Assembly: GCA_008632985.1 (NCBI GenBank) | Contig: QPGO01000008.1 | Location: 600,979 to 664,978 of the forward strand | Source of the DNA: Psammoneis japonica | Taxonomy: Eukaryota | Reading direction: 5' to 3' | Length of the DNA: 64,000 nt | Part shown: positions 1-64,000 of the stretch, in pieces | Layout of the letters: each line of letters opens with the position of its first letter | Numbering within the stretch: the stretch's first letter is position 1 | Position numbers and translations under genes: made by a program | Notes under the pieces: model-generated | What the model saw: the letters and a program-made list of their open reading frames with translations, nothing else | Told to the model about the DNA's origin: nothing | The model's database searches: none

Positions 1-236
1 AGCCATTTCCCTTCCCTCTGCACTTGCTGAGTCTTCGCCATCACTGTCGCCGGCACTGCTGCAGATGATGAGGTTTGAGCGACGACAACAGTACCCCAAG
101 AGTGACCGCTAGTCGAGCTCGCAGTGGCATGCTGTCTGCAGCGAAGCGAATCCACTGCAAGAAAGCCTTTCGCTCTCCATCCACAACACGTAATAAGCAA
201 AAGGGAGACAATCAGTGCTCGTATCATGAGTGTCAT
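1..236 (-). CDS. 5' end of a hypothetical, probably plastid-targeted protein running off the window edge; possible frameshift
   Basis: ATG at 236 gives MTLMIRALIVSLLLITCCGWRAKGFLAV (signal peptide, then G-F). The downstream part reads more protein-like in another frame (RRSNLIICSSAGDSDGEDSASAEGREMA). Confidence 0.35.
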   Translation of the reverse strand, partial: MTLMIRALIVSLLLITCCGWRAKGFLAVDSLRCRQHATASSTSGHSWGTVVVAQTSSSAAVPATVMAKTQQVQREGKW

Positions 237-2288
237 TAGTGTTGGGCCATTTACGATTTGTTTGCGCTGTTTACATTGGCAATTCCGACGACTTTCTCGT
301 CATTCGTCATGTTGTCATGTTGGTTGCTCGGATGGAACGAACTCCGAGCTCCACAGAACGATCAGTCGGCTGAGTCATCGTCATGGCTGAAAATGACGAT
401 GACGTCATGGCCCCGATTTTATTTATTTGTGCAGGTTCGCGCAAAAAAGTGAAAAGTGAAAAGGCACCACAAAGAAAACGTTCACATCACAACATCATGC
501 GTTTCTTTCTCACACTGTGAAAATGAAACCAGGAAATTGCCAAAAAACATCGAATCACCAGCATAGACAAGCAAGCATCAGTGACAACAAGAAGCCACAT
601 GATGAACAACACACTGTCTGGGGAGGCTGCAGACGTGACAAACAAAAAATCAGAAAAAGCGCTGCACAATGTCGAGCGTCACAAGCTCAGGACAAGCAAC
701 AAGCAACAAGCGCCAGTGACGGGGCAAGAAGCCACAATGCAATGAACAACACATTGTTCAAGGAGCTTGGATTGGTGACATGGAGGCCATGCCGAATGTC
801 ACTTCTTTTGCATCTTGAACTTTTGCAGGTCAAAAAAGAAGAGCACCACACCACACCATGAAGAAAAGATGAAAAAGACGACAATGGCCAGCTCGGCGAG
901 TCCCCGCCATCCCTGGTGCTCACAAGCCCACACTGTTCTGATGCCATTGACAACTCATTTGCACTTGGGCAATGCCCCATTGAGATTGAGCTCTTGGAAG
1001 AAGAGAAGCCAAACTGTGCATGCTGGCACAGTGAGCTCAACGTCAGCCAGTTTTTTCTTTGTGAAAAAACAGTCACACGCAGCATTTGCCAGATGATGTC
1101 GGCCAACAAGAGAGACCACTGTTGCTTTGATTTGGCAGCAACTTAGATGGTGAGTGCAATGAATCCACCTTTGAAGCAGATGAATGTTGAAATCTAAAGC
1201 GTTTGTGATCCACTGTGTTTTGGGCCACTGACGATGCCAAGAACAACGTGGCTGGTCATGCAAGGCAAAGATGGGTGCCAATTTGCTGGAAGATCTCTCT
1301 TTCTTTGCAACCCAAGGAAGAATGACACAGCAACACATGAGATGACAAACAATTGAGCAAAAAGACTGGTTCACAACAATTGATGAGCAAGCATCTCTGG
1401 ACACAACAGCTGCAAGAAAATCCTTGTCTCCAACCCATCTGGCATGTCATGTCAAGGGTCTCTTGTTCTTTGTTTTGCTTTTCATGATGTGCTCAGCTAA
1501 AGATTGCAGCTCTTCTTTCACAATCACCATGACTGCAGAGGCACAGCCAGTTGTTGGGTGAATGCCCCCCCTTTCTGCATGTTGCTTGTCCTGAGGAACT
1601 CAGCAGACCTGTGGCACAAAGTTTGTTTGCTTTGGCAGAGCTGCTGGTCATCTCACAGTGGTGCGTGGAACACTGAGCACTGTCAAGGGCATTCACAACT
1701 CTTTTTGAATCATTTTTGTCAAACCATTTGTTTGACAGAGCATTCATGACTCAACTCAACAAGAGTTGCCAAAAAAGGCCAAAGTTGGCCATGTTGGGGG
1801 TGTGACGTCAATTTTGCAAAGCAGTGCTCTGCAAACCACATTGAACGCTGCTGCCGCAACTGTGCACAAGAGCCACCCAATGTTGTGATTTCAGTGCAAA
1901 GAGACAAGGTGGGAAAGCATGTGAGTCAAGACAGCAACTTGTCATGTCTCAGAGACCCCCATCTCTCATTGCACCATCACAGCAGCACAGACAAGGTGCA
2001 ATGTGCCCACTCTGCCATTGAGAAGCCAGCATCCAGCTGACAGGTTGTCACAACAAGGGTGCAAGCATCATGGAGAGCACTTGTCTTTGTTGCTGATGAT
2101 GCACACCATGGAGCTGGCGAAAGAACTCCACTCCACCAGCTGCAACAATCAAGAACAGCAGCTGGGGGAGCTGCTGCCCATGAAAGATGATGAAGACATT
2201 GCAGAAACTTGCCACACATGTTGTTTCTTCATTTGCATGATGTTGAACATGCTGAGATTTGCCATGAGAGAAAAAATTGTTGACTTTG

Positions 2289-2321
<33 letters not shown>

Positions 2322-4099
2322 TTGGTCATTTTGCCAAAGAGCCGACAACATTCAAAAGTGCCGTTGTCATTGAAAAGATTTGAATGCTCTCCAAGATGCT
2401 TTCTCTTCTCCTGTCTGTCTCTTGCCCTGCAGCCCAGCTTCAGTTTTGGGAGAGGCACTTTACAAGTGCTGTTGCTCTCAAAGCCATCTCCACATCTGGG
2501 ATGCCAACAATCCAGGTGTCACACATTCTGTCAAGAATTTTCAAATTAAAGCCCCAGGCAAATTCTCCATTTAATCCAAGAATGTGTCGATTTGTCAAAT
2601 CTGCATTTGTGAGCTGTTCCACAACAAATGTTTTCATTCTTGAATGAAGTCAATGTGATTCTCTGCCACATGGACAAGACTGCAATGCAGTTTGTGTTCA
2701 TGCCAAGTCCTGAATGAAGTGCAACCCACTTTCCTGGATCCAAAACTCCACAGTCATGCACCAAGTTCTTGCTCCAAATTTTTTGCTCTCTGTTGTTGCC
2801 ATTCTTTGTTTTTGTGCAATGCTCCCCCATGTTGCACTTTTCATTTGCTTTTAACTTGTGGTTGCTCCTGCTCTTTGCTGAGTGATTGCTGCATGGTGTG
2901 ATTGATGTTTGCTTTTGGTGCATTCCTTCCATCACATTGTCACCTTGACATTTCTCCAACACGCTTCATTGGTGATGCAGTCTGATGGTCTTGTTTGTCC
3001 CTGATGCAAATGTTCTGGGTTTGGTTCCAAGTGTGGTCTTAGTCAGCACATTGCCACCAACTGCCTCTTTTCTGTGTGTCCAACCAAGTCTTTTGTTTGT
3101 CTGTGTTGCAAACAACATGGTTTTGACTCAGAATCCAGGTGCAGCATCACCTTTCTCAGCACTGCACTGCTTCTGCTGTTCTCCCTTTGCCAGGAACACA
3201 GTCACACTCAAGAACTGAAATGTTGCCCCTGTTTGGTTGGACATTGGCTGCTTCACTTCCTTGGGATGCTGCCTTTGTTGCCTCTCTTGGGTCCAACACC
3301 AATGGACCCACATGTCCCCATTGCCAAGCTCCCTTTTCCAACGTTGCCCTGCATCTCCAGAAGCATGCACCCTGCTGCAAGAAAGAGGAAGCATCCCTTC
3401 AATGCTCTGCTGCTGTTTCAATGCCGTCAATCCACCCCCCCCCCCCCCCCAACAATGACACTTTTGGCGACAATGATGATGACTCAATGTTTGGTTTTCC
3501 CCTTCCTGAAGTCCATTTGAGTCCAGATCCACCTTCTCCTGTGCACTCTGACAATGTTTCTTCTGTCTGCTCCCCCTCTGCTGGAAACTGTCTGCACCCT
3601 CCTGTCAGATGCTTGGCTCACTCAACTGCCACTGCCAATGCAGTGCTGTGAACACCTGCCAATTTACCTTGTTTGTCAACAATGGTGGTGTGTCTGCCCT
3701 TGGAGAGGACAGACCTGTGGATGTTCCCAAGTTCATCACAGCTGATTGTCTTGGCAGCAATTTGGGTCCTCCCTTGATGTCACATCCAGCAGAAGATGCA
3801 GCTCTCCCTCCTGTCTGCATTGACTTGGCTGCAGATTGCTCATTTGATCCTGAGAATCCACTGGGACTGACATGTGACTTTGCCCCTGATGAGGACTTTG
3901 ATGTTCCCTCCTTTGGTCCACTCGCCATGCACTGTGCCCATGGTTTGGCTGTTGCATCTCTGTTGTTGGTCAGGTGTTGCAATTGCATGCAGAAAAAAGT
4001 TTGGATTTGACAGAGCCTCCCACTGTGACTCCTGTGGCAATGCATTGACTTCTGGAGTGTGCTTTCCTGACATCCCTTTCCCCACACTGCTGTTGTGAT

Positions 4100-5300
4100 T
4101 CTCCAGTGCAACAATCCAACACAATGACAGAAGCATGGCCCCAAATGCCATTGTTCCCCACCTTTCCCAGTTTGCAGTTTTGCCAAGACTCTGCAAGATC
4201 TGCTCACCAAGCCAGTTTTCTGTGATCTTTCAAAGTTGCAGGCAAATCCAAACAATCAATGTTTGGTCACCTTGTGAGCTGCCTCCTTTTGACAGTGATT
4301 TAGATCCTGATGCTGCCCATCAGGGTGGCAACATTTGGTTTCCACAGTGTCCTGGTGACTGGCAATTGTTGACTCAAAGTCAAGACATGGGAGATGGAGA
4401 GTGGCTGCAACATTGTTCCAATGCTCAGGAATCTGTGCCCAATTTCCAGCATCACCTTGTCAATTGTTCTGACAAGACTGGAGTCAATGCAGTCAATCAA
4501 GCCTCTCATGTGCTCACTTGCAATTGCTCAAGAACATGCTTGTCATGATTGTTGTTGCTGGTGTCCTTTTGGTTTCATTCCGAATGTGGACAAGAAGGAC
4601 AAGTCTGGGCACCTTGTTGTTGCCAATTGTTGCCTCATTCTAAAGTCAGTTCTTTGTGGACTGTTTCATTGCCAGGCCAATGCACCCATTGTCATGCAAT
4701 CATTGGAGCAGAGCACTGGCCTGTCAGAACCACAGTGCACTGCAATTCCCTGTTGGGTGACATCCTCAATCAAGAACAAATTTGTGGCAGAGTCATGAGC
4801 CAAAGCAAGACCGAGCAACTGTCTCACAACTGCCATGTGCCCTCATCCCTTTCAGACAATCAAGATCCCCTTCATGTGCTTGCAAGTTCTTTCACCAAGC
4901 TTTGTCAAGTTGCTTGTTCCATCTGATTTGGGACCAGACCCCAAGGACGACAACAGAAGCCGGTGTTGGCATCAGTTGTTGAAGCATGTTTCAACAAAGC
5001 ACCATGCAATGACCACACAGAAAAGGGAGAGAAGGAGCTTTCTTCCCTCTGTTGGCACATGAAAATGTGTGCCAAAATGCCAAGGAAAGTGTTTGGACAG
5101 CATGCAGTTGACAATGCTCATCAATGAAACTGAAAGTGCTGTTGGGCCGACTGCCAAACAGGGGTGGGTGGCCCAAAACCTTGGCACCAAAGTAAAAACA
5201 ACTCTCCCTCCATGTGATTGTGCGCCACCGCCAGCAACATGACCAAATTGATGCTTGGTCTCAGGCATGTGATGGCAGCAATTGCAGCAGTTCACTGCAA
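4100..5300 (+). mobile_element. Degenerate Plavaka-like DNA transposase relic (frameshifted, hypermutated)
   Basis: Ordered fragments SFAKTLQDLL..NPNN, GEW, SDKTG, IKPLMCSLAI..WCPFGFIPN, LKSVLCGL..Q, LLGDILNQEQICGR..LSHNC..SDN resemble recalled Plavaka transposase motifs (DKT, LEPxMFTL, WRPLGFIP, IGDxxxxDKLCGR, LCRxC). Confidence 0.55.
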
Positions 5301-6274
5301 CCATGTTCACTTGACACCTGCATTGATTTCAACAATGTGATGGGAAACAGATGGTGTGTCAATTTGTGGTGAAGTGGACTGGTGAATCATGCACGCAGAT
5401 GTGCATCATTTGGATGTTTGCGGTCACTCCATTTGGGTGGCAGTGATGGCAGTTGGAGATGCAAGCAGTGCATTTGTGTTGGGATGAATGAGATTGTGGA
5501 GCATTGGTGGAACAAGGGTGTTGGAAATGAGGAGGGAACAACCCAGTTAGTTGTTGATGAAATGTTTTACAGGAAAAGTTGCAGAATTTAAATCACACAA
5601 AATGTGCACTGGTGCATGTGTGTGGCTCACATTGGAGCACTGGAGCACAGTTCAAAACAGTGGTGGGTTTTGAAAATTTCAAATGTCAAGTTAGAAACAT
5701 GCTCACAAATCTGATGCAGTGGCCTGTTTGAATGAATCTGGGAGAAGCAAGCAACGGCAACACAGAGAAGATCACTTGCAAAGTGCATTCATTTCATGAC
5801 TTCTTGAGTCACAACAAACCAGGTGGAGTGCAGCAAACAGTGCAACACAAGAGCTGCCTGTTGGAAGGAAAGAAGATGGAGGAGATGGTTGTCACAGGAG
5901 TGACAATGCAAGATGGTGGCAGTGCAACATCAAGCAGTGAGTTGGGTTGAAGAGGGCAGGACAAAGAACAACAGCTGCACTGACAAATTAGAGTTGGCTG
6001 CTTTGGTGTGCTTTGCAGTCACCATGAGGAGTCCTGCAGCAGCAGGGGCTCTTCAATGTGTGAACAAACAAGTGCAGGGAATTGAGCCAACTCCAGTCAG
6101 TGGGTGGGGGGCGGGGACTCAAGTTCTGTTGTGACACCAGCAGAGGGATGTCATGCAATGGATCAAGCTCCAGCAGTTGGCAAGAATTTGACAGGGTCCA
6201 TGTTGATGAAGGTGGTCAATGAAAGTGTGCAGACATGTCACAAGCTCACAATCTTTGGCAGATGACTCACCACG

Positions 6275-7000
6275 GTGGAAGGAGAGTGCATGAAAATGGC
6301 TCTGCAGGAGTTGAGGAGCATGGCATCTGTGCTGGAGGCATTCTGGGATGCATGCCAAGAGGCACTCAGGAAAAAACTCAACCACAAAAGGAACAATGTG
6401 CAGGACAATGCAAGGAGGAGGATGAAAGGCAAGCAACACAGTGCAGGCATTCAACAGACAGGATCATCTGATGGGCCAAGTGTGGGTTCCATTGTTTTCA
6501 TCAATGCAGTTGCTGCTTTGGAGGGGTCACTGGTTGAGTGAGAAAATTTGATCAAGGGCAGGGCTGACAAAGACATGCGCACATGGCTCTTGGAAATGGC
6601 CATGCCAACTGTGGTGGGCCAAGCACAGTTTGGCAGAAGCATGACCAGTTTGCTCCAAGAGGGACATGCCATGTCATTGGAGGCCTTTGCTCTGCTGGCA
6701 TGCTTGAGCCACTGTGACAAGGTGGTCAACATGGTGGAAAAATTGGAGAAGGATGATGACATTGCAAGGCACAGAAAGCTGATGACAAAAGATGCTGCAG
6801 CTGCAAAGTGCACGGCAATGGCAAAGGGGGATTGGCCAAGAGGAACCAAGGATGGAGCAAGGAGGGGATCAAGAAGCACAATGAACTGTGTGAATGGGCA
6901 AAGAAAGACCAAGAGGACAATGAAGGTTTCAGTGCATGGTTCAAGGAATGGAGGCAAGAGAAGGTGAACTTGTCTCCAAGGAGGCAGAGAAGAAATGCAA
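6275..7000 (+). pseudogene. Degenerate transposon-associated ORF (EAFALL...GWSxEGxxxYNxL...VxxDR type)
   Basis: SLEAFALL and GWSKEGIKKHNELCEWAKKDQE. Reverting CA/TG to TA and CA to CG gives WSKEGIKKYNELYEWVKKDRE, a motif I recall from repetitive diatom ORFs near Plavaka-type transposases. Confidence 0.45.
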
Positions 7001-9649
7001 GAGAGAGGAGAAAAGGAAGGAGAGAGAGAGGATGGATGGGGTGCACTGATGGGAGAGGACCTGCTGCACACAAGGCCAGTGGCTGCCTGCAATGACACAG
7101 AAGCAATTGCAGCCATGGCCAACAAACCAAACTGGTGTGTGAATGCAAACTGCAGCAAATGACAAAATCTGGAACATGGCAAAACCAAAGAGGCAAACTG
7201 CAATGCAATTGTCAGTCAAGAACAAATGGCAGTTGCAACATTTGCTTTCAAAACAACAGAAAGAGACAAAATGCAGAAGGATGTCACAGACAAAGATGGT
7301 GGAACATGTGCAGCAAGAGATGTGATGAAGGAATGAGGAACAGCAAATGTTGAAATTGTGGGCAAGAACATTCACACTTCAAAGTGGGGTGCAAATTTAG
7401 AATCAAAAAGCTCACAAACTTGGTCAGCTCTGAACTGACATTGCAAGGAAGACTTGGCTCACAAGTTCACAACAATCTGGGAGATTGCAGTCAAGAAATG
7501 CCCAGATTGTGACAGGTGGTCAGACCCAGATTGTTGGCATCCTGCTTTGCCAGTTGTTGGAGTTGAGCACATGCTGCTTCTCTTGATCATCTCTGTGTGA
7601 GCAGTGTGCTGAACTGTCTTTGACACAAATGGTGCAAACAACAAGTGAGAAATGTGATGGCATGCACATCCAGTGAAATTTTGCTGAGCTGCAAGTGTGA
7701 CAACAACAATTGAGAGGCTCTGTGATGGCTGAGATGCAGCAAATGCACAAGTGACCATCACTGCAGCTGTGGACCAGACATTGGAAATGGAGACTTTTCA
7801 ATTGCCAGATGCACAAAACCATTGTCAAAGGTGCCGAGAGACAAAAATGTGGCAGGGGCTGAGTGTCTCAGTGGTGCAGTTGTTTCAGATTTTGGATTGG
7901 CAACATTTGAATGCCCAAACTTGTGACACTTGTCATGGCACAAACACAGCTCCAAAAGGAGCCAAAAATCAGGGCTGAGCAACATCAGTCACAAACTCAA
8001 AAATCAAGCTCTGGACAATCTGGAGTTTTGCAACATGGACTTGAGTGCAGCCTGGTGAAAGTTCTGAGCCCAAGTGCACATTTTTTGTCAGCGTTGTCAA
8101 TTGCACCAACCCTCCAGGGCTTGTCTTTGTGTTGCTGAAGCATCACAGGAAGCATGGAATGAACACATGATCATGTGACTTGGCCAAGAAGGTTGTGTCA
8201 GCAGTCCAAAAGAGACAAGTCACAGAGTCAACAAAGGAGCACAAATCTGCCTGCAGCATTTCAAGCTGGGAGGCAGTGGCTGCATTGATTTCTGCTGATC
8301 ATTCTGTGCCTGCACTTTCACCAATGACACAAGGGTCAACAGCACTGGCCCAGGTTTTCCCAGCTCACAGTGGTTTGGTCCCAGCAGCCATTCAGCCAGT
8401 GGGAATGGATTTGAACAGATTGAGATTGTGGCAACAAGTTGCTGTAGATGGAGTTAAAAAAGGGATAAAAAGAGGACAACTCTGCACCAACATGAGAGCT
8501 GCAATTGCTCAAAAGTCAACAACAGTTGTTGTGGCACTGATCTAGAGGCAAAGCAGGGGTGGCAGTGCAGAGCAACCCCCCAGGGCCCCTGCAATGTGTG
8601 CTGACATCAGCAGGGCGGTGCAACTGATGGTGACCAACATCCAGCAGGGTGGCTGGGCTGTGGCTGAATGCCACATCTTTGCATGTCAAGAGACACAGAT
8701 CCTCTGCTTTTGTTTGAGGATGTGCGGGAATGTGATTTTCCTGCTCTGACTTTGTGCTGTGCAACATCCTGGTTGCTGCTGTCCTTTCTGCCCGGTGCAG
8801 CGGATGTGTCAGGATGGAGCACACATGAAGGCAACTGTGTCCATGATTGCAGCACAGCTGAAAAACTGACCACAGCTGTGGCATCACATGAGCCACATGA
8901 GAGACATGTGAGCACAGCAGCCAACCCTGGTGCAGCAAAACTGTGGCTGATCAGAAGACCATGGAAGCCAAGAGAGACCCACATCACCACCACATCAACT
9001 TGCTTGTGAGTGAGAAGCCTGGTGCGTGACAGCTGGTCTTGGTCAAGTTAGGAGTTGCAAAGCTGTGTCAGAGAAGCTCTGGATGATCTTACAAATTTTT
9101 TGAGTTTAGCTCAGCAGCACCCCAGACCTTTTTTCCTTCATGCTGAATCTCTTTTTGAGGCACAGTCTGCAGCCCTGGAAGAACAGCCATGTGTCCCTTG
9201 TGGGGGCAGGAGCATCATCCAGCACCTCTTTGCAAGCAGGAGGATTGTCAGACCACCTGTTGGTTGATGCATGTGCCTTCTGGAGCAGAAGTGCTTGTCG
9301 GCTCTCCAGGCTTGAACACGCCTTGTGTGGAAACATGCACTTTGCCCCCTCGCTCTTTGTTGTTTGCTCAAAGGCTGCCATGCTCAGGGATCTGCTGCCC
9401 CATGCCGTGGTTGTCCCCACTGCAGTTGCTCCCAACAACAACTTTGTCATCCTTGTGACAGTTGGTCTTGTTTGGCCAGCAGATTGTCTGGGCTGGGCTG
9501 GCGGGGACGGCACCTCTTGTGTCAGCGTTCAGAGGTGGTGGGTGTCTCACAGCAGCCAGCTGGGCCATTCCAGCTCACCTTGCCATCTCCATCATTCTCT
9601 GTTTCTTTTTGTTCCTCCTCATTGTGGTCAAAATCATTTTTGGTTGGCA

Positions 9650-10023
9650 TCATGGTCCAAAAAGCCAGGCAAGGGGCTCCTCCTTGTTTCCACCCCACGG
9701 AGGAATGACCCCACGACACATCATGATTGTCCTCTCAAGCATCAGCACATGATCACAGTGACTTGGGGAGGCTTGGCAAGGAAGATGAGGAGAGTTGGAA
9801 GGGAAAATTTGAACACCATGTACACAACAGGGTTCCAGGAAGTCTCTGTTGCAAGGATCAAGGCCCAACGAAAACTGAAGGGGAACGAATCAGAATCAAT
9901 CTCCAAATCATCGTCAAGCATTTTGGTTGGTCTGACAGTTGCACGTGCAGAGCTCGAAAGCCACCGCACGCAAGAGAAGCGGACAGAACTGGAACGAATG
10001 AAGCGAAGCAGCGGCATATCCAT
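9650..10023 (-). pseudogene. Candidate host gene head (mitochondrial-presequence-like) decaying into block A
   Basis: MDMPLLRFIRSSSVRFSCVRWLSSSAR lies head-to-head with the UCH gene. CpG-rich at the 5' end and progressively TA/CG-poor downstream. Confidence 0.3.
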
Positions 10024-10152
10024 AGCATCATCAATCGAACCGATAGGGCCCTACTTACTCTAGAGAGGAAACCTTACTACGACGTTCGATCTCGTCTGTG
10101 TCGCTTCCTCCTGTTGTAGTGTTCTCGTCCTGCTTTCACATACCACCGCAGA

Positions 10153-10851
10153 ATGTCGTCTGAAAATCCAGAGCAAACAAAGCAGTTCGCCTGGCCGCCT
10201 CTGGAAAGCAATCCGGAAGTGTTTACCGATTACATGCACAAGATTGGCTTAAGTCCAAACTGTGCCATTGGTGAAGTCTACGGTTTTGACGAAGAACTCT
10301 TGGCGTTTTTGCCCCAGCCCATATATGCAATTATCGTCGCTTTCGAACGCGATCGACGGTCAGATGTGAAAAAGGGCGACGCCGCGAATATTTCGCTTGT
10401 GAACTTTTACATGGATCAAAGCGGTACTCTGGACAATGCCTGCGGTATTATTGCCTGTATTCACGCCTCCCTAAACAGCGATGCGGTCGACATTTTGCCA
10501 GACAGCGTACTGGACAAGTTTCTAAAGGAGAACGCCACTACGACGCCGGCCGAACGCTGCAGCTCGCTGGAGAACAACACAGCCTTTAAGGAGATGCACC
10601 GTGGATTCGCCATGAAGGGGCAGTCGCAAGCCATCACAAGTGATCAGAGTAAGGTAAAGCATCATTATGTCGCTTTTGTTGTGAAACACGGAAAACTTAT
10701 TGAACTAGACGGGACCAAGAAAGGGCCGAATGTCATTGGAGATTGTGACGATGTTTTGCGTGGGACAATCGCCGAGATCCAGAAGCGAATCGCCAGCGGA
10801 GACATTTCAGAGTCCCTCAGCATGATGACGCTCAACGCTGCCTTTAACTGA
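10153..10851 (+). CDS. UCHL3: Ubiquitin C-terminal hydrolase, peptidase C12 (UCH-L3-like), 232 aa, intronless
   Basis: WPPLESNPEVF, Q..LDNACG (catalytic Cys), HYVAFV (His), LIELDG (Asp). Confidence 0.93.
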   Translation: MSSENPEQTKQFAWPPLESNPEVFTDYMHKIGLSPNCAIGEVYGFDEELLAFLPQPIYAIIVAFERDRRSDVKKGDAANISLVNFYMDQSGTLDNACGIIACIHASLNSDAVDILPDSVLDKFLKENATTTPAERCSSLENNTAFKEMHRGFAMKGQSQAITSDQSKVKHHYVAFVVKHGKLIELDGTKKGPNVIGDCDDVLRGTIAEIQKRIASGDISESLSMMTLNAAFN

Positions 10852-11823
10852 GCAAGGGGGAAGCAACCCGTTTTAGGTGGAGCATACAGAAGCGAGGTTC
10901 TGAGTTCTGACGGAGGCGAAAGGCAAGTAAGAGTGTATCATGTGGTACTTCAAAGTTTTCCTACGGTAAATACTTCCGTCCTCCCAATGATTCAAAATGA
11001 CAAACCGAGAGGCGTCAACTGTAGCAGCTTTGACCTCCTTCCCAACGGTCGGGGAGTTCTTGGAAGGAACTGCTGTGGTTGGGATTGATTTTAATGTCAA
11101 CAGGAACTTTTGCTTTCTTTGGTATAGATGGGCAATGTATTCTCATCTCTTGGCACGGGAATCTCCACAATGTGGTTGGTCTCTTGAGATTCGGAAGTGT
11201 CGTATATGGCGCCAGTTGCCCATCCATACGGAGCTACTTGGCGTCGCTGTTGCAGCTGTTCGTTTATTCTTCTCTCTTGGCACTCTGTCACAAGGGGGGG
11301 TTTAACGGCAGGTGAACTCGCGTCGATGGCTTTGCGTGTTCTTTGGGTAATTGTGAGGCTGTACACTCCTCCGTTGGCACTGGGAACTCCACATTTGTGG
11401 TTGGTCTCTTGTCAGTAGTGTAGAATACGGCGTTCAGCTGCTATTGAGGGGAAGCTTTGTTTTTGTTGCCGTCGATTTCGACTATTCCTTGGACTCCAAC
11501 AATTGAACGTCGACCTTTGGTTGCCGTTTCCTTTGTAGGAATCTTGGATGAGCTGATGGTCGCAATGGATTATGAGATATGAGGGAGGATGGAAGAGTAC
11601 TGACATAGTACGAGTACCTGTAACTTCACGGCGTAATCCTTTGACTCACGCTTTCTGTTTGTCTCGTTTCTTGTGTTCACGATAGGAGCCACGCAACGAC
11701 GATGCTTGCTAAGACATTCTTTAGTACACTACTACTGCTTGGAAACGACGTACGCTAAACATTTGGAAAAGGTCGTTATATGAAACAATAGACTACTAAT
11801 ACACTCTAATAGTGAAGGGCGTC

Positions 11824-13561
11824 TTATGTGCATCCCTCTTCGTTGGGAGTCTTGAAGTCACGCATGTGAATCCTGTAGGTGGAGAAGAATGAAAAAGATT
11901 GTAAGAGAAGGATTATCACCGAGACGTCTTGAAAAAGGATTGGTACTTCATACTACTCACCATGCATTTGCGCCATACTGGACGTGGAGAAGAATGAAAA
12001 AGATTGTAAGAGAAGGATATCACCGAGACGCCTTGAAAAAGGATTTGTACTTCATACTACTCACCTTGACGCCTTTAATTACCGGCTTCGCTTCTGCAAC
12101 GAGGCATGAAAAATGATGTAAACAATGAGAACAATCATCACGAGCTCTTGAAATAGGCCTTGCACCACAAACTTACCGTGAATTGTTCGACCGTCCTTTT
12201 TGTCCGGATCTTCATCGAGAACACTTGGCCAAATGACGGCTCTACCGCGCTTGGGGGTCACCGTCATGCCAAGCATGGGGAATTCAGTGCCACCGCCTTC
12301 CTCGACGTCATTCAAATCTAAAGTAGACAAGAAAGGGAAGCGAGTTAGCTTGCTATTGAGAAGTCTCGGCGGACACACCGATTCCATATTCCATACTTAC
12401 AAATATAAACGGTAAGTAGTCGAACTCCGCTTTGGCGATCGAGCTGGTGTGGAATGTAGTCACTGTGGGTATGGTAATACTGGTTTTCTTCGTACTTGAG
12501 CATTTGCAAGTACTCGGAGTTGAGTTCAGGGATACCTGTGAGGTTGGAGATCCTGTCCATGACATTCCTTGCCAATGGATCCTTGTAGCATTCGTTTTGA
12601 CACCACGAGTTCATTGAAGTACGCCCGTTGTTCACAAAGTTGTCGTAAGTTCCATCGAACTTGCGCTCTCCCACATCAGAACTCCTCTCGTATCCCTCCT
12701 CGGCACCCAACTCAATGAGCCTTTCGCACTCTTCCGGAGTAGCGAATTCCTCAAACATGACTGCCCATGGACCAATATGGTAATCATCCTCGGCCTCTTC
12801 TTGTCTCTCCACCTGACCAGCTGCTGACTCTTCGTCTTTATGGGGCGCGGCCCTTGGCGAAAGACAATTCTTGTCCGGTTCAGGTCGAGAGAGAATCTTT
12901 GGCTTGAACTGTTTGTACTCCTCGTTGGTGACGATACGTTCAAACATGCGGTTCAAATCGCCTGGCTTCCAAACGTTTTGTTCTCGAATGGCGTCCTTAT
13001 CCAATGGACAACGGCTCTCAAACATCAACTTGTCGCAAGACTGGCACGAAGGGGCACAGTTGACCACCATGTAAGCGGGGTTATTTGTACACTCCCCTAG
13101 CAAGGCCCAAAAGGCGCAGTCCTCGTGTTGGTTCTTGCAGTGAGTCTTGATTTCTGTGTACTTTGGCTCGGTATACACAACGTCCCTCATATAAGCCATT
13201 GACTTGTCAATCCACGCCTGTATCTCGTCAGCGCGTGCTCCAACGACATTCTGTGGAACTCCGAGATCAATCGCACTTTACAGTATTGTTGCATACGGGG
13301 GGCGTGCATGATGTGGGTGAGGAAAAAACGAAAACAGCAGGGGAGGTCGAAGCACTCAAAGTAAACTTACACCGAGTCCTCCTGTTTGACGCTTCGAACT
13401 TCTTGTCCTAAACTTGGAGCGGCTTGCTGTAGAAGACATTCTCCATCGCTGTTAGTCTGACATTCTCCGTCGCTTTTGCTGCTGTTCAATCCGAGAACGA
13501 CACTCGCAAGAACAACGGAAATTGCAACAATGAAGTTACGGGGCTTTATGGATGAAAACAT
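11824..13561 (-). CDS. Secreted/ER ShKT-domain prolyl 4-hydroxylase (P4H paralogue 1), 6 exons
   Basis: Signal peptide MFSSIKPRNFIVAISVVLASVVLG; ShKT CKNQHEDCAFWA..ECTNNPAYMVVNCAPSCQSC; 2OG-Fe(II) motifs RTS, HSDY, YLNDVEEGGGT, H-E, KYGANAW; C-terminus IHMRDFKTPNEEGCT*. Introns include 11873-11960, 11978-12064 and 12094-12176. Confidence 0.9.
11873..12064 (-). repeat. Two near-identical adjacent introns (88 and 87 nt) flanking a 17-nt exon
   Basis: 11873-11960 and 11978-12064 differ by 4 substitutions and 1 indel. Both are GTGAGT...CAG on the minus strand. Exon 11961-11977 encodes YGANA(W). Confidence 0.9.
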
Positions 13562-14189
13562 CGTAATGCTGCTTTTACTCTTTCTGTACTCGCCTTGATG
13601 CGTGCCTTTTTTGTGAGTTGCCAAATGACACGGCTGTTACATCTGGTCGTTCGGATTTGGTCTCGTTGAACGTTGAGTTTGTGAAGAGAGTTCGGATTTT
13701 GGTTCCAAAAATTGTTTGTTCGCGTTTATGTAGTCATGTACATCAACTTTATTTTGATTTGTATGTGTTATTTGTAGGTTGTAATGTTTTCTTATAATTA
13801 CCGGTATTTGGAAAAATTCCGATTTGATTCGTGTCACAAGATTCGTCGCGCGACAGTGCGCCAGATGTGAGGAGTCGGCTCCGCCAGTGCGCGCGAGCGC
13901 TCCTTCGTCTTTCCACCCGTCCGCGTCGACTGTCGCAAATTGTCACGCACACTGAACACGGGTCCTGGGTCCTCGCCATGATATGACGCGACGAGGAAAC
14001 GCCACAACCCCCCGCCCAATCTGAAATTCCACCGCAGTAAGTACAATAGCTACCCTGCAACACTCCTTGTGCCAAACACAGTGATCAACTGGATTGACTT
14101 GTGTAAGAATATTTCGGCTACAAACGCCGTGTTGAACATTTTTGGTACCGCCTCGTGATTAGTGTTGCCTCGTCACTCGTCAGAAAACC

Positions 14190-15614
14190 ATGTCATCCAC
14201 GTTTCGCAGACGAAAGATCGACAGCGCATCTCCTTCTGCTGGTATGACTTCAAACGCTAGTGAGAAATCTTCTCCCCATACGAGTCAAGTGTTGCGTGGT
14301 ACCAAGCCCTGGACCGGCGGTTTTACACTCACCTCGGTAGGTTTGCGAGATCTGGATTCAATTCTCGGTGGCGGTCAGCCTCTCGGTACTTGCTTGCTCT
14401 TGGAACACGATCGCTGGACGCCTGACTTGGCCATGTGTCTGACTAGATATTGGTGTGCCGAAGCCGTAGCGCAAGGGCAACAAATTTCAATCGTCACCAG
14501 TCGCCCCGATGATAACGCTGATTCGTCAGCGACTTTGGAATCACGAACGTCGCTCTCAGACGATGACGAAACAGTCACGAGAAACAAAGAATTCCGAATC
14601 GGAGCATCAAAGAAGGACGCCGAAGACCTTATACTGTCGTTACCACGAAATCTACACCACGACAAGCAGAAAAAAGAAGAACAAGCGAATCAGAGGGAGA
14701 AGCCGTTGGAAATTTTGCAGGAGGAAGGCGATGATGAGGAGGAAGAAGCCGCGGAGGAAGGGTTGCAGATTGCCTGGCAGTACAAGAAAACCATTCAAGA
14801 CCAACGAATGGGCCACGACGCCAACAAGACGGGTCGTTTTCACGCCCAAGGTGGAACAACAACTACCGGTAATGTGTTTTGTCATTCCTTTGACTTATCA
14901 GGACGCATGGCTGACCAACCGATTGAGCGTGCTAGCCGTCACGTACACATCTTTGATGGACAATGCTGCTGTGAAGCACCAGCGTCCTGTAAGACACCGC
15001 GGCAATGTGGATTTTTCATTTATCAGAAACTGTTGAAGCACGTCAAGGCAACGACCTGTCCTGGGCCATCCAGAGTGATTCGCATCCTGTGGCCGCTCGC
15101 TCCAGTATCAACAACGGCGGTAGCGTTGCCCCTGTTCCTTGCATACATTCGTTCTCATCGACTTCCCGTCGTGGTTCTGGTGACCATTGAACCCTGGAAA
15201 TGCCCATCTCGGTCATCTTTGATTTCCTTGCAACGAACAAGTGACGTCGTATTGCAAACACGAGGCTTTGTCTCCCGTTCTCATTTCCCACCGCCACCGG
15301 AATTCAGTCATTTGCATGGCGTGCTATTGCTTCCCAAGGTATCAACCGTCACGGGAGCGACTGCAAATGGGGGTGGTCACTTTGCCGATATGACAAACAA
15401 CAAGCGACCACCGGCACATGTGTATGGATTGAAGCGAGATCGTCGAAAGCTTCATATTTCGTTGTTGCACATTCCACCCGAAGATTACGCAGGTGGTGGC
15501 GGGAGTGTAGGGGGCAGTGGTGTTCGCAGTGGCGCCGGACGGCCTGCCCAAGACACTTCCCAAAAAAGCAGTGGAGGCTGCGGTACCTCGGGATCGTCCT
15601 TACTGGATTTCTAA
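14190..15614 (+). CDS. ELP4: Elongator complex protein 4, 474 aa
   Basis: SVGLRDLDSILGGGQPLG, LQIAWQYK, FCHSFDLS, LKRDRRKLHISLLHIPPE. Confidence 0.88.
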   Translation: MSSTFRRRKIDSASPSAGMTSNASEKSSPHTSQVLRGTKPWTGGFTLTSVGLRDLDSILGGGQPLGTCLLLEHDRWTPDLAMCLTRYWCAEAVAQGQQISIVTSRPDDNADSSATLESRTSLSDDDETVTRNKEFRIGASKKDAEDLILSLPRNLHHDKQKKEEQANQREKPLEILQEEGDDEEEEAAEEGLQIAWQYKKTIQDQRMGHDANKTGRFHAQGGTTTTGNVFCHSFDLSGRMADQPIERASRHVHIFDGQCCCEAPASCKTPRQCGFFIYQKLLKHVKATTCPGPSRVIRILWPLAPVSTTAVALPLFLAYIRSHRLPVVVLVTIEPWKCPSRSSLISLQRTSDVVLQTRGFVSRSHFPPPPEFSHLHGVLLLPKVSTVTGATANGGGHFADMTNNKRPPAHVYGLKRDRRKLHISLLHIPPEDYAGGGGSVGGSGVRSGAGRPAQDTSQKSSGGCGTSGSSLLDF

Positions 15615-16170
15615 GGTACGTTTCGTCCGTTCGTGACGGTTAATGCCTCATTGTATTGTATTCGTCGCGCAACCGAAGTGCCATAGGCGTTGCTCTTGGC
15701 TCCATAAGGAATGTGGTGTCGCGTAGAATGCAAAATGCATTCTTTTGTGGCGTTTCTCCACTGTGTCTTTTTCATGAGCCTGCATTCGCTTGGGTCGTAC
15801 GGGATAAAATGTCCCTTTGTGCGGTCCATTTGGATTGCGTTAGAGTGTCAAGGTCTTCGAAGAGGAAAAGCATCAACGTTTTAACCCAGCAAAATTTCAA
15901 TCTCTATGAATTTTAGCTGGACCTGTCTGTTGAAACATTTCCCCAAACGCTTTGGAGGTTGAGTCCTCTCTGATCATTGTAGACGACTCACGCACAATTG
16001 TTTACTCCACTACTGTATGATGTGGTAGGACCATACGTTAATACTTTCGTCGCAGTTGACGACCTCACTAAGGAATAAGGGCATCGGCTTTGGGAAAAAC
16101 AAGTCGGCACGATTGCTCTAGAGTTAGAGGAGTTTTGCGATATCTACGGCGAATAATTGAAGGACTAGCA

Positions 16171-17016
16171 TCAAATCTGGGGGTCTTCGTCCCCCGCCTC
16201 GTAACCCTGGGTTTCGTCATCAGAATTCGCATCAACAGCATCGCCCCCTTCTTCGTCACTACCGAGCAGTCGAAAAGCGACTCTTTCTAATGGATCTGGT
16301 TCCAGTCTTTGCTCAATGAGCATCCAGTTGGACTGCTTTGCCAGGCGTATCATTTCCTCTTGGATGGCGCGGACTCTGTCAAACGCTTCGATCTTTTTCT
16401 GCTCGCCCTTTTTGGTAATTTCTCCGCGCCGATATAGCAACGCCTTGTGAGATTCAGCGTCTTTGATTGTCAAAAGACATCCGACAGCAACGCCGCCTGC
16501 TTCCTCCCACATTCTTATCAAGTTGTTTTCAGGCACAATATGGACACCCTCGACTACAATACTTACGCCCCGCCGACTCGCGTCTTCGACTAATCCTTTG
16601 ATGCTATTCTCCAACACCCCACAAGTTTCTCGCCAGCTGTCAACGGGATTATCACCTTTACGTGCTTCTGCGTAGCTTGATCGATGAAGTGCAGGACTTA
16701 TATCTGACCCAATAAAAGACCGCATTACTGCGCGAACCGTATCGCTTGAAATACAACGCAGAATATCTTGGTCTAGCGCTACAGACATTGCGAAAGTGCT
16801 CTTTCCTGTGCCCGTGCAGCCTGGAATCAAAATAAGCTTCGGCTTATCATACGAGACTTTCGGGTTGAAAAGAAAGTTCTTGGAGATGCCGAATCCGGTC
16901 GACGTCGAAAACGAAGCCGCAAGCAATGCAACCCAACCAGGATTTCGCAACGGGACGGCCGTGGTCTTTCTGTATATATGGCGATGAAGATTTGCGACGG
17001 AGGTACGAGCAATCAT
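16171..17016 (-). CDS. 2-phosphoglycerate kinase-like P-loop protein, 281 aa
   Basis: Walker A GCTGTGKS, ISSDTVRAVMR, IVVEGVHIVP; N-terminal organellar-presequence-like segment. Confidence 0.8.
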   Translation of the reverse strand: MIARTSVANLHRHIYRKTTAVPLRNPGWVALLAASFSTSTGFGISKNFLFNPKVSYDKPKLILIPGCTGTGKSTFAMSVALDQDILRCISSDTVRAVMRSFIGSDISPALHRSSYAEARKGDNPVDSWRETCGVLENSIKGLVEDASRRGVSIVVEGVHIVPENNLIRMWEEAGGVAVGCLLTIKDAESHKALLYRRGEITKKGEQKKIEAFDRVRAIQEEMIRLAKQSNWMLIEQRLEPDPLERVAFRLLGSDEEGGDAVDANSDDETQGYEAGDEDPQI

Positions 17017-17219
17017 GTTGCTTTCGAGTGTTCTTGGCAGGAGCCTCGATCGCTGTTGATGTTTTGTTGCGGCAGAACGCAGAACACAACATGGGCGGGC
17101 GAGGGGCGGGCAGAAACACAGAAAAGTTGCATTGTGACGTCATCCGAATTGACGTGCTTTCTGGACGATCTTTTGATTGACGACGACGGCGACTCAGTAA
17201 GTTCCTTTCCCATGAAGGC

Positions 17220-17405
17220 GCCTACTGTACAGTACCGATACCTACTGTACTGGTATGGCTAGCTAGCTCTCTCTCTAGGCCCTAGTTAACTGGATTAGGC
17301 ACCTGGATTGAGCCACTCTGAAGACAGAAAAGAATTTTCTAGAGTAGTTCTCTGTAGAGATAAACTTAGAGAAAGACAGCTCCAGACCTACACGCTGTTC
17401 CTAGT
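17220..17405. promoter_or_regulatory. Intergenic CTAG/CTAC/TAGA-rich tract (TpA-dense)
   Basis: ctactgtacagtaccgatacctactgtac...gctagctagctctctctctaggccctag, upstream of the 2-PGK-like gene. Function is inferred only. Confidence 0.45.
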
Positions 17406-17452
17406 TTTCGCCGGGTAATCTGCTGCAGGCCCGTGCTTTCAACACCGCATCC

Positions 17453-17893
17453 TCACTGTGACCACCTCGCAAGATTTGCTTTTGTCTCTGGAGCAACAGA
17501 AAAATCAAAATGAATCCCACCGCCATTTCGGTAATAGTCCGCAACTTGACTTGCCCACTCGCCACCCGTCATGCAAGCCGGCGACGGGTCATCGCAAATG
17601 TTGACGCGGCGTAATTCCGGAGGGATCGAGAAAAGCCAAACGCAAAGTACAAAAGCTATCCCGAACAATATATCACCTCTGCCCTCGATTCCATAGATTT
17701 CTCGATTTTTCTTGTATGCCAAGGCCCAAGAGTTCTTCAACCGGTGTGCCTGCTGTGTTTCTTGAAGAATGCCACTGCTTTTCGGATGTGGGAAACGACG
17801 CTTCATCACCGTGCCAATGGGCTGGCTAGTAAAGGCATTTGCACCAAGAATGATGAGCACGAAGAAAGAAACAACTCCCGTGATTCTTCTCAT
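17453..17893 (-). CDS. Hypothetical plastid-targeted membrane protein (~146 aa)
   Basis: MRRITGVVSFFVLIILGANA-FTSQP (bipartite signal with A-F cleavage); one TM helix; FSIPPELRRVNIC...YYRNGGGIHFDFSV. Confidence 0.7.
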   Translation of the reverse strand: MRRITGVVSFFVLIILGANAFTSQPIGTVMKRRFPHPKSSGILQETQQAHRLKNSWALAYKKNREIYGIEGRGDILFGIAFVLCVWLFSIPPELRRVNICDDPSPACMTGGEWASQVADYYRNGGGIHFDFSVAPETKANLARWSQ

Positions 17894-20800
17894 GCGGGCT
17901 AAGTTCCTTGCGTCAAAATACGTGGAAAGGTTTGTTGTCGGCGTCACGGGCTGCGGCGCGGCATCGTGCTCCGCGCTGCGCGTGGGCACGAACGTCGCCC
18001 CAGTAGAATACGATCACTCTCTACTCTAGCTAGCTGCCACTCTAGAGAGTAGCTGTAGCAGCTAAACCCCATCGCCGTACTAAAACCAACATGGTCTCAC
18101 TGCGAGTTGGTCTAGGACAAGAAGATGATGTTCCGCACTGCTGCAATTGCGCTGGTCGCCGTGACCTCCCGCTTGCTCACAGGGCCAGAGCAGGGCCACT
18201 GTCTTCGTCACAGTGGGTGGACACAAGAAGGACAAGTGAACCCGAAATGCAAACCTGCCAAAGTGCAGAAACATGCCCATCAACCTGAGCCTGCTGCTGT
18301 CGACAGCAACATGGAGCGGCACATTTCAAATGTGTGTGGTGGTGTTTGTTTGAGATTCACCTGCCACATCCACACACCACACACCATCATGTGATCTTCC
18401 TTTTGTGCAAGAACACACTCTGTTGCTTGGCTTCTTTTTGCAGCGGGGCTCACCACCTTGCTTGGCTTGGCAATGTGACCCCTTGATGCACTGTTTTTGC
18501 AGCGTGCTGAGTGCAGTGGCAGGTGATCTGTGACAAGGAGCACACATGCTTTGAGAGAGAATCCAGAAGAGGAGCTGCTGCAAATTGTGCTGGAGTGAGC
18601 CAGTGCACTCCCAAGCACATCTGAGCTTGCGGGGGGAAGACCAAGAGACAAAAGAGCAGAGAGAGAGAGCAGCTGAGCAGAGCCACCTGTCTTTCTGCCA
18701 AGCACAAAAGCAGTTGTGCAGATTTTGAGGATGAGTTTCACATGTCTCACAGAACAGCTGAAGCATCTTTCTTTGCTTGTTCTGACATGAGCACCTGCTG
18801 GGGGGGGGGGCTGTGGCAATGACAAACAAGGTCAGTCAGCTGCCAACAGAAAAGCCCCCCCCCCAGCAAATCAGAAGAAGAGCAAGAACAAAGGGCAGAG
18901 TGGGTGCTTGACCCACTTGAAGCCCAGCTCAAAATTGATGCTGTGTGTTTCTTGCCCATGCCCCACCCCTTGCTCTTCTTTTTCTTCTTCTTCTTTGCTG
19001 TGAAGCACAGATCATCTGCTTGCTGTGAAGCAAAGATCATCCTCTGCACCTCAGCCAGAACCAGTTGGAGAAACTGAGGGCATCATTGTGGGATGAGCAG
19101 CAGCAGGAGTTGTTTGGAACAACATGTGCTGCATCTCAAAAGATTGGCCTGCTTGGTGTCTTGACATTTGCAAGTCTGATTTTTGGCAACAAAGATGGGC
19201 AATGGCAAGGTGTGACCTCTGCAAATTGATGCGCATGAAGAGAGTGTCAGCAGGCAGCAAAATGTCACATTTTCTTTGTGCTGCCACCATGCCAGCATCT
19301 CAACCAGCTAACTGCCAAGCCCTGTGTCAGCTGCAAATGTGCGCAGAAGCTTTGGTGTCATGTCAAATGCTTTTCCTTGGCCTTTGCTTCCCCCTTGATT
19401 TTGAAAGCAGGTTTCATGACATCCTTGTGATGTTGTGAATTGTGCATTCTTCAAAAACAAGCTTGGAGTGAGCAGCAAACTGCAGGGCTGTAGAAGCCTT
19501 TGCTTCTCAGCTCCCAGACTCAAAGGCACCAAAACTCAAAAGCATCAAATTTGTTAAAAACAAACTGTGCCTGTCTCAGCAGCAGCAGCAACAACAACAG
19601 CAACAATGACAACAGAACGCACCCAACCTTGCTCCCAACTGAATGCACTGCATTTTGTAAAAGCTGAGACAACTTTGACAAAATGGGAGGACAGCACTTT
19701 GTGCAGAGCACATGAATGAAAGTTGCACAGATCTTGAAAGCAGCAATTTGCTGGTCCTCTCAAAAGTTTTTGGAACAATGGATGCCTTGGCAAAAAAAAC
19801 TCAGCTTTGGCAAATGAAGGCTCTCAATTGTCTCACAGTCCTCAGGAGGATGTGTGCACAACAAAATGCACTGACTTCCCCACTTCACTTTTCAACTCCT
19901 GGGCTCAAAAGCACCAAGTTTCCTCAGAGCAATGATGTGCCCATTTGACAACAAGGCCATTGCCCTTTTGTTTCAGTCATTTGTCACACTGCTTGCTCTT
20001 TCACAAGCATGGCATGCTGCCATGTGCTGCAGAAGTTTTTGAAAGAGTCAGAGAAAGAAAGATTTTTGGGTGTGTGCACATTTGAAGTGTTTGCTGTCAA
20101 TTTTTTGTGCCATGCCTTTCAGCACAGAATCTTGATCCAAGCATCAACTTTCACATGGCTGTGCAACAAAACAAAAAAAAGCTGAATTTTTCCCCTCAGT
20201 GGAGCTGTGCAACTTGATCTGTGGTGCTTTCATGTGCAAAGCCCAAATCCTGATCTTTGTCAAGTGCCTGCACGGGCTGACTTGTGCCAAGCTGAGCTGA
20301 AGCTCCAGAGAAAATGTGGGGAGTCAAGTCAAAAGTCAGCTGACACTGGTGCTGCTAAAGTTGCAAAGCTGTTGCTGGCTTTGGTCCCTTGGTGCAGCTG
20401 CAGTGCCAAACATGCCCCACAAAAAGTTGGCCAACCTTCATGGCAAGCTCAATGCCATGGGGAGAACAACACCTGCCTGTTTTGGTGTTTTTGCAAAAAA
20501 TTGGCTCAAAGAGCATGTTGCTGTGAAAGTGCTCCTCTCTCAAGCATTTGTGGCTCCAACAGGGGTCAAAGTCCAGCCAATTCTCCTGACAATTTCAAGG
20601 TGAGTGTGGTCCACATGGGGTGCAAGACTTGCAACTTTGGAGACAGGCAACACAATGTTGTCCTGCCAACACCTGAGCAAATGCATGGCAACAAGAGCGC
20701 AAGACCCGCCCACCATTTTTGTGGGGCTCTGTTGCCCATTTGACCTCTTTGATGCTTTGAGCAGGTGGGGCTGCAAGCAACCCACAATGCTCATTGTGAG

Positions 20801-21122
20801 CCACACTCTTCCATTTTCAGATTCAACACCTGCACCTTTGCAGCCAAAACAAGCCAGGGAGGAGGAGCTCCACTCACTCAAATTTGTGGGGTCAGTGGTC
20901 AGCAGCTTCTGGCCACTTTCTTCTTGAACCATGCACCAAGAATCTTTGGATGAACTTTGGCTTGCATTTTTGTTTCTTGCTTGCTCTGAGCCAACTCTCT
21001 CCAACTGGAAAATGCAGAATGCAGAACCACTGCAGTTGACACTTCCTTGAAGAAATTCTGTGTGAAATGTTGCCATTTGTTGCCATTCAGGAGAAAACAG
21101 TTGGACAAGTTTCAATGGAGCC

Positions 21123-21283
21123 TGACAGACATCCGAGATGGGGAGTGCACTCCCTTGTGTCGGACAGACTGGCATGGACAGCATGGAGAGATCCGATGAT
21201 CTCTCCTTTGCTTGCTTTCTTTCTCATTGAGTGCACGATTGTCATCTGTCCTGGATGTCCGTTAGATTGTCCCGACACCGCCA
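21123..21283 (+). repeat. 5' LTR
   Basis: TGACAGACATCCGAG...CCGCCA; aligns without gaps to 28027-28187 with 15 mismatches. Confidence 0.95.
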
Positions 21284-21493
21284 GTCCGTGAGGTTGTGAG
21301 CAGCAGTGCGCTGTTCCTCTTCCTCTGTGCTCCTCCACCGCAACGCCTGTTGTGTGACTTGGCGACCTTTTCTTCATTGAAATCGTCATCATTGTCACAG
21401 CTGTTTTTTCACCTCTCAATTTGTGATCAAACGACCACCGCAGAACACACACCAGACCTCTGCGCAGGAATTTGATTTTTTTCCCGTGCAACC

Positions 21494-23595
21494 ATGGTGA
21501 ACAAAAATCAAAACACCGTCGATTTGACCAAGATCAAGACAACACGGGTTGAATTCAGCCCACATGATTGCTTGCCCGATGCCCACATTTTCCTGAACAC
21601 CTTCCATTCGGACGCAATCCCTGCTCCTGAAGATCTTTTAGATGGATTTGCTCCTCAAGGCCTCAAGCACGATGCTGTTGCTGTTCTCCATCATGAGATT
21701 GTTCAGAATCTCATCATCCCTGAAGCTGCCCTGACCAAAGATCTCACATGAATCAGGCCGATCATTGAAAAGGCCCCTCTCTTTGTGGCCACCCCTCAAG
21801 GCTCCCCGGTTCATCTGAACCTCAGCACTCTTCAGAACGCTGTGGTCGAAGCGATCACAGAGAATCACAGCACCACAAAGGCACATGTTGGCACTTTACG
21901 TTTCCATTTCAGTCCTGGTTTCTCCGGCATTGTGATTGCTGGGATGACATTTCAGATGATCCGCATCCAGTCCCACCGGCCACTTCAAGTTCTACATCCC
22001 CATCGGTTGCTGCTGCAGGTCCTGCTCTTGAAGACTTTGCCAAGGCCTCAGCTGCTCATTTGCCTGGTCCAAAACAGTTTGAGCAAGCTGTGACAAATGC
22101 GTTGAAGAACTCCACTCCCAAGGTGTCATCTCCTGCACCATCTGCCATGGCTGCCACTGGCACAGCTTCTTCATTGACTGCTGCCAGTGCCTTGCACACC
22201 TTCAATCTGAAAGGACTTCCAAAGGATGTGCTGGCCTGCTGTCAACGCAAAGAAGCCGGGAAAGCAGTGCTCGGAAAATCACTGGCACCTTGCAAGTCTG
22301 GAAACCTTTGTCACGAGGATGGTGCTGAGCGTCTGATCCTCACCGATGGTTCTCTCTTTGTTCATTGCACTGACTGGGATGCGAAGTCTTTCCTTCGTGA
22401 CCCTCTCACTTGTGACAATGTCTCTCCTCAAGGAATTCGTGCGTGGTGCACCACTGCAACCCAACAAGCCTCGGCTTGTGGCATGTGCATGCACCCTCTG
22501 TGGTGTTTCATCAAGGATGGTGGAAACTGGGGTTTCACATGTGGCAATGATCCAACCGATGATCTCCCTCTCCAGATGACTGTGCCACTGGACCAAATGA
22601 AACTGACCATCTTCCAGCACATTCAGAAAGTTGGAATTTTTTCCGGCAGAGTCCAAGCACCCTGACATTGTTCGTCAATGCTGTGGTGATGGATGTGCTG
22701 CTGTCAAGATGATTCTCTTTGACATCCCGCCGATTTGGACGAAGCGTCCACATGAGTTGATCAAGAGCCACCCGCACCAAAACAATCTTGTGGTCCTTGG
22801 CTGCCATGCTCTCTTCAGAGACCACCTCCAGCTGCGAGCTGTCATCTCCAACGTTGATGCTTCTCTTGACAACCCTGGTGAGCTGGGTGTTTTTCTCAGC
22901 AATGCTCGCCATGGCGAGCACCTTCACCACAAAAAACCGCAGATGCCCGGGAAGACAAGAATCAACAACACAAGTTCACACAGAAGAAGATTGTTGAAAC
23001 TGTCAGTGCGATTCTCAAGGAACCGGATGGCCCTGCTCTTCGTGTCAAGGACCCTCCCAAATGTCCTCTACGTCGTCTTCACACTTCGCCTGCTCCTTCT
23101 CTTGCAGCTCCCGTCTGAGGTCTTGACTTGCTTCCCAAAGATGAAGTCTCTCCTCCGCCTCCAGCGATTGAGGAGCCTCCCAAGGAACCTGAACCTCCTG
23201 CTGCGGAAGAACCTGTGGAAACCATGGAGCATTTTGTGAATGAACTTGCTGCTGTGGATGTCCCCACAGATGATGATGCACAGGCCCTCCATGGTGTCTG
23301 CAAGGCCTGCATCCACAGGATCAAGTCCTCTCCTGCCATTGCACAGAACCGTCCGTGTGCAGTTTGTGGTGACAACCACTTGTTCCATGAGTGTCCTGTG
23401 TTGAATGATGCTGAGTGCCTGCGCACTCATCTCATTTGGTTCTCCCAGTTCCTCCAACATGATCAGCATGCTCGTGATGCACTCAAGTCTGACACAGCCA
23501 AGAAGGATTTTTCCTGGGGCCATTGTCATGTTCCGACAAACAATGCCGCCCATCCTCCTCCAATCCAAAAATTCCTGCAAGCAGGGCAACTGTGA
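21494..23595 (+). pseudogene. gag-like region of the Copia element (interrupted)
   Basis: Successive broken ORFs after the 5' LTR; zinc knuckle RPCAVCGDNHLFHECPVL near 23350. Confidence 0.7.
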
Positions 23596-23838
23596 AAGAG
23601 GGTCCAACCGACTCGTCACCTTCCGCTGATGTTCCTCTTTCACCTGTGTCATTTGCCAACCATCTTTTGGGCTCGACGAAGGCTGGCACTCCAGATCCCA
23701 AGACGATTCCTGATGATGACCCTGGCAATCACAATCAGGGGAGGGAACCAGACCTTTCTACACTGGATGCTGATGTCCCATTGTCCACTGATCAAGACCA
23801 AGAATTTGAGCATCTTGACATGACCAACACCCCTGCAT

Positions 23839-26800
23839 TTGTCGCCCCTCAGTGCTGCACGCATCTCCCCAATTTTTTCTCCCCTGGAGTCACCTGCGAC
23901 CTTTGCATTCTTGACTGCTCCAGTCATCCCCATCAATCATGTGCTTCATGATTCAACGACATGTCGTGCTCAGATTGATGCTGGCGCTTGGGTGTCCTGC
24001 ACAGGGGACAAGAACCTCCTCCATGCCTGTGCTCCTTTTGGACTGGACAACCCTTGTCCTTTGAAGATTCTTCCTGCTGCTGAAGGCTCTGATGTGGTCC
24101 CTCATGGCTTTGGTTGTCCACAGGTGCCTGCAGACAATCCTGAAGGTTTTCTTCTTGTGTGCACTTTTTACCATCCCAGCCTGCATTCCACTTTGATTGA
24201 CAAACGTGATTTTGCACGGGCTTCTGGTTTCAAACCTCAGTCCATTCGATCCGAGGTCGGTGCTTGCACTCACACTGCTTCCGCTGATGCTCAAGAGGCA
24301 GTTGTCCATGGCATGCTTCGACATGGCAAGGTCTTCACACAACCCCTGGTTCCTCCGTCTGCATCTCATGTCCCTTCAACATCAACGACCCCTGACTTGT
24401 CCTTGGTTGATGATGTTGATGATGTTGATGATGCATGCCAATGCGCAGTCTTTTTTGTCAATGTCCAACAAAGTCCATCCGATCCCTTGCTGATGGATGC
24501 TGAGCTGTTTTTGATGCAGTGTGACTCGGCTCCCCATGTCTCACCTCCGTTGTCTGCCCCTGCTCCAGTCCGCTCTCTCAAGGTTGAGACTGAACATCTT
24601 CTGTGGCATCAATGCCTTGGACATCCCAGCGATCACTGCTTGTACAATGCTCACAAGTGCATCAAGGGCGTCCCGAAGTTCCAACATGCCAATCCTGTCC
24701 TTGACATGTGTCCTGCGTGTGTCCAAGCCAAGCAAGTCAAGACTCCTGCTGGACCAAACACAACCCAAAAGGTGACCCAGCCATGCCAAGGCCTTGCTGT
24801 GGATTTTGCTTTCGCTGGCCAGGCTTCCAAGAATGAAGACTGCAAGGTTGATCATCTTGGACACAGTGGTGAAACGTGTTGGATCGCTGTCTACGATCAT
24901 CACACACGGATGCTCCATGGAGTGGCAAGGGTTTCCAAAGCCAGTCCTCTCAAGTGGCTTTGCCGATTCTTGGATGGACATTCACCAAATTGTCGTGACA
25001 AATGTGCACTCATGGACCAAGGTGGAGAATTGTGCAAAAATCCCAAAGTTCGTGACCTCTTTGAACGAGAATTCCAGCATGACATCTGTCCTTCTGGCGC
25101 TGGTGCATCCAACCAATGTGGACCTGTTGAACGCTCACATTCAACTGTTGAAAATGCGATTCGTGCAATTTTAATTGGTGCCAACCTTCCGATTCGATTC
25201 TGGCCCTGTGCTTTTTACCATCACCTCTGCATCAAGAATGCTGCTCCTGCAAAAGATCAAGATGCGGCACCCATCACTCTTGCCACCGGAAAGGTTGAAG
25301 ATTTTACTGCTCTGAAGACTTTCAGATGTCAAGTGTGGTCCAAACGGTCCACTGCTCGTTCTGCTGCTTTCCGGACCAATTCCAAGAAGGGTGCATTCCT
25401 TGGCTGCCTTCCAAACACCCTGAAGAATGTTGTGTGGTGGGATCCTGAGACTGATGAAGTCAAGACGGCCAAGCATGTGTGCTGCGATGAAGGTGTGAAT
25501 GATCTGTTTTTGGATCAACTTCCTCCCAATGCCATCCATTTACAGTGTGTGGAAAATGGTCAGCCTTTTCCAGCTGAAACACAGGACACCACCGTTCCTC
25601 TGTTTGCCTCTTCGTCGAATCCTTTTGCTGCAACTGTTGCATGTGCCATGAAACGTCCCCCAAAGGATCCCACCTGTGGTTTTGGATTTTCCCAGTGTGT
25701 GCTGATGGACCGTGTCTGTGCATCACAAATCAAGCAGTGCAGTCATGCAGCATCTTTGTTCTCTTCTCTCCGTGCTGCTCACAACAAGATTGTGGGTGCA
25801 TGCATTGTCTCTGTCAACAAGCATGAAGCATTTGCTCCAAAGGATGCTGAAGAGGCTTTGTCTCAGGTCTTCCATGATGAAATCCCGACCTTCGAGATTG
25901 CTTTTGCGCCGGAACAATGATTGGATTCTCGCACCCTTGATGAGGCATTTGAGGAAGCGGAGTTGTTTGAACCTGATTCCTTGGAGGATGACTCCCATGT
26001 TCCTGAACTCACTTTGGAGGATGTGTGATCTGTCACGGCCCTTCTCTGTCCTGATGATGATTTTTCAGATGAGGCCATCCCTGCTGATGTGTTCCATGCC
26101 CACCTCAATGCGATTTGCTCCCGCTCTCTCACTCCGGAGGAAGCTGCTCTTGACTGCCTCACCCGTGCCAAGCTTCGTAAACTTGACACATGGCCTGAAT
26201 GGGAAGAAGGCGAGCAGCGTCAATTGGATCAATTTTGTGCCCTTGGTGTGTGTGGTCCTCCTCAACCACGTCCCCCTGGCGTGAACGTCATGCGTCCGCA
26301 TTGGGATCACATGGTGAAGCCGGATGGACAACGTCATTCTCGGCAATGTGGTGATGGTTCCAAGTCGGAAATGCCGGCCTTGCACAAGTTGACTTCCACC
26401 TGTTTGTCATGTGTGGAACGCTCCATCAAAAAGATGTTTTTTGCTCTCAGTGCAGCTGTGTCACATTGTGTCTTCGGCGGTGATGCTCGGGATGCCTGCG
26501 CTCATTCTCCTGGTCCTTCACAGCCAGTTTTCGTTGCTGTTGATGATGCACACATGCTGCCTGGCATGAAAAGAGATTTGGCAAGAAAGCGCCCCGCCAT
26601 TGTGTTCTCCCACTCAAGCATGCTCTTCAAGGTCACCCTGAAGCTGGTGTCCTTTGGGAAAAGCACATCAACTCAATTCCAACGGGTGCAAAACTTCTTT
26701 TCTGCAACGCTGCTCATGACAAGTGCATCCATTCTGGTGAATGTGATGGTGTCAAGGTCCTTCCACTCCATCAGGTCGATGATTTTGCTCTTGCTTGTCC

Positions 26801-27884
26801 CTCCAAAAAGATTGCAAAAGAGATCTACAACCATGTTGGCAAGGCTCTCCAGATGGAGAATGAGGGCACTCCTCCGTTCAAGTGTTTGGGCTCAGTTGCT
26901 GAGTTCAACGGCATTGATGTCATCCAAAATGACGGCTCGATTGCTGTCAATGTTGCCAGCTGCCTTGATCATGTTTTCAAGACCCATGGTTGGGATGCTC
27001 CCACTGCAAATGAATCTGAGTCTGATTTCAAGGCTGCACCTGTGCCGGTTGATTGTGTCCCTGATCTGTGTGCCACTGAAGGTCCTGAAGAGGGCACTCC
27101 TGAGTGCAGTGCTCTTGCTGAGTCCCAGGGTTTCTCTTGCCGTTCTGTTCTGGGTGAATTGGTCTTCACCTGCTCCTGTTGTCGTTTGGACATTGGTCAT
27201 CCCATTGTTGCCTTGTCCAAGTTTTCCAAGGCCCCGGCTGAGCTTCGTTGTGATTCACTCAAGCGCATGGCCAAGTGTTTGCGGTGCACCAAACATTGGG
27301 GGCTGACGTGTGAGAAGTCCAAGCGCGATCCCGGTCTGCCTCCTTGCAATTTCGAGTGGCTTGAGGATGACCCATCTCTCCCGGACTTCCCTTGTGCTGA
27401 TGACCTTTTCCAACTTCTTGGTTTCATTGACACAGCACATGCCAGTGAACCATGGCATCGCCGCTCTGCTGCTGGATGTGCGCATGTCCTTGCTGGTGCT
27501 GCAATTGACTGTTGTTGCCATGCACAGATGATTGCCACCACCAGTTCCACGGAAGCTGAGTTTCTCGCGGCTGTTGCTGGTGCGAAACAGACCCTGTGCC
27601 TCCGCATGGTTCTGGAAGAATTGGGCTTTCCTCAACGTGATCCTGCTCCCTTGCACATTGATGGCTCCTCCGCCATCCAGATGTTCAATGACAAGGTGCC
27701 TGCGGAGCGATCCTGCCATGTTGACATTCAACATTTTGCTGTCCAAGACTGGTGTGACACAGGCAAGATTGTCACTCAACATGTCCCGGGTGTCATTGAC
27801 CCTGCTGATGTGCTGACCAAGGCTGTGGGTTGGACGATGCTTCGTTCCCGCCATGCCCGCCATTTGATGGGACATTGCCATTGA
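23839..27884 (+). pseudogene. Copia pol (protease, integrase, RT, RNase H) with frameshifts, stops and hypermutation
   Basis: QIDAGA (protease), LWHQCLGH, CPAC, VDFAF, DQGGEL, GPVERSH, FWPCAF, FLGC, RPHW, GGDARDACAHSP, ALQGHPEAG, HQVDDFALA, GFIDTAHA, SSTEAEFLAAV, HVDIQHFAVQDW, DPADVLTK. Confidence 0.93.
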
Positions 27885-28026
27885 CTGTCATCAGGTTTTG
27901 TTGTGGATTGAGTCTTGGGTGTGTCTCTTTTTTCTTTGTTTTGTTCTTTGCCATTCTGGTCCTCTCTTTTCATTCGGATCGTCCATTTTTTTCTTGTTGA
28001 GCATTGCATTGCTTGTCAGGGGAGGA

Positions 28027-28187
28027 TGACAGACATCCGAGATGGGGAGTGCACTCCCTTGTGTCGGACAGACTAGCACAGACAGCATGGAGAGATCCGA
28101 TGATCTCTCCTTTGCTCACTTTCTTTCTCATCTAGCACACGATTGTCATCTGTCCTGGACATCCATCAGATTGTCCCAACACCACCA
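28027..28187 (+). repeat. 3' LTR
   Basis: Preceded by the PPT and followed by TSD GAGCC. Confidence 0.95.
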
Positions 28188-30844
28188 GAGCCAAGCCACC
28201 ATGCTCTCCACAGCAAAAAATCTTGGAGCTGCATCCTTTGCTTGCACAATGATGGGCTCAAGCCCATCACAAGCACGGCACAGAGTTGCAGCACATGCCA
28301 TTGCATGTGGCAAAAGCATGTCTTGGCAAGCTCTTCTCTCTAGAATGAGGGCGGTCTCTTGAGTGGATGACCTTGTGGCCCAGTCTTGAGCAGGGTGTGG
28401 CACAGACAAAACATTCCAAAGTCTGCCAAGGGAGAAAGGTCCAAAGCAAACAGAGTTTTGCACAAGTTTGCCACTGCTGGGAGCTGACTTTCATTTGCTC
28501 CTCATGGTCACACCCAGGCAGGAGGTTCGAGGGAATCCAGTGCACCTGGCACACCACTTCAAAGTGTTGCTGAAAGGTTGGCACCCAAAGCAGGCAGTTC
28601 ACAGCACACACATCATTTTTTGTGACATCATGACTCGCTGTTTTGTCCAGCCTCTGTCACCATTGAGTGGAGTGCAAACAAGTCAGCACCATCAGCATGG
28701 CCCGCTTCCATTTGAGCTTCTTTTTGCAAAAGAAAAAGTGGAGGATGCTGCTGAGAAAAGTGGTGCACCATTTGGCCATTCTTTTGTTTCCTTGCCAACT
28801 CATGCTTTGTGTTGCAGCAGTTGCAGTGGCCACTTTTGCCAAGACTGCCACAGACTGGCTCAAATTGTTTTTTGTCACTCATCTGGAAGAGATCCTGGGC
28901 ACCACATTTTTGCCGTGGGTGCTGCAGCTCTGTCATGAAAGTTGTTTTGTAGATCCATGTCAACACCCTGGTTTTGTTGGAGCCAGCAACATGCCAACAC
29001 ACCTTCCTTTTGATGTTCTCATCACAGTTTTTTTGGGTCAATCACCATGTTGGGTCTGTCAACAGCATGAAGTGGACCACACAGACAGCATGACTGAGCC
29101 TCTCCATCATGTCAAAATGCCCTCCATTGCCACATGCAGCCACCACATGATTTTTTCAAGCACAGCCAAAAACATCAACTGCAACAGCATCAAAGCAAGT
29201 GTTGCAAGCAAGCCACAAGCTGTGGCAACAGAGATGATGCTGCAGCCAGCAGGCAGTGAGCTTTTCCAGCCCAGCAGCAAAGAGCGAAGCTTGCAACATG
29301 TGCAGGTGCCAGAAGGAGCTTTTGTGGTGAAGTTGTTGGACTTGGACATGGCAAAGATCTTTGGCTGCTTCTGCCTGCCCTTGCTGCCATCTTCTGTGAC
29401 ACACCCTTGGCATCCTGTTGTGATGGCAGCAGGTTCACATGCCTGTCACAAATTCCAACATTCTGCACTCCTTGTGGGCTTCCCCCTGCTGTCATGTTGC
29501 TGTGGCCACATTTCCACATTTTGTGGAACCAAGCTCAGCTCTCATGTCTTTCAGACAGCAGCTCTTGTCAGGATCAAGACTCAGACACTCAAAGCTTGGA
29601 TTGGACTGCTGCTGTCAGAAGCTGAGCGCTGGCCTCAATGGCAGAATCTGTGGGGTTCTTGCAGTGAAGCCATTCATGGATGCACTGCAGAGCAACCAGG
29701 AAATCAGCACCACACAATGATGCAGAAGCCAAGGTCAAGGCAATGTGCTCATGAGCAGACAATTGTTTGGCTCACACTTGCTGGAATCTTCACTTGACAA
29801 ACACCTCACCTGTGCATCACACACGGTGAGAAATTGGCTGCAAATCTGTGGCAAAAACAACACTCAAAAGTTGAGCATTCAGGGAGCCAAAGGTTCACTG
29901 CTGGAGGCAAACAAGCCATTGAGTGAAGAGGGTGCATCCACCTGCCCCCTCAAACCACAAAGTCACCCATCTCATTGACCAGCAGCATTTGGGTGAAATG
30001 TGCTCCAGTGCTTGCATTTGCAGGCAGAGCCTGTCATGCAAAACTGTGCTTCCCACATGCAGCCACTCCTGTCCCATGGTGGCACCTTCACCACACTTCA
30101 CCTGGTCACAAAGTGCCCACACTCTGACAACCTTCTGCCTTGCATGATGGCTCCCGCCCAGGAAAATGGCCACATCCTTCAGCCCCCCACTGTCTGGAGC
30201 TCTTCAAGCTTTGCTGGTGCTGCAGGTGGACCTGTGTGAATCCAACCAAATCCATGCAGAGCAGAGGAGTTGTCAGAGCTGTGTGCTGTGTTTGAAGTGT
30301 GGCACCAGCTGCTGCAGAGCAGGCAAAGTGATGCAATGACTCTTGGTCACTTGACCAGCTCAGTGTCTGGCCATCACTGACCAGGCTGCTGTCGCTGGCC
30401 GGAACCCAAGTTGCCTCTTGCCACTTGAGTTGAACTTCCCTCATTTGACCTCTCTCACTGCATCAAGAGAGGTGGCAAAAAAGAGACTTTTGTCATTTTG
30501 CAACAACAAAAGTGGACAGCTAAAAGGAGACCTCTGTGGTTCTAGCTGTTGCTGTCACCGTGGTGGAGTGGTCTGGAGTTAAGAGCTCCGTGAATGACAG
30601 ACCTGTGCCACCAAATCTACATGGAGTGGAGTTATCACCTCGTTCTGTTCGAAGCGGCGTACAGCAAAAAGGCAAGTACTTCTACACTGCACTGCAGGCC
30701 CTCTCTGTGTAGCTTCATTGCTTCCGGACAATAAAAACGGAAAGAAACATCGTGATGTGATCTATTACTACTGTGGAGTGCCCTAATCTCTACTCAGCTA
30801 CCGGCAAACTAGGTTCCTTAATCTGGTGAACAATGCAGTCACCT

Positions 30845-32547
30845 TTATGAACAGCCATTATCGTGAGGTGTGATGTAGTCCCTCTGGTGCAACTGCCCGA
30901 TTGTGAGAACAACGAAAGAAAGTCCTGTTAGACACATCGAACAACGAGTGAATCATCGTCAGGCGATTGCATGGTATACTCACCCATGAATTTACACCAT
31001 ATTTCACACCCTTGATGACTGGCTTTGCTTCTGAACGAGGCATGAAAATGATTCGAACGATTAGAATAATCATGAGCTCTTCAAATAGGCATTGCATCAT
31101 AGTCTTACCATGCTCGGTGCGTTCATCGATGGCGTTGGGATCGTCGTTCAATACACTAGGCCACAACAGCGCTCTTCCACGTTTAGGTTGAACCGTCAAA
31201 TCGAGATCTGGGAAGCCTGTGCCTCCACCCTCCTCCACATCATTCAGATACAAATAAAGTGTCATCAGTCTGACCCCCTGCGGGCGGTCAACTTCAAAAT
31301 CGATATAATCGTGATGCTTGACATAGTGCTGCCCAGGCTCGTACCTTAAAAGTTGGAGGTGCTCAGAATTGTTTTTCGGGATCCCCGTCACGTCTTCAAT
31401 TCTCTGAATAACTGATTGAGCAACAGGATCCTCGGCACAAACGCCCTCGCACCACGCGTTGGTCGAGGTGCGACCTTCGTTAACGTCATCTTCAAATGTG
31501 CCATCAAAGCTCATTTCACCAACATCTGCGCTGCGTTCATATCCCTCCTTGGCACCCAGCTCAATGAGCCTTTCGCACTCTTTCTGCGAGGCAAAATTCT
31601 CTAAAATCACCACCCAAGGTCCAATTTGATAGTCAACGTTCGACGCCTTCGAGTCACCCTTGGCCAAATACGGACGAGACAACGCGTGAGGCTGATACTT
31701 CTCATACTTCGGAAAGGTAAGAATCTTTTCAAACATATGATCCACGTCGCCGCTTTCCCAGACGCCTTTATCGGTCCTATCCCACGGACATCTCTCTTCG
31801 TGCAGTAGCTTTTCGCAAATCTGACACGCTGGTCCACAATTCATAATCATGAATTCGTACTCTTTTTCTTCCTCATCGCAGGCTCCATCGAGGGCCCACA
31901 AACTAAAGTCGCCCAAGAAAAATCTTCTGATGAGCCAATTCTTGTCGGAACAAGGTATCGGCACACTTGGTTCAACTCACCTGCAGTCCTCTTCGAAATT
32001 TTTACAATGAAACCTCACTTTTTCGTATTTGGGCTCGATCATTACCACATTTGTCATGTATTCAACCGCCTTATTCACCATGTCCTTGACCTCATCCGAA
32101 CGAGTCCCTGCGTCGTTTGTGGGACGCCAACACTTATGGGCTCGCTGAAGTAACGAGGAGAATCCAGGGATGCAATGAGAGACAAAAACACTTATCGTGC
32201 ACGATGATACATCGGTACAAAATGAACTACACACATCATTCCTGAGCCTACCAGTATTACTTACTCGCACATCTTACAAGCCTTCCGGCAGTATTCCTCC
32301 ATAAAAGAAGGGTTCTCTTTACATTCACTAGGCTTGAGATTCGCCCAAAACTCACACTCTTCGTCCTCGTTTACACATGGGTATTCCGAGATCACTCCAC
32401 CTCGATGAGATTGTATTCATCGACGTCATCTATGCACGTGCCATCAGCAGAGCAGTTTTCGTCAAGCTCTTCGCCAAACAAGAGACTCGGTATCAGTATT
32501 AGTACACTTAAGATAGAAGCGTAACGAAAGGCCGAGACAAACATCAT
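30845..32547 (-). CDS. ShKT-domain prolyl 4-hydroxylase (P4H paralogue 2); two apparent -1 frameshifts near the 5' end (pseudogene or consensus error)
   Basis: Signal peptide MMFVSAFRYASILSVLILIPSLLFG; two ShKT domains; GRTS, HHDY, LYLNDVEEGGGT, KYGVNSW, LHQRDYITPHDNGCS*. Frame breaks near 32415 and 32117. Confidence 0.8.
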
Positions 32548-32811
32548 GCTGATCAACTACGGTACCGCCGCAATCAATCTCTTGTGTTTGATGTTGAACA
32601 AAAGAGACCGCACACTGCAAACACACGATGCCGCAGCAAGAAGAAAGCCGCGAGCGAACACAGAAAAGTCATCGAAGAAAGTCATTGTGTCGGACATTAA
32701 TACTGTACGATAGAGTCGGTGTTCGCATTACTGTAAAACTCCCACAATTTCATCACAACATCTTTTTTATGTATCACCTCACTCATCTTCTTGTCGATGT
32801 GTGCCGGGAAG

Positions 32812-34589
32812 TTATTGACAATTATTTTCACTCGGGGTTTTGAAGTCCTTCTGGTGCAACTGTTTCATGAAAAGCGGGCAAAGCGTGAGACATATGGCCT
32901 GCAAGAGACCTTTTTTACAAATCTAGTAGAGAAGTCGTAAACTCACCCACTGGGCAGTGATACGAAAGTTTAATTTGTGAGTGACTGAGTGAGTGACTGA
33001 GTGAGAAACTGAGTGAGTGACTTACAGCATTTGCACCAAATTTCACGCCCTTTTCGACAGGTAAAGCGGCGTGGTAAGTCCGACCGTCTTTACGATTCGG
33101 GTGGCTGTCCAACACGCTAGGCCACAACAGAGCTCTTCCACGTTTTGGTGTAACTGTGAGTTTCAGATTCGTAAACTGCGTTGCTCCTCCTGCTTCAACA
33201 TCGTTCAAGTACAAAAACACCGTAATGGTTCTGACCCCACTCTGCCGGTTGACCTGGTATGGTATGTAGTCATGATGCATCTGGTAGAACTCGTTTACCT
33301 TTATTGCCGTCGTTCGGCGGGCAATGGTTACGGATAAGAAAGACTGCATTTCTAACACTTCCACCAACCAGAGCCAGACTCACCTCATATTTCAACAACT
33401 GAAGATATTCAGAGTTACGTTCCTCGATACCAGTTAGATTAGCGATTTTCTCCATGACAGTCTTTGCAACGGGGTCTTCGTAACATGTGTGTTGACACCA
33501 GGCATTCTTGGAGGTGCGGCCATCATTGACATTGCTTTCAGTCGTCCCGTCAAATTTCATCTTGCCCACATCAGCACTTCGCTCGTATCCCTCTTCTGCA
33601 CCAAGCTCAATCAATTTGTCACATTGTTCTGGAGTAAGGAAATCATCAAGAACAACAACCCACGGCCCGTCTATCGGCGCGCTTTCGTCGTCAGCTTCGT
33701 TATTCGACTTGAATTTTAGCAAGCTTTTGATCCGATCGGTAATACCCTTCTTCTTCTTCTTCTCGTCAGTATTCTGTACTGGTTCCTTGCCTTTTGGTAC
33801 TTTACTCTTTGCAGGCTTGGATAGAATCTGTGGATTATACTTTTCGTATTCTTTGTCTGTCACAATCCGCATAAACATTTTGTTCACGTCACCTGGCTTC
33901 AACGCATCAGGTGGCAAATCATCCATCGGACATCTGGTCTCGTAGTCAATCAAATCACACGTCTGACAAGAGGGGGCGCACTGGAGCTGCATGAAGTTAG
34001 GGTTTTTCTCACACTCGCCGATAAGTGCCCAGAAAGAACAGTCGACGTGACGGTTCTTGCAATGCCGCATTACTCTCTTGTACTTTGAATTCACCATAAC
34101 CTCCGTTCGCATGTAGTCAATAGTTTTCTCCAGAATAGCTCGAATCTCGTAAGCACGCGGACCAGCGAGCTTCTGCTTTTCACCTAAATCAAACTCAAGG
34201 TCATCCTCAATACTAGGAAGCACAATCCTATCAGAAAAGTCACATCATGCAGCGTGTCAAAACTGAGAGAACGAAGCACGAAACATACTTTCACGGCTAA
34301 TTCTTCGGGCGACTTACATGTTCTCGCAAGCGTTGCACGATTTACGGCAATTGTGCAACATATAATTGGGATTGGCCTCGCACTCGCCTTTACGGGCCCA
34401 GAATTGACATTCCTGATGCTCATCCTCGCACGATACTGCTGCACCTTCGGCGTTGTTGTCCGTGCAAGTGCCGTCATCAGCCGAGCAAGTTTTCGCATCC
34501 ACCCCGCCACTTTCTACGACCGATACTGTGTCACTACTAGCAACCAGAATGAGATTCAGAAGGACGATTAATAGCGAGATTCTCTTCAT
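32812..34589 (-). CDS. ShKT-domain prolyl 4-hydroxylase (P4H paralogue 3) with a predicted 3-nt micro-exon
   Basis: MKRISLLIVLLNLILVASS; two ShKT domains; GRTS, HHDY, FLYLNDVEAGGAT, HAALPV, KFGANA|W|LHQKDFKTPSENNCQ*. Confidence 0.9.
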
Positions 34590-34819
34590 AATGGCCGACC
34601 CATCTAACATACCTCCCGTTCGTCGTCATTTTTTGAGCACACTCAGTGCTCAACATCCAAACGCCGCTCAACGGTCATCAGCGGCACCCGGAAAGATAGA
34701 TTTGTACCAAGGACGTGCGTAAAATTCCACATGCGCAAAAAATGGTACTTCATCCATGTGAAGAGCGTCTGTACTCCCTACCGATACAGTACGCTGGGAG
34801 GAAAACTCTTTTGCCGAAC

Positions 34820-34925
34820 GACTACTCTCTCCAGCTCTCTCTCTCTAGCTAGAGAGTAGAAGTAGCTAGCTCTAGCTAGCTAGCTACAGTAGTAGCTAGT
34901 ACCTTTCACTCTACAGTACTGTACT
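34820..34925. promoter_or_regulatory. Intergenic CTAG-rich tract upstream of P4H paralogue 3
   Basis: ctctctagctagagagtagaagtagctagctctagctagctagctacagtagtagctagtacc. Confidence 0.45.
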
Positions 34926-34954
34926 CGGACCCTTTTTGTTTTCTTTATTGTTCT

Positions 34955-36345
34955 CTATTGACAGTTGTTTTCGAGTGGTCCTTTGAAGTCCCTCAGATGA
35001 ATCTATATTTGCATTTTGTCAAGAAAGAAAGGTATTGTGAGTCACGTCAATCAAGAAGAAGCGACTACCATAGGATGCCCCTTCTTCTCACCCAAAAATT
35101 TGCTCCGTACTTAACACCTTTCGTAACTGTTAACGCGCTATGCGTCATTCTTACATCTTTCCTACTCGGATTCATATCTAGGACACTAGGCCAGATAACA
35201 ACACGCCCCATTCTTGGCTGAACCGTGATATCTAGCTTGGGAAAGTTAGTTCCGCCCCCACCCTCCACATTGTTTAGGTAGAGGAAGACGGTCAGCATGC
35301 GTACTCCAGGTTGGTGAGCCGCCTGGTAAGGGTTTAGGTCATGATGACTCTTATAGAACTCATTCTCTTGATAATTCAATAACTGTAAATATTCGGAGTT
35401 TTCTTGAGGAATCTGGGTCAGAGTTGCGATCTTGTCAGTAACTGTCTTTGTGACGGGATCATCAAAACACGAATCTATACACCATGCTGTAGTAGATGTC
35501 CTGTCTTTGCTGAAGGTTCTTGCAAAGGACCCGTCCGCATGTTGCTCACCAACATCCCAGCTACGTTCAAAACCAACTGTATGACCCAATTCAATCAGAC
35601 GTTCACATTCTTGCTGTGTAAGGAAGTCATCAAACGTTACAATCCAAGGACCATCCTTCTCCTCGGACGAATCCTCGTCTTGCTTTGGTCGCGACAAGAC
35701 CTGTGGATGAAACTCTTGATAGTCTTTCACGATGCGTTCAAACATACGGTTCAAATCCCCCGGTTCCCACGCATCGGGTGGCAGGACATCGTCTGTCATG
35801 GGGCAACGCTGTTCATAGGCAATTTGATCGCACGTCTGACAAGTCGGTGCACACTCTTTTTGCATGAACATGGGATAGTTATCGCAATGTCCATGAAGCG
35901 CCCACACAATACAATCCTCGTGAAGATTTTTGCAGTCTCGCTTGATTAAGTCGTACGATGAGTCCAAGCCGTTCATGTATTCCGCCGTCATGCCCATGAC
36001 TGCCTCCACGTCGCTTGCCAGTTCTGGGGGTTTTCGTTGCAACACACCGAACTCAAGGTCGCTATTATCTTGATCGCTGGGTTGGCAAATGTTGCAAGAC
36101 CTCGGACAGTGAATCCTCATGTATTCTGCATTAGTGTCGCATTCACTAGGCTGCAAGCCAGCCCAAAAGACGCAGTTGTCGTGCGTGTCTTTACACTCTG
36201 ATGAGGGCGGATCTTTTTCCTCTTGGCACTTTTCGTCCGTTCCATTGCCATCCGCAACACAGGTTTGCTCCTCCTGCGAAAGAACGCCGACAGCTATGAA
36301 CAAGCCGATGCATATCAACAATCTTATTTTGGTGGTCAACCACAT
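34955..36345 (-). CDS. ShKT-domain prolyl 4-hydroxylase (P4H paralogue 4), 2 exons
   Basis: MWLTTKIRLLICIGLFIAVGVLS; two ShKT domains; DRTS, HHDL, FLYLNNVEGGGGT, HSAL, KYGANFW; intron 35003-35091; IHLRDFKGPLENNCQ*. Confidence 0.9.
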
Positions 36346-36704
36346 GTTTGTTGCTAAATAGGGATGCAGTTGGGTGGTTTGCTTTTGCAAAAAATCCAGA
36401 TTGGCAAAGATGTTTGAGGTCATTTGAGGTCACAGCGCGGGATTTGCCGACAAAACGGAAACGACCAAATGACCTAGAAATTCGACTCATTCGACTATTT
36501 ATGCGCGACCACTTGCGCAGACGCAGACTTTTGCTGTGGCGATGGCGATGCACATCACACCGCCGGAAAGATCCCGGCGGCGACCATCGATTGTTCTTGC
36601 TGGCAATTGACAAACGCAGGGTTCAAAGGGCTTTCAATGGCGGCTACATCCATCCTTACTTTCAGTAGAATCTCATATATTTATAGTCGGAAAACGTGTT
36701 CAGA

Positions 36705-38558
36705 ATGTTGTATGAACGGTCGACATCAAAACCAAGCGCAGTTTCGCCGCTCGCCGTACTTTTCATGACCGCGGTATTTTTGGCCAACGGCACGACGAGC
36801 TATGCATTTCCAGTTAACGGAGCTTTGCCTATCCGAAAGTCATTCCAGCGACAACGGAATTATATGACGGCATTAAGTGATTCGGCCAAAGACGAAGATT
36901 TGCCAAAGCTTGCTCTGCCAACAGGCGATAGTAGCAGCAAGAAAGACGACAGTGGAAAAGAAGAGACTTCACGGAGGAATAAGAAGAAATCTTCGTCGGC
37001 TTCACTAAGAGGTTCCTCTGTCAATGACGTCAAGTCTTCTACACTGGCGAATAAATCACAACGTCGAAAATTGAGATTGCAGTGGTGCGATCGCGAGGAT
37101 GTCTGTGGAGATGTGTTTCGTGAACGCGTTACCGGGAATCATAACCACATGTCATTTAGTGGACCAGCTACCGGGCAGGTGTGCTATGTTTGGTCCGATT
37201 ATGAAGAAAAGGAGGAAGCAGGTGTCGCAGTGTCATCTGTGCTTATTTTGGTCAAGCAAGGCGATGATGAGCTAATGCAAATCGCTGCGTCTGCTGTTAA
37301 CGAATTGACCAAGGAAGGTATTCAGGTGTTGCTGGTACCAGACTTGGCAGCAAAACTGCAGCATTTCTTTGGTGTTCATGATGATATGATCAAGCTCTTT
37401 GAACCACAACCAGTCCCCGGCTTTGGAGAGAACTTGCACCCGTCCGACATGTTACAAGACGAGTACGGCTCGATACCTTCTTCGCACCGACACAACAGCT
37501 ACGGCGCTGACCCAGACTTGATTTGCACGCTTGGTGGTGATGGCTTGCTCATGCATGCCGGGTAGGTGTATTTGTTTCACGCTTGGTTGTGATTTGGTGA
37601 AGTAAAGCGAAAATCTCACGGTTTGATCGTTTCGAATGTAGAATGCTCTTTCCTGGTCCAGTCCCTCCAATTCTATCCATTAGCGGCGGCAGCCTTGGGT
37701 TTTTGAGCCCTTTTGGCCGAGAGGAAATGGTTGAAGCTATTCTTATGTCTTTGGGTCACATAAAAGGCAATGAAAAGGAAGAAAGTGATATAGACGACAT
37801 TGACAATGTAAACGGCAAGTTCGCCCTCTTAAGCCAACCCGGTCCCACACCCGATAATTTTTACTGGAATGGATATAAGGCTTTTCAAGGCAAAACTTCG
37901 TCGCCTCCCTTTCAGTATGGAATCGGAAGCTGTATATGTCTCTCCATGAGAATGAGATTAGACTGCCGGGTCATTAATCGAGAGGGAATCGTTCGTGCCC
38001 GATTCAACGTTTTGAATGAAGTGGTGATTGATCGAGGGTCTAGTCCGTACTTGGCAGCGTTAGAATGTTTCTGCGACGACGTTCACTTAACTACCGTTCA
38101 AGCTGATGGAATTATATTTTCGACGTAAGCGCCATTTTGTATGGTGTGTTTTTGCTCTCGACGGCCTTTGCTTACTAATTTTTGTTTATCGTTTGTGGGA
38201 TCAAAGCCCAACCGGTTCAACCGCCTATAGCATGGCAGCGGGTGGGTCTGTGGTCCACCCAGCAGTCCCCGCTATTCTTGTGACACCAATTTGTCCTCAC
38301 GTACTGAGCTTTCGATCAATGGTCTTTCCAGATCACGTAGTTTTACGATGCTTTGTCCCTGAAGATGCAAGATCGGATGCTTCGGTTGCATTTGATGGCA
38401 AACACAGACGAGAGTTACAACGTGGCGAGAGCATTCAGATACAGATGAGCGTATATCCCGTTCCCACTATTAATCGTGTCGACCATTCGTCAGATTGGCT
38501 CAACAGCCTCAAAAACAACTTCAGCTTTAATACGCGAGCTCGACAACAACCGCTCTAG
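36705..38558 (+). CDS. NAD(+) kinase, likely plastid-targeted, 3 exons
   Basis: [44 protein letters not shown]-terminal signal ending SYA-FP. Confidence 0.92.
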
Positions 38559-38939
38559 ACATCAATCCCTGCATGAGAAGAGGGACAAGGGGAGGGACAA
38601 GTGAGTACTCAACAGTTGCAACTCTTTGAACAACCAAGTGGTTAAGTTGGTCGTCAGTTATTCTCATCATAACATAGCTAATGAGCTTTTCATACATCTC
38701 GTAGCCTTATGACAACGATGGATAAAGGCGGAAGTGGTTGGTCTACCAGCACACGTATTATTTTACGAAAACAGGCGAAAAAAAATGGGGGGAAAATGAT
38801 GCGAAAAAATGGAGCAAAAATGATGTCACATTGATGTCAGAGTCATTTCTGTGAAATTCTATGAAAAATGGCAAAAACATGGCCACAAAATCACAACAGT
38901 GTGGAGGAGGAGCATTGTTGTTGTGTGTTTGTGAGCACG

Positions 38940-40106
38940 ATGCTGTTAGATTCGCATATCTTCTTGCTAATTTCAGCTGCAACAGCTGCATCCGCCTTAT
39001 TCTACATATTCTATCCCGCGCTACTTGTGTTGAGATCAGAGGAAGTTCCGGTGAAGGAGGAGATAGTGGCAGTAAACAGCAATGGTACGTATGCGCGCGA
39101 TATGGGCGTTTGTATTATGTCTCTCGCTGTTTCTGGTTGTCTGCATTATTTCTTCTTTGTTATCTCACCATACGGCTGCATTCCTTACCATCTTATATTA
39201 CGAATGTCAGATAGTAAAGCGCAGAACCAGAAAGAAAAGATTCTTCTGTCAATCATAATTCCGGCCTACAACGAAGAAGAGCGCCTTCCACACATGTTAA
39301 AGTCAGCGCTCGATTTCATGAAGCAGCAAAGGAAGTCCGTCTTGGAAAAATGTCGAGCCATACTGGAAGCTCGGGGTGAGATGTTTCCTGCGCATGAAAT
39401 GGGTGTCGAATGGTTGATTGTTAGTGACGGATCGACGGATGGGACTTTACAAGTCGCTCGGCAATGCGGAAAAAGCGCTTGCTCTGATAACAGGCACGAT
39501 ATTTGGAAGCTTCTATCTTTGGAATCCAATAGTGGCAAGGGTGCCGCAGTTCGAGCGGGGATGATTCGTGCTTGTGGGCACATTTGTCTCATGGTAGACG
39601 CCGATGGGGCGACGGAATTTGGTCCTGGTTTGGACGCCGTCTTGGATTCGTTGCAGCTTCACGTGGAAAAGAACACTGCTAGTTCAGCAGATCATGGAGT
39701 AGCCGTCTTTGGCTCTCGGTCGCACTTAGAAAAGTCAACACAAGTTGCGAAACGGAGTATCGTTCGAAATTTCCTCATGAAAGCCTTTCAATTTTTCGTT
39801 CAAGTTTTGTGCGCCTCAAATGTGCGAGACACGCAGTGTGGCTTCAAGGCCTTCACGAAAGAGGCAAGAGTTGCACTCTTTAGCAACCTACACCTCCGTC
39901 GCTGGGCATTTGACACCGAGCTTGTAGTGTTGGCAATGCGGCAGTCAATTAAAATTATTGAAGTACCAGTACCTTGGCATGAAGTGGACGGAAGCAAGCT
40001 AGATACAAGCAAGCTTGCGTTGGCTCTTGTGAGTTTGAGCATGTTACGAGACATGATTTGCGTCCGAGCATGCTATACTCTCCGAATATGGACGATAAAA
40101 CAATAG
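38940..40106 (+). CDS. ALG5: Dolichyl-phosphate beta-glucosyltransferase (GT2); possible in-frame intron near 39085-39210
   Basis: N-terminal TM helix; IIPAYNEEERL, DGSTD, GKGAAVRAGM, MVDADGAT, RDTQCGFK, WAFDTEL, WHEVDGSKL. Confidence 0.9.
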   Translation: MLLDSHIFLLISAATAASALFYIFYPALLVLRSEEVPVKEEIVAVNSNGTYARDMGVCIMSLAVSGCLHYFFFVISPYGCIPYHLILRMSDSKAQNQKEKILLSIIIPAYNEEERLPHMLKSALDFMKQQRKSVLEKCRAILEARGEMFPAHEMGVEWLIVSDGSTDGTLQVARQCGKSACSDNRHDIWKLLSLESNSGKGAAVRAGMIRACGHICLMVDADGATEFGPGLDAVLDSLQLHVEKNTASSADHGVAVFGSRSHLEKSTQVAKRSIVRNFLMKAFQFFVQVLCASNVRDTQCGFKAFTKEARVALFSNLHLRRWAFDTELVVLAMRQSIKIIEVPVPWHEVDGSKLDTSKLALALVSLSMLRDMICVRACYTLRIWTIKQ

Positions 40107-40829
40107 AGAATCCATGACTTCCAATGCGGTGCGGCAACATTTCTCGCAATGGCATCACAAACTCGTCCAGGCTAATTTGCGCCAATCTTTCGGAGAGCGT
40201 TTGTCCTCGAACTTAGATTTGTCGCACCCGCGCACCGTATTGCCTTCCTTTTCACCCATCCAAGCTCTTCGCCACCGCCACACTAGCGTATCCACATCGG
40301 ACATCAGCAGACGAAGCACCTCATAACAACCTCAATATTTTACTTTCTTCGATTTTGTCGGGGCTAGACCTATAGTACTTGTTGAGGTTAAAAGGTACGC
40401 CATCGCACCAAGGGATACTGTATGGTAAGTAAGACCTCTCTACTTTGCACTGTACGGTATGTAGACTAAACTAGAAGTATCATCCGGTAGAACTTTTCTC
40501 GTTCAAGCCCAGTTCAGCTCATACCGTTATTATTCAGGCTGGGCTTTTCTTAAAATAGATCTTGAATAGTCTCTACTCTCTCGTCCTCCTTCTGCCCCCC
40601 TTGTGATATTTTTTGCACGACTGAAGGTTGCGTTTTTCGTGCCGAGCCGACTGCGCCGACGTCACACCGCGCCAAGCTGAGCATTTTATTTCATCATCAT
40701 CCAACGTCCAACGGCAAACCTTCACTCTAGAAATTGAAAATAAACTCCTCATCGGATTGCGACTTCCCCTCTTTTGACTTTTGACTACCTCCAAGGCAAA
40801 CTGCAGCAGTCTCTACTCTCACGTACTCA

Positions 40830-42518
40830 ATGTCCGAGGTTGACGAGGAATCGAGTGCGCTTGAGCATGGATCGCCTCCTAACGACAAAAGAGGTCGAAA
40901 GAAATGTATTGTTGGAGGAGTGGCTTTTGTCGCATTGAGCGCTGCAGTGATTGTGGGTGCGGTAGTCGGAACGTCTTCGAAGCGAAACTCGAATAGCAAC
41001 GCTGCATCAGCGCAACTGAGTGGGGTTGTGGATCAATCAAACTCAGCGGCAACGACCAGCTCCCCTTCAAACGTACCGTCACTCGTTCCCTCGGCAAACC
41101 CATATCCTTCCCATGTACCTTCACGCGTTCCATCGGCACTTCCCACCACGATGCCCGCAGCTTCACTTAATCCCACCGCCACGCCGACGTATAGTCGTAG
41201 CCCTAGCGTGAATCCCAGCTTCAGTTTCCACCCAACCATTAGCTCCGTACCCAGCAGCAGTCCTTCAACGAGCATCAGCCCCACCGCAATTAATTGCGAC
41301 TTGGTGGATGAGTGCTCCTCGTTCCCAAACTCTTCTGGCTGGACGCAAGTGGCTCCTGAAATCATTGGTGAAAATGCTGAAGACTTGTTTGGGTATGCTG
41401 TTTCTATTTCCTGTGATGGTGCCGTCCTAGCCATTGGTAGTTCTCAGAACGACGGGAACGGAGAAAGGGCCGGCCATGTTCGCGTGTACAAAACCAGTCC
41501 CGGTGGCTGGCAGCCTTTCGGGCAAGAGTTGAATGGCGAAGCAGCGTTTGACTGGTTTGGCCACTCTGTGTCGCTCTCTGGAGATGGACTCCGTCTGGCG
41601 GTAGGAGGCCGTTGGAACGACGGAAAGAATGGTAAAGATTCAGGACATGTCCGTGTCTTCGACTATTCCCCGACTTCTGATACCTGGGTTCAGCTAGGTG
41701 AAGACATCGACGGAGAGGCAGAGGGTGATCAATCAGGAAGGTCTGTGTCGTTGTCGGCAGATGGCATGAAATTGGCAGTAGGCGCTTCTGGTAACGATGG
41801 CGCTGGTCTAGGGGCCGGTCATGTCCGTGTCTTTGAGCTCGTGGACGGGCCCACTTGGCTGCAGTTGGGACAAGACATTGAAGGTGAGGCAGACGGAGAC
41901 AATTCCGGCAGAGCGGTCAAGCTGTCGCCGGATGGAACCCGTGTTGCAGTCGGGGCCTTTACAAACGACGGTGAAGGAGGCGAAAACTCTGGACACGTTC
42001 GAGTCTACGAGCGGCAGACTGATGTCAATGGCGCAAGTACTTGGACTCAGCTAGGCCAGGACTTGGACGGTAAGACCAGGGGTGATTGGGCAGGGCTGTC
42101 CGTGTCTTTATCGGATGACGGTAGTCGCGTCGTTGTGGGAATCCCCGGCGATAACAATCGTTTCTGGCCTGGTGTATCTGTCGTGTACGAGCTCTTGCAG
42201 AATGGAACCTGGGCTCAAATTGGAAAACCACTTCGAGGTGGCTATTCAGTTGATCTGTCGTGGGATGGAACACGCGTTGCCACCGGCTCCCACAGGGGCT
42301 TCAGCAACGGAACCAATTCAGGCCACGCAATTATTTACGATTTTGTCGAAGACGATTGGGCGCAAGTCGGTGAGTACATCAACGGCAATCCTTTTGATCT
42401 GTCTGGGACATCATTGGCTCTTGCTGCACATGGCATGCGAGTTGCTGTCTCTTCTCCAGGATTGGATTACAATGGAACGGTGAACATTGGGGCTGTCCGT
42501 ATCTACGATCAGTGCTGA
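40830..42518 (+). CDS. Type II membrane protein with a Ser/Pro/Thr-rich stalk and FG-GAP-like beta-propeller repeats, 562 aa
   Basis: TM helix IVGGVAFVALSAAVIVGAVVG; PS/PT repeats; about 7 repeats of WxQLGxDIDGE..D..GxSVSLSxDGxRxAVG..ND..GHVRVF. Confidence 0.85.
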   Translation: MSEVDEESSALEHGSPPNDKRGRKKCIVGGVAFVALSAAVIVGAVVGTSSKRNSNSNAASAQLSGVVDQSNSAATTSSPSNVPSLVPSANPYPSHVPSRVPSALPTTMPAASLNPTATPTYSRSPSVNPSFSFHPTISSVPSSSPSTSISPTAINCDLVDECSSFPNSSGWTQVAPEIIGENAEDLFGYAVSISCDGAVLAIGSSQNDGNGERAGHVRVYKTSPGGWQPFGQELNGEAAFDWFGHSVSLSGDGLRLAVGGRWNDGKNGKDSGHVRVFDYSPTSDTWVQLGEDIDGEAEGDQSGRSVSLSADGMKLAVGASGNDGAGLGAGHVRVFELVDGPTWLQLGQDIEGEADGDNSGRAVKLSPDGTRVAVGAFTNDGEGGENSGHVRVYERQTDVNGASTWTQLGQDLDGKTRGDWAGLSVSLSDDGSRVVVGIPGDNNRFWPGVSVVYELLQNGTWAQIGKPLRGGYSVDLSWDGTRVATGSHRGFSNGTNSGHAIIYDFVEDDWAQVGEYINGNPFDLSGTSLALAAHGMRVAVSSPGLDYNGTVNIGAVRIYDQC

Positions 42519-43154
42519 ATGGCGATGATACGTGCAAACTTTTTCAAGTGCCACGAATTGCCAGTCTTACTTTTTCTAGGCACAACTTAATTTATGAGGT
42601 TGTGAATGTAGCGTTGTCAAGACTTAGATTGTACCATATTCATCATTGGTCGGGCTTTGGCTTTGGCTTTCCTTTTTAGTTTCGAAGCAGAAGCCTTTTT
42701 CCGTCTTCATTAGAAACACAAAACCGAGCCAGTTTTGCTACTATCGTCACCGTCACTTTCCATCTGCTCTCTCTAGTCTAGCTGATTTTGGGGGGCTAGC
42801 TAGCTAGTAGAGTATGATAGGGGTGGATGAGATAGCCGCATCCCAAACTAAACGCCTTGCCAAAAATTCTCCAGCTGGCACATAACCAGTCCGCATGACG
42901 ACCGACCGGCGGCCGACCGACAACCGACAACCGACAATAACCGCCGCCGAGAACCGCTGCAAACCGCATGCCCATCATTGTGATTGTTCTCGCCGCTCAT
43001 GAACCTTGAGTCTCCGAGGCCAGAGGCCGCTGCTGTTGAAGATATCTCGTTGTTGTTGTGAGTGTCGACGTAGTAAGGATTTTTCTGTCTCAAGAGTCCG
43101 TGTACTTTTTGTTGATCCCTGTCCGTCGATACCAACGCTTGGCCGTGACTTGTG

Positions 43155-43911
43155 ATGATGGTCAAGCTTTTGCCGCTGATGCTGTTGACCTTCTGGGCTG
43201 CATCCTTGTCTTCCGCGTTTCTCGTGGTACCACCCAGTCGACAGTGCGTATTTCGACGCTCTAAATTTCCGTCACTTTTTCGGGATTCAGTGGCACTAAA
43301 GAGTACCAAAGAAGAAGAAGACGCAGCTAATGCAAATGACGACAACGATGATGACTGGATGTTAGACGACGAGGAATTAGAAATACTGTTTGAGGGCGAT
43401 GATAATGAAGATGACGTGGGCGAGCAACAGGAAAGTGAGGGTCCTGCACAATCCCTTTCCGAATTAGAACCCAAAGAACTCGATAATATGGAACGAGCAT
43501 GGCGATATGCGGGCAAACCATTGCTCCGTATTGGTTCTAAGGGCGCTTCAGACTCCCATGGAAACAGCTTGAGAGAATTATTGGAAGCTCACACTGCAGT
43601 CAAAGTGAAAATAAATACAAGAAAATTCGGTGCGTTCTCGTGGAGAAGATGACTTCATATTCTGGGTTTTGATTTTCTGATACTTACGTTGCGTGCTCTC
43701 GTGTTCGTCAGAAACCCTTGAAGGCGGCTTTGAGGTGTTGAAAATGCTAGCCGAAGACTCGGGTGCGCCCCCAGGCATCGAGTTAATCCAAGCCAGGGAG
43801 ACTGACTCCATCATCATGTGCGCATTACCAGGAACCATGGAGAAAATTATAAATGGAGAATTCCCCCCACCCGAGGACAACAGCGATCCAACTACTGACG
43901 AGGATCCTTAA
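43155..43911 (+). CDS. Plastid-targeted CRS1/YhbY (CRM) RNA-binding domain protein, 2 exons
   Basis: Signal ending LSSA-FLV; acidic linker; KPLLRIGSKGASDSHGNSLRELLEAHTAVKVKIN. Confidence 0.75.
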
Positions 43912-44096
43912 TCTCATTCTCATGAAAAGCTTGTTGCTGCTATTTTAAGAACACTAGCAGGGCTAAACAGTAGGAAAAGAGTACGGTGCAGTAATAAAAG
44001 TGCAGAGTACAAGAGGAGGATGTGCTCACGAGAGCCAATTCCATCTTCCATAGCATAACAGACTCAAATTATTAAGAATACTCAGAGTCGCTTGCC

Positions 44097-45235
44097 TCAA
44101 ACTTTTGTACCCTGCAGAAAAGAAATCACAGACTTTGCGACAGACTCTGCGTGGTCTGGGTCTGCGTGGAAATGATGGCTTCCTTCAAGCACTTCATACA
44201 CGGCAGGCTGCAGCAAAGATTTGATACCATCGGCAACTTTCGCATCGAAAGGCCAACCATCTTTGGCTAAGAGAACACATACCGGACACTGGATGTCATG
44301 GTAGAGAGCATCCACCTGTTCCTGTGAAATATATTGTATAGACGGCCATTGCAACCGCGGATCGTGACGAAACTGCACGCCTCCATTGCTCATCTCTATC
44401 GTTCCCCTTTTCACCAGCTCTTCTGAAGCGGCTTTTGACAGGTATTGCTTCCCAGGATATTGCGTAGCCGTCATGCATCGCGTCTTGACCGCTAGTTCCA
44501 AGCTGCCGTAGACACGAGGCCCTTTGATGTCTGCATCACTACCAACTTCCTTGAACTGCGGATAGAAACGCGGGTTATCTTGGTGACGACGCAAGACAGC
44601 TTTGCGAACATGTTTGGAAAAATCACGCTGCGGTCTGGGTATAGGCCCTGCTCCATCCAGCAACACAATGCGATTCACGTGTTCGGGAAAAGCTGCACTG
44701 TACAAGACCGAAACCGAAGCGCCCATGGAGTGCCCAATAAGATCGAATGAATCCCACGCCAGATGTGAAATTGCTTCATGTACATAAAAGGCCATTTCCG
44801 CGAAAAGGATAGGCGGCGCATCGGGTCCCTTGCTAGACGACAATCCGTGACCAGGGAAATCGAGAGCTACAATCTCTGCGTCTGGAAACTCTGAAATCAG
44901 CCTCGGTGCGAGGTAGTGAAATGAACGACAATTATCTAACCAACCATGCAAACAGAGAATGCGATGAGTTGCAGGCGTACTACTTGAAGAGTGACGCCAG
45001 TGCTGCGCTGCCTGCAAGATAAAAAGAGCAGCAGTGTCAGTCAGTATGGCCTTCCGTCTGTTTCCTCTCTCACCCTCTACCGTAGTAACACATCATCGAC
45101 ATTTTCAATTTCTGTCTGCATCGCGTTCGTTCGACTTACAAGCTTTACACCGTCGGAACACACAATTGTACGCTCCGCTGCTTTGGAAGAGGCGGCTAAT
45201 GCGGTCATGAGTGCGGCTTTGGCTGTCATATCCAT
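44097..45235 (-). CDS. Alpha/beta hydrolase (serine hydrolase-like, SERHL type), 2 exons
   Basis: LCLHGWLDN, DFPGHG, nucleophile GHSMG, C-terminal GSHHFHAD. Confidence 0.88.
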
Positions 45236-45609
45236 GTGAATCTGTTGTCATGATGTGATCACTGAATCAAGAAAGCGCCAAGCAAAAAGTGGGTGCGTGT
45301 TCGACACTGTGTTCTTTTGTGTTCGCAGAGAGAGAATGAAAGCAAAATTCGAAAATTTCGAAACCAAAAATCTCCCTCCGAGAAAAGGATATTTACACAC
45401 TCCGGGTCTCTTCCGTCGGAAACTCGGAATTTGCACCGATCTCCCTTCGGATTTCGGGGATTCACGCTTTACGCGATGATACTTTAGTCACTCTTCGTCT
45501 TCCGCAGCATGGAAGATCATCTCACATCCTCTGTCCTCTTTTTATAGATCCAATAATCAAGCTGACTGTATACTGAAGGCGCTGCAGTTGATTCCAATCA
45601 GCGGAACTA

Positions 45610-47598
45610 ATGGCATTGTGGAGGAATAGCGGGGGCGGCCAGAGCCAGATCTTGCTAGATTCGGTGCGTGACGACCCTGGAATGACAACTCACGCCTATG
45701 GAAGCTCTTCCATAACCCACAATGCTGCACGCAGTGCTTTCTCCGCGCTCGTCCCACTCGAAAACGGTCTCATGATTCGACTCCTCAAGAACAATCACGT
45801 GGAGATCAGCAGCAGCGAAGTCGACTACAACTTTTCTCACGTACACCCAAACTGCTATGCACCAGCGGCACTCGCCAACGTGGAGTTATTAGCCGGAGGT
45901 GGCAGTGGTACAGCCGTCTTTCAAGGACGCCATCCAGAAATGCACTCCATTGTCATGAAGCACGGTGGCCCAACGGACTTGCAAGAAGTGTTTTCACTCA
46001 GTCTTATCAGCCAAGAGCTTCAAGAACGAGGAGCAGCTAGTCATAGTCAAAGGATTTCTGCCGAGAAAATGAAACAGCGAATTCCAGAGTTCGTTATGTT
46101 ATATATTTCGCCCTTTCACTTACGAGATCGTAGCAGAGAGCTTTGGAGTCGAACGTTGCGATTGTCTCCTACGCTCACTGGCGAGGAGGAGGAGGAGGAT
46201 GACACGGATGAATCGCCAGACGACGGTTGTGTAGCTGACCATGAAGCTTCGCAACAACCACACGCCAAGAAGTATATTCCTCGTCAGATTCGTCTCATGG
46301 AAAGCACGAACAATGAGATCTCTTTGGACGTGTACTTTAATTCCGTCAAACTGGAAGTTCCTGGTTTGACGGATGCACGGCACCAAACAATTCAACAAGG
46401 GCATGCATTTCTCGCTGAGCTTCTCAAAGAGCTACTTCCGGCACAGCGACAAGAGGATTGGAAATTCACAGTCGCTCAAAAGATGATTGGAGGTCCTAAC
46501 GCTGAAAATGGGGCAACTGTTTTAACTAGCGGGGAACTCCGCGGCCACCTTCTTGAAAGACTCGTACGAGATTTTTGTAGCGTAATTCAAGATTTGCGAG
46601 CACTGACTCTTGCACACGAAAAGACAGTCTTAGACACTGTACGGAGTGAAGTACAAGATTTGAAGCGTACAAGAGATGTCACGTCCGTCACAAAGACAGC
46701 CGACGCATTTGTTGGCGCGGCCATCAAGAAAAATTTTGCACCTGAAGGGCGGTTACATCGATTGAGGTGTATTGGAGAGCATTTTCGCCAAAGCGAGTAT
46801 ATGGTACTGACCAAGAACGAACAAATTCCTGCTCGTTTTCTGGGATCAGTGCTGGAGCCGCAAGTCGATTTGAGCTCCGTATTTGTCGAGTCGCCGGCCG
46901 TCAAGTCTGCTCTCGATTACGTACTGGATGACAATGACACCTCGTACTGGTTAGATCTCTTGGAACACGCAACCTCATTTGATCACCCATCCGCCACTGA
47001 CCGGATCTGGTCCTGCGGTCTCACGGACGCGGGGCTGCACAATCTCTTTTTGTGCCGTCAACGAGGTGTTGAACTCTTTGACCTTGGCAAACCGCAACTG
47101 TCACCGCAGCCTGCTTTCTTGACGAAATTTTTCATGTCCTTCTTTCATGCACTTGGAATGGAAGAGAACAATGAAGGAACCTCATGGGTGCGTCGGTTCC
47201 AGGTTGTCGGTGACAAGCTGGACTTGACCGCCGAAACTGAAGAAAAGATACCGTATTGTTACGATGCGTTTGAGTTTGCCATGGACGATATGATCGAGGA
47301 GCTTTTTGAAGCCGACGAGGACGTTCGCGAGCTCATTGTCAAGTACGTTGTGCTTCAGTTACTCTCGGACGCTGCCTTCTGTTTGGCGAGGTGGGAGGAA
47401 AAAGGAGGAGGTAAGCCGCGATTTGGTGCGCGCGCTTCGGAAGGATTAGAAAAGTTTCTGTGGAGAAGTTTGTGGGACATTTTCATTGCATGTCATGTCC
47501 ACCAGAAACTACTCATTGACGGCTCTAGGAGTCTGTTGCAACGGTACAATCAGAATTTTACGCTTCGGGAGTTTTCTATGCTTCATCCGGAAAGGTGA
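45610..47598 (+). CDS. Hypothetical 662-aa protein with protein-kinase-like motifs
   Basis: Long intact ORF with normal TA/CG content; LAGGGSGTAVF, IVMKHG, TDAGLHNLFL, ELFDLG. Confidence 0.75.
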   Translation: MALWRNSGGGQSQILLDSVRDDPGMTTHAYGSSSITHNAARSAFSALVPLENGLMIRLLKNNHVEISSSEVDYNFSHVHPNCYAPAALANVELLAGGGSGTAVFQGRHPEMHSIVMKHGGPTDLQEVFSLSLISQELQERGAASHSQRISAEKMKQRIPEFVMLYISPFHLRDRSRELWSRTLRLSPTLTGEEEEEDDTDESPDDGCVADHEASQQPHAKKYIPRQIRLMESTNNEISLDVYFNSVKLEVPGLTDARHQTIQQGHAFLAELLKELLPAQRQEDWKFTVAQKMIGGPNAENGATVLTSGELRGHLLERLVRDFCSVIQDLRALTLAHEKTVLDTVRSEVQDLKRTRDVTSVTKTADAFVGAAIKKNFAPEGRLHRLRCIGEHFRQSEYMVLTKNEQIPARFLGSVLEPQVDLSSVFVESPAVKSALDYVLDDNDTSYWLDLLEHATSFDHPSATDRIWSCGLTDAGLHNLFLCRQRGVELFDLGKPQLSPQPAFLTKFFMSFFHALGMEENNEGTSWVRRFQVVGDKLDLTAETEEKIPYCYDAFEFAMDDMIEELFEADEDVRELIVKYVVLQLLSDAAFCLARWEEKGGGKPRFGARASEGLEKFLWRSLWDIFIACHVHQKLLIDGSRSLLQRYNQNFTLREFSMLHPER

Positions 47599-48318
47599 AG
47601 GTCCTTCCAACTTGATTCCTGGGGGGCTGCACAATCCTACACCGTTGTCTCGTCTGCGTGTCTCGGTGTGTGTTAGCTCTCGTCTAGTAGTAGTGTCTAA
47701 AAGATAGAGATGCCACCTTCTAATCATGGGCTCTGCCACACGGGAAAGTCATCAAACTTGTCAGCAACAGCAAGTAACAAACTGCTACCAGATCGAACGC
47801 CAGCAGGTTGGACAGAGTCGCCTTCTTCGTGATCAAGTGCAAAAATTTCGTCGGCTGTCAGCGACGAGTTCAGGCAGAAATCGAGATCAAGCATTTTATA
47901 AGCTGATGATGGGTTGGATTTTATCTACAAATTGTGGTGTCCCCACAGTGTTCATTTAATGAGCACGGATTTTTGGATACCCCACTTTCGTTTTTTGATA
48001 AAGGAGGAAAGAATCCAGCGGCACATCTATCAACCTGGTATCACAATGTCAATTTGTGGGCTTCAATGGGCCGCTGGGGCATGCGTACGTGGTCGTCGAA
48101 AAGAGAACATAAGGGGGAGGTTCGCCAAGTCTTCGCTGCTATTAATTTGCAGGCCCCATTGTCCAAACGAATTTGCATAGCTGTATTCAGCAATGGCTTA
48201 AAGTCAATGGAGCTCATCCAGAAAAGTGGAGAAGTCAGTCTTTACAATAATGTTTACACACTATGAGCTGCCATATAAAAGATAATAGTGAGCCTAGAGT
48301 AGAGAAGGAAACCAGTCC

Positions 48319-48990
48319 TCAGTAACGATCCGTCATTTGTTGGCTTGTGGGAGCAGAGCTCTTCTCGCGAAGCTCGACCTCGTGATACACCTTAAAAGTG
48401 AAATCGAATTCAAGTGCAAGTTAGGGTAGGAAACGAGGACAGCCACACTGCACACACCAACACACACCCGAGAACCTTACCTGGGCGGACATGCAGCCTG
48501 AAACGCAACAGAAAACGATATCCGCAATAAGGTTCACAATAGCCACAATTGCATCGTCTCCCTCAAAATCGATGCAAATGTTCAGGCAGCTAAGGCAACA
48601 GGCAAGAACCTGGAGGCAATTGTTGCACCGGATTAAACGAACGTCGTCTTGGTCCAAGCCAAGTGAATACCGCTCACGAATCACCATAGAGGTAGCACTT
48701 CCAGCTGCTCCGGGGCAAATGCATGACTCAAGGCACATGCAGGGGCATGGGCATGATGACTCGCCCATGCTACCCGGCTGAAGACAACAACACCCACCAA
48801 AGTAGCCTTGGCAACATTTATAGTTAGACCAACCCGAGCCAGGCTCGACGTGATTGAGGACCTTCTTTCGCATGTGCACCTGGGCACAGCAGAAGCAAAA
48901 CATCGAGGAAAGGAAGCAACAAGGCTCTTTACACGGGGCTTGGCACATTGTGATGTCAAACTTGCTCTGATTGCCGGCGAATTCTCCCAT
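48319..48990 (-). CDS. PLAC8 family cysteine-rich protein, at least 2 exons
   Basis: CCFLSSMFCFCCAQ..R, CCQGYFG, CMCLESCICPG, IRERYSL; last exon VYHEVELREKSSAPTSQQMTDRY*. Contains normal TA/Tyr codons, unlike the artefactual Cys-rich ORFs. Confidence 0.8.
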
Positions 48991-51428
48991 GGCCGCGCCG
49001 TATTTTCCGTTCTATAAAAGATGAGCAAGATAGAACGGGTCAAAGTGAGAAATGTTCGGCGTTCTTTTTGGAAACAGTGAAATTTGTTATCAAAGCCTTC
49101 TTTCGCATGTTGCATCTGGTCCCAGCTTAAACAAGACATCGAGGAAAGGGAGCAACAATAACAAGGCTCCATGCGGCGCGGTCTGTCAAACTCACCATCT
49201 CATTCTGCCCGAGGGGCTCTGCCGAGAAGCAAAACAAACACATGCTCGACTCTATTGATCGCTTTCCTCGAAACAATTAGATTCGATACGTTATGAGGGA
49301 TATAGGTTAGATAAAGCGATTATCGGTAATGCTGAGAGCTAGCTCGGGGTACGGTAGTTTGTAGTTGAGTCTCAACGCGTCAAGCTTTAGCTGAGACCTG
49401 AGAACCTTAAGAATTAAAACACACAGTGTTCATGCATCATGGATACGTATGATGCGATGGCATCAAAAATCAAAAGTGAACTTTATCGCGCATGCGTCGC
49501 TCGCGTGTCACACGCAACGGGACTCCCACTGCTCGAGTGTGGGTGGGCCTAAGTAATTCTAAAAACCGTTAACGGCCGTTACTATGTAATTTGGTAGTAT
49601 TTTGGTACTCTATATATGAGGTATTTATGTAGAAATTACGTACGTACAAATATTAGGGGAAGCAAGCGTAGAGAAGAGACGACGCGAGCGAAGCACGAGC
49701 GAAGAGACCGACAATGATGCAAGTGCCGGAGAGAGACGCAAGGAGAGCAATCCAACGATATTGCAAGGGCGCAAAAGAGAGAAAAGATCTATTTGAGTTA
49801 GTACCATATCTTCAATAAAAAGAACAAAGCAAGAAGACATTGGCATGCACAAAAACTTGCACAAAGAAGCAAGGCACCAGCGCCTGCAAAATGACCACAT
49901 CTGCGGTGACATGGAACAACACAAGGAGGTGAGAACATACTTTTCTACAAATACAATGCAACAACGAGCAAACGACCAATAGAAACTCACCAGTAGGGTC
50001 AAAACTTGGGGTGCCTGGATCGTCAACGGCGGGAGGAACGACAGATGAAAGAGAGGCAGCTGGCTCCACGGAGCAGGACGACAAAAGCAGGCGGTAGATC
50101 GGCATGAGCAATGGCAGAAAGTCGGCGCTTGGGATCGAGTGACTCGTCCAGTCCATAAAAGTCGTGGCAGTAGCTTGGAGAATGGAGGCAGCGCCATGGT
50201 GGGACGGCATGGACCGGGACAGAAGCAGCGCGCCATGGTGGAACGTTGGCGGAGCCAAAAACGGTGACGGCGACGGTGTAGACCCACGGACTTCGACATC
50301 CCCATCTTCGAGTCCTACACATCAAGACACGGGACAAGGAGGTTCAAGGTGAGCGCCATTGCGAACAAGAACGGGGGAAAACGAGACTTGATTCCGCGAG
50401 AATCAGAACTCACCACATTTTGAGTCATTCTGACCCATTCTAGAGCCGTGGCTCACTCACATGGCACGACCCAATGGCGTGCAACACTGTCAAGCAAGGC
50501 AGGGGTCGGGAGTCGGTGTCGCACCGGTCAAATCGGCCAAAAGCGCCATTGTCGGAGGGAGCGGTGGTTGTCGATCGGCCGCTCGGAAAAATTATGAGCC
50601 ATCAACTCGACCGCGCACCGTTCGGAGTCGAACAAAATTTCTCGGCACAAAATGCACACAAATGTACGTCAGTGTAAAAATCGTGTAGACGGGTTGTAAG
50701 TAGAACCGTTGCTGTCTCTATGTAGACTACAAGGATTCTGCCGTTAAACTGCACCAATGTGTGCAATTCTACGTGGTCGATTTGAATCAATCCCACCAAC
50801 GTTTTTGAGTTTCGATCGCAATGACGGCTTTAGGTGCTGAGATGAATGTGACACACAAGTTTGAATTAAACATCATGTGCATCGTTGGCAATTTTGAATG
50901 ATTGCGCGACTGCCAGTCGGCACCAAAAACCGTCGCCAACAAGCAAACCTGCAGTGCAAAAGCACTCTTTGCAGTGCTTTGGCACTTCAGTCTTGCACAT
51001 GAAAGCGCTCCCCAAGTGGTTGACGGTCGAATTGCATGTGCAAAATCCTCACAGCGGGAGACCCTACATGCGCTCCCGTGTGCACTCAACGCGCCTCGGT
51101 TACGACCTTCTCGTTGGGTTGCACAATGGCGAGAACGACCCACAGCTTGTCGTGTGGCCTTCTCGTCGGGCCAAACCCGCCTCGTTGGTCTCCACCTCGT
51201 CACTTGGACCCTTCTCGTCGGGTTCAGCGGGGCTGAACCCTCCTCGTTGGGCTCCACAAGTGCACAGGGCGCGCACCTGCAGAACGCAACTGTGCACCCC
51301 TGTGGCAGGGGAGCTGTGTGTGTGTGCGTGGTTGTGCGCGCACGGCTTCGCCGTGCGTTGAGTTTTAATGTTGATGTCCACACGAATGTGCACATTCCAT
51401 GAGCAAAAATTCCCATTCCACAGCTCCC

Positions 51429-53218
51429 CTAAAACTCTAACCACCAAAAACTGAGGGGTCGGAAGCGCACTTTCGGGAGCTCTTTTTCTCCGCACAAAAA
51501 ACACGCGTTTCGTCGACTCGACCATGATGATGCCTCATGGTTCTTCCCCATCGCCTTCCCAGGATGCCGATCCCACTTGCACCGTTGCCAATGACACTGA
51601 CACAACAGGTGATGTCATTGTTCTGGTTCTCGTGGGTGTGACACGTGCAAAATGAGATGCTGCAAACTCACACTGTTGTTTGCACGCTCCACCGCCTCCC
51701 ACAGATGCTGTCATGAATTCCAGCGCCGCACCTGCGTTTCGGGCCCCTGGCATGCCCGACACTGTTGCTCCTGCCCTTGCTGCCGCAGGTGCTGTTGACA
51801 CTGTCATTGCATTTTGCCAATGACGTCCACAATGAAGTGCTGGTGACTCACACTTCTTTCATTCTCACCCCACCGCCTCCCACAGATGCCATCACGAATT
51901 CCAATGCCGCACCTGCGTTTCGGCCCCCTGGCATGCCCGACACTGTCACTCCTGCCCTCGCTGCCGCAGGTGCTGTTGACACTGTCATTGTCTTTTGCCA
52001 ATGACATCCACAACAAAATGCTTGTAACTCACACTTCTTTCATTCTCGCCCCACCGCCTCCCACAGACACTGTCACGAATTCCAACGCCGCACCTGCGTT
52101 TCGGCCCCCTGGCATGCCCGACACTGTTGATCCCACCCTCACTGCTGCAGCCACTGTTGACACTGTTGTTGTTTTTGCTTTGGAAGGAAGACAATGGATG
52201 ACAGATGACGGCGGACCAGGAAACCCACGCAACCACGGCCTGCTGATGGACGACACATCAATGGACATGAATGGTGCCTCTTGGTTGGCTCTCGAGTGTG
52301 GTCCAGTCTTTAGAACACACAGACACATTGTGCAGCTCTCTGTAAATTAGAAACCTGACAACAATTAGATGGCAGGCATGCTTTCACAGTTTTTTAGTTT
52401 CAAGTTGGAGAGGTCAGCGAGTTGGCATTTGTTTGCAGGCGACTTGGCAAGGTTTCAAATGGTGCATGTGACTTGGACACTGCTCCATTTTCCAGGACTG
52501 GGTCATCATGTGCAGCTCCACAAGAGGCCACTCTCGCCATTTGAATTCTGCATGTGATGTGCAACATGCTGTTTTTGTGTGTTGCCAAAATGGAGGCAGG
52601 CAGCAACGTGCTTTTGGCAAATGCTCACCATGTTTGTCACTGTTAGACCTTCAAAACTGGTGCCTTGTCGACAGCCATGCTGCCACTTTGCATGCTGGCA
52701 CCTTCTCTGCCCGCACTCCATTGGCTGCGTCCTCCTTCACATGTTGCTGCAGTTCATCTTGACACTTGTTGTTGGCTCCGATTGGCTCCGCTGGGCTCTG
52801 GGTGAGTCTCAATCACCTCCAGACAGACAAGGTTCTGCTTGGAAACAATCATCCTGAGAAAGGTCATCGCCACACCTCCTGTCATAGATGCTCCTCTGCC
52901 ACGCCCACTGAACCTTGACGTCGGTTTGTTGCTTTTGTTTTTTGACCTGGTTTCGGAGCTGCACCCCAGACCGTTTGAGAGAAGGCTCATCAGCACCTTC
53001 CACAACACGGCGACACGAACGAGAATCCAGTTTCTCCGGGGACGCAATGACAGGAGCAGACCAATCACGGCGCTGTGTTTGTGTTTCAGGCACAGGATCC
53101 GGCGAAGAACGGGAGGTCGTCATGGTCGAGTCGACGAAACGCGTGTTTTTTGTGCGGAGAAAAAGAGCTCCCAAAAGTGCGCTTCCGACCCCTCGGTTTT
53201 TGGTGGTTAGAGTTTTAG
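51429..53218. mobile_element. Non-autonomous TIR element, 1790 bp, with 102-bp TIRs and a possible CCC TSD
   Basis: 51429-51530 is the reverse complement of 53117-53218 with 3 mismatches, all at CpG. Ends are CTAAAAC...GTTTTAG. CCC flanks both sides. No recognisable transposase. Confidence 0.85.
51666..52178. repeat. 181-bp tandem repeat, about 2.8 copies, inside the TIR element
   Basis: ACCGCCTCCCACAGA recurs at 51691, 51872 and 52053. Confidence 0.9.
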
Positions 53219-53230
53219 CCCCGCTCGCGT

Positions 53231-54312
53231 TGTGCATAGCATGCCACGCACAGACATTTTTGCAAATTATCGCCAAAATCGCGCATGTGCATAGCATGCT
53301 ATGCACAACTCAATTTTTTGGCGCCTTTTGGTCATCCCATTAATCAACCACTTTGAAGTATCTGGAAAGACCTTATTGTGTCAAACATGTCAGACGCCTT
53401 TGACGTTCTTGTTGACCCACTTGACGCGGTTGATGTGGTACACGTGTAATGAGATACAGCGATTCTCGTAGAAACCAGGTAGAAAAATACTTGTGTAACT
53501 TCTCGTACAAAAGCTACGCACTAGCCTCGCCAAAAAGTGACTACACTTCCAAGGTCACTGGAACAAGAAAGCTGCCAGATTGAAGGCTGTCCATTAAACA
53601 TGGTAACAAGTATTGAGTCAACGTCAATAAACGCTATGTGTGTCATACTGAATCGAGGTACTTAGAACTTGAGCGACTCAAACCTTGTGCATAGTATACT
53701 ATGCACAACGTAGAATTCTACGTAAAAAATCCCGCCAAAATTGACCAACTTCTGTGGCATTAAGGCGGGTCATCCCCCACTTTTTTTAGCTCGAATTTGG
53801 CCGAATAGCTCGTGATTTGCATGATTTTTCTTGAATTTCACCGTGCTTCACCGTGGTGAAAACATCAAGCCATAAGTCTGTGACGGAGGTGGGCCGTGCG
53901 TCAACTTTCATTTATTTTATGCTTGTTGTGTATCTAAGGTCACATATACATCAAATGTTTGCGCACGGACCACTACGTTTTGGACTTATGTCGATATTAC
54001 CGTCATCGTCGTGCTTCGATCACGGTGCCTGATGTTCTCGTTTTCGTGCGCGATCGGGGGTGAATGTAAATAATTTTTGTATTCAAAAATAAACACTATA
54101 AATATCCTTATTCAAATGCCACGATAATTTCTAGGATAAACGCGGGGATGACCCGCCTTAAACAGCCATGTAAGACCCATGGCGGAAGCTGTCCTTTGCA
54201 GCCTGTTGCGACTGTCGAGTGTACTGAAAGATTCGGTATGTCTATAGAAATATAATGTCTCGGGGAAGTTTCGCGACACCTCTGAAACCTTGTGCATAGC
54301 ATGCTATGCACA
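53231..54312. repeat. Four dispersed copies of a 22-24 bp palindrome TGTGCATAG(C/T)AT(G/A)CTATGCACA
   Basis: Copies at 53231-53252 (degenerate), 53286-53307, 53685-53708 and 54291-54312. Confidence 0.85.
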
Positions 54313-54499
54313 CAGCGCGCGGAGTGGGGTTAGGGGTGTGAGAATGTGGTTCAGGATTTTTCCTGCTACTATTAGCATTTGTGTACAAATGCATAAATAA
54401 ATGTGAGGACATTTATATATAAAAATATAATGAATAAGATATAAACTGCCACGTAACCATGACATCACCATATTCTCCCCTACCGACCACAGGGGTGGC

Positions 54500-54780
54500 A
54501 ACTATGGTAGTACTCTCTACTCTCTCTAGCTAGCTAGAGCTAGAGTCGTCTAAGTACTACCGGTAACTGTAGTTACCCAGTTGGCCATTGTTTAGCTCCA
54601 CATTACTACGTCTACAGTAGAAGTAGAGGGCCTTATTCTCTCTATCTTGTTGCTAGCTAGTAGAGTGTAGCTACAGTACGGTAGAACATACAGTAGGCAT
54701 CCCTGTAGTAGCCTCTAAGGGGAGAGTCTAACTACCGTAGGTAGAGAAAAAATTACTATCTCTAGCATATATATGGTACA
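54500..54780. promoter_or_regulatory. Intergenic CTAG/TAG-rich tract
   Basis: gtagtactctctactctctctagctagctagagctagag...gctagctagtagagtgtagctacagtac. Confidence 0.4.
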
Positions 54781-54823
54781 ACAAACGTTCTCTCGCTAGA
54801 AAAGAGGTATGATCATTATAAAG

Positions 54824-57800
54824 CTAATTCTTCTTCTCGAGCGCAGCTTGTCTCTCGAAATTTTGGATTGCTTCTTCGATGTCCGACACCTTTTTCTCTA
54901 AACCAGCCAACTTTTCTGCATTGGCAGCCTTAAGATCCGGCTTCACCTTCTCTTCGTATCCTGGAGCACCGATTTTCTTTTTTAGGTTCTCAAGAGCAGG
55001 CATTGTCTTCTTCAGGTTCTTCTTCAATTTCGCAATCTCCGCATCGAAGTCCACTAATCCAGTGAGATCCATGAGGACCGAGGTTTGGTCGTCCACCACC
55101 GCAATACCAGCACTATCAGGAATGTCACTTTCTTCGACATTGACATGGACCTCCGATGCTTTTCCTAGTGTCTTGATGTCATCAATCTGCGACCTTATCG
55201 CTTCTTCGCCCGAACCAGCGATCTTCACATAGAAAGTTGTAAGGATCTTGTTTCCGATGTTGTAGTGCGATCGATGTGAGCGACATGCCTTGATTACTTT
55301 CATGGTCGTTGCCATTGAGTCCTCGCATTGAGAGTCTTTGTACGAATCAGTGCACTCGGGGTATGGAGCCAACATAATCGTTTCAGGCTCGTTCTCCCCT
55401 AGGGTACCACGTCCCGGAAGGCGTTGCCAAAGCTCCTCCGTCACGAACGGCATCATGGGGTGCAAGAGCCGCAAGCCGGTTTCCATGGCGAGCCACAACG
55501 TCGCCTGTGCTGCCCATCGCTTGTCTTTATTGTCGTCACTCTTGTCATACACAATTGGCTTAATGAGTTCTAGGTACACGTCACAAAGGTCATCGATCCA
55601 CAGAGAATATGCAGCCTGTTGCGCATCTCCAAACTTGTACGCCGTAAGGAAGTTGTTCACACTCTCGCAGGCTGACATCAGACGAGAAACCATGAAGCGA
55701 TCGCGAATGGCCATCTTGTTGCTCGACATGAGATCATCCAAGAGCGTCGGTGTCGGTTCAAAATCAGAAACAAACTGCAGAGCAAAACGCGTCGCATTCC
55801 ACAATTTATTGCAGAAGTTGCGGTAGCCAACAACACGTTTGATATCCAAGTTCACGTCCCGGCCTTGCACCGTGTACGCCAACAGCCCAATACGGAGAGC
55901 GTCAGAACCGCATTCCGGAATGCCATCCGGAAAGTCTGCTTCTTGGTCTTTCTTGGCTTTAGCTACTTCTTTCGCAGGAAGATTTCCGCCGTCCAACTTG
56001 GCGAGCAACGAATCAAGAGTACATCCATTGATCACTTCCAATGGATCAATCACGTTGCCCAGCGACTTGGACATTTTTCTACCGTCCTTGTCACGAACCA
56101 TTGCATGAAGGAAAACGGTGTGAAAAGGTAACTGATCAGTAAGTTCAAGACCCATCATCACCATTCGCGCAACCCAAAAGAAGAGAATGTCCAGGCCGGT
56201 CTCTAGAAGAGAGGTGGGATAGAATGCCTTTAAATCATCTGTGTTCTCGGGCCAGCCCATAACGGAGAACGGAAAGAGACCGGAAGAAAACCACGTGTCA
56301 AGAACGTCCTCGTCACGCTCGAGATCGATTTCTTCGCGTGAGCATCCAAGTACCTTCTCAGCCTTTTCATAGGCGTCCTCTTCACTTCTGGCGACCACCC
56401 AACGGTCGTTGTGTTCCATGTCATTCTTATCCACGCCAGTTTCTCCTTTCTTTGTTGCAAACCACGCTGGGATTTGGTGTCCCCACCAGAGCTGACGACT
56501 CACGCACCAGTCCCGAATATTGTCGAGCCACTGAAACCACGTTTTCTCGTGATCCTTGGGAACGATTTTCAGGTCGCCTTTGCGGACAGCGTCTGTAGCA
56601 CGCTTCGCCATGTCGTTGCAATTGACATACCACTGGGGTGTAATCATGGGTTCCAAGATATCCCCTGAACGCGAGCACAAACCAAGACGCATCTTGTTCG
56701 GCTCCTTGCCTTTGTACAGACCCTGTTGTAATGGGCGGCGAAAGAGTTTGTAAGATCAAGTAAGCAAGTATACAGAGAGATCTTTTCAGAGTTGGGGAAG
56801 CACGTACCTTTTCCTTCAGAGCTTCTTCCACAGCAATACGAGCATCGTATCGCATCATTCCTTCAAACTGACTCCCGTTGTGGTTAATAGCACCATTTGG
56901 CGCGAGGACGGTGATGAACTCTAGCCCATGTCGCTTGCCGCACTCGTAATCATTAGGATCGTGCGCTGGAGTAATTTTCACAGCACCCGTTCCGAATTCC
57001 ATGTCCACTAGATCTTTATCACAAATAATAGGGATTCGTCGGTTGTTGAAGGGATGCACAACATGCTTCCCGTGCAAGTGTTTGTACCGGGGGTCGTCCG
57101 GATGAACTGCGACGGCGGTATCGCCCAACATTGTCTCCAAACGCGTTGTCGCTACCACCAACACCTCCTCCGAATCCTCAATAGGATACGCAAAGCTTGT
57201 CAAGGTTCCAAATTCATACCGACCCCTTGCATCGTTTGGATTTCCAGGATGCGTTTTCACGTCCAGAAAGGTTCGTCCTTCCAAATCGATATAGTCCACT
57301 TCAATGTCGGAAATGGCCGATTTGAGGGCGCAGCTCCAGTTACCCAATCGATTGGCACGGTACAGCAATCCTTTCTCGTGGAATTGATTGAAGGCTTCTA
57401 GCACGGCATTGCTCAACATGTCGTCCATGGTGAATCGTTCTCTAGACCAATCGACGCTGGATCCGAGACATCTGAGCTGAGTAGTGATGCGGTTGCCGTA
57501 CTCGTGTTTCCATTCCCACACTTTCTTAACGAATTCTTCCCGTCCCAGGTCATGCCTGTTCTGCCCAGTTTCCTTCATGATCATCTTTTCCACAACCGAC
57601 TGCGTAGCAATTCCCGCATGGTCCGTGCCTAGTTTTAGCAAAGAGAATGTCGAAACCAAAAACAATGAGAAACTCATGGGAGAAAGAATGCCATTGTGCG
57701 TTGGAACAAAAAATTGCTATTGCATGGAGTCGATTGCTATTGCAGTGCACTATTGAGCGATGACCCGGCCACGTGCTTAGCTGCCCAGCGAACCCATGCG

Positions 57801-58471
57801 TGTGATGAGTGTTGGCAACTAACAACATAGTTCTCTTACCAGGAACATAGAGAGTGGCGTGGCCTTTCATACGATGCCATCTCGTCAAGGTATCTTCTAC
57901 AGCGGCCGTAAGAGCGTGCCCTAAATGCAAAGACCCGGTAACGTTGGGAGGAGGTATCACCATAACGAACTTCTCCTCCTCGGACTTGGTTGAGGCGAAC
58001 TTTGGATCACACGAGTAGAATCCTTTGGCTTCCCACCAGTCCTGCCACGCAGCTTCGACCGCTTTAGGATGATATGCATCGGCCATCGGAGTTGCTGATA
58101 AATCCTTCTTTTCTCCCTTGGGCGTCGTGTTCACGAAGACGGGGGCTGGAGGAGCTTGGGGTTTCTTGGCCTTCTTCTTTCCCTCGCCCCACTGTGGCTT
58201 CTCCTTCTTCTTCTTCCCCTGAGTATGGGCATCATTCAATTGTCAATTGTGATCTGTCAGCACAGCGGCTTTGCTTTTCAAAAGTACACATAACACACAG
58301 ATATGTTTGTTATCAACATCTTACCTTCCCCTTGGCCAGCTTCTTCAGCGCATTCTTCGACAGCTTCTTCTCGCCTTCTTCGCCCTGCCCGGCTTCAGGC
58401 TGTTGCTCATCTGCTTTTTTGCTCTCGTCGGATATCTCCATGGCCGCGAGTTTTTCATCCGCGTCCGTCAT
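54824..58471 (-). CDS. VARS: Valyl-tRNA synthetase (cytosolic), 4 exons
   Basis: [50 protein letters not shown]-terminal coiled coil. Confidence 0.96.
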
Positions 58472-58704
58472 GATTCAAACTCGTCAACGAGACAAACTCT
58501 GGCACGTTTCGTCGAATGCGTTTCAGGTGTTGACACACGTCTGGTAAACTAATAATATGATCGATTGCGTCCGCGTCTGAAGTCTGAACCTTGTGTTGCG
58601 GTGCGGTGGTTTGTGTCGGTTCGTGTCTGCTTTCCATCGGTTGAATGAGGGCGGCAGAACCACAAATTTCCATGCGCATCATTCTTGCTTTGTCGCGCAA
58701 CATT

Positions 58705-59020
58705 GCTACCGTAGCTACTCTCTACTCTACTCTCTAGAGCTAGTAATAGTAGAGCTGGGCCCCGCAGGTAGACTCCTCTCAACCGTACTGTACGGTACTC
58801 TACTAACTCTAGCTCTCTCTCTAGAGCTCTCTACTAGCTAGTGGGCCCTAGCTAGAGGTACTCTCTAGAGAGTAGAGAGCTAGAGTAGAGTACTTCTAGC
58901 TACTAGTAGAGAGGGTCCTACCGGTAGCTAGAGTTTGGTCGGATGAGATCGCCATTATCTGGCACTATTTGAATACCCTCTACTAGAGAGGTCTACTCTA
59001 CCTAGACAGCAGTACTAGAT
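58705..59020. promoter_or_regulatory. Long CTAG-rich intergenic tract upstream of ValRS
   Basis: ctactctctactctactctctagagctagtaatagtagag...ctctagctctctctctagagctctctactagctagtgggccctagctagag. Confidence 0.45.
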
Positions 59021-59147
59021 GCCGGCATCCATTGATTCAGCTAGGCCGCAAGAGTACGGTATCAAAGAAAATGCTTCAACTATATTAGATTCCTCATTGC
59101 ATTATTCATAATATATTGATGTCATATCTCATCTTGTTGGTTCCAAT

Positions 59148-61206
59148 TTATTTGTTCTTGTCGATCCATCGTTTCAGAGCGCCTTCCGCGTATGCCTCAT
59201 CAGTTCCATCGAACATTTCCTCGTCGGCAATAAAGCAATGCAGGATCGTATCGATTGCCATATCGTAGATATCCATAAACATGTCAGAAACGAAGTAAGC
59301 AATCAAATAGACAAAGACCACAGGCCCCACGACGGAATGCAATTCATCCTTGATTTGCTCGTTCATGACGTAGTAGCCTAAACCTGTGGTGACAGACGCA
59401 ATGAACAGCTTGCCAATAATAAGAATCGCGGCAGACACATATGTGATTGCTCCAACGCGCGCCGCATTTCGAAAAATAAGGTAAAAAGCCGCCCGGCAAG
59501 ATCGACAAAACGATGTGCCAAAGATAGCGGTTTGAATGTAGGCGTTCTTGCTCAAAAATTTGAGGCACCTTTCCAGACACCACAGGCAGCATTGACAGCA
59601 ACATAGGACGCAATTGCCGACCTTGCTATCCATTTCCTTCATCTTCTTCTGAATTCGTGTCAGGATGGCTCGGATGATTTGGACAATCGCAATTACGAGA
59701 GAGCCAAATGCGCAGGTTCCCAGATGAAATTTATGCACATCCCGTAAACTCGAGAACACTGTGCAACTTCCGACCCTCCTCTTGTCTTTCGAAAAGTACC
59801 ACTTTGAAACCGACATGGCGACGACCATGTCACCAATAGCGATGATGAAGTTCGCGGTCCAGAACCAGCAAAAGAGAAGATACCACGCAGAGTTCTGAAC
59901 AAACGTGTCGAATTCAAACGTTCTGAACGCTACAGTCACGCCGGTAATTGGATCAATCGTGACTTCCGTTCTGGTAACTTCACCAAGGGATGTGAGATGG
60001 ATTCCGTAGACGAGAAGAACAACCATGAATGCAATAAAACCAGCGCCTTGAAGGATAGGCAACAAGATGATTGCAGGCATTCTTGTGATAGCTTTGCCAG
60101 CTTCCTTGACACAACCAATTGCTAACTGAATCTGTTTTCGGAGACACACCACAATCAACGCGAGGAATATGCCAATCGCAATCAAGACGTATCCAGCTAT
60201 TCGTGTAGCGTTGATAGTTGTATCATCCCAAATCTGCGGCTCTTCCTTGTCCCACGTATCAGCGCGATCAATAGCATAGTACCCAACTAATCCAAACATT
60301 GCGAGAGATATCAGAATCGATCCCCAAATCACAAGATTTAATATGCAAGGTATTCGGAGTAAGACAATGTATACAAAGCTCAATATCTGCAGAAGAATGT
60401 CAAAAGAACACAAAGAAATGCGTGAAAGATCATTCCAACTTGGAGGGAAATGCAGTACAGAGGTTCACACGGCTACTTACAAGAGCAACCCCGAAACCAA
60501 AACCGCATACATACACTCTTGCTGTCCAAAGATCAGCAAACAAATCGTTCCAAAAGTTTGTTACAGTGTCTATCGCCAGGGTGGAGTTGCTCTCTACCAG
60601 AGTTTCAATTCGTTCTTCCGCTGCTTTGGTAAGTTTGCAATAGCCTAGCCAGTCGTAACTGTCGCCCACGTAGTAGGCGTACGCATATCCTTGGTTAATA
60701 CCAACACTTGTCCACGACTCCTGTGGGGAATTGTTAGGAAAACAAGATTCTTCGTCGCAGTACAAGGCATCCTCTGAGCCCGAATAGTTACCTACTTCGA
60801 TTGCGTCGACAGGCAACTCAGCACCCTCTGCTTGCCACACACCACCATAGGTAATCAGAGTACGAATGTCTGTGACACCATCTTCGGTATCGTTCGCTGA
60901 TATGGACGGACACTCTTTGACGCACACACCACCGGTAAATGAATTGACAAAGTAAAGGTAGGGGTAATCGGTCATGTTGACGGAACCTAAGTCCGTTCCG
61001 CAAATATTCCCGTCGTAGTCTAGGGGGTTTAACACAACGCGGTAGTCTCCATTCTTTACAGAATAAACCCCGAGAGCCGTCATTGCAGCCCAAGCAACGA
61101 TTAAGAGTCCTGCACACAAGATATCAGTACAACGCCGTTCACTCGTCGGACCATCAAAGTCAGGCGGAGCTCGAAGTTTCTCTGTTGCTTCTTCGTCATT
61201 ACCCAT
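59148..61206 (-). CDS. Choline transporter-like protein (CTL/SLC44), 2 exons
   Basis: RRCTDILC, YPYLYF, VCVKECP, HLGTCAFGSL, FLSKNAYIQTAIFG, DTILHCF; multiple TM helices. Confidence 0.92.
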
Positions 61207-62090
61207 GTCTAATATGAATGTTACTGCAGCTAATGTAGTCAGGCATAGAGTTTAAAATCATCACAGAAACTTGTTGTAAGTCATATGGCATCAGAAGATG
61301 ATTGATTCATTCGCGACTCTCAAGTGGTGGCAAGAAACGCTGTAGAATTTCTTTCGGTTGGAATGATCGCAATACCACGAACGTCGAACATCATGCTTCG
61401 ACATAAGATTGTGATCCTCCTCGAGACACTCTTGGAAGTCTGTCCTGACCAATACTTACATCTTAAAGAGACTTAGCCTTGTAGTTTACGCTTCGTCATT
61501 GTTCTCTCCGCCGTTCCGTATTATTTTTTGAACTGTGGCCACAGCGACCGTTAGATCGCGAAACACGAATCAACAAGCTACACGAGTACCAGTACAAAAT
61601 GTACCTACTGATATTTCTACTAAAACTTGTATGAATAGTCGGAATCGCGCGAAACATAGGATATTCATGGATGAATTTTATACATTTATGAATTGTGATT
61701 TCGATTTTTCGATCGCTCATTTTTTCGCAACATCCACTTTGAAGAATTCGATCCTAGATAGAGCACACTGTAAACTCGACAGGGAAAGGCCAAAATGAGA
61801 CCCTGGTGCAGAACATCTCTGCTGACAATGCCAACCTCATATTCCACCGTCGAAACCATCAATGCGACGCGTGAGATGATGGCAACCTGAACAGCAATGT
61901 CTCGACAGACCTTCGCTGTGCGCCCCGCGCGCTTTTACGCACTCCATCAGCTCCCAACATGAAATCTTCACGCACCTGCGGCTGCGGTGGGCCGGCGGGG
62001 CCGCGGCGAGGCGTTTTCCCAACGAACTTTGGAACTTGCAAAAGCTGCTTTTGATTGCGCATTCCTCTTGTGTTTTCTTCTTGTTCCCCA

Positions 62091-62900
62091 ATGATGTCTC
62101 CATCAATAAGTCCCGGTGATAGAGACCATCCTCTTGAAGTTGGTGTGGTATTTGAATCGGTGACGAATAGCAAGGGGTGTGCTCACGAGTTCCGACTCGA
62201 CAAGCTCGCAATGTACCTTGACGGAACAACTTCTGCTGGTTCTGCAATGAATCGACACGACCAATGTCTTGAATGTCGAAGAAACATTTCCATGGTCTGT
62301 GATAAGGTTGTTGCTGCGTCGTCCGCCAGCGAAAGCATCAGAGTAGTTTCGTTTCGATACGGGAAGCAAGTGTACCGACTCGCCGTGGATGACAGTAACA
62401 AGTGGTGGTGGCAGCGTGGGGGGATGACGGCACAAGCTAGAATAGCGGATTCCCTGAGAATGAATGCAAAGAGTGGTATGAAGGTGAGATTTTTTCTCCT
62501 TTTCTCCCCCCCCCCCCCTTGGATCCTTTGCCACATCCATCATTCTTCACTTTGCTCCTTTCTTGATTTGCTCGGTTAGATTCTCTGCAAAGGGAAGGTC
62601 ATTTATCCTGCTGCAAGCGGATCATATCAAGAAGTATCTAACAAAATATTGGAAATATGTCAGATGGATTGGAGTATGTCTAAGAAGCCCTCTTTGGTTG
62701 TCATGGGCACCAGGTCTGGACAAGAAGTTCGAGAGCAGTCGAATGTTTTCAAGATGGTTTATCAGGTCTCGGTTCATGTAGCTCAGTGGAGTTTCGCTGT
62801 GGCGCTCCACATAACTCAAAGCGCTTTTGAAATCATGTTATGGCCATTGAGATCGGCGGGATATCTCGCCCCATCACGCAGAGAAGGAAGAGAAGAATGA
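62091..62900 (+). CDS. Hypothetical protein with a possible ubiquitin-like domain, 2 exons
   Basis: Spliced reading GMK|ILCKGKVIYP...PSLVVMGT resembles a UBL core; GT-AG intron about 62484-62579. Confidence 0.6.
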
Positions 62901-63139
62901 GAAGTTAATGCTCTCGTGCTTACCGTAGATTGCAATCTCTTTCGCCCTTCCGCACGTGATATTGCGGTTTCCTTTATGCCTTTGGTCTACCGGTCTACCA
63001 TTACGATATTTGTTCTCTCTAGAGAGAGTGCTAATGAGCAGTTTGTAGTTAGCTTTTCCTGCAGAGCTGCTCTCTAGAGTCCTAACTTGAGAGTCTCTCA
63101 GCTTCTTCGATCAGTGCTCTAGCTACTTCTACGAGCGGC

Positions 63140-64000
63140 TGTGACAAGCATCAGTTACAACTCATCTTGGAGATGGCTGCGCAGAATATTTCAATTCCAC
63201 GGTGCTTCTGTGACTAAACAAGGGTGACCTGCACACTGCTGCTGACAGAGACTGCATGCGTCAGTGTTGTTGCGGAGAACTTTTGCCCACAAAGCAGAGT
63301 CCCTGATGGGACAATTGATTTGCCTGCAACAGAAAGGCCATGCAACAATCAATCACCCCCTGGCATTGCTTTGAGCAGGACATCCCTGTCCTCTGTTGTC
63401 TGATGCTGCTCTCCAGCCTCCTCATTCTTGAACCAATCAAAGAGTCAAATGCCATCATCAGTGCTGATTGCACTTGTGTGGCATGAAGTTCACACATGTT
63501 CTGAGCCTGAAATTTGTCAGGCTTCTTGAAGCCAATGAACAATCCATGTTTTCCAACACTGCAGCCCTTGCATTTGATGCTCGCATTTGCTTTGTCAACA
63601 CAGCCATTGACAGAGAGTGCAGCGCTCTGATCAATGGTCTCCCTGGAAAGGTGGGAGGTCATGTGCTGTCTGGCAGGTGCTTCATTGACCAGGAAACACT
63701 GCAACAACAAAGAGCCCATGCTGCACAACTGTGATTGGGTTGAAATGGAAGTGTGACAATGCATGTGAAGAAACTCAGAATTGGTGGTGGAGCCATCTTT
63801 CTGAAGCCACCAGAGCCTGCCATTTTGTGGGGCAGTTGACAAAGAGCTCCGCACAAAAGAAATTGTGATGAATTTTGGAGCTTCTGCAGGGCTGGGCCTT
63901 GCATGGCAATCAGAGAACAACAAGACAATCTTTTGGACATGTCAGCAAAATGATCAAGAATGCCAACAACAACCTGCTGTCAAGAGGGCTCCCATCTTTT
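63140..64000. other. Hypermutated block D (runs off the window edge)
   Basis: No TA seen from about 63220 to 64000; TG/CA-rich; family unidentified. Confidence 0.85.

Follow-up and report, generated by a model that had tools for sequence, protein, structure and literature searches.

The DNA analysed here (the window) is a stretch of 64,000 nt from the diatom Psammoneis japonica (assembly GCA_008632985.1, contig QPGO01000008.1, positions 600,979-664,978 of the forward strand). It contains several blocks in which the dinucleotide TA is almost missing: its observed/expected ratio per kb is 0.00-0.08 inside the depleted blocks versus 0.45-0.80 in most other bins, while TG and CA reach 1.4-2.2 in the same blocks. 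The window carries the following features:

423..9894, no strand assigned: depleted block A, with TA and CG nearly absent and TG/CA approximately doubled
18214..21116, no strand assigned: older depleted DNA to the left of Copia, CG observed/expected approximately 0.05
21117..21284, plus strand: 5' LTR of Copia, 168 bases with 17 mismatches to the 3' LTR
21285..28020, plus strand: Copia interior (gag, integrase, reverse transcriptase/RNase H), Tyr almost absent
28021..28188, plus strand: 3' LTR of Copia, the pair of the 5' LTR
28189..30468, no strand assigned: older depleted DNA to the right of Copia, dense TAs resuming from 30521
50982..53218, no strand assigned: depleted block C, TA observed/expected 0.11-0.14, CG still 0.45-0.82
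63281..64000, no strand assigned: depleted block D, zero TA, continuing beyond the window end

The edges of the blocks are sharp, to within tens of bases. Three runs in block A, 9114 bases in sum, have 20 TA; the last sparse TA lies at 9821 and dense TAs begin at 10017. A Pfam scan matched none of its 38 ORFs to a protein family, and the 76 ORFs of the non-Copia blocks yielded two weak matches, both outside block A and below the curated cut-offs. Block A has no recognisable protein family and is probably old degraded mobile DNA. The Copia element was inserted into older depleted DNA (18214..21116 and 28189..30468). It is multi-copy, since contigs aligned at 80% likeness give a summed depth of 1300-6500 over it versus 45-120 over its flanks. 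In sequencing data the stretch is present as contigs of one sample (three runs), no RNA data set being listed among its carriers. Within block C lies a non-autonomous element that has terminal inverted repeats (51429-51549, 53101-53218) as well as tandem repeats of 180 bases (51643-52178); on the right side the depletion stops exactly where the inverted repeat does, at 53218. In both Copia and block C, TA has been lost while CG still stands at 0.4-0.8 of expectation.

The coding region of Copia reveals the direction of change directly. We took the 36 distinct codon columns in which Tyr occurs in at least 60% of 10-15 Copia homologues. At these columns the window has Cys (TGY) in 21 cases, His (CAY) in nine, Phe in three, Tyr in two and Trp in one, so that 30 of the 36 conserved Tyr codons now encode Cys or His. 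The same shift is visible in overall composition: Tyr makes up 5 of 1308 residues (0.38%) versus 3.49% in 15 homologues, and Cys 5.66% versus 1.55%. TA has thus been converted to TG or CA in transposon DNA of a diatom. The element has one frameshift (near 26553) and only two stops in 1308 aligned codons; its reading frames stay open because TAA and TAG together have dropped from 19.6 to 1.8 per kb. A domain search at an E value of 0.001 did not detect the reverse transcriptase domain in the edited Copia. Long false reading frames are present in all six frames of the edited DNA.

The same editing is found in a related metagenomic Copia family, in which the ancestral state is known and for which 33 of the 80 loci obtained were used. 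One copy (L057) has kept 8 of 100 ancestral TAs, 55 having become TG and 32 CA; the reverse change, from TG or CA to TA, occurred at 2 of 415 sites. This copy has retained 77% of its CGs and 83-90% of its GC, TG and CA steps. Its sister copies, which keep 91-95% of their TAs, have lost CG to the same degree, and CG retention is approximately 72-80% in all copies of the family whatever their TA loss. CpG decay is therefore a slower, separate process within the same blocks, independent of TA loss. As a full cause, CpG methylation decay was rejected: it cannot remove TA, and the loss of TA is both stronger than and independent of that of CG.

Direct evidence that the changes arose in place comes from the LTRs. 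The two were identical at insertion but have since diverged at TA/TG/CA sites, each carrying the product opposite to that of the other, which means that the changes happened after insertion, on integrated DNA. Thirteen of the 17 mismatch columns fall at TA- or CG-derived steps; four of them are TG-versus-CA sites, with TG in the 5' LTR and CA in the 3' LTR, and three CG sites of the 5' LTR read CA in the 3' LTR. Comparison of Copia with its other copies revealed 1469 transition places versus 364 transversion places, and the 40 listed differences (of 1833 in total) include TG/CA and TG/TA pairs together with many other changes. The DNA transposon with inverted repeats was also affected, the depletion ending at its border.

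An alternative is that RNA copies were edited by an ADAR- or ADAT-like enzyme and then reverse transcribed, so that elements arrived already mutated. This would agree with the observation that in the Copia polymerase region lost TA returns almost only as sense-strand TG. We nevertheless regard it as very improbable, given the opposite products in the two LTRs, the equal editing of the inverted-repeat element and of unclassified DNA, a depletion that spans the older DNA around Copia and stops sharply at element ends, and the occurrence of both products in the metagenomic family (55 TG and 32 CA in L057). As the sole cause, RNA-copy editing is contradicted by the LTR differences at TA-derived sites and by the edited DNA transposon.

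The few TAs that survive are not a random sample. The original prediction stated that they lie in TYTA or its reverse complement TARA, an enzyme-like footprint, and its two counts were reproduced exactly: 21 of the 26 TAs remaining in block 600-9900 occur in TTTA, TCTA, TAAA or TAGA, and 13 of the 14 in the Copia interior (21285-28020) fit TYTA/TARA. The rule also holds for 21 of 24 TAs in block 18214-30468 and for 10 of 13 in block 50982-53118. At the element ends (...CTAAAACTCTAA...), which were likewise said to be spared, both TAs are indeed kept in both inverted repeats. When the inside of the blocks was compared with the outside, as had been proposed, 54 of the 65 TAs of all depleted blocks proved to lie in TYTA/TARA, versus 451 of 1666 (27%) elsewhere in the window (odds ratio 13, Fisher p 5e-20). 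The chance level, put earlier at about a quarter, was confirmed by this and two further baselines: 1331 of 5347 in-block TG/CA sites (25%) would fit the rule if they were TA, as do 2195 of 10403 TAs (21%) in intact Copia relatives. Surviving CGs in the blocks follow no comparable flank rule.

Such a bias might in principle arise with no selective mutator at all, from ancestral k-mers, from TAs regenerated after editing or from selection for TTTA/TAAA-like signals, and the TAs at the inverted-repeat ends may indeed be kept for transposase binding. This explanation is extremely improbable. The three independent baselines of 21-27% stand against the 83% observed; the two Tyr codons retained at conserved Tyr columns, both with TT or TC directly before them, are ancestral rather than regenerated; reversal to TA is rare (the 2 of 415 sites in L057); and the survivors are scattered over non-coding, degraded DNA. 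The flank bias, which can be observed directly, is therefore the footprint of a sequence-selective mutator, and not of chance, ancestral k-mers or regenerated TAs.

How the flanks act is a separate question. The earlier proposal was that one flank shields both strands of the palindromic TA, so that the responsible factor would read the duplex site or its shape rather than being a ssDNA deaminase. A single event would then read double-stranded NNTANN, and a single TY or RA flank would block both strands, e.g. through a dimeric enzyme or a shape resisting base flipping. Consistent with this, 43 of 63 survivors have one protective flank and nine have two. Ancestral TA counts for the window were approximated with stand-ins, drawn either from the host background or from Copia relatives that share 45-50% protein identity, and are not reconstructed states. 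With background TAs serving as such stand-ins, survival is 11 of ~765 sites (~1.4%) with no protective flank, 43 of ~262 (~16%) with one and 9 of ~12 (~72%) with two. A single flank therefore confers only partial protection, which does not agree with the proposed shielding of both strands. Furthermore, when the side opposite a protective flank has A at position -1, only 2 of ~79 sites survive; a hot flank opposite cancels the protection, which also speaks against a duplex reader. One observation speaks instead against a strand-wise reading of the 5' context: two conserved Tyr codons preceded by TC were edited, one of them to TGT, i.e. with change of the supposedly protected adenine.

A symmetric reader also predicts equal survival of the two orientations, and this is not what the Copia element displays. 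On its sense strand 11 TYTA sites survive (~36 ancestral sites expected) versus one TARA (~27 expected). Within the polymerase region the survivors amount to 5 of ~8.3 expected TTTA, 2 of ~14.2 TCTA, 1 of ~9.7 TAAA and 0 of ~7.8 TAGA sites, and lost TA returns as TG and not as CA (TG +51 per kb, CA +2 per kb). The asymmetry is thus directly apparent, the sense strand of Copia having taken nearly all of the TA to TG change; part of this bias could come from RNA-copy editing before insertion. Over all blocks, protective flanks are oriented in line with the local imbalance of TG over CA (p 2e-4; outside Copia p 9e-4), i.e. with the locally edited strand, and no such link exists in the background (p 0.42).

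On strand-symmetric counts, additive and multiplicative flank models are not separable: with the same number of parameters, the fit slightly prefers the multiplicative, duplex-like model (negative log-likelihood of -35.0 versus -32.7 for the additive one). A rough measure of k-mer excess relative to the host background placed TTTG well above TTCA, the opposite of complete 5' protection, but this measure is confounded by CpG decay and by unknown ancestral content. Since it gave negative values after CpG subtraction, it was rejected as an unreliable guide to products by context. The baseline itself is uncertain, because the TG:CA ratio at Tyr codons is 21:9 while dinucleotide totals suggest almost no gain of CA.

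Taken together, the partial protection by one flank, its cancelling by a hot flank, the strand bias of Copia and the link between orientation and product point to an editor that works strand by strand and reads the 5' context, as ssDNA deaminases do; one that handles T-Y-T-A poorly fits best. The orientation of the flanks and the asymmetry of Copia speak against a duplex or shape reader in place of a ssDNA deaminase, and we consider such a reader unlikely.

The metagenomic family was edited in the same way, with a different spared motif (SCTA). The TYTA/TARA rule of the window has no effect there (odds ratio 0.96, p 0.84). Pooled TA survival follows the order RTAY, then RTAR/YTAY, then YTAR, and in none of the seven edited copies does survival of RTAY exceed that of YTAR. 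In this family protection comes both from a pyrimidine directly before the T and from a purine directly after the A; since the two describe one base pair read from opposite strands, the pattern would also suit a duplex reader. A 3' neighbour G is protective as well. ADARs favour a 3' neighbour G, and this observation accordingly counts further against the editing of RNA copies.

We consider it reasonably probable that the blocks were produced by a mutator acting in place on TpA in diatom transposons, strand by strand and in dependence on the 5' context, the putative agent being an adenine deaminase of the kind proposed for Bigelowiella natans. The blocks would then be transposon-derived diatom DNA, hit after insertion by a mutator which converts TpA to TpG or CpA, i.e. 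one causing A:T to G:C transitions at TpA only, with a slower and separate CpG decay acting on the same DNA. Editing would be nearly complete, and the leftover TAs would represent the contexts edited most slowly; near saturation, even a modest rate difference leaves the survivors strongly biased. Each TA site has two adenines, which may be edited in separate events, one per strand; each event would depend chiefly on the bases that precede the T on its own strand, with A before the T as the best context and T-Y, above all T-T, as the worst. One strand would be locally hotter, in Copia the sense strand. From these features we infer that the agent may be an adenine deaminase of nucleic acids, whose substrate would be the DNA of silenced or foreign elements while it is transiently single-stranded, and that it may belong to a system of the same kind as the TpA hypermutation of B. 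natans.

5-hydroxymethyluracil (5hmU) is enriched at TpA, and T>C and A>G are indistinguishable from sequence alone. A thymine dioxygenase could thus form 5hmU at TpA in silenced elements, its mispairing with G giving T>C (TA to CA or, from the other strand, TA to TG), and the flank rule would be the footprint of that enzyme. In dinoflagellates 5hmU is produced enzymatically and linked to transposon silencing, according to the accessible part of the source (PMC11572971). The authors of the B. natans study, in the portion of their preprint available, favour adenine deamination (10.64898/2026.01.13.699255), and we regard thymine chemistry as quite improbable in the present case.

If this reading holds, a genome defence known for only a few months and from a single alga would extend to diatoms, which are major marine primary producers, and ordinary transposons would prove to be edited to saturation. 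Flank rules and strand bias provide testable fingerprints for finding the enzyme (ATA as the best context, TTTA as the worst). To our knowledge, no adenine deaminase that naturally acts on genomic DNA has been described, and the adenine base editors now in use are built on a laboratory-evolved tRNA deaminase. There is also a consequence for annotation: edited elements have lost Tyr and TAA/TAG stops, and domain searches miss them for this reason. A wider reading is tentative, though by no means far-fetched: diatoms may possess a genomic-DNA editor directed against transposons, acting on the TpA adenine strand by strand, whose motif has diverged between lineages (TYTA here, SCTA in a mat-dwelling lineage). 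It would be the same defence as in Bigelowiella, an old and widespread counterpart of RIP with the opposite chemistry, and would supply natural DNA adenine deaminases.

Several known systems share some of these features. Fungal RIP also causes dinucleotide-specific transitions, only in mobile or repeated DNA, in place, with sharp edges and a flank preference that varies between lineages. It differs in converting CpA to TpA, which gives AT-rich and stop-rich DNA, whereas the blocks described here have lost TpA without any change in G+C. RIP itself (C>T at CpA, with an excess of TpA) was rejected as an explanation, TA being at 0.00-0.08 and CA/TG enriched. APOBEC3 and AID resemble the behaviour inferred here in strand-wise deamination, specificity for the 5' base and a locally hotter strand. 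Their target is cytosine, with C>T or G>A as the outcome in TC, CC or WRC contexts, unlike an editor causing A>G at TpA. ADAR hyper-editing of repeat-derived dsRNA also produces A>G, with U or T preferred before the edited A, but the substrate here is integrated DNA, as indicated by LTR divergence and by the edited DNA transposon. CpG methylation decay explains why CG in these blocks has given way to TG/CA; the surviving CGs, in contrast to the TAs, have no flank rule.

The closest system is that of B. natans. A literature search for TpA hypermutation in diatoms returned no report, and only the B. natans preprint surfaced; an apparent match for the phenomenon (PMC9258296), checked by term search, is unrelated. 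In mutation-accumulation lines of B. natans, as given in the available portion of the preprint, 230 of 231 hypermutations were A>G or T>C changes, each located at a TpA within integrated viral DNA, with a measured, ongoing mutation rate about 1000 times background; an ADAT2-like deaminase was proposed as the enzyme (Mettrop et al., bioRxiv 10.64898/2026.01.13.699255, April 2026). As far as that account extends, the two systems agree in that TpA alone is hit, with TpG and CpA as products, and in that the change affects foreign or mobile DNA only, the neighbouring DNA being normal. They also agree in that TpA-poor clusters rich in CpA and TpG are enriched in transposon domains, and in an extent that varies, between copies here and between lines there. 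They differ in the host (a chlorarachniophyte, i.e. a rhizarian, versus a diatom, i.e. a stramenopile) and in the targets, which here are Copia, an inverted-repeat element and unclassified DNA, edited almost completely: TA observed/expected is ~0.03 here versus 0.45 in the giant-virus region described for B. natans. The main text of the preprint, in its available portion, contains no flank analysis (10.64898/2026.01.13.699255).

Surviving TA dinucleotides in the depleted DNA obey a context rule, TYTA/TARA (TTTA or TCTA, or the reverse complements TAAA or TAGA), in 54 of 65 cases, compared with 451 of 1666 in the rest of the window (Fisher p 5e-20). This bias far exceeds chance and is a true footprint left on diatom transposons by a TpA mutator with sequence selectivity. 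The tallies of the original prediction are exact (21 of 26 TAs within 600-9900 in block A; 13 of 14 in the Copia interior), and the inverted-repeat ends that it described as spared both retain both of their TAs. Its chance level of about a quarter is matched by in-block TG/CA sites, 1331 of 5347 of which would satisfy the rule if changed to TA, and by intact Copia relatives (2195 of 10403 TAs, sense-strand orientation); set against 54/65, these baselines show that survival depends on the flanks even when ancestral k-mers are considered. The low share of rule-compatible TG/CA sites also argues against the surviving TAs being regenerated. Surviving CGs show no such rule in their flanks.

The depleted DNA comprises four stretches, one of which harbours a Copia element with two long terminal repeats (LTRs):

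423-9894: depleted block A
18214-30468: depleted block with Copia nested in older DNA
21117-21284: Copia LTR, 168 bases
28021-28188: Copia LTR, 168 bases
50982-53218: depleted block C, inverted-repeat element
63281-64000: depleted block

The observed/expected ratio of TA in these stretches is 0.00-0.14, and that of TG and CA 1.4-2.2. Block boundaries are abrupt and resolved to tens of bases, the right edge of block C being the inverted-repeat end at 53218. The CG ratio ranges from 0.02 to 0.3 in the old parts, whereas Copia and block C keep 0.4-0.8. Ordered in age by this ratio, the elements run from the CG-poorer DNA in which Copia is nested (approximately 0.05) through Copia itself (0.4-0.56) to the inverted-repeat element (0.45-0.82). 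TA is nearly absent from all of them despite their differing CG ages, and TA editing is therefore far faster than CpG decay.

None of the 38 ORFs of block A matched a protein family (Pfam); the block also contains a (CT)n microsatellite (2285-2320) and an 18-base C run (3435-3452). The element in block C has inverted repeats of 120 bases, within which a unit of approximately 180 bases is repeated three times in tandem (51643-52178; copies 82-85% alike). Over Copia (21039-28416), contigs of the one sample containing this stretch stack to 20-60 times the flank depth, with 3439 contigs at at least 80% likeness, which indicates a family with many diverged copies in this genome. Its polyprotein has its closest named relatives in the diatoms Fistulifera and Cylindrotheca.

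The window carries genes of a eukaryotic host: long reading frames encode Elp4/PAXNEB, valyl-tRNA synthetase, a choline-transporter-like protein and ShK-prolyl-hydroxylase paralogues. For the valyl-tRNA synthetase piece, identity to the best relatives is 73-82%; those with names are the diatoms Attheya, Thalassiosira, Cyclotella, Odontella, Seminavis and Nitzschia, with an entry labelled Alexandrium as the sole exception. Together with the Copia relatives, this points to a diatom as the host. The paralogues (ShK domain plus 2OG-Fe(II) oxygenase; 65-76% DNA identity) form a dispersed family flanking the Copia block to left and right, at 12066-13277, 30858-31976, 33107-34244 and 35065-36429. TA is unusually high in the 1-kb bins 54001-55000 (observed/expected 1.16) and 58001-59000 (0.96), compared with approximately 0.6 elsewhere; these bins adjoin the valyl-tRNA synthetase and choline transporter genes.

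The direction of change was read from Copia codons aligned by tblastn with 15 homologues; segments had to reach 200 bits and columns to hold at least 10 homologues, and a column duplicated at a frameshift entered the count once. Of 36 conserved Tyr columns, 21 are Cys (TGY) in the window, 9 are His (CAY), 3 Phe, 2 Tyr and 1 Trp, and both retained Tyr codons are preceded by TT or TC. Overall, Tyr makes up 5 of 1308 residues (3.49% in the homologues) and Cys 5.66% (1.55%). The Phe columns (24334, 26473 and 27165) read TTC, each preceded by GTC, i.e. a TCTA context altered by transversion rather than transition; Phe is present there in 2-3 of the 15 homologues, and these columns may reflect natural Tyr/Phe variation. 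The LTRs, identical when inserted, now mismatch at 17 columns, and 13 of these mismatches fall on steps derived from TA or CG. Among the 13 are four TG-versus-CA pairs, which require an ancestral TA edited on opposite strands in each LTR. Taken together, the codon changes, the Tyr and Cys contents and the LTR differences indicate that TA became TG or CA within integrated DNA. All four pairs have TG in the 5' LTR and CA in the 3' LTR, and three CG sites retained in the 5' LTR are CA in the 3' LTR. From these four TG/CA and three CG sites only, there seems to be a switch in the strand taking most edits (the hot strand) close to the Copia 3' end, and at the same few sites C and A changes may share a strand bias.

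How the flanks act was examined with the host background, rather than reconstructed states, standing in for ancestral sites. TA survival is 11/~765 with no protective flank (TY before or RA after the TA), 43/~262 with one and 9/~12 with two (minus log survival 4.24, 1.81 and 0.32). One flank thus gives partial and two flanks near-complete protection. Saturation magnifies the survivor bias, and a rate gap of approximately 2.3-fold between one-flank and no-flank sites suffices. In a half-site analysis editing is strongest by a wide margin with A at -1, and a TY flank opposite such an A survives in 2/~79 cases. In a strand-symmetric fit the multiplicative flank model (-35.0) is slightly better than the additive one (-32.7), the two being not separable.

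Strand-resolved counts are more telling. In the Copia polymerase region TA falls by 44 per kb while TG rises by 51 and CA by 2, the lost TA being regained as TG and not as CA; the conserved Tyr codons split 21 TG to 9 CA. The Copia sense strand is thus the hot strand. Its single-flank survivors are 11 TYTA and 1 TARA, where intact relatives predict approximately 36 and 27 ancestral sites. In the polymerase region, kept/expected counts are 5/8.3 for TTTA, 2/14.2 for TCTA, 1/9.7 for TAAA, 0/7.8 for TAGA, 0/15.7 for ATAT and 1/12 for GTAC. Sense-strand adenines in Copia are thus spared after T-Y-T and not spared by a 3' R-A. Across all blocks, 21 survivors with plus-strand TYTA lie in DNA with a local excess of TG over CA (mean imbalance +0.08), and 22 with plus-strand TARA lie without such an excess (0.00; Mann-Whitney p 2e-4, outside Copia 9e-4), whereas flank orientation of background TAs is unlinked to the imbalance (p 0.42). 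These results match independent editing of each strand, with specificity 5' of the target and one strand locally hotter, and are not what a symmetric duplex reader predicts. The proposal that a factor reads the duplex, one flank shielding both strands, is therefore unsupported; partial one-flank protection and strand asymmetry fit strand-wise 5' reading better. Against the latter, stand-ins rather than reconstructed states underlie the ancestral counts, TGT arose at one of the two Tyr codons that were edited behind TC, a crude k-mer excess put TTTG above TTCA, and the Copia sense-strand bias could partly reflect RNA editing before insertion. RNA editing followed by reverse transcription is nevertheless excluded as the sole cause, since the LTRs diverged from each other and both the DNA transposon and the DNA surrounding Copia were edited too.

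A metagenomic Copia family supplied known ancestral states. An alignment built from 14 of the 15 homologues, used to scan metagenome contigs, yielded 80 Copia loci, with TA observed/expected from 0.83 down to 0.11. From similarity lists, 33 mutually similar loci were hand-picked, mostly from one mat-metagenome series, and a site with at least 5 aligned relatives was called ancestral TA if 60% or more of them have TA. Copy L057 retains 8 of 100 ancestral TAs (55 became TG, 32 CA and 5 other) and L027 51 of 130, compared with 91-95% in their sister copies; all of these copies keep 72-80% of their CG, and the reverse change (TG/CA to TA) occurred at 2 of 415 sites in L057. A second lineage therefore shows the same TpA editing, which is specific to individual copies and separate from CpG decay. 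Among copies 82-92% alike (L057, L027/L026, L058, L044, L037, L025 and L047) the share of TAs kept varies between 8% and 95%, i.e. editing is all-or-little per copy rather than uniform. Pooled over the seven most edited copies (omitting L026, a 99.3% twin of L027), TA survival is 0.35 for RTAY, 0.52 for RTAR, 0.57 for YTAY and 0.78 for YTAR, and in none of the seven taken singly does RTAY exceed YTAR. SCTA/TAGS is spared (odds ratio 3.1, p 3.5e-10), and the TYTA/TARA rule of the window has no effect in this family (odds ratio 0.96, p 0.84). Common to both lineages is the hot site, a purine, chiefly A, 5' of T; the spared motif differs.

The editing also reshapes reading frames. The combined density of TAA and TAG drops from 19.6 to 1.8 per kb, which produces many long overlapping frames in the blocks, in all six frames; those of 150-700 codons on both strands in 423-9894 and 18214-30468 are likely to be annotated as false genes. 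Copia has 2 stops in 1308 codons despite abundant missense changes, and its reverse transcriptase gave no Pfam match at E 0.001.

TpA hypermutation is already known from one recent preprint on another lineage. In mutation-accumulation lines of the chlorarachniophyte Bigelowiella natans (April 2026), two integrated viral regions are reported to mutate at approximately 1000 times the rate seen elsewhere in the genome, with 230 of 231 changes being A>G or T>C, all at TpA; TpA-poor, CpA- and TpG-rich clusters are enriched in transposon domains, and the authors suggest an ADAT2-like adenine deaminase (10.64898/2026.01.13.699255). In this diatom, a deaminase of the same kind would act on silenced mobile elements, converting TpA adenines while their DNA is transiently single-stranded. 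We consider this chain as a whole somewhat probable and hold its first steps with higher confidence. The chemistry is not readable from sequence; thymine modified to 5hmU that then mispairs would yield identical products. The main text of the preprint contains no analysis of flanking bases (10.64898/2026.01.13.699255), and we found no report of TpA hypermutation in diatoms in the literature. The occurrence in diatoms, the strand asymmetry, and the flank rules with their differences from one lineage to the other appear to be new.

Follow-up and report, generated by a model that had tools for sequence, protein, structure and literature searches.

Sequence comparison indicates that one intron of a prolyl 4-hydroxylase gene, P1, stands at three consecutive sites of that gene and also, in a sister gene, at the site corresponding to one of them, and that at least one of the two near-identical introns A and B of P1 was gained by copying its neighbor, a reading to which we assign a probability of about 0.9. 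All coordinates refer to the window, which is the whole 64,000-nt stretch of DNA that was analyzed, and all features of P1 and its paralogues P2, P3 and P4 are read on its minus strand.

P1 (11824..13561; start codon inferred, first intron unplaced) encodes an ShK-domain prolyl 4-hydroxylase (2OG-Fe(II)) with a Pfam match to ShK (PF01549). Its relatives in a protein search, which covered the longer relatives, carry PF13640 together with PF01549; among them are proteins from Mayamaea and Epithemia with 40-41% identity, and on this evidence the host organism appears diatom-like. The spliced C-terminal part (287 aa) has an open reading frame, and the 3' end of the gene runs exon, intron D, exon, intron C, 29-nt exon, intron A, 17-nt exon, intron B, last exon. 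Intron D (12318..12400, 83 nt; bridged by none of the X2 contigs described below) is the next intron upstream of C, falls outside the family and served as an internal negative control. Intron C (12094..12176, 83 nt) lies in phase 1 at the position H|E and is followed by the 29-nt exon (12065..12093; E-A-K-P-V-I-K-G-V-K), intron A (11978..12064, 87 nt; phase 0, K|Y, a position found in P1 only), the 17-nt micro-exon (11961..11977; Y-G-A-N-A and two bases of W), intron B (11873..11960, 88 nt; phase 2 within the Trp codon, TG|G) and the last coding exon, which comprises the G of Trp, IHMRDF...CT and the stop (11824..11872). Skipping of the micro-exon causes a frameshift and retention of A or B an early stop; either event wrecks the P1 C-terminus, and both introns must therefore be spliced. 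We take the K-Y-G-x-N-x-W strand encoded here to have an active-site role.

A and B are alike from GT to AG at 83 of 88 columns of a global alignment (94%), differing by four substitutions and one 1-nt indel. Their exon flanks are unduplicated, with 20-nt flanks agreeing at 7 positions upstream and 3 downstream and local flank scores of 5 and 6, whereas in the segmental repeat L029 most pairs score 24-34. The preliminary description of the window had reported this near-identity, the unduplicated flanks and the two different phases (K|Y phase 0, TG|G phase 2), and in each respect it was accurate, its coordinates and the 17-nt exon as spacer included. The pair scores 1.77, far above the 99.99th percentile (0.525) of a null of 60,000 random candidate-intron pairs, so that the likeness is not due to chance. 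In length (87 and 88 nt, with a median of 89 nt for 68 heuristic introns) and in folding energy (z of -0.42 and +0.71) both introns are ordinary.

The presence of two true copies was checked in the assembly graph of run X1, which is possibly the assembly's own source and thus checks the assembly rather than representing an independent strain. A single-copy unitig of depth 71 bridges both copies (11884-12013), and the collapsed 35-mer common to A and B has a depth of 130, versus 56-59 in the flanks, which speaks for two true copies and against the assembly duplication considered at the outset. Splicing was read from X2, available as assembled contigs only and with a library type labelled 'DNA?', a guess; we infer that X2 is RNA from four splice-type joints absent in X1. 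Record 9 of X2 (depth 26.4) joins 12065 to 11873 via the exact letters of the 17-nt exon, removing A and B and confirming both junctions; it also removes 12094-12176 (intron C) and contains the piece 12065-12093, the 29-nt exon. An unspliced piece has a depth of 3.07. Given the five A/B differences, the bridging unitig, the doubled depth of the shared k-mer and the spliced X2 contig, the chance that the pair is an assembly artefact is negligible. Over 2.6 kb, the sole other letter in X1 is C>T at 11651, and variation at this locus is thus slight in X1.

The gain had initially been described as caught in the act. The copying keeps the probability given above; the immediacy does not stand, as five differences have accumulated and no joint skipping A or B was found in the assembly graph of X1, whose contigs drop rare variants and are thus silent on species-wide fixation or rare alleles. 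A/B is a young copy and not an ongoing event, with a rough age of ~5e7 generations (1.3e7-1.2e8) calculated from four substitutions in 87 nt using the mutation rate of another species, a diatom (PMC12130899).

Intron C is an older homologue of A and B, sharing 66-67% identity with them (z of 4.6-5.3, p <= 4e-4 versus dinucleotide shuffles with splice motifs trimmed). Its scores of 0.58 and 0.61 beat all unrelated pairs among 937 intron-like control pairs, and the two control pairs scoring above it both come from one duplicated gene. Intron D showed no kinship to C, A or B (z of 0.0-1.2, a score reached by 582 of the 937 control pairs). The fourth member, recognized by sequence only, is the 78-nt H|E intron of P2 (31031..31108), at the site homologous to C; it is 80% identical to C (E of 9e-11) and is C's only other match outside itself genome-wide. 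The initial picture of two copies was therefore correct as to A and B and had missed C and the P2 intron. When C and the P2 intron were used to polarize the A/B differences, two changes fell on A and one on B and two were unalignable, giving no direction.

The three P1 paralogues lie at ~30.9-36.1 kb in the window, P2 being 19 kb from P1. Of 63 four-fold sites compared between P1 and P2, 53 differ (84%); the two genes share 56% protein identity and, in the exon adjoining the H|E intron, differ at 8 of 9 third positions. Younger paralogue pairs with introns at the same position combine 14% four-fold difference with 80% intron identity, and 24% with 70%. An intron identity of 80% despite saturated four-fold sites means that the C/P2 likeness arose long after the gene duplication and does not extend beyond the intron, and the pair probably represents a transfer between paralogues. 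The alternative that is left is selection acting on the intron sequence; no codon pattern (by eye in the alignment), fold or Rfam family was found in support of it. The H|E position occurs in P1 and in 1 of 20 other readable gene tails, and with P1-P4 forming a polytomy, gain and overwrite look alike at this site. The P2 H|E intron has a length that is a multiple of 3 and no in-frame stop, and its retention adds 26 mostly hydrophobic residues.

Several further candidates for relationship were considered. The W| intron of P2 (30893..30983; TGG|, phase 0) has no detectable kinship to the family (z of 0.7-2.1, with 95 of 937 control pairs as high) and was rejected, as was L082, which scores 0.68 against C but matches C only, has no reading frame and was the best of thousands of comparisons. 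Two readings of A as carrying a scar of its birth, either by tandem duplication or as a target-site duplication, were also set aside. They drew on 18 nt within A that resemble the end of the exon upstream of it together with the donor (15/18, p of 2e-4 versus shuffles for a comparison picked by eye) and on the last 7 nt of A, which resemble the exon end (6/7). Both stretches also align with C and with the P2 intron and are thus largely inherited. The W| intron of P4 (35003..35091; TGG|, phase 0, read from sequence) resembles the E|A introns of L009, L012 and L013 with z of 3.2-4.5 versus shuffles and with 2, 18 and 9 of the 937 control pairs as high, a borderline result that is possibly the trace of an older cross-position copy. 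In P3, two predicted introns (32950-33025 and 32860-32946, together 32860..33025) flank a predicted 3-nt exon, TGG, which is the conserved Trp; the 76-nt intron is rich in TCAC repeats and the other is the W| intron, and the two are mutually unrelated (z of about -1).

An introner-like element, one of the origins originally proposed, is very improbable. Genome searches with A gave two BLAST-level matches, both in P1, and with C two matches, in P1/P2, all counts being lower bounds; the check for further copies by BLASTn that had been suggested thus found none beyond P1/P2. A pattern built from the four introns found those four only in 91.4 Mb and nothing in the control, a result that is circular for the four themselves, and a profile search of the fetched DNA gave no further match at E < 0.2. 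The family introns have no stable fold, being no better than shuffles, and no Rfam match; terminal inverted repeats were absent, with 6, 6 and 2 of 15 positions matching, and lengths are ordinary. Candidate target-site duplications amount at most to AG at K|Y and to G at TG|G, letters that the splice consensus calls for in any case. What can be said for such an element is that four related introns exist, that their target sites share C-A-x-G ends and that the AG at K|Y is readable as a 2-nt target duplication. The published criterion is at least four copies in different paralogy groups, mostly with transposon ends or stable folds (PMC12130899). Related introns at unrelated exon sites are a likeness to introners (PMC12130899, PMC3609843); the P1/P2 family, however, lacks copies in multiple paralogy groups, transposon ends and a stable fold.

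A search of the genome itself that took the preceding exon as query found 24 P4H-like loci. Tails were readable in 20 of the 23 loci other than P1 (L018, L023 and L024 being unreadable), and among these 20 the K|Y and TG|G positions occur in none, TGG| in 4 and H|E in 1. As had been stated, paralogues 2-4 are without the K|Y intron and have their Trp intron after the whole codon (TGG|). Of 190 metagenome relatives the best 80 were read; the tail is intronless in 75 of them, interrupted by an intron elsewhere in 4 and unclear in 1. The K|Y, TG|G, TGG| and H|E positions were found in 0 of these 80, a set in which contigs without introns and contigs derived from mRNA are overrepresented. A protein tree was built with 18 of the 24 loci, leaving out L018, L020, L023, L024, L025 and L026 as duplicate, broken or distant; it leaves P1-P4 as a polytomy and thus does not name the sister of P1, and it places L016, which has TGG|, on a branch outside that polytomy (support 90/88). 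The occurrence of TGG| in this outer branch makes the position probably old. The TGG| position of the four paralogues is 1 nt away from intron B, which is either the old TGG| intron after a one-base shift or a newly inserted intron next to one that was lost; we regard these as about equally likely. The most economical history would make B the shifted W| intron and the source of the upstream copies; a history in which W| was lost and a new insertion arose at TG^G would be about as likely. In the last 35 codons of the family (L003-L026, 21 readable tails), intron positions are very labile, those occurring being H|E in phase 1, E|A in phases 0 and 1, K|Y, A|W, TG|G and W|. L019, L020 and L024, as well as the C29 and C183 MATE rows, are identical or near-identical gene copies across contigs, maybe duplications or haplotigs, and the L024 copy carries a frameshift.

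Other intron pairs were sought in 86 pieces totaling 880,032 nt (800 kb of contigs C1-C8, five HIRAN loci and the window) using a detector for introns of 62-135 nt, spaced by at most 600 nt, with a branch motif required. This yielded 9,470 candidate introns and 11,112 near pairs, of which 155 overlapping pairs exceeded the 99.99th percentile of the null; 24 of those keep the frame open, and they are found in the window, L029, L036, L088, L054 and L083. The pairs of L029, L036 and L088 have duplicated flanks, L029 and L036 being exon-plus-intron repeats, and the blind 800 kb contained 0 new exact twin introns, which loosely bounds the rate at < ~4 per Mb. A RAD5/SNF2-like gene (L115, 5582-5860, minus strand; G000:C175) has twin introns of 73 and 79 nt with exact GT..AG ends around a 127-nt exon, and its frame is open after splicing. 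Same-gene intron copying thus seems to recur in this genome and to be rare. In L054 (4369-4586, minus strand; G000:C3), two introns surround a 3-nt exon with the frame open, only their 3' 66 nt being alike (89%); the 5' part of the second intron resembles the upstream exon end by eye, which suggests an exon-plus-intron tandem duplication that was later intronized. L083 (reverse complement, 4433-4696) consists of near-tandem purine-rich segments of 118-130 nt with GT..AG ends and unlike flanks; these are probably non-coding and probably no introns. No twin around an 8-nt exon was found in 10 stretches near MATE matches, out of 39 matches listed. A local repeat survey of the same 880 kb gave 182 direct matches (55 of them tandem) and 12 inverted ones, mainly tandem and coding repeats.

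From the sequences, a whole GT-to-AG unit appears to have been copied at least three times over short distances, the event that links H|E with the ancestor of A and B being apparently the oldest (66%), that between the P1 and P2 H|E sites intermediate (80%) and that between K|Y and TG|G the youngest (94%). As the source of these copies we put forward short-patch DNA-templated copying combined with selection, to which we give even odds. A broken or stalled nascent strand would end at an exon motif C-A-x-G, switch to a nearby template at a similar C-A-x-G|GT junction, copy the intron and return via the terminal AG or G, a microhomology of 1-2 nt. With the patch lying in the conserved K-Y-G-x-N-x-W strand, selection would keep only copies whose ends fall on splice sites; since only splice-exact copies leave the protein intact, the apparent precision would be made by selection. 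With the paralogue 19 kb away as template, the same process would give the intron-limited P1/P2 exchange. All four family sites end in C-A-x-G, and the donor and target flanks agree at 6/10 (C/A), 5/10 (A/B) and 5/10 (RAD5-like pair) positions versus a mean of 2.6, with a combined p of 0.004, or of 0.022 if C/B (4/10) replaces C/A, for a flank interval picked post hoc and a null of 68 heuristic, unvalidated introns. The exons of 29 and 17 nt and the survival of all neighboring introns make a cDNA tract a poor fit and favor a DNA patch. The existence of inexact intron duplications at the DNA level (L054, L029, L036) and the lack of copies in unrelated genes were also counted in its favor, and the copy at the homologous P2 site argues for homology guidance beyond what reverse splicing alone would give. 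Counting against a DNA patch are the exact ends of every full copy, the RAD5-like pair included, which would come free from the spliceosome; the exact microhomology of just 1-2 nt; and the 1-nt offset of B from W|, which it does not explain in one step. The 880-kb repeat survey did not demonstrate a frequent occurrence of non-tandem patches of 80 nt in non-coding DNA. A further point against is that reverse splicing at R-loops also predicts local, short-patch, exact copies, according to PMC4540971.

That RNA route, in which a lariat is reverse-spliced into the same transcript or into R-loop DNA and then fixed by reverse transcription or by RNA-templated short-patch repair, is possible and, in our estimate, somewhat unlikely. 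It accounts directly for the exact GT..AG ends and sense orientation of A/B, C and the RAD5-like pair and for the confinement of copies to one transcription unit; one reverse-splicing step would also yield the 1-nt shift of B (PMC5587772), and the R-loop model predicts insertions close together (PMC4540971). Sense orientation is forced by selection under every model, however, and the exact sense GT-AG unit that is indeed present at the formerly intron-less K|Y site is for the same reason undiagnostic. The family introns have no special fold to hold a lariat in the spliceosome, and the route alone provides no targeting to the homologous P2 site. According to PMC3443670, the cDNA route deletes introns inside the recombination tract. 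The neighbor-intron loss expected of a 'complete' cDNA route is absent, as C, A and B persist, so that a very short 'partial' tract or the R-loop route would fit; a cDNA version would have to recombine within 17 and 29 nt and yet keep the source intron. Tandem duplication of an intron together with its micro-exon, followed by exact deletion of one exon copy, is improbable. Tandem repeats are frequent here (55 of 182 direct local matches), L054 resembles an exon-plus-intron duplication whose exon part turned into intron, and with 24 P4H-like loci a frameshifted intermediate could have survived through redundancy. There is no trace of a second exon copy, however, in keeping with the earlier judgment that this is not a simple tandem duplication (comparison of the intron interior with the spliced exons gave p of 0.06 for A and 0.17 for B), and an exact deletion of 17 nt would be required for A/B, another for C and one of 127 nt for the RAD5-like pair, with the P2 copy left unexplained.

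Concerted evolution alone, in which the positions are old and neighbors were overwritten by gene conversion with no gain, has little probability as an account of the whole. The position 1 nt away from B is common to 4 of 20 paralogues, L016 on the outermost close branch being one of them, and most homologous introns of one fungal study were at pre-existing positions (PMC3443670); overwriting may be the right account of B and of the H|E pair of P1 and P2. For A it meets the difficulty that K|Y occurs in 0 of 20 paralogue tails and in 0 of 80 metagenome relatives (best 80 of 190, with the bias named above). Beside these accounts stands the doubtful proposal of a recurrent, junction-guided, short-range 'homing' of introns as exact GT-AG units without exon co-conversion. 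If true, it would move units by a few to ~130 bases and to homologous sites of long-diverged paralogues, with no more than a few bases at the junction as guide. New introns and micro-exons would then arise steadily and without transposons, and the P4H gene would have seen three rounds of the process. The four exact-ended members, the RAD5-like pair and the flank matches above background allow this proposal, and the 0 new exact twins in the blind 800 kb say that such homing is not frequent.

Comparable cases are the near-identical introns that Collemare et al. (2013, PMC3609843) described in fungi as same-gene duplications (SGD); there, the non-segmental half of 82 SGD introns was ascribed to transposition within a transcript or to transfer between paralogues. 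A/B resembles these in its near-identity, unduplicated flanks and ordinary length and folding energy, and it is a non-segmental same-gene intron duplication in every feature tested. The present case differs in that it is found in a diatom, comprises three introns in a row, of two ages, with exons of 17 and 29 nt between them, has splicing observed (in X2, probably RNA) and has a fourth member in a paralogue, at the site homologous to C. Yenerall and Zhou (2012, PMC3443670) list 14 intron transposition events in their Table 1, among them cases in Oikopleura and Mycosphaerella, which are alike in that the new intron is homologous to an existing one, occupies a new position and has exact ends; those cases are read as reverse splicing, whereas a DNA patch accounts at least as well for the short exons of P1 and for the copy in the paralogue. 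The same table lists 3 paralogue intron transfers (Mycosphaerella, Aspergillus and Chironomus), in which, as for C/P2, the same intron sequence is found at the homologous site of two paralogues. C/P2 differs from these in its intron-limited tract, with third positions differing on both sides and 56% protein identity between the genes, and in its co-occurrence with same-gene copying of the same intron. B, 1 nt from the W| of the paralogues, is likewise comparable to 1-nt intron shifts and near-intron pairs (PMC5587772 and PMC2891723); no stwintron intermediate was seen at P1. In Fusarium and Cryptococcus gattii, PMC3514964 reports that no such intron homology was found, which fits with rarity. 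Among the matches listed from the literature searched, which included few subscription papers and no supplements, there were no same-gene intron twins in diatoms and no three-intron series.

How new spliceosomal introns arise is not settled, and a source intron can be named in only a few cases (PMC3443670). The P1 locus provides a source, splicing evidence, three events of differing age and exons so short that they limit the possible mechanisms, and it shows one route to micro-exons. Together with the other twins of the genome, it forms a small natural panel in which the predictions of DNA-patch copying and reverse splicing differ and can be counted. The A/B pair alone is ordinary for its class; the series of introns and the intron-limited exchange with a paralogue are the unusual part.

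The gene downstream of P1, on the plus strand, encodes a ubiquitin C-terminal hydrolase (PF01088) with a probable 763-nt GC-AG intron in its 3' UTR (10923-11685). In record 8 of X2 (depth 97), 23 loose letters match 10894-10916 and the match resumes near 11686. The contig of this record (to 11713) and the P4H contig (from 11684) overlap by ~30 nt, from which the convergent hydrolase and P4H transcripts probably overlap. Inside the long UTR intron, 11138-11411 contains short direct repeats of 19 nt (three copies) and 16 nt (two copies).

Follow-up and report, generated by a model that had tools for sequence, protein, structure and literature searches.

Transposon-derived DNA of the diatom Psammoneis japonica loses its TA dinucleotides about 25-fold faster than its CG dinucleotides, and loss of CG is several-fold higher in those tracts of a copy that have already lost TA. 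The window, the whole stretch of 64,000 nt analyzed here (GCA_008632985.1, QPGO01000008.1:600,979-664,978, forward strand), contains two layers of such DNA, a Ty1/copia retrotransposon and the older host DNA into which it inserted. The pattern is probably best read as one silencing mark with two chemistries, a presumed editing enzyme and presumed methylation. The following features define the layers:

18114..21122, no strand assigned: older repeat-derived host DNA, left part (TA o/e 0.03, CG o/e 0.11)
21118..21122, + strand: left target-site duplication GAGCC, its joint seen on the empty-site contig
21123..28187, + strand: Ty1/copia retrotransposon with broken frames (TA o/e 0.04, CG o/e 0.46), missing on a second haplotype
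21123..21291, + strand: Copia 5' LTR, 169 bp, 89% match to 28027-28187
23824..25920, + strand: pol fragment carrying a GAG-pre-integrase and a retroviral SH3 domain (PF13976, E=1.7e-6; PF25597, E=3.5e-6)
26547..27884, + strand: pol fragment, copia-type reverse transcriptase (PF07727, E=0.002, under the curated cut-off)
28018..28026, + strand: polypurine tract, immediately 5' of the 3' LTR
28027..28187, + strand: Copia 3' LTR, truncated by 8 nt on the 3' side
28188..30520, no strand assigned: older host DNA, right part, opening with the second GAGCC (TA o/e 0.02, CG o/e 0.08)
51429..53218, no strand assigned: younger comparison layer, an element bounded by 102-nt terminal inverted repeats (survival of TA 0.10, of CG 0.81)

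Insertion of the Copia element into older repeat DNA, as an earlier note on this DNA had supposed, is proved by an empty-site allele. A contig of public run X1, possibly derived from the same sample that yielded the assembly, joins 21102 to 28191 and omits 7088 bases, and on this allele the right host runs on directly from the left. The LTR pair, the GAGCC on both sides, and the polypurine tract provide further proof. With an integrase region before the reverse transcriptase, paired LTRs, a polypurine tract, and a 5-bp target duplication the element has the features of Ty1/copia; the first pol fragment (23824..25920) shares 42% identity with a protein labelled Cylindrotheca fusiformis, and the pol region has 50 matches across the genome. 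The 5' LTR was placed at 21123-21291 because the LTRs of other copies extend 8 nt further and show the 5-bp duplication after the same LTR end. Differences between the two LTRs fall mainly at YpR sites, including four TG/CA double differences, and the single transversion in 161 bp is too thin a basis for dating. On the left the last TA of the unedited flank lies at 18113, with CG thinning by about 18500, and on the right TA is back from 30521. The left host has only short matches of 70-87% elsewhere in the genome, and the right host is single copy by genome search. Six-frame Pfam scans of the host DNA gave no credible family, phmmer with 28667-29794 gave one match, a low-complexity repeat protein, and a phage-collection search with one host gene gave no match. 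A motif-based guess that the host is a Pif1/Helitron helicase was not supported, since none of six PIF1 loci matched it.

The two layers differ in CG and not in TA. The counts that first drew attention, 14 CG and 1 TA in 24001-24600 of the Copia element and 1 CG and 2 TA in 19501-20100 of the host, are exact and typical of all tiles: each of the 11 Copia tiles of 600 bp holds 11-25 CG and 0-4 TA, and each of the seven host tiles 1-7 CG and 0-3 TA. Over whole segments the Copia interior has a TA o/e of 0.035 and a CG o/e of 0.458, compared with 0.030 and 0.108 for the left host, 0.021 and 0.081 for the right host, and 0.60 and 0.99-1.06 for gene DNA nearby. CG makes up 209 of 1650 YpR dinucleotides in Copia and 25 of 1235 in the host (Fisher p=9e-29), while TA shows no difference in share (17 vs. 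7, p=0.22).

Comparison among copies converts these levels into rates. Across 11 copies of the window family, 1124 YpR columns yield starting numbers of about 209 TA and about 212 CG, with survival of 0.05-0.12 for TA and 0.37-0.80 for CG. The window copy reads TG at 121, CA at 107, TA at 13, and CG at 5 of 246 TA-type columns, and CG at 137, TG at 60, and CA at 59 of 256 CG-type columns. A younger family, caught mid-process, loses TA 25-fold faster than CG, the ratio ranging from 38-fold in RTAY to 3-fold in TTAA. Among 18 young copies, the edited tracts retain 83 of 521 TA sites (RTAY 13/206, TTAA 15/19) and 762 of 820 CG sites; 438 TA were thus lost against 58 CG. Three copies of family F1 at 0.0 transversions per 1000 (L129, L139, and L144) keep 182/182, 109/182, and 47/182 TA, and 253/253, 239/250, and 246/253 CG, respectively. 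CG loss runs 200-300 times as fast as transversion and TA loss 25 times as fast as CG loss, all relative rather than per-generation measures. The proposal that TA loss is faster and saturates early is borne out, as CG loss continues afterward: duplicated insertions have a common TA pattern, yet show 62 and 70 differences at CG sites. The duplicates L035 and L036 differ at 7 TG/CA and 62 CG sites, and the independent insertions L035 and L040 at 132 TG/CA sites; TG/CA outcomes are independent between independent copies. Among 17 copies CG o/e is lower the longer the terminal branch in transversions (rho -0.62, p=0.008), although L047, L049, and L043 retain a CG o/e of 0.58-0.59 despite long branches. 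Transversion distances date insertions only roughly, because those between independent copies include changes in the transposing lineage. L031 and L050, with a common 3' flank and odd internal differences, were excluded from rates, and L036 was used only beyond alignment column 1000, as its columns up to there are non-homologous. In old duplicated pairs the hazard of residual TA is 0.19-0.21 against 0.16-0.23 for CG, a ratio below the 3-fold of TTAA in young tracts, and the editor may therefore slow with age.

The earlier note had called the two processes separable, which is true of their rate and sequence context only; the losses are not independent. CG was lost at 58 of 820 sites in TA-edited and 28 of 2814 in unedited tracts, about 7-fold more in the edited than in the other tracts of a given copy (p=3.5e-6, copy and position effects removed), while transversions are equal (9/15105 vs. 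26/51236). TA o/e and CG o/e co-vary in rank (rho 0.59, 17 copies), so that the tracking of one depletion by the other, which the note had named as contrary to its idea, is found in part. Among three copies from other families, chosen for a spared 3' quarter, the coupling was repeated in L078 (0/37 vs. 17/147, p=0.026) and L114 (1/57 vs. 21/164, p=0.018) and was not significant in L090 (1/54 vs. 12/175, p=0.31). Edited tracts start directly after the 5' LTR, and editing declines in the 3' direction, a gradient missing or weak in L112, L115, L063, and L089. L128 and L129 adjoin TA-free DNA yet are unedited, showing no immediate spreading from edited neighbors.

Within edited tracts the change is highly specific for adenine in TA (hazard 1.84 vs. 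0.008 for TG/CA) and affects both strands alike, with 274 TA>TG and 244 TA>CA. The order of contexts is TAC/TAT > TAG > TAA, with TTAA slowest; with a 5'-T, TA changes most slowly (0.30), and CG is lost about as fast as in any context (0.086, against 0.043 with a 5'-C). Neighbors at 1-300 bp show no strand coordination (concordance 0.49-0.52, equal to the null), which rules out processive single-strand bursts. CG loss probably reflects deamination of 5mC. Its rate per C in duplicated insertions is 34-39 times that of other transitions, above the 10-15-fold excess of mammalian 5mC, and the loss may therefore be enzyme-assisted. The genome encodes 27 matches to the C5-methyltransferase family PF00145, none identified as DNMT5, and nine to the deaminase family PF00383, none tied to TA loss. 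In Phaeodactylum, DNMT5a maintains CG methylation on transposable elements, according to the accessible text (PMC9998398).

The strongest rival is a single machine for both changes, either methylation-linked editing or an error-prone repair complex with strong TpA and weak CpG activity, making the two losses inseparable. It would account for the confinement of CG loss to TA-edited tracts, for a CG rate that is high for spontaneous deamination, and for the slight rise of off-target A>G in the same tracts (13/1976 vs. 10/7314, p=2e-4), and it has a precedent in fungal Dim2, a methyltransferase described in the accessible text as promoting C>T in repeats at mitosis (PMC8016269). It is nevertheless unlikely: the context preferences of TA and CG differ, neighboring TA and CG events within 15 bp are uncoordinated in strand or outcome (277/543 vs. 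null 0.503), CG loss goes on once TA is spent, and the hypermutable viral region of Bigelowiella shows A>G/T>C in 210 of its 211 mutations.

Loss of TA on RNA or during reverse transcription, before insertion and by an ADAR- or APOBEC-like activity, is very improbable. The polarity does follow the element's direction of transcription. The equal numbers on the two strands refute it, barring uncoordinated editing of both strands in cDNA; moreover, the two LTRs of the window Copia differ at such sites, the terminal-inverted-repeat element is also edited, and strand runs are absent. Slightly less probable still is that Copia was TA-poor and CG-rich from the outset. Unedited Copia copies have a TA o/e of 0.71-0.84 and a CG o/e of 0.83-1.06, and these values, the equal TA and CG starts, and the independent TG/CA outcomes refute it for Copia. 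Correction for ancestral composition, which the note had asked for, thus leaves the difference standing. The refutation is limited to Copia, as the host's original CG is unmeasurable because no close relative was found; of 28 listed differences between the host haplotypes, 8 fall at CG-type or TG/CA sites. Least credible is the note's own alternative, that A>G at CpA regenerates CG and keeps Copia CG high: gain from TG/CA occurs, is about 5-fold up in edited tracts, improves model fit (a gain inflated by the star tree), and may set the host's low CG floor (CG/(TG+CA)=0.021), but at 13/1976 gained against 58/820 lost it amounts to some 9% of the loss per site, is fitted at g=0.01-0.04 against CG loss of 0.23-1.02, and as the main cause is already refuted by column counts, with 239 of 419 columns holding both TG and CA containing no CG in 11 copies and the window copy reading CG at only those 5 of its TA-type columns.

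Under the preferred reading of one mark and two chemistries, a transposon copy is unedited at first after insertion. A marked zone then arises directly behind the 5' LTR and reaches toward the 3' end, a pattern consistent with spreading. Within the zone every TpA becomes TpG or CpA independently of the others, on either strand, until resistant sites remain, and CpG there decays to TpG or CpA about 25 times more slowly, with its own context preference, persisting long after TA is exhausted. The zone may be silenced chromatin with CG methylation, CG loss being mutation of 5mC and TA loss the work of a putative DNA editor that is dedicated to adenine-to-guanine changes and drawn to this chromatin as well. 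The window would represent two time points, with Copia done with TA loss and half of its CG gone, and the host at the floor for both. New here are the measured TA:CG rate ratio, the coupling of both losses in space, and the front on the 5' side, which point to a DNA-rewriting defense that follows gene silencing. A compositional oddity thereby becomes a measurable pathway, and partly edited copies offer a ready substrate for an enzyme search and a sharp prediction, that 5mC and silencing marks end where TA editing ends. In this genome the pair would serve as a two-speed transposon-age clock, TA for the youngest copies and CG for older ones, and transition-based LTR dating would badly overestimate ages. 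To our knowledge, TpA-specific A>G editing of double-stranded DNA is not an established natural activity. A Bigelowiella preprint goes no further than proposing such an editor (10.64898/2026.01.13.699255).

The CG component resembles the CpG decay of methylated transposons, with CG>TG/CA on both strands, in repeats only, and rising with age; CG>TG and CG>CA are equal in the window copy (60 and 59). The word "deamination" appears nowhere in the text of the Phaeodactylum DNMT5 paper (PMC9998398), and a literature search, thin on subscription journals, turned up no publication in which diatom transposons lose TpA. Dim2 of Zymoseptoria promotes C>T and, in the accessible text, acts at CpA (PMC8016269), unlike diatom CG loss. 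RIP of ascomycetes and the diatom process are alike in targeting repeats with dinucleotide-specific transitions after insertion, wrecking transposon coding sequence, but RIP is C>T and creates TpA, whereas the diatom changes are mainly A:T>G:C and remove it. RIP changes occur as same-strand runs, of which the concordance at 1-300 bp gives no sign in the diatom. Some F1 elements are unedited despite being multicopy and near-identical, so duplication alone is probably insufficient as a trigger.

In Bigelowiella natans integrated viral DNA undergoes TpA hypermutation at about 1000-fold over baseline per generation, for which an ADAT2-like adenine deaminase is proposed and unproven (Mettrop et al., bioRxiv 10.64898/2026.01.13.699255). 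As far as the available portion of that preprint goes, the two systems have in common TpA>TpG/CpA on both strands, specificity for TpA over other adenines, TpA-depleted clusters that include transposon-like genes, and confinement to foreign or putatively silent DNA with genes spared (diatom TA o/e 0.02-0.04 vs. 0.60 in genes). Bigelowiella is a rhizarian, studied there through single-copy viral inserts and mutation-accumulation lines, with TpA only mildly depleted in hypermutable regions, whereas the diatom has multicopy transposons driven to a TA o/e of 0.02-0.1. In that portion of the preprint nothing corresponds to the diatom's slower CpG loss within TA-edited tracts, its ranking of sequence contexts, or its front anchored at the 5' end. 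Almost no C>T is reported in Bigelowiella (1/211 changes not A>G/T>C), against 58/820 CG lost in the diatom; methylation may differ here rather than the editor. A broader and more tentative proposal is that diatoms possess a dedicated A>G DNA editor, recruited by one silencing mark in common with CG methylation, nucleating behind the 5' LTR and spreading with the silent domain, so that TpA edits would record the spread of heterochromatin permanently in the genome; with Bigelowiella included, it might represent a RIP-like defense of opposite chemistry common to distant SAR lineages.

Transposons of Psammoneis japonica lose TA and CG dinucleotides after insertion, on DNA and on both strands, with two rates and two contexts in one zone, and with CG loss outlasting TA loss. 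In the window, drawn from a 91 Mb genome, gene DNA has an observed/expected ratio (o/e) of 0.60 for TA and about 1.0 for CG, and TA o/e is about 0.03-0.13 in four islands. The features concerned are, in forward-strand window coordinates:

21123-28187, Ty1/copia element (the Copia) with LTRs and a polypurine tract, flanked by a GAGCC target-site duplication
18114-21122 and 28188-30520, older repeat DNA around it (the host)
51429-53218, element with 102-nt terminal inverted repeats (TIR element)
600-9900 and 63250-64000, more old islands (TA o/e 0.04 and 0, CG o/e 0.12)
17240-17290, 18000-18090, 34857-34903 and 54506-54552, short TA-dense, CTAG/TAGC-rich intergenic motifs, one at the left boundary of the TA-free domain
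11824-11874, 30845-30895, 32812-32862 and 34955-35005, related 51-nt stretches, located at the 3' ends of genes in a small ShK/2OG-Fe(II) oxygenase (prolyl-hydroxylase-like) family

Diatoms make up almost all the named best matches of the window's valyl-tRNA synthetase, at 71-77% identity (one match carries the label Alexandrium), and a fragment of the Copia pol matches a protein labelled Cylindrotheca fusiformis. The 600-bp tile counts of the earlier note (about 14 CG and 1 TA in the Copia, 1 CG and 2 TA in the host) were exact on recount and typical of their segments. A contig from X1, a public sequencing run that may be of the same sample as the assembly, joins position 21102 directly to 28191; a second haplotype therefore lacks the Copia, and the host segments on either side of it form a single sequence. 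Compared with the host, three contigs of the empty-site haplotype show 26 differences in about 1426 bases, of which 7 are transversions. If the empty allele is ancestral, about 2.5 (1-5) transversions per 1000 sites sufficed for the Copia to be stripped of about 95% of TA and 41-50% of CG, a rough bound since the three contigs are a biased sample. The family's LTR terminus (21284-21291; 3' ends of family loci L032-L049) reads ...AA or ...GA instead of the usual CA, and its last 8 nt hold adjacent CG and TA sites with every decay stage represented among copies. Within another edited Copia, L043, lies an unedited element of 398 bp, bounded by short terminal inverted repeats (L043:2756-3153; TA o/e 0.87, CG 1.54); two 97% relatives in TA-poor surroundings retain 27-28 TA. 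It may be a third, youngest layer or belong to a class escaping editing.

For comparison, 20 of 50 genomic matches to the Copia pol region were retrieved. Transitions turn TA, TG, CA and CG into one another and no two of these dinucleotides can overlap, which allows a direct count over aligned columns. Both TG and CA occur in 419 of 1124 YpR columns (11 copies); CG is found in none of the 11 copies in 239 of these, with a second mode of CG in 5-9 copies. From fitted starts of about 209 TA and 212 CG, survival is 0.05-0.12 for TA and 0.37-0.80 for CG (0.05 and 0.51 in the window Copia). In a set of 17 copies, from which two duplicate and two partial ones had been dropped, CG o/e is lower the greater the terminal transversion length (rho -0.62, p=0.008), the trend for TA is less clear (rho -0.40, p=0.11), and the two ratios co-vary (0.59, p=0.013).

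The order of losses is visible in L035/L036 and L038/L039, whose common flanks mark duplicated or allelic insertions. L035/L036 differ at 7 TG/CA sites, versus 132 in the independent pair L035/L040, whereas CG sites number 62 differing and 182 shared (70 and 133 in L038/L039). Thus TA loss was near complete before each split and much CG loss followed it. Per lineage, the rate of CG loss is 34-39 times that of other transitions per C and 200-300 times that of transversions. The TA that remains disappears about as quickly as CG.

Younger copies give the rates. The best 30 of 150 RVT_2 loci have TA o/e of 0.10-0.84 and CG o/e of 0.73-1.24. In F1, a younger, partly edited Copia family (29 loci against one real, nearly unedited reference copy), copies at 0.0 transversions/1000 retain from 182/182 down to 47/182 TA and 96-100% of CG, so TA loss is switched on and does not run as a clock from insertion. 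Edited tracts, where local TA has mostly become TG/CA, retain 83/521 TA, 13/206 RTAY, 15/19 TTAA and 762/820 CG across 18 young loci (excluding L151, the same insertion as L153, and L142, which has edits in common with L145). Hazard ratios against CG are 25, 38 and 3 for TA, RTAY and TTAA, so the earlier claim that TA loss outpaces CG decay was right. Thirteen TIR-element copies, including that of the window, retain 0.08-0.24 of TA and 0.75-0.96 of CG.

That note had also called the processes separable; their rates and contexts are indeed distinct, but independence fails, as CG loss shares a zone with TA editing. CG loss is 58/820 where at least 70% of local TA is edited versus 28/2814 where less than 10% is (43/766 and 13/2674 minus 14 recurrent columns). 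The coupling persists once copy and 1-kb position are included as terms (p=3.5e-6) and was repeated in two of three hand-picked copies from other families; transversions do not differ between edited and unedited tracts. Editing is densest about 0.45-2.1 kb from the 5' end (15 F1 copies extended to that end), and in L138, L141, L143 and L144 a nearly unaltered 5' LTR precedes an edited interior. In F1 the 3'-ward fade is seen in both genomic orientations; of 13 copies belonging to four other families, several but not all show it. One copy missing its first 1.56 kb (L129) is unedited in TA-free surroundings.

Over distances of 1-300 bp, the outcome at one site does not correlate with that at its neighbour, whether the pair is TA-TA, TA-CG or CG-CG, so changes accumulate singly over many rounds of replication. 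The A>G strand shows a 3' base preference of C,T > G > A. Seen from the pyrimidine side, a 5'-T makes the slowest context for TA (88/296) and a fast one for CG (93/1081 versus 38/882 for 5'-C). Gain of CG from TG/CA is higher in edited tracts (13/1976 versus 10/7314); per site it comes to about 9% of the loss of CG. Outside YpR context, the element sense strand of L141 carries 11 A>G changes and 1 T>C, which may stem from a distinct event at the RNA or RT stage. Stops in edited RT matches (RVT_2 search) are nearly all TGA; stop codons are created by CG decay and never by TA editing, so a gene finder can mistake an edited copy for an intact one.

The zone is probably silent, CG-methylated chromatin; CG loss would then be mutation of 5mC, and TA loss the work of an adenine editor recruited there. 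The main rival, a single complex performing both changes, appears unlikely. The C5-methyltransferase and deaminase genes present in the genome are permissive only. Among 27 PF00145 matches, C5-methyltransferase matches cluster at G000:C297 and C10:610995-617549; several of these have in-frame stops, and a portion of them may have decayed or be carried by repeats.

Parts of this picture have counterparts elsewhere. In Bigelowiella natans, Mettrop et al. (bioRxiv 10.64898/2026.01.13.699255) report that TpA in viral inserts changes to TpG or CpA at a rate of about 6e-7 per site per generation. Hoguin et al. (PMC9998398) link DNMT5a to transposon CG methylation in Phaeodactylum, and Moller et al. 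(PMC8016269) show C>T promoted by a methyltransferase in fungal repeats. Literature searches, in a library with few subscription journals, turned up no publication on loss of TpA from the transposons of diatoms. The TA and CG loss in P. japonica transposons is real, and a related kind of process has been described only recently.

Follow-up and report, generated by a model that had tools for sequence, protein, structure and literature searches.

A probable TpA-to-TpG/CpA hypermutation footprint in transposon-derived DNA of the diatom Psammoneis japonica

A Copia retrotransposon within TA-depleted DNA

We analysed a window of 64,000 nucleotides from the diatom Psammoneis japonica (GenBank assembly GCA_008632985.1, contig QPGO01000008.1, forward-strand positions 600,979 to 664,978); all positions below are counted from its first letter. 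At 21123-28187 lies a single retrotransposon with the hallmarks of the Ty1/copia group: two TG...CA long terminal repeats (LTRs), a 5-bp target duplication, and a polypurine tract. The 5' LTR (21123-21283, plus strand, 161 bp) and the 3' LTR (28027-28187, plus strand) are direct repeats of each other, and the same 5-mer, GAGCC, stands directly outside each (21118-21122 and 28188-28192, both plus strand). The polypurine tract, which we read from the sequence as CAGGGGAGGA (28017-28026, plus strand), adjoins the 3' LTR. The leader and presumed gag region (21284-23943, plus strand) has no family match (five open reading frames in 21785-23951 gave no Pfam families), and it is as TA-depleted as the remainder of the element.

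The pol region, also on the plus strand, was delimited by tblastn with full-length Copia polyproteins of 1280-1692 amino acids, which are collinear with it in the order protease, integrase, reverse transcriptase, RNase H. Its first frame (23944-26552) contains protease, integrase, and the start of reverse transcriptase, with in-frame TGA codons at 25918 and 26026. The second frame (26553-27881), with the rest of reverse transcriptase and RNase H, follows a frameshift at about 26550-26553. All five long homologues that we aligned switch frame at 26553, and other copies in the public run X1 are without two bases at 26549 or 26553. Pol has 2,342 homologues at E ≤ 0.001. In Pfam, gag_pre-integrs scored 28.2 bits, just below the cut-off of 28.4, and SH3_retrovirus 27.3 (cut-off 27); there was no match to rve or RVT_2, which we attribute to the mutation load.

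A self-BLAST of the window found no other copy of the element beyond its two LTRs. The family is nonetheless multi-copy, with a summed word depth in X1 of 1500-4500 versus about 57 for single-copy DNA (30-80 copy-equivalents). When we compared a 251-amino-acid integrase query to a protein collection, the best of its 8 matches was 61% identical, so this collection contains no copies from the same species. Five host proteins had no exact match either, and for the host's Elp4 every named match was a diatom, none of them more than 55% identical.

A preliminary description of this DNA had pointed to a shortage of TA within the element, and its counts were reproduced exactly: 1 TA in the 600 bp of 24001-24600 (observed/expected, o/e, of 0.03) and 14 TA in the 300 bp of 10201-10500. 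Over the whole element there are 17 TA in 7,065 bp (o/e 0.04), where the o/e of 0.63 of the window's genes would give about 260. The o/e of CG is 0.46, while TG (1.73) and CA (1.52) are in excess. More broadly, six transposable-element segments that sum to 24.7 kb have TA o/e of 0.01-0.12 and TG and CA o/e of 1.5-2.0, versus a TA o/e of 0.63 across 37 kb of genes.

The span first reported as depleted, 21123-28187, is depleted and coincides exactly with the Copia element, but the depletion extends well past it. We found four blocks (at about 565-10016, 18114-30520, 50787-53207, and 63216-64000) with TA o/e of 0.01-0.16 and sharp borders, within 100-200 bp. Between them, genes and AT-rich intergenic DNA retain TA o/e of 0.4-1.2. 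GC content of the TA-depleted DNA is 0.48-0.53, and its CG o/e is 0.05-0.46, apart from the CG-retaining block at 50787-53207.

The domain that encloses the Copia element runs from 18114 to 30520 (the last dense TA is at 18113 and the next are from 30521). The element's flanks, 18201-21111 and 28189-30400, are nearly free of CG as well (o/e 0.08), and the flanking parts of the domain gave no Pfam match. A second old domain, 565-10016 (TA o/e 0.04, CG o/e 0.12), ends some 140 bp short of position 10153, where a ubiquitin hydrolase gene has its start codon; the domain's long open reading frames have no Pfam match either. The block that starts at 63216 is depleted in both TA and CG and continues past the window's end at 64000. 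Because there was no convincing Pfam match among 21 long open reading frames, the older blocks are not demonstrable as transposons. The Copia polyproteins had no tblastn match in them, and with word depths of 55-105 in X1 they are near single copy today. The block at 50787-53207 is younger: its TA o/e is 0.04-0.16 and most of its CG is retained (0.62-0.94). It contains 180-bp tandem repeats and one 120-bp inverted-repeat pair.

Direction, context, and timing of TA loss

To infer the direction of change, we compared pol to its homologues. In 27 alignment columns with a consensus tyrosine, the element retains tyrosine once and has cysteine in 13 and histidine in 6; its tyrosine content is 0.6%, versus 2.5-4.5% in the homologues. 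Nine other residue types (W, F, C, G, P, S, D, E, and Q) are retained in 75-100% of columns. For conserved residues other than tyrosine in general the range is 71-100%, once those with codons that may contain or adjoin a TA or CG are set aside. At the nucleotide level, 30 of 37 inferred A>G changes have a T on the 5' side and 11 of 14 T>C changes have an A on the 3' side. There are also 11 C>T changes (8 before G), 19 G>A changes (10 after C), and 22 transversions of all types. This tally of single changes leaves out 43 columns that need more than one change and 13 ambiguous columns. By this comparison, the direction is from TpA to TpG and CpA, which upholds the earlier proposal of a second mutator that removes TpA.

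The individual motifs put forward earlier vary in strength. Most homologues have the predicted ancestral residue for FWPY to FWPC (Y in 15 of 18), LWHQR to LWHQC (R in 18 of 18), ERSR to ERSC (R in all 11 that align), NP to DP (N in 10 of 11), and PLY.D to PLHID (Y in 8 of 12). Tyrosine is one of two common residues at FLGY to FLGC (10 Y, 8 F) and DAYAH to DACAH (6 Y, 6 F), and the case is weak for WxY to WDH (6 Y and 6 N among 14 homologues). The change of the protease motif from DTG to DAG is ambiguous, as the homologues have G (8) or T (6) at that position. We also sought the Y.DD motif of reverse transcriptase in the homologue consensus, and none was resolved in that alignment.

The base that follows TA matters. 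The ratio of trinucleotide frequencies in transposable elements to those in genes is 0.00 for TAT, 0.04 for TAC, 0.09 for TAG, and 0.13 for TAA. Similarly, 97% of the residual TA in the elements is in the context BTAV, versus 55% in genes (Fisher p = 1e-26). Both strands are affected, as first described, with both TG and CA as products and no sign of strand-coordinated tracts (67 runs versus 70.2 ± 5.6 expected; not significant). In a comparison of TG and CA by 500-bp bins, just 2 of the 42 have a significant skew, and we therefore make no claim of regional strand bias.

For a comparison of copies at the DNA level, we built a consensus from 24 aligned copies of one metagenomic Copia family. 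A search for its host identified none, so the family is no evidence of spread within diatoms. TA o/e is 0.01 in one copy, 0.20-0.44 in five, and 0.55-0.67 in the other 18. Copy L043 has lost 106 of 184 adenines and 65 of 166 thymines that stood in TpA, and its product sites comprise 86 TG and 58 CA. Its other changes are fewer: outside TpA, the rate is 7% for A>G and 11% for T>C; at CpG it is 11-14%, and transversions amount to 2.7%. The rates outside TpA are raised relative to the 2-6% of clean copies, which is probably due in part to errors in the consensus. In copies L037 and L065, the TpA loss is 0-9%. In this related family, then, the footprint is heterogeneous from copy to copy. The stronger loss before pyrimidines than before purines also holds in L043, L059, and L061 and is absent from the weakly mutated L020.

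The process is far from universal, since TA is at a normal level in 72 of the 80 environmental Copia loci. Among database homologues from other sources, about 10 of 157 are poor in tyrosine, mostly with an excess of cysteine; the closest relatives of the window's element are normal in both tyrosine and TA.

TA loss can be separated from the decay of CpG. In the block at 50787-53207, TA loss is complete where CG o/e is still 0.62-0.94, and in the metagenomic family, CpG decay is equal in mutated and unmutated copies. Judged by these sequences, the two are independent, so the proposed mutator is distinct from deamination of 5-methylcytosine (5mC).

The LTRs of an element, which are identical at insertion, give the timing. 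The window's pair differs at 15 of 161 positions, and 13 of these are at TA- or CG-derived sites: four doubles (TG in one LTR and CA in the other), two sites with TA versus TG or CA, and three with CG versus CA. Just 2 differences are outside YpR sites. From these differences, the four doubles included, we infer that some 10 TA of the ancestral sequence disappeared after integration, separately in the two LTRs. In a simple two-copy model of loss, each LTR lost about 89% of its TA and about 27% of its CpG, and TA loss per site was about 7 times CpG loss. By an indirect estimate with a wide margin, the rate of TA loss was roughly 100-fold over background. A second element, L060, has 13 differences between its LTRs: 2 doubles, 7 sites with TA versus TG or CA, 1 with CG versus TG, and 1 transversion. 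In both elements, the LTR pairs place the loss of TA after integration, and so the mutator acted on genomic DNA, as had been proposed.

What could remove TpA

We consider it quite probable that these observations reflect a real DNA-level process that converts TpA to TpG or CpA in transposon-derived domains of this diatom, after integration, at individual sites of either strand, with a preference for TAY, and much faster than CpG decay, with a signature like that of the TpA-only A:T>G:C hypermutation of integrated viral DNA that was described in 2026 from Bigelowiella natans (bioRxiv 10.64898/2026.01.13.699255). The targets would be transposon-derived and presumably silenced chromatin domains, where A:T to G:C transitions would arise site by site after an element has inserted. 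As to the chemistry, a deaminase-fold enzyme, drawn to silent chromatin, may deaminate adenine to hypoxanthine, a base that reads as G; we put this at about even odds. The process could serve as genome defence, because it would destroy tyrosine codons, TAA and TAG stops, and TA-rich regulatory sites. Biased T:G repair, one of the mechanisms offered at the outset, is rejected, as is an APOBEC-type (TC) activity: neither removes TA.

The alternative with the most to recommend it, which we still consider unlikely, is that thymine is the target: the T of 5'-R-T-A-3' would be modified, for instance oxidised to 5-hydroxymethyluracil by a TET/JBP-type dioxygenase or changed in some other way, and would mispair with G to give T>C, which on the opposite strand is A>G. 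The sequence results are all in equal agreement with this, since a T-A-Y read from the opposite strand is R-T-A. In dinoflagellates, TpA steps of the DNA are enriched in 5-hydroxymethyluracil. None of the sequence results, though, favours thymine chemistry specifically, and TadA-type adenine deaminases act in a context, U33-A34-C35, that is similar to the T-A-C/T preferred here. Also, the authors of the B. natans preprint, in the portion accessible to us, favour an ADAT2-like deaminase, without an experiment. Editing before integration, in which an ADAR- or ADAT-like enzyme would alter retrotransposon RNA or cDNA and the mutated copies would then insert, is far less probable. It would account for the excess of A>G on the sense strand (more cysteine than histidine, 30 versus 11 changes at TpA, and more TG than CA in L043), but context explains this excess, since every tyrosine codon reads TAY on the sense strand. 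Editing before integration also conflicts with the LTRs, between which we count about 10 TA-derived differences in the window's element and about 9 in L060, and with changes on both strands that do not form strand-coordinated runs. Furthermore, blocks without any retroelement signature are equally depleted, and the borders are not those of one element.

Two other readings seem very improbable. If the active lineage were itself poor in TA, through selection or long co-evolution, then no change after insertion would be needed, and of the 7 TA that remain in 23839-25920, 4 are indeed in-frame TAC codons for tyrosine (which could hint at selection during an earlier, sub-lethal phase of mutation). 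However, strictly conserved residues were lost, as in FWPY and LWHQR; pol has two stops and a frameshift; the LTR model requires about 10 TA in each LTR at insertion; the closest relatives are normal; and unrelated blocks are depleted too. It is just as doubtful that modified bases in methylated transposon DNA were miscalled, so that TA and CG were read as TG and CA. Strand-dependent miscalls would likewise yield a mix of TG and CA, as well as TG-versus-CA differences between repeats, and no library type is recorded for X1. But an X1 contig of 1,430 nt matches the TA-free stretch 28968-30396 with no other letters and 1 gap, and X1 contigs, which have a word depth of about 57, have no differences from genes over 3,935 nt; such identity is not to be expected of noisy long reads. 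X1 is perhaps from the same sample as the window's assembly, so this match is not an independent proof of the bases. (In runs X2 and X3 almost none of the stretch is present, and we draw no evidence from uncovered parts or from the small share of matching words.) Independently, a separate metagenome assembly contains the saturated L043 beside 18 sister copies with normal TA, and the tyrosine-poor database homologues come from other sources. The bases are probably real, and an artefact is unlikely.

We tentatively suggest, at rather less than even odds, that diatoms and chlorarachniophytes, and perhaps a wider part of the SAR group, share a chromatin-targeted adenine deaminase that acts on a flipped-out TpA in double-stranded DNA, with the motif T-A-Y. 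Such an enzyme would amount to a naturally occurring editor of adenine bases in DNA that provides heritable defence against transposons and integrated viruses, and it would act beside cytosine methylation, independently. The lack of tracts and the site-wise competition of the strands would reflect action on the duplex rather than on long single-stranded intermediates. Candidates could include paralogues of ADAT2 and the deaminase-SAM-Tudor proteins that, in the part of the survey available to us, are listed as found only in stramenopiles (Iyer et al. 2011, PMC3239186).

If there is a natural DNA adenine deaminase, it would be of interest for base editing. Genomes that have the footprint can be compared to genomes that lack it, which puts the enzyme within reach. 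The footprint also carries a warning for annotation: affected elements lose tyrosine and TAA and TAG stops, display spurious long open reading frames in all six frames, and escape domain searches.

Comparison with known systems

Heritable hypermutation against mobile DNA was long held to be a fungal speciality, namely RIP, or repeat-induced point mutation. Ascomycete RIP makes C>T changes, chiefly of CpA to TpA, which creates TA and AT-rich DNA; it requires duplication, RID or DIM-2, and a premeiotic stage. Like RIP, the process that we propose for the diatom would inactivate mobile DNA with dense transitions in sharply bounded domains, sparing neighbouring genes, and it hits both strands and can be read from dinucleotide indices. 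Unlike RIP, it destroys TA, enriches CA and TG, and leaves GC near 50%; the C>T change of CpA to TpA, which is the RIP feature that we tested, was not found. Targeting of repeats by a sensing of duplication, as in RIP, would be conjecture here, as the oldest blocks are near single copy today and have no recognisable transposon protein. Deamination of 5mC at CpG accounts for the share of changes from CG to TG or CA, including arginine to cysteine, histidine, or glutamine and the CG/CA differences between LTRs, but it cannot remove TA.

Among adenosine deaminases, the likeness is to TadA and ADAT2-ADAT3, to ADAR, and to fungal A-to-I editing of mRNA: A is read as G, with U or T preferred on the 5' side. 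The T-A-C/T preference here is matched by the U-A-C of TadA's substrate loop. ADAR prefers a 3' G and fungal A-to-I editing a 3' A or G, while here 3' pyrimidines are preferred. To our knowledge, the natural substrates of all these enzymes are RNA, whereas here it is integrated DNA. As for editing before integration, its hallmarks, which are clusters on one strand and the same edits in both LTRs, were not found.

The preliminary description knew of no such process in diatoms, and we also found no report of TpA hypermutation in diatoms in the literature; it is the B. natans preprint that takes away the novelty. According to the accessible part of that preprint, the targets are giant viruses and virophages whose DNA is integrated; of 231 mutations that the two viral regions acquired in mutation-accumulation lines, 230 were A>G or T>C, and all 230 were on TpA; and the long-term footprint, with TpA depletion and an excess of CpA and TpG, is enriched for reverse-transcriptase and DDE genes (bioRxiv 10.64898/2026.01.13.699255). 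As far as that source allows, it adds a chemically opposite, TpA-directed counterpart of RIP in a chlorarachniophyte. The evidence here supports a process of the same kind: in both, TpA transitions yield TpG and CpA and are confined to particular foreign or integrated DNA, and the heterogeneity between lines in B. natans may have a counterpart in that between copies of the metagenomic family here. The differences are that our host is a stramenopile and not a rhizarian; that the targets are LTR retrotransposons and unclassifiable repeats rather than the single-copy viral insertions described there; that the footprint is saturated (TA o/e of 0.01-0.04 versus the 0.45 given for a giant-virus region of B. 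natans); that strong CpG decay coexists here; and that the evidence from B. natans is direct, as de novo mutations, where the diatom evidence is a footprint. Here, too, the order of 3' neighbours is pyrimidine over purine, and there are no strand tracts. The diatom footprint would thus extend the process to another major lineage of algae, and to transposons besides viruses, and would add constraints on the mechanism: it acts after integration, on both strands without tracts, with a T-A-Y preference, and independently of CpG decay and faster.

TA-depleted blocks and a nested Copia element

The preliminary description of this DNA had counted 1 TA in 600 bp at 24001-24600, versus 14 TA in 300 bp at 10201-10500, and we obtained the same counts. 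By dinucleotide counting, 21123-28187 contains 17 TA in 7,065 bp (observed/expected 0.04); the other ratios are CG 0.46, TG 1.73, and CA 1.52. The genic part of the window (37 kb) has ratios of 0.63 for TA and 1.01 for CG. The depletion extends past 21123-28187. Using 200-bp bins and lists of TA positions, we identified four depleted blocks: about 565-10016, 18114-30520, 50787-53207, and 63216 to the window end (border resolution, 100-200 bp). One border is ~140 bp upstream of the start codon of the ubiquitin C-terminal hydrolase gene. Between the blocks, the genes are not depleted, and neither is the very AT-rich intergenic DNA.

The span 21123-28187 is exactly one Ty1/copia element. Its LTRs (21123-21283 and 28027-28187) each have the form TG...CA, a 5-bp target duplication (GAGCC) is present on both sides, and a polypurine tract lies ahead of the 3' LTR. 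Full-length Copia polyproteins align collinearly to pol in two frames (23944 to 26552 and 26553 to 27881), and pol contains two in-frame TGA codons. In contigs from the public sequencing run X1, other family copies are 2 bases shorter at 26549 or 26553, so the frameshift looks private to the window copy. Pfam reported only gag_pre-integrs and SH3_retrovirus in the element, both with borderline scores; integrase and reverse transcriptase were not detected in this search. With HMMER, we found 2,342 relatives at E ≤ 0.001 among 1.84 billion representatives, the best at 40-55% identity. The element is nested in an older block that is almost without TA and CG and in which no protein domain is recognisable.

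The host is a diatom; the best named matches of the window's Elp4 gene are from Fragilaria, Nitzschia, Epithemia, Cylindrotheca, and others, none above 55% identity. The valyl-tRNA synthetase gene (minus strand, 54824-57677) is split between two overlapping ORFs, 56427-57677 and 54824-56692. The gene could otherwise be normal, with an intron or a frameshift causing the split. The region 12066-12786 is weakly similar (69-76% at the DNA level) to 31003-31635 and 33406-33649; all three are genic and are probably members of a paralogous gene family that flank the transposon block.

With TAA and TAG erased, the TA-depleted blocks contain many long ORFs. Across the six frames of 20000-30000, there are 33 ORFs of at least 100 amino acids in 10 kb, which are long, overlapping, and on both strands. 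Gene finders could report spurious genes in such blocks, for instance at 9140-10063, an ATG-initiated ORF of 307 amino acids without a family match.

A sequencing or assembly artefact is an unlikely source of the depletion. X1 contigs (word depth ~57) have 0 differences from the window's genes in 3,935 nt, and the TA-free sequence is reproduced too: over 28968-30396, one contig has no differing letter and a single gap. This argues against noisy reads, although X1 may be the source sample and so is not independent. The Copia family has a summed depth of 1500-4500 in X1. Overall, aligned X1 contigs differ from the window at 1,843 places, mostly by transitions (275 A>G, 375 G>A, 423 C>T, and 398 T>C, against 372 transversions). 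Several of the 40 differences listed, a non-random sample, are TG in one sequence and CA in the other (TG/CA doubles).

X1 also contains variants of the old TA-free block. Contigs near single-copy depth (44-48) differ from it by 14 letters in ~500 nt at 28234-28740 and by 8 letters in ~530 nt at 20357-20889; allelic or paralogous sequence diverging much faster than the genes could account for this. Another contig (depth 37) links 21102 to 28191, separated there by 17 other letters; it represents an allele or further copy of the older block in which Copia is not inserted. The insertion may therefore be heterozygous, or the old block may be duplicated.

Direction and timing of TA loss

We aligned the conceptual pol (1,347 codons) with 18 homologues and scored the columns with at least 60% agreement among at least 5 homologues. 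Tyr is kept in just 1 of 27 consensus-Tyr columns, with Cys in 13 and His in 6, while 75-100% of columns are kept for Gly, Pro, Trp, Gln, Glu, Phe, Cys, Asp, and Ser. Substitutions are also seen at residues with codons in which a G can arise 3' to a T (7 Thr replaced by Ala, 11 Ile by Val). Of 40 consensus-Arg columns, 19 still have Arg, 6 have Lys, 5 Cys, 4 His, and 2 Gln. We inferred 37 A>G changes, of which 30 follow T; the base after the 37 is T in 23 cases, C in 12, A in 2, and G in none. There were 14 T>C changes, 11 of which precede A. There were also 11 C>T (8 before G), 19 G>A (10 after C), and 22 transversions in all; 43 columns needed more than one change and 13 were ambiguous. Tyr makes up 0.6% of the window pol versus 2.5-4.5% of the homologues. 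Together, these changes and the Tyr deficit imply that TA was once present and was then converted to TG and CA; intrinsic avoidance of TA is an unlikely explanation.

An element integrates with two LTRs that are copies of one another. The 161-bp LTRs differ at 15 positions, 13 of which comprise 4 TG/CA doubles, 2 TA-vs-TG/CA sites, and 3 CG-vs-CA sites, with only 2 differences of any other kind. A double arises when one ancestral TA (or CG) is struck on one strand in the first LTR and on the other strand in the second. Applied to these counts, a simple two-copy model gives ~10 ancestral TA per LTR, which is a normal density, and independent losses per LTR of ~89% for TA and ~27% for CpG. As a rough estimate, TA is lost ~7 times faster per site than CpG decays, and ~100-fold above background. 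The block at 50787-53207 agrees with this, as TA is at 0.04-0.16 (observed/expected) and CG is still at 0.62-0.94.

Since the LTR differences are mostly at TA-derived sites, the loss took place in integrated DNA. The same holds for L060, a partly mutated metagenomic copy, whose LTRs differ at 13 positions, made up of 2 TG/CA doubles, 7 TA-vs-TG/CA sites, 1 CG/TG, and 1 transversion. Editing before integration is unlikely given these differences within both elements.

At 51429-53218, we noticed a TA-depleted 1.8-kb unit that keeps most of its CG and lies between inverted repeats of ~120 bp (51429-51549 and 53101-53218, 92.6% identical). This unit, which may be a non-autonomous DNA transposon, contains 180-bp tandem repeats (51643-52178, 82-85% between units), which differ at, among others, 9 TG/CA doubles and 9 CG/TG-or-CA sites.

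Other copies and sequence context

With an integrase-region alignment as query, a scan of metagenome contigs gave 80 Copia loci. TA observed/expected was at least 0.4 in 72 of these, 0.2-0.4 in 7, and 0.01 in one, L043, which has 4 TA in 5,501 bp. L043 has 23 aligned relatives (75-84% DNA identity). Relative to the consensus of the other family copies, L043 has A>G at 106/184 TpA and T>C at 65/166, with lower rates for other A>G (7%), other T>C (11%), CpG (11-14%), and transversions (2.7%). The corresponding TpA rates are 9% and 4% in L037 and 5% and 0% in L065, and TpA loss is intermediate in L059, L061, and L020. CpG decay is similar across all six copies.

Two contigs that are 99.6% identical (L041 and L039) carry a Copia copy that has lost TA to an intermediate degree, with ~5 TA per 500 bp inside versus 16-23 in the flanks, so that depleted DNA can be seen giving way to normal DNA within a single contig. 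Among 157 database homologues, ~10 are Tyr-poor and mostly Cys-rich, which hints at further cases. Eight of the Copia homologues (P0132, P0163, P0171, P0198, P0202, P0215, P0233, and P0258) have 0-1.1% Tyr and 3-6% Cys, and probably derive from further TpA-hypermutated copies, translated from public assemblies.

The loss depends on context. Transposon/genic trinucleotide ratios are 0.00 for TAT/ATA, 0.04 for TAC/GTA, 0.09 for TAG/CTA, and 0.13 for TAA/TTA, and 97% of the residual TA have neither A before nor T after, versus 55% in genes (Fisher p = 1e-26). Per-strand A>G frequencies at TAT, TAC, TAG, and TAA are 0.51, 0.59, 0.33, and 0.27 in L043 and 0.43, 0.47, 0.21, and 0.09 in L059. This implies a T-A-Y motif on the strand whose A changes, or R-T-A if T is the target. 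Context also explains why changes on the sense strand are in excess (more Tyr to Cys than Tyr to His). We found no strand-coordinated runs in the series of TG and CA outcomes in L043 (67 runs versus 70.2 ± 5.6), so each TA seems to be struck singly, on either strand. In contrast, APOBEC- or ADAR-type editing leaves tracts.

Interpretation and known systems

The preliminary description's core inference, a mutator that removes TpA, is supported by the Tyr to Cys/His changes in pol, the LTR-pair differences, and TA loss without matching CG loss. The blocks are probably the footprint of targeted, DNA-level TpA to TpG/CpA hypermutation of diatom mobile DNA, with the same signature as a process in the chlorarachniophyte Bigelowiella natans. 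Adenine deamination would be the favoured chemistry, at about an even chance. The chemistry may instead be thymine-directed, as T-A-Y equals R-T-A with T as the target.

Fungal RIP (repeat-induced point mutation) is a functional analogue but the chemical opposite, because it creates TA. Deamination of 5mC accounts for the CG part only. According to Hoguin et al. 2023 (PMC9998398), many diatoms have DNMT4, which is related to RID, the RIP enzyme, and has no known function; it might be relevant to the CG loss but not to the TA loss. Iyer et al. 2011 (PMC3239186) list deaminase families that occur in stramenopiles, in some cases exclusively, and name deaminase-SAM-Tudor proteins among them; these are only candidates for the enzyme.

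In the literature, we found only one description of such a TpA process, the B. natans preprint (bioRxiv 10.64898/2026.01.13.699255). We saw no mention of diatoms in its abstract, Results, or Discussion. As reported there, mutation-accumulation lines gained 231 mutations within two integrated elements, a giant virus and a virophage; 230 were A>G or T>C, and all 230 were on TpA. The rate was about 6e-7 per site per generation, and only a subset of lines was affected. Reverse transcriptase and DDE domains were enriched among TpA-depleted genes, and the authors propose a putative ADAT2-like deaminase. Compared with that process, first described this year, the window represents a different lineage and a different target class, and its data add testable constraints on the mechanism.

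Follow-up and report, generated by a model that had tools for sequence, protein, structure and literature searches.

TpA- and CpG-directed hypermutation of repeats as the probable source of the differences between the LTRs of a diatom copia element

Introduction

The 64,000-nucleotide stretch of the Psammoneis japonica genome analyzed here (the window) contains a pair of 161-bp long terminal repeats (LTRs) that differ from each other at 15 positions. This raises the question of which process made these differences, and at which stage in the life of the element it acted. The initial annotation of the locus started from the premise that LTRs are identical at integration. It proposed that the mutations were aimed at TA and CG dinucleotides, that they arose in the chromosome once the element had inserted, independently in each LTR, and that dating by LTR divergence would strongly overestimate the age of the element.

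Results

A dead Ty1/copia element

Positions 21123-28187 are a dead, multi-copy Ty1/copia LTR retrotransposon of 7,065 bp in a diatom genome. The annotated repeats proved to be real LTRs of a real element: they are paired direct repeats with TG...CA ends, the element is flanked by the 5-bp target-site duplication GAGCC, and a polypurine tract is present. The features of the element are as follows.

21123..21283, plus strand: 5' LTR, 161 bp, TG...CA ends
28027..28187, plus strand: 3' LTR, 161 bp, TG...CA ends; 146/161 positions match the 5' LTR
21118..21122, unstranded: left copy of the target-site duplication GAGCC, 5 bp, read from the sequence
28188..28192, unstranded: right copy of the target-site duplication GAGCC, 5 bp, read from the sequence
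28019..28026, plus strand: polypurine tract GGGGAGGA, adjoining the 3' LTR
21284..28026, plus strand: internal region, degenerate gag-pol across several reading frames, 14 TA in all
23824..25920, plus strand: 698-aa open frame with integrase region; Pfam gag_pre-integrs E 1.7e-6 (score under Pfam's cut-off), SH3_retrovirus E 3.5e-6
26547..27884, plus strand: 445-aa open frame with reverse-transcriptase region; RVT_2 E 0.002 (score under Pfam's cut-off); alignable with the RT/RNase H portion of relatives

The 698-aa frame has 2,335 relatives at E <= 0.001, with a top match of 5.8e-174. The integrase frame lies upstream of the reverse-transcriptase frame, and full-length relatives align in that same order, which is the order of copia elements. 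Searches of the element against the rest of the 64 kb (blastn and tblastx) gave 0 hits to further copies. The window also contains a choline-transporter ORF with 47-62% identity to diatom proteins.

All LTR differences fall in pyrimidine-purine steps

The LTRs align ungapped at an offset of 6904, with 146 of 161 positions identical and 15 mismatches (9.3%), comprising 14 transitions and a single transversion (G/T at 21229). Four double mismatches pair TG of the 5' LTR with CA of the 3' LTR (21175-6, 21213-4, 21232-3, and 21256-7), while three single mismatches set CG against CA (G/A at 21261, 21274, and 21280). One further single is TG at 21170-1 in the 5' LTR and TA at 28074-5 in the 3' LTR, and another is TA at 21263-4 and CA at 28167-8; the last two mismatches occupy the adjacent positions 21228-9. 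The numbers of differences and transitions, and the dinucleotides involved, are thus as originally described, the four TG/CA doubles included.

Every mismatch lies in a pyrimidine-purine (YR) step: 15 of the 77 positions inside such steps differ, against 0 of the 84 outside. As a null model, 14 transitions and one transversion were placed at random onto the 5' LTR 30,000 times. A mean of 7.4 mismatches then fell within a YR dinucleotide of either LTR, compared with the 15 observed (P(>=14) = 0.0003). TG/CA doubles arose 0.21 times on average and reached the observed 4 in 0 of 30,000 placements, and the 5 adjacent mismatch pairs exceeded a mean of 1.30 (P = 0.004). As no position outside YR steps differs, the entire 9.3% falls within them, and LTR dating is invalid for this element; the warning that LTR divergence misleads as a clock is confirmed.

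TpA and CpG are depleted in repeats and not in neighboring genes

Six depleted blocks, which together make up 38% of the window, have a TpA observed/expected ratio (O/E) of 0.01-0.11 and a CpG O/E of 0.08-0.70, with TG and CA at 1.5-2.0. In three genic stretches, these values are 0.60-0.71 for TpA and 0.98-1.06 for CpG. The depletion ends close to genes, at distances of a few hundred bases at most; the genes are spared, and the block edges are sharp. The G+C content of the depleted blocks (0.48-0.54) is unchanged or higher. The copia element itself has a TA O/E of 0.04 and a CG O/E of 0.46, and is nested in one of the following blocks.

565..9821, unstranded: TA-free block A; TA O/E 0.04, CG 0.11, TG 1.86, CA 1.83; no Pfam domain found
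18113..30521, unstranded: TA-free block B, unclassified repeat older than the copia element nested in it; flanks TA O/E 0.01-0.03, CG 0.08-0.10
51101..53208, unstranded: TA-poor block C; TA O/E 0.11, CG 0.70
51429-51530 and 53117-53218: 102-nt inverted repeats of an element overlapping block C
51689-52231: tandem array in block C, 181-nt x 3
63215..64000, unstranded: TA-free block D, extending past the window end; TA O/E 0.02, CG 0.11

CpG O/E steps down with apparent repeat age, from 0.70 in block C through 0.46 in the copia element to about 0.1 in the older repeat. Among 50 ORFs of the other depleted blocks, a Pfam search returned two weak matches below cut-off (SAM_3 and TrmE_N), none of them identifying. 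A microsatellite origin of the blocks was rejected, as 8-16 bases per block sit in (TG/CA)n runs.

The repeats overlapping block C show the process at work on duplicates at the DNA level. Between the three 181-nt units of the tandem array there are 3, 5, and 6 TG/CA doubles, and the 102-nt inverted arms differ at 3 sites, each of them CG/TG. Position 51778 of the array occurs in three states among the copies (TG, CG, and CA), which shows that doubles of this kind arise from CG.

Protein conservation gives the direction of change

When the interior of the element was aligned to its relatives, 116 of 443 conserved codons were found to be changed. The 92 single-step codon changes include 26 TA>TG, 10 TA>CA, 10 CG>CA, and 5 CG>TG. 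TA>TG/CA therefore makes up 36 of the 92 polarized changes, against 15 for CG>TG/CA, and A>G predominates. The 11 conserved Tyr columns today hold 5 Cys, 2 Trp, 1 His, 1 Gln, 1 Phe, and 1 Tyr; the 14 conserved Arg columns hold 4 Cys, 1 His, 2 Gln, 2 Lys, and 5 Arg. Tyr accounts for 0.2% of ORF residues in the element, versus 2.3% in host genes.

These observations bear on whether the family, or silenced DNA in general, simply avoids TA and CG, for example for RNA stability or to avoid stops, with the LTR differences being drift. TA is indeed scarce in most genomes, and its O/E is 0.6-0.7 even in the genes of the window. We nonetheless consider this explanation very unlikely: conserved residues were destroyed (Tyr to Cys/His; Arg to Cys/His/Gln) and the reading frame was broken, the element's relatives have 2.5-4.5% Tyr, and O/E falls to 0.01-0.04 in tracts that stop short of genes by no more than a few hundred bases.

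Other copies of the element carry different changes

To compare copies, we used the contigs of run X1, a panel that is not independent of the window and may be its own source sample. On the element, 3,372 X1 contig pieces were found, with a summed depth of 1,200-5,000 versus 45-100 in the flanks; 485 pieces have at least 99% identity to the element. There are 1,563 differing places, comprising 1,291 transitions and 272 transversions. States were compared site by site at 40 of these 1,563 places, all outside the LTRs. Among these 40, the window has CA at 27451 and 27971 while all other X1 contigs have TA, and CA or TG at 24202, 27520, 27537, and 27714 while all others have CG. As other copies keep TA at 27451 and 27971, the loss of TA was not all inherited. 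Also among these 40 places, the surviving TA at 21994 and 23069 are private to the window copy, with TG or CA in all other contigs, and resemble recent C>T changes more than sites that escaped editing.

Modified bases can give systematic transition errors on some platforms, and the repeats of this genome are probably methylated, which could point to an artifact of assembly or base calling. Such an artifact is hardly credible as the source of the pattern, however. The X1 contigs cover the element, with 485 pieces of at least 99% identity, and show the same transition-dominated variation between copies, the same process is seen in independent metagenome assemblies, and the amino-acid pattern recurs in proteins from other sources.

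Regarding these proteins, 10 of the best 150 representatives have less than 1.2% Tyr together with 6.7-10.5% Cys+His. In one 90% cluster, comparison of an intact 1,422-aa protein with four other members gave 8, 2, 3, and 9 Y>C changes and 0, 0, 0, and 1 Y>H changes. The metagenome loci were seeded with Tyr-containing peptides and thus under-sample edited copies. Between copies at these loci, TA stands against TG/CA in 93+76 cases, and the reverse in 17+10; CG changes are symmetric (54/56 and 43/41). Converted sites amount to 56-84% of TA, versus 24-30% of CG. TG/CA doubles between two TA-poor copies in the related families were derived from TA in 39, 24, and 19 cases and from CG in 3, 2, and 4. 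TA loss is therefore copy-specific in related metagenome copia elements, as it is in the element of the window. Together with protein conservation, these family copies independently polarize the changes and bear out the original proposal that mutation was aimed at TA and CG. No LTR pairs were found in the metagenome loci, either by repeat search of 7 of the 80 loci or by self-blast of all loci of at least 4.5 kb, and an exact 28-nt LTR word had 0 matches in the metagenome contigs.

The edited adenine prefers the context T-A-Y

The metagenome loci also show a dependence on neighboring bases. TA>TG occurs at a rate of 0.42-0.46 before a 3' pyrimidine versus 0.21 before a purine, and TA>CA at 0.40-0.44 after a 5' purine versus 0.16-0.20 after a pyrimidine. 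The 66 TA left in the blocks of the window mirror this preference, being followed by T 0 times and preceded by A 2 times; in genic TA, each of these neighbors is present in about 26% of cases (P 4e-6 and 3e-10, respectively, for the difference from the block survivors). The edited A thus prefers the context T-A-Y, while TAG and TAA are the contexts that survive. The two LTR singles with a remaining TA are in the Y-TA-R contexts CTAG and TTAG, which are slow contexts for the loss of TpA, and hence fit a retained TA rather than a new one.

CpG decay and the four LTR doubles

The four TG/CA doubles of the LTRs may be due to CpG decay alone, since the sole double of the element that could be polarized (27431-2, in the interior) came from CG according to the protein consensus. 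The initial annotation had cautioned that TG/CA pairs may derive from either TA or CG; this was correct and still stands. Taken further, all 14 transitions could be methylcytosine deaminations made in the chromosome after insertion, in a copy whose source had already lost its TA. Each double would then pair a CG>TG change of one LTR with a CG>CA change of its partner, and the TA singles would be new C>T changes at CpA/TpG. In agreement with this, the LTRs retain 7 and 4 of 11 ancestral CpG (50%), equal to the CG O/E of 0.46 in the interior. The CG origin of 27431-2, the three-state site 51778 in the tandem array, and the two private, seemingly newly made TA (21994 and 23069) point in the same direction, and diatom LTR elements have been reported to be CpG-methylated (PMC2806351, as authors' data not shown). 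We still regard this as a rather unlikely account of all 14 transitions. Other copies still have TA at 27451 and 27971, doubles in related families trace mostly to TA (39, 24, and 19, versus 3, 2, and 4 from CG), and the TA-bearing singles of the LTRs sit in the slow Y-TA-R contexts. It also leaves the strand orientation of the LTR differences, described below, unaccounted for.

The LTR differences share one strand orientation

A feature absent from the initial annotation is that each of the 14 transitions sets T or G of the 5' LTR against C or A of the 3' LTR. Expressed as strand types, the 10 informative sites, made up of the 4 doubles plus 6 singles, are without exception of the plus-strand type in the 5' LTR and of the minus-strand type in the 3' LTR. 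Under random orientation, simple arithmetic gives a probability of 2 x 2^-10 = 0.002 for such coherence, for a pattern spotted post hoc in one LTR pair. Independent editing in the chromosome would not predict this, and the earlier claim of chromosomal, post-insertion editing, independent in each LTR, is therefore not established. The pattern is not mirrored elsewhere. A runs test on 51 polarized events of the interior found 26 runs versus 25.3 expected (P = 0.64), the distribution of TG versus CA in 150-bp windows of the interior gave an X2/df of 0.99, and tests for strand tracts in three relatives gave P values of 0.79, 0.10, and 0.11.

An origin of the edits at reverse transcription, with the same TpA and perhaps CpG editing striking the DNA of the element before integration, would explain the orientation. 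The two LTRs are formed as semi-conservative daughters of one duplex, of minus-strand DNA and plus-strand strong-stop DNA, in such a way that the plus strand is inherited by the 5' LTR and the minus strand by the 3' LTR. Editing of both strands of this duplex ahead of LTR completion would put plus-strand edits (G or T) only in the 5' LTR and minus-strand edits (C or A) only in the 3' LTR, and a TA edited on both strands would become TG in the former and CA in the latter. The insertion would be dead on arrival with LTRs unequal at time zero, and the premise that they are identical at integration would fail.

Several observations agree with this scenario. The 10 informative sites all have the predicted orientation, strand coherence is confined to the LTRs, with an interior free of strand tracts, and the lack of differences at the 84 non-YR positions means that there is no ordinary divergence. 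In addition, an X1 contig of single-copy depth links 21102 to 28191 with the element absent, which fits a recent insertion. Other observations count against it, apart from the post hoc nature of a pattern seen in one LTR pair. TpA depletion is also found in block C, whose 102-nt inverted terminal repeats and tandem array look like products of the DNA level, and the sole precedent, in Bigelowiella natans, works on chromosomal, integrated DNA-virus sequence. Unmethylated cDNA offers no cause for CpG-specific C>T changes, although the three CG/CA singles are oriented like the rest. Finally, an enzyme acting on single-stranded DNA should load the minus strand near the polypurine tract, whereas the TG share climbs toward the 3' end of the interior. 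On balance, we consider editing at reverse transcription a serious contender, but not a probable one.

Discussion

A proposed two-armed mechanism

The explanation that we favor, and hold to be probable, is that the LTR differences are a local read-out of a two-armed hypermutation that converts TpA and CpG to TpG/CpA in repeats, and not in neighboring genes. Both targets are self-complementary pyrimidine-purine steps. In the first arm, CpG>TpG/CpA would be the usual loss of methylated CpG from silenced transposons, which is slower and graded with age. In the second, TpA>TpG/CpA would result from A-to-G changes on either strand, preferably of an A in T-A-Y, and would run near to completion (TA O/E 0.04) ahead of any trace of ordinary mutation. 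As the two arms shift G+C in opposite directions, it stays near 50% while TAA/TAG stops and Tyr codons vanish.

The analysis shows the structure of the element, the dinucleotide depletion, the direction of the changes, their copy-specificity, and the sequence motif; the changes were made at the DNA level. For the CpG arm, there is good support for edits made in the chromosome; for the TpA arm, a chromosomal site of action would be the default assumption, on the strength of precedent. The agent of this second arm would most likely be a candidate DNA-acting adenine deaminase of the TadA/ADAT kind, a suggestion drawn from the mutations; a rival chemistry would be mispairing of oxidized thymine with G, for which TET/JBP dioxygenases would be candidates. 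That repeats are targeted as a form of defense, and when the edits were made, are likewise matters on which we infer from the pattern of change.

Comparison with known systems

The second arm may be likened to the hypermutation of integrated viral DNA in B. natans, which is TpA-only and yields TpG or CpA according to which strand is hit (Mettrop et al., bioRxiv 10.64898/2026.01.13.699255). The two systems share A:T>G:C changes at TpA giving TpG/CpA (here, 36/92 codon changes, and 93+76 versus 17+10 in relatives), a restriction to foreign or selfish DNA, and a loss of TpA with a gain of CpA and TpG, which in B. natans takes place at a rate far above background. TpA-poor coding sequences of B. 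natans are also enriched in reverse transcriptase and DDE domains (10.64898/2026.01.13.699255). The systems differ in host and substrate, a rhizarian alga with integrated giant-virus and virophage DNA on the one hand, and a diatom with an LTR retrotransposon and other repeats on the other. Depletion in B. natans is partial, with a cut-off of Rho TpA <= 0.43 and an NCLDV region at 0.45 (10.64898/2026.01.13.699255), unlike the O/E of 0.01-0.11 in the diatom blocks. B. natans is described without GC>AT change, whereas CpG>TpG/CpA always accompanies TpA loss in the diatom; most simply, the CpG loss is a second, separate process. Neither a T-A-Y preference nor opposite strand types in two LTRs feature in the abstract, Results, or Discussion of the preprint, and its supplementary mutation tables (S2) may already show patterns of strand or flanking base.

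Another system that kills transposons by context-specific transitions, hitting repeats and sparing genes, is RIP of fungi. The changes of one round of RIP fall on a single strand within a copy, which resembles the strand coherence within each diatom LTR. RIP further depends on sequence duplication, on a RID-type methyltransferase, and on a pre-meiotic stage; the copia family is multi-copy. RIP itself was ruled out, however, as it consists of C>T only and makes TpA-rich, AT-rich DNA, while here TpA is removed, A>G is dominant, and G+C is 0.48-0.54. Its contexts are CpA>TpA in Neurospora and TCG in Pucciniomycotina (PMC3318451; PMC12730594). RID has relatives of unknown function in diatoms, the DNMT4 enzymes (PMC9998398). 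Diatom transposons are also CpG-methylated (PMC2806351; PMC9998398), and deamination of 5mC would fit CpG>TpG/CpA changes that are found only in repeat blocks, are symmetric between copies, and are graded with age. It covers this one arm alone, and TpA removal is outside its reach.

ADAR, which favors a 3' G, also changes A to G and prefers a 5' U; its favored 3' neighbor is the disfavored context in the diatom elements, where TAG and TAA survive. Edits made in RNA, ahead of reverse transcription, would be inherited by both LTRs alike and would include no plus-strand T>C. ADAR was ruled out, as the LTRs differ and plus-strand T>C is frequent (TA>CA in 10/36 cases in the element and 76/169 in a relative). 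Hyper-editing of dsRNA by ADAR is described as A>G with 5' U preferred (10.64898/2026.01.13.699255).

APOBEC3, finally, edits the cDNA of retroviruses and LTR retrotransposons (PMC4866542). It resembles the proposed agent in being a deaminase that inactivates a retroelement, and would act at the same stage if the edits were made at reverse transcription. It targets minus-strand C, leaving only plus-strand G>A, whereas the diatom element carries both strand types, mainly at A and in a TpA context. Tentatively, and with less confidence than in the two-armed mechanism, diatoms might restrict retrotransposons through a T-A-Y-specific DNA adenine deaminase that edits both strands of nascent cDNA, an analog of APOBEC3 with A>I in place of C>U. 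If so, insertions would arrive dead and stripped of TA, their LTRs unequal from the outset in a fixed orientation, TG on the 5' side and CA on the 3' side, and LTR clocks would begin at several percent rather than zero.

Implications

No report of TpA-directed hypermutation in diatoms was found in the literature searched; neither an araphid diatom genome paper (PMC12718438) nor a 2025 preprint on diatom transposons (10.1101/2025.10.24.684338) mentions dinucleotide, TpA, hypermut, or deaminat. The one description of such hypermutation to date is the 2026 preprint on a rhizarian alga, and the diatom would add a second lineage. A saturated end-state in diatom transposons would widen this process into genome defense of SAR lineages. 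The many natural substrates and the T-A-Y motif would aid a search for the enzyme, and a natural DNA adenine deaminase would be relevant to base editing.

There are also consequences for genome annotation. The loss of TAA/TAG stops leads to long spurious ORFs on both strands, with 35 ORFs of at least 100 aa found across 8.3 kb, and edited copies slip past homology-based repeat classification, as illustrated by the two weak domain matches among 50 ORFs of the other blocks. As the 9.3% LTR divergence of this element is entirely hypermutation, ages estimated from identity would come out too high in such genomes. The diatom transposon preprint dates LTR elements by identity, and describes for two araphid diatoms an insertion peak of unusually great age (10.1101/2025.10.24.684338); the share of hypermutation in this peak is a question worth asking. 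Hypermutation of this kind would both wreck an element and make it look far older than its true age.

Depletion of TpA and CpG in blocks of the window

The differences between the two LTRs of the Ty1/copia element are a small sample of a far larger pattern in the window, in which dinucleotide observed/expected ratios (O/E) separate six depleted blocks, 38% of the sequence, from genic DNA.

Features of the window
565-9821: depleted block
18113-21122: depleted block, repeat around the element
21123-28187, + strand: Ty1/copia element, depleted; 5' LTR 21123-21283, 3' LTR 28027-28187
28188-30521: depleted block, repeat around the element
51101-53208: depleted block (block C)
63215-64000: depleted block
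51429-53218: 1,790-bp element with 102-nt inverted repeats at its ends, 97% complementary
51689-52231: tandem array, 181 nt x 3
12345-13277, 30858-31976, 33270-34244 and 35065-36429, - strand: four ShK and/or 2OG-Fe(II) oxygenase (prolyl-hydroxylase-like) frames
54824-57716, - strand: valyl-tRNA synthetase, in overlapping frames 54824-56755 and 56427-57716

TA O/E is 0.01-0.11 in the six blocks against 0.60-0.71 in three genic stretches, and CG O/E 0.08-0.70 against 0.98-1.06; TG and CA reach 1.5-2.0 in the blocks and are not elevated in the genic stretches. G+C in the blocks is unchanged (0.48-0.54). A microsatellite origin was rejected, as the blocks are not microsatellite. The element retains 17 TA in 7,065 bases (11 of the 17 being TAC), and stretches free of TA run for as much as 1,571 bases, stopping no more than a few hundred bases from genes. 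TpA loss is near-complete in all depleted blocks, whereas CpG loss is graded (CG O/E about 0.1 in the repeat around the element, 0.46 in the element itself and 0.70 in block C), so the TpA process is the faster of the two.

TAA and TAG have almost gone from these blocks, leaving only TGA as a stop, and long frames are therefore open on both strands: the 8.3 kb of 20500-28800 hold 35 frames of at least 100 aa. Such spurious frames are a trap for gene prediction. Separately, across 21501-28000 the TG share of TG+CA climbs along the interior, from about 0.40 at its 5' end to about 0.65 at its 3' end, and then falls to 0.42 in the 500 bases with the 3' LTR.

The element, its copies and its host

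Both LTRs start with TG, end with CA and are bordered on their outer sides by GAGCC, and GGGGAGGA directly precedes the 3' LTR. The interior contains broken + strand frames, with an integrase region ahead of the reverse-transcriptase region, as in copia elements. At E <= 0.001, a 698-aa frame (23824-25920) with the integrase region matched 2,335 relatives, the top match being at 5.8e-174 and 45% identity. The adjoining genes point to a diatom host: they encode ShK-prolyl-hydroxylases, valyl-tRNA synthetase and a choline transporter, and the transporter has its best matches among diatom proteins (47-62% identity). The ShK/2OG-Fe(II) oxygenase genes form a small dispersed family flanking repeat blocks. 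The split of the synthetase over two frames implies an intron or frame change.

Contigs of run X1, a public DNA run in which the window is represented and from which it may itself derive, and hence possibly not independent, covered the element in 3,372 pieces, with a summed depth of 1,200-5,000 versus 45-100 in the flanks; the element family is thus multi-copy. In one contig of single-copy depth (37), 21102 is joined straight to 28191, the element being absent. Both flanks also occur in a second version, which is 2-3% different from the window, chiefly through transitions, with a TG/CA double (a two-base mismatch of TG against CA) at 28308-9. These represent either an empty allele or a paralogue.

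Direction and copy-specificity of the changes

Tyr, Cys and His make up 0.2%, 4.7% and 4.8% of the element frames, compared with 2.3%, 2.5% and 2.6% of host frames; relatives have 2.5-4.5% Tyr. In an alignment with 18 relatives, the element has Cys at five, Trp at two, and His, Gln, Phe and Tyr at one each of 11 conserved Tyr columns; of 14 conserved Arg columns, five remain Arg and the others have become Cys (4), Gln (2), Lys (2) and His (1). Of 443 conserved codons in the interior as a whole, 116 were altered, and the 92 one-step changes included 26 TA>TG, 10 TA>CA, 10 CG>CA and 5 CG>TG. These polarised changes indicate that both the TpA arm (TpA to TpG/CpA) and the CpG arm (CpG to TpG/CpA) are derived and destructive, the TpA arm being the larger.

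Among the places listed for run X1, TA and CG changes are copy-specific. The window copy has CA at 27451 and 27971, where all other contigs have TA; CG persists in every other contig at 24202, 27520, 27537 and 27714; and at 27431-2 the window copy has CA against TG in 11 of 11 other contigs, the protein consensus implying CG. Differing places among family copies comprised 1,291 transitions and 272 transversions. The TA at 21994 and 23069 are private to the window copy, the other contigs being all TG (17 contigs) or CA (19 contigs); they look newly made via C>T at CpA/TpG, not unedited leftovers.

Related copia sequences and sequence context

Ten of the best 150 representatives, from JGI/IMG and ENA assemblies, had little Tyr (<1.2%) and much Cys and His. 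One 90% cluster contains an intact 1,422-aa polyprotein, from which four members differed chiefly by Y>C (8, 2, 3 and 9), T>A, I>V and V>A. Across the 80 metagenome loci examined from a related copia family, in which Tyr-containing search seeds under-sample edited copies, TA O/E ranged from 0.24 to 0.91. When a TA-normal copy was compared with a TA-poor one, TA stood against TG/CA 93+76 times and the reverse 17+10 times, while CG changes were symmetric. TA-poor copies had lost 56-84% of TA and 24-30% of CG sites, and doubles between two such copies were TA-derived in 39, 24 and 19 cases and CG-derived in 3, 2 and 4. Two near-identical pairs from different samples, L072/L073 (three sites differing, including one TA/CA and one CG/TG) and L051/L054 (two sites, including one TA/CA), hint at ongoing change at TA/CG steps in natural populations.

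In these loci TA>TG is twofold more frequent before a pyrimidine (0.42-0.46 versus 0.21), and TA>CA twofold more frequent after a purine (0.40-0.44 versus 0.16-0.20). By strand symmetry this is one rule, an edited A within T-A-Y. The window follows the same rule: its 66 surviving TA in depleted blocks are followed by T in no case and preceded by A in two, versus about 26% each for genic TA. The preference may be akin to the U-A-C anticodon-loop substrate of TadA.

Mismatches in the LTR pair

Realignment of the LTRs (offset 6,904, ungapped, 146 of 161 positions identical) returned the 15 differences of the initial annotation, 14 transitions and one transversion, distributed as it had listed them: four TG/CA doubles, three CG/CA, one TG/TA and one TA/CA, plus an odd pair at 21228-9. 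All 15 lie in pyrimidine-purine steps, against a mean of 7.4 when as many changes were placed at random 30,000 times (P(>=14) = 0.0003), and none of the 84 positions outside such steps is mismatched. Four doubles compare with a mean of 0.21, and no placement reached four.

That the doubles may stem from TA or CG, as first proposed, agrees with the evidence found for each origin. They could have come from TA: doubles in relatives are TA- over CG-derived by roughly 10:1, TA is almost wholly lost across the element, the LTR sites with one surviving TA are the slow contexts CTAG and TTAG, and two doubles would have been the fast contexts GTAC and ATAT. They could also have come from CG, since 11 ancestral CpG, with 7 and 4 kept, would match the 46% of the interior exactly, and both the element's one polarised double (27431-2) and the three-state site 51778 of the tandem array (TG in copy 1, CG in copy 2, CA in copy 3) are CG-derived. 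A mixture of both is likely.

Comparison with known systems

RIP was rejected, as the diatom repeats lose TpA instead of gaining it and G+C is not lowered. ADAR editing was likewise rejected: the LTRs are unequal, both strand types are present, and it is TAG and TAA that survive. The closest precedent is Bigelowiella natans, for which a preprint describes integrated DNA of giant viruses and virophages that is hypermutated exclusively at TpA, with a measured rate of about 6e-7 per site per generation, and proposes an ADAT2 homologue as agent (bioRxiv 10.64898/2026.01.13.699255). As far as the preprint's text goes, the two cases share their chemistry and their restriction to selfish DNA, but the diatom case has another host lineage and target, is carried to saturation and comes with CpG decay. 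The CpG arm would be ordinary in view of the CpG methylation of diatom transposons reported in PMC2806351 and PMC9998398. Full-text literature searches found no report of TpA-directed hypermutation in diatoms.

Timing of the edits

The initial annotation placed the edits in the chromosome, independently in each LTR. The chromosomal setting is favored by the B. natans precedent, the tandem copies and the inverted arms, but independence is at odds with the orientation of the changes: 14 of 14 transitions have T or G in the 5' LTR and C or A in the 3' LTR. With doubles counted singly, 10 of 10 sites run one way (2 x 2^-10 = 0.002), a post hoc pattern in one LTR pair.

Alternatively, and somewhat doubtfully, the LTR duplex may have been edited on both strands during LTR formation, before its completion. 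In the textbook scheme, the 5' LTR receives plus-strand strong-stop DNA and the 3' LTR the original minus strand, so that a TA edited on both strands gives TG in the former and CA in the latter, the orientation observed. No strand tracts were found in the element interior or in relatives, making the orientation specific to the LTRs. However, the sole precedent, B. natans, works on integrated DNA; the tandem 181-nt copies also differ from one another by 3, 5 and 6 TG/CA doubles; and the 102-nt inverted arms of the small element differ at only three positions, each CG/TG.

Other differences between the 181-nt copies are CG/TG or CG/CA. Both inverted arms retain two TA in the context CTAA, the interior of that element has a TA O/E of 0.12 with CpG mildly down (0.66), and the CCC on each outer side may be a 3-bp target duplication.

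If the LTR duplex was indeed edited before completion, the two LTRs would never have been identical in the chromosome.
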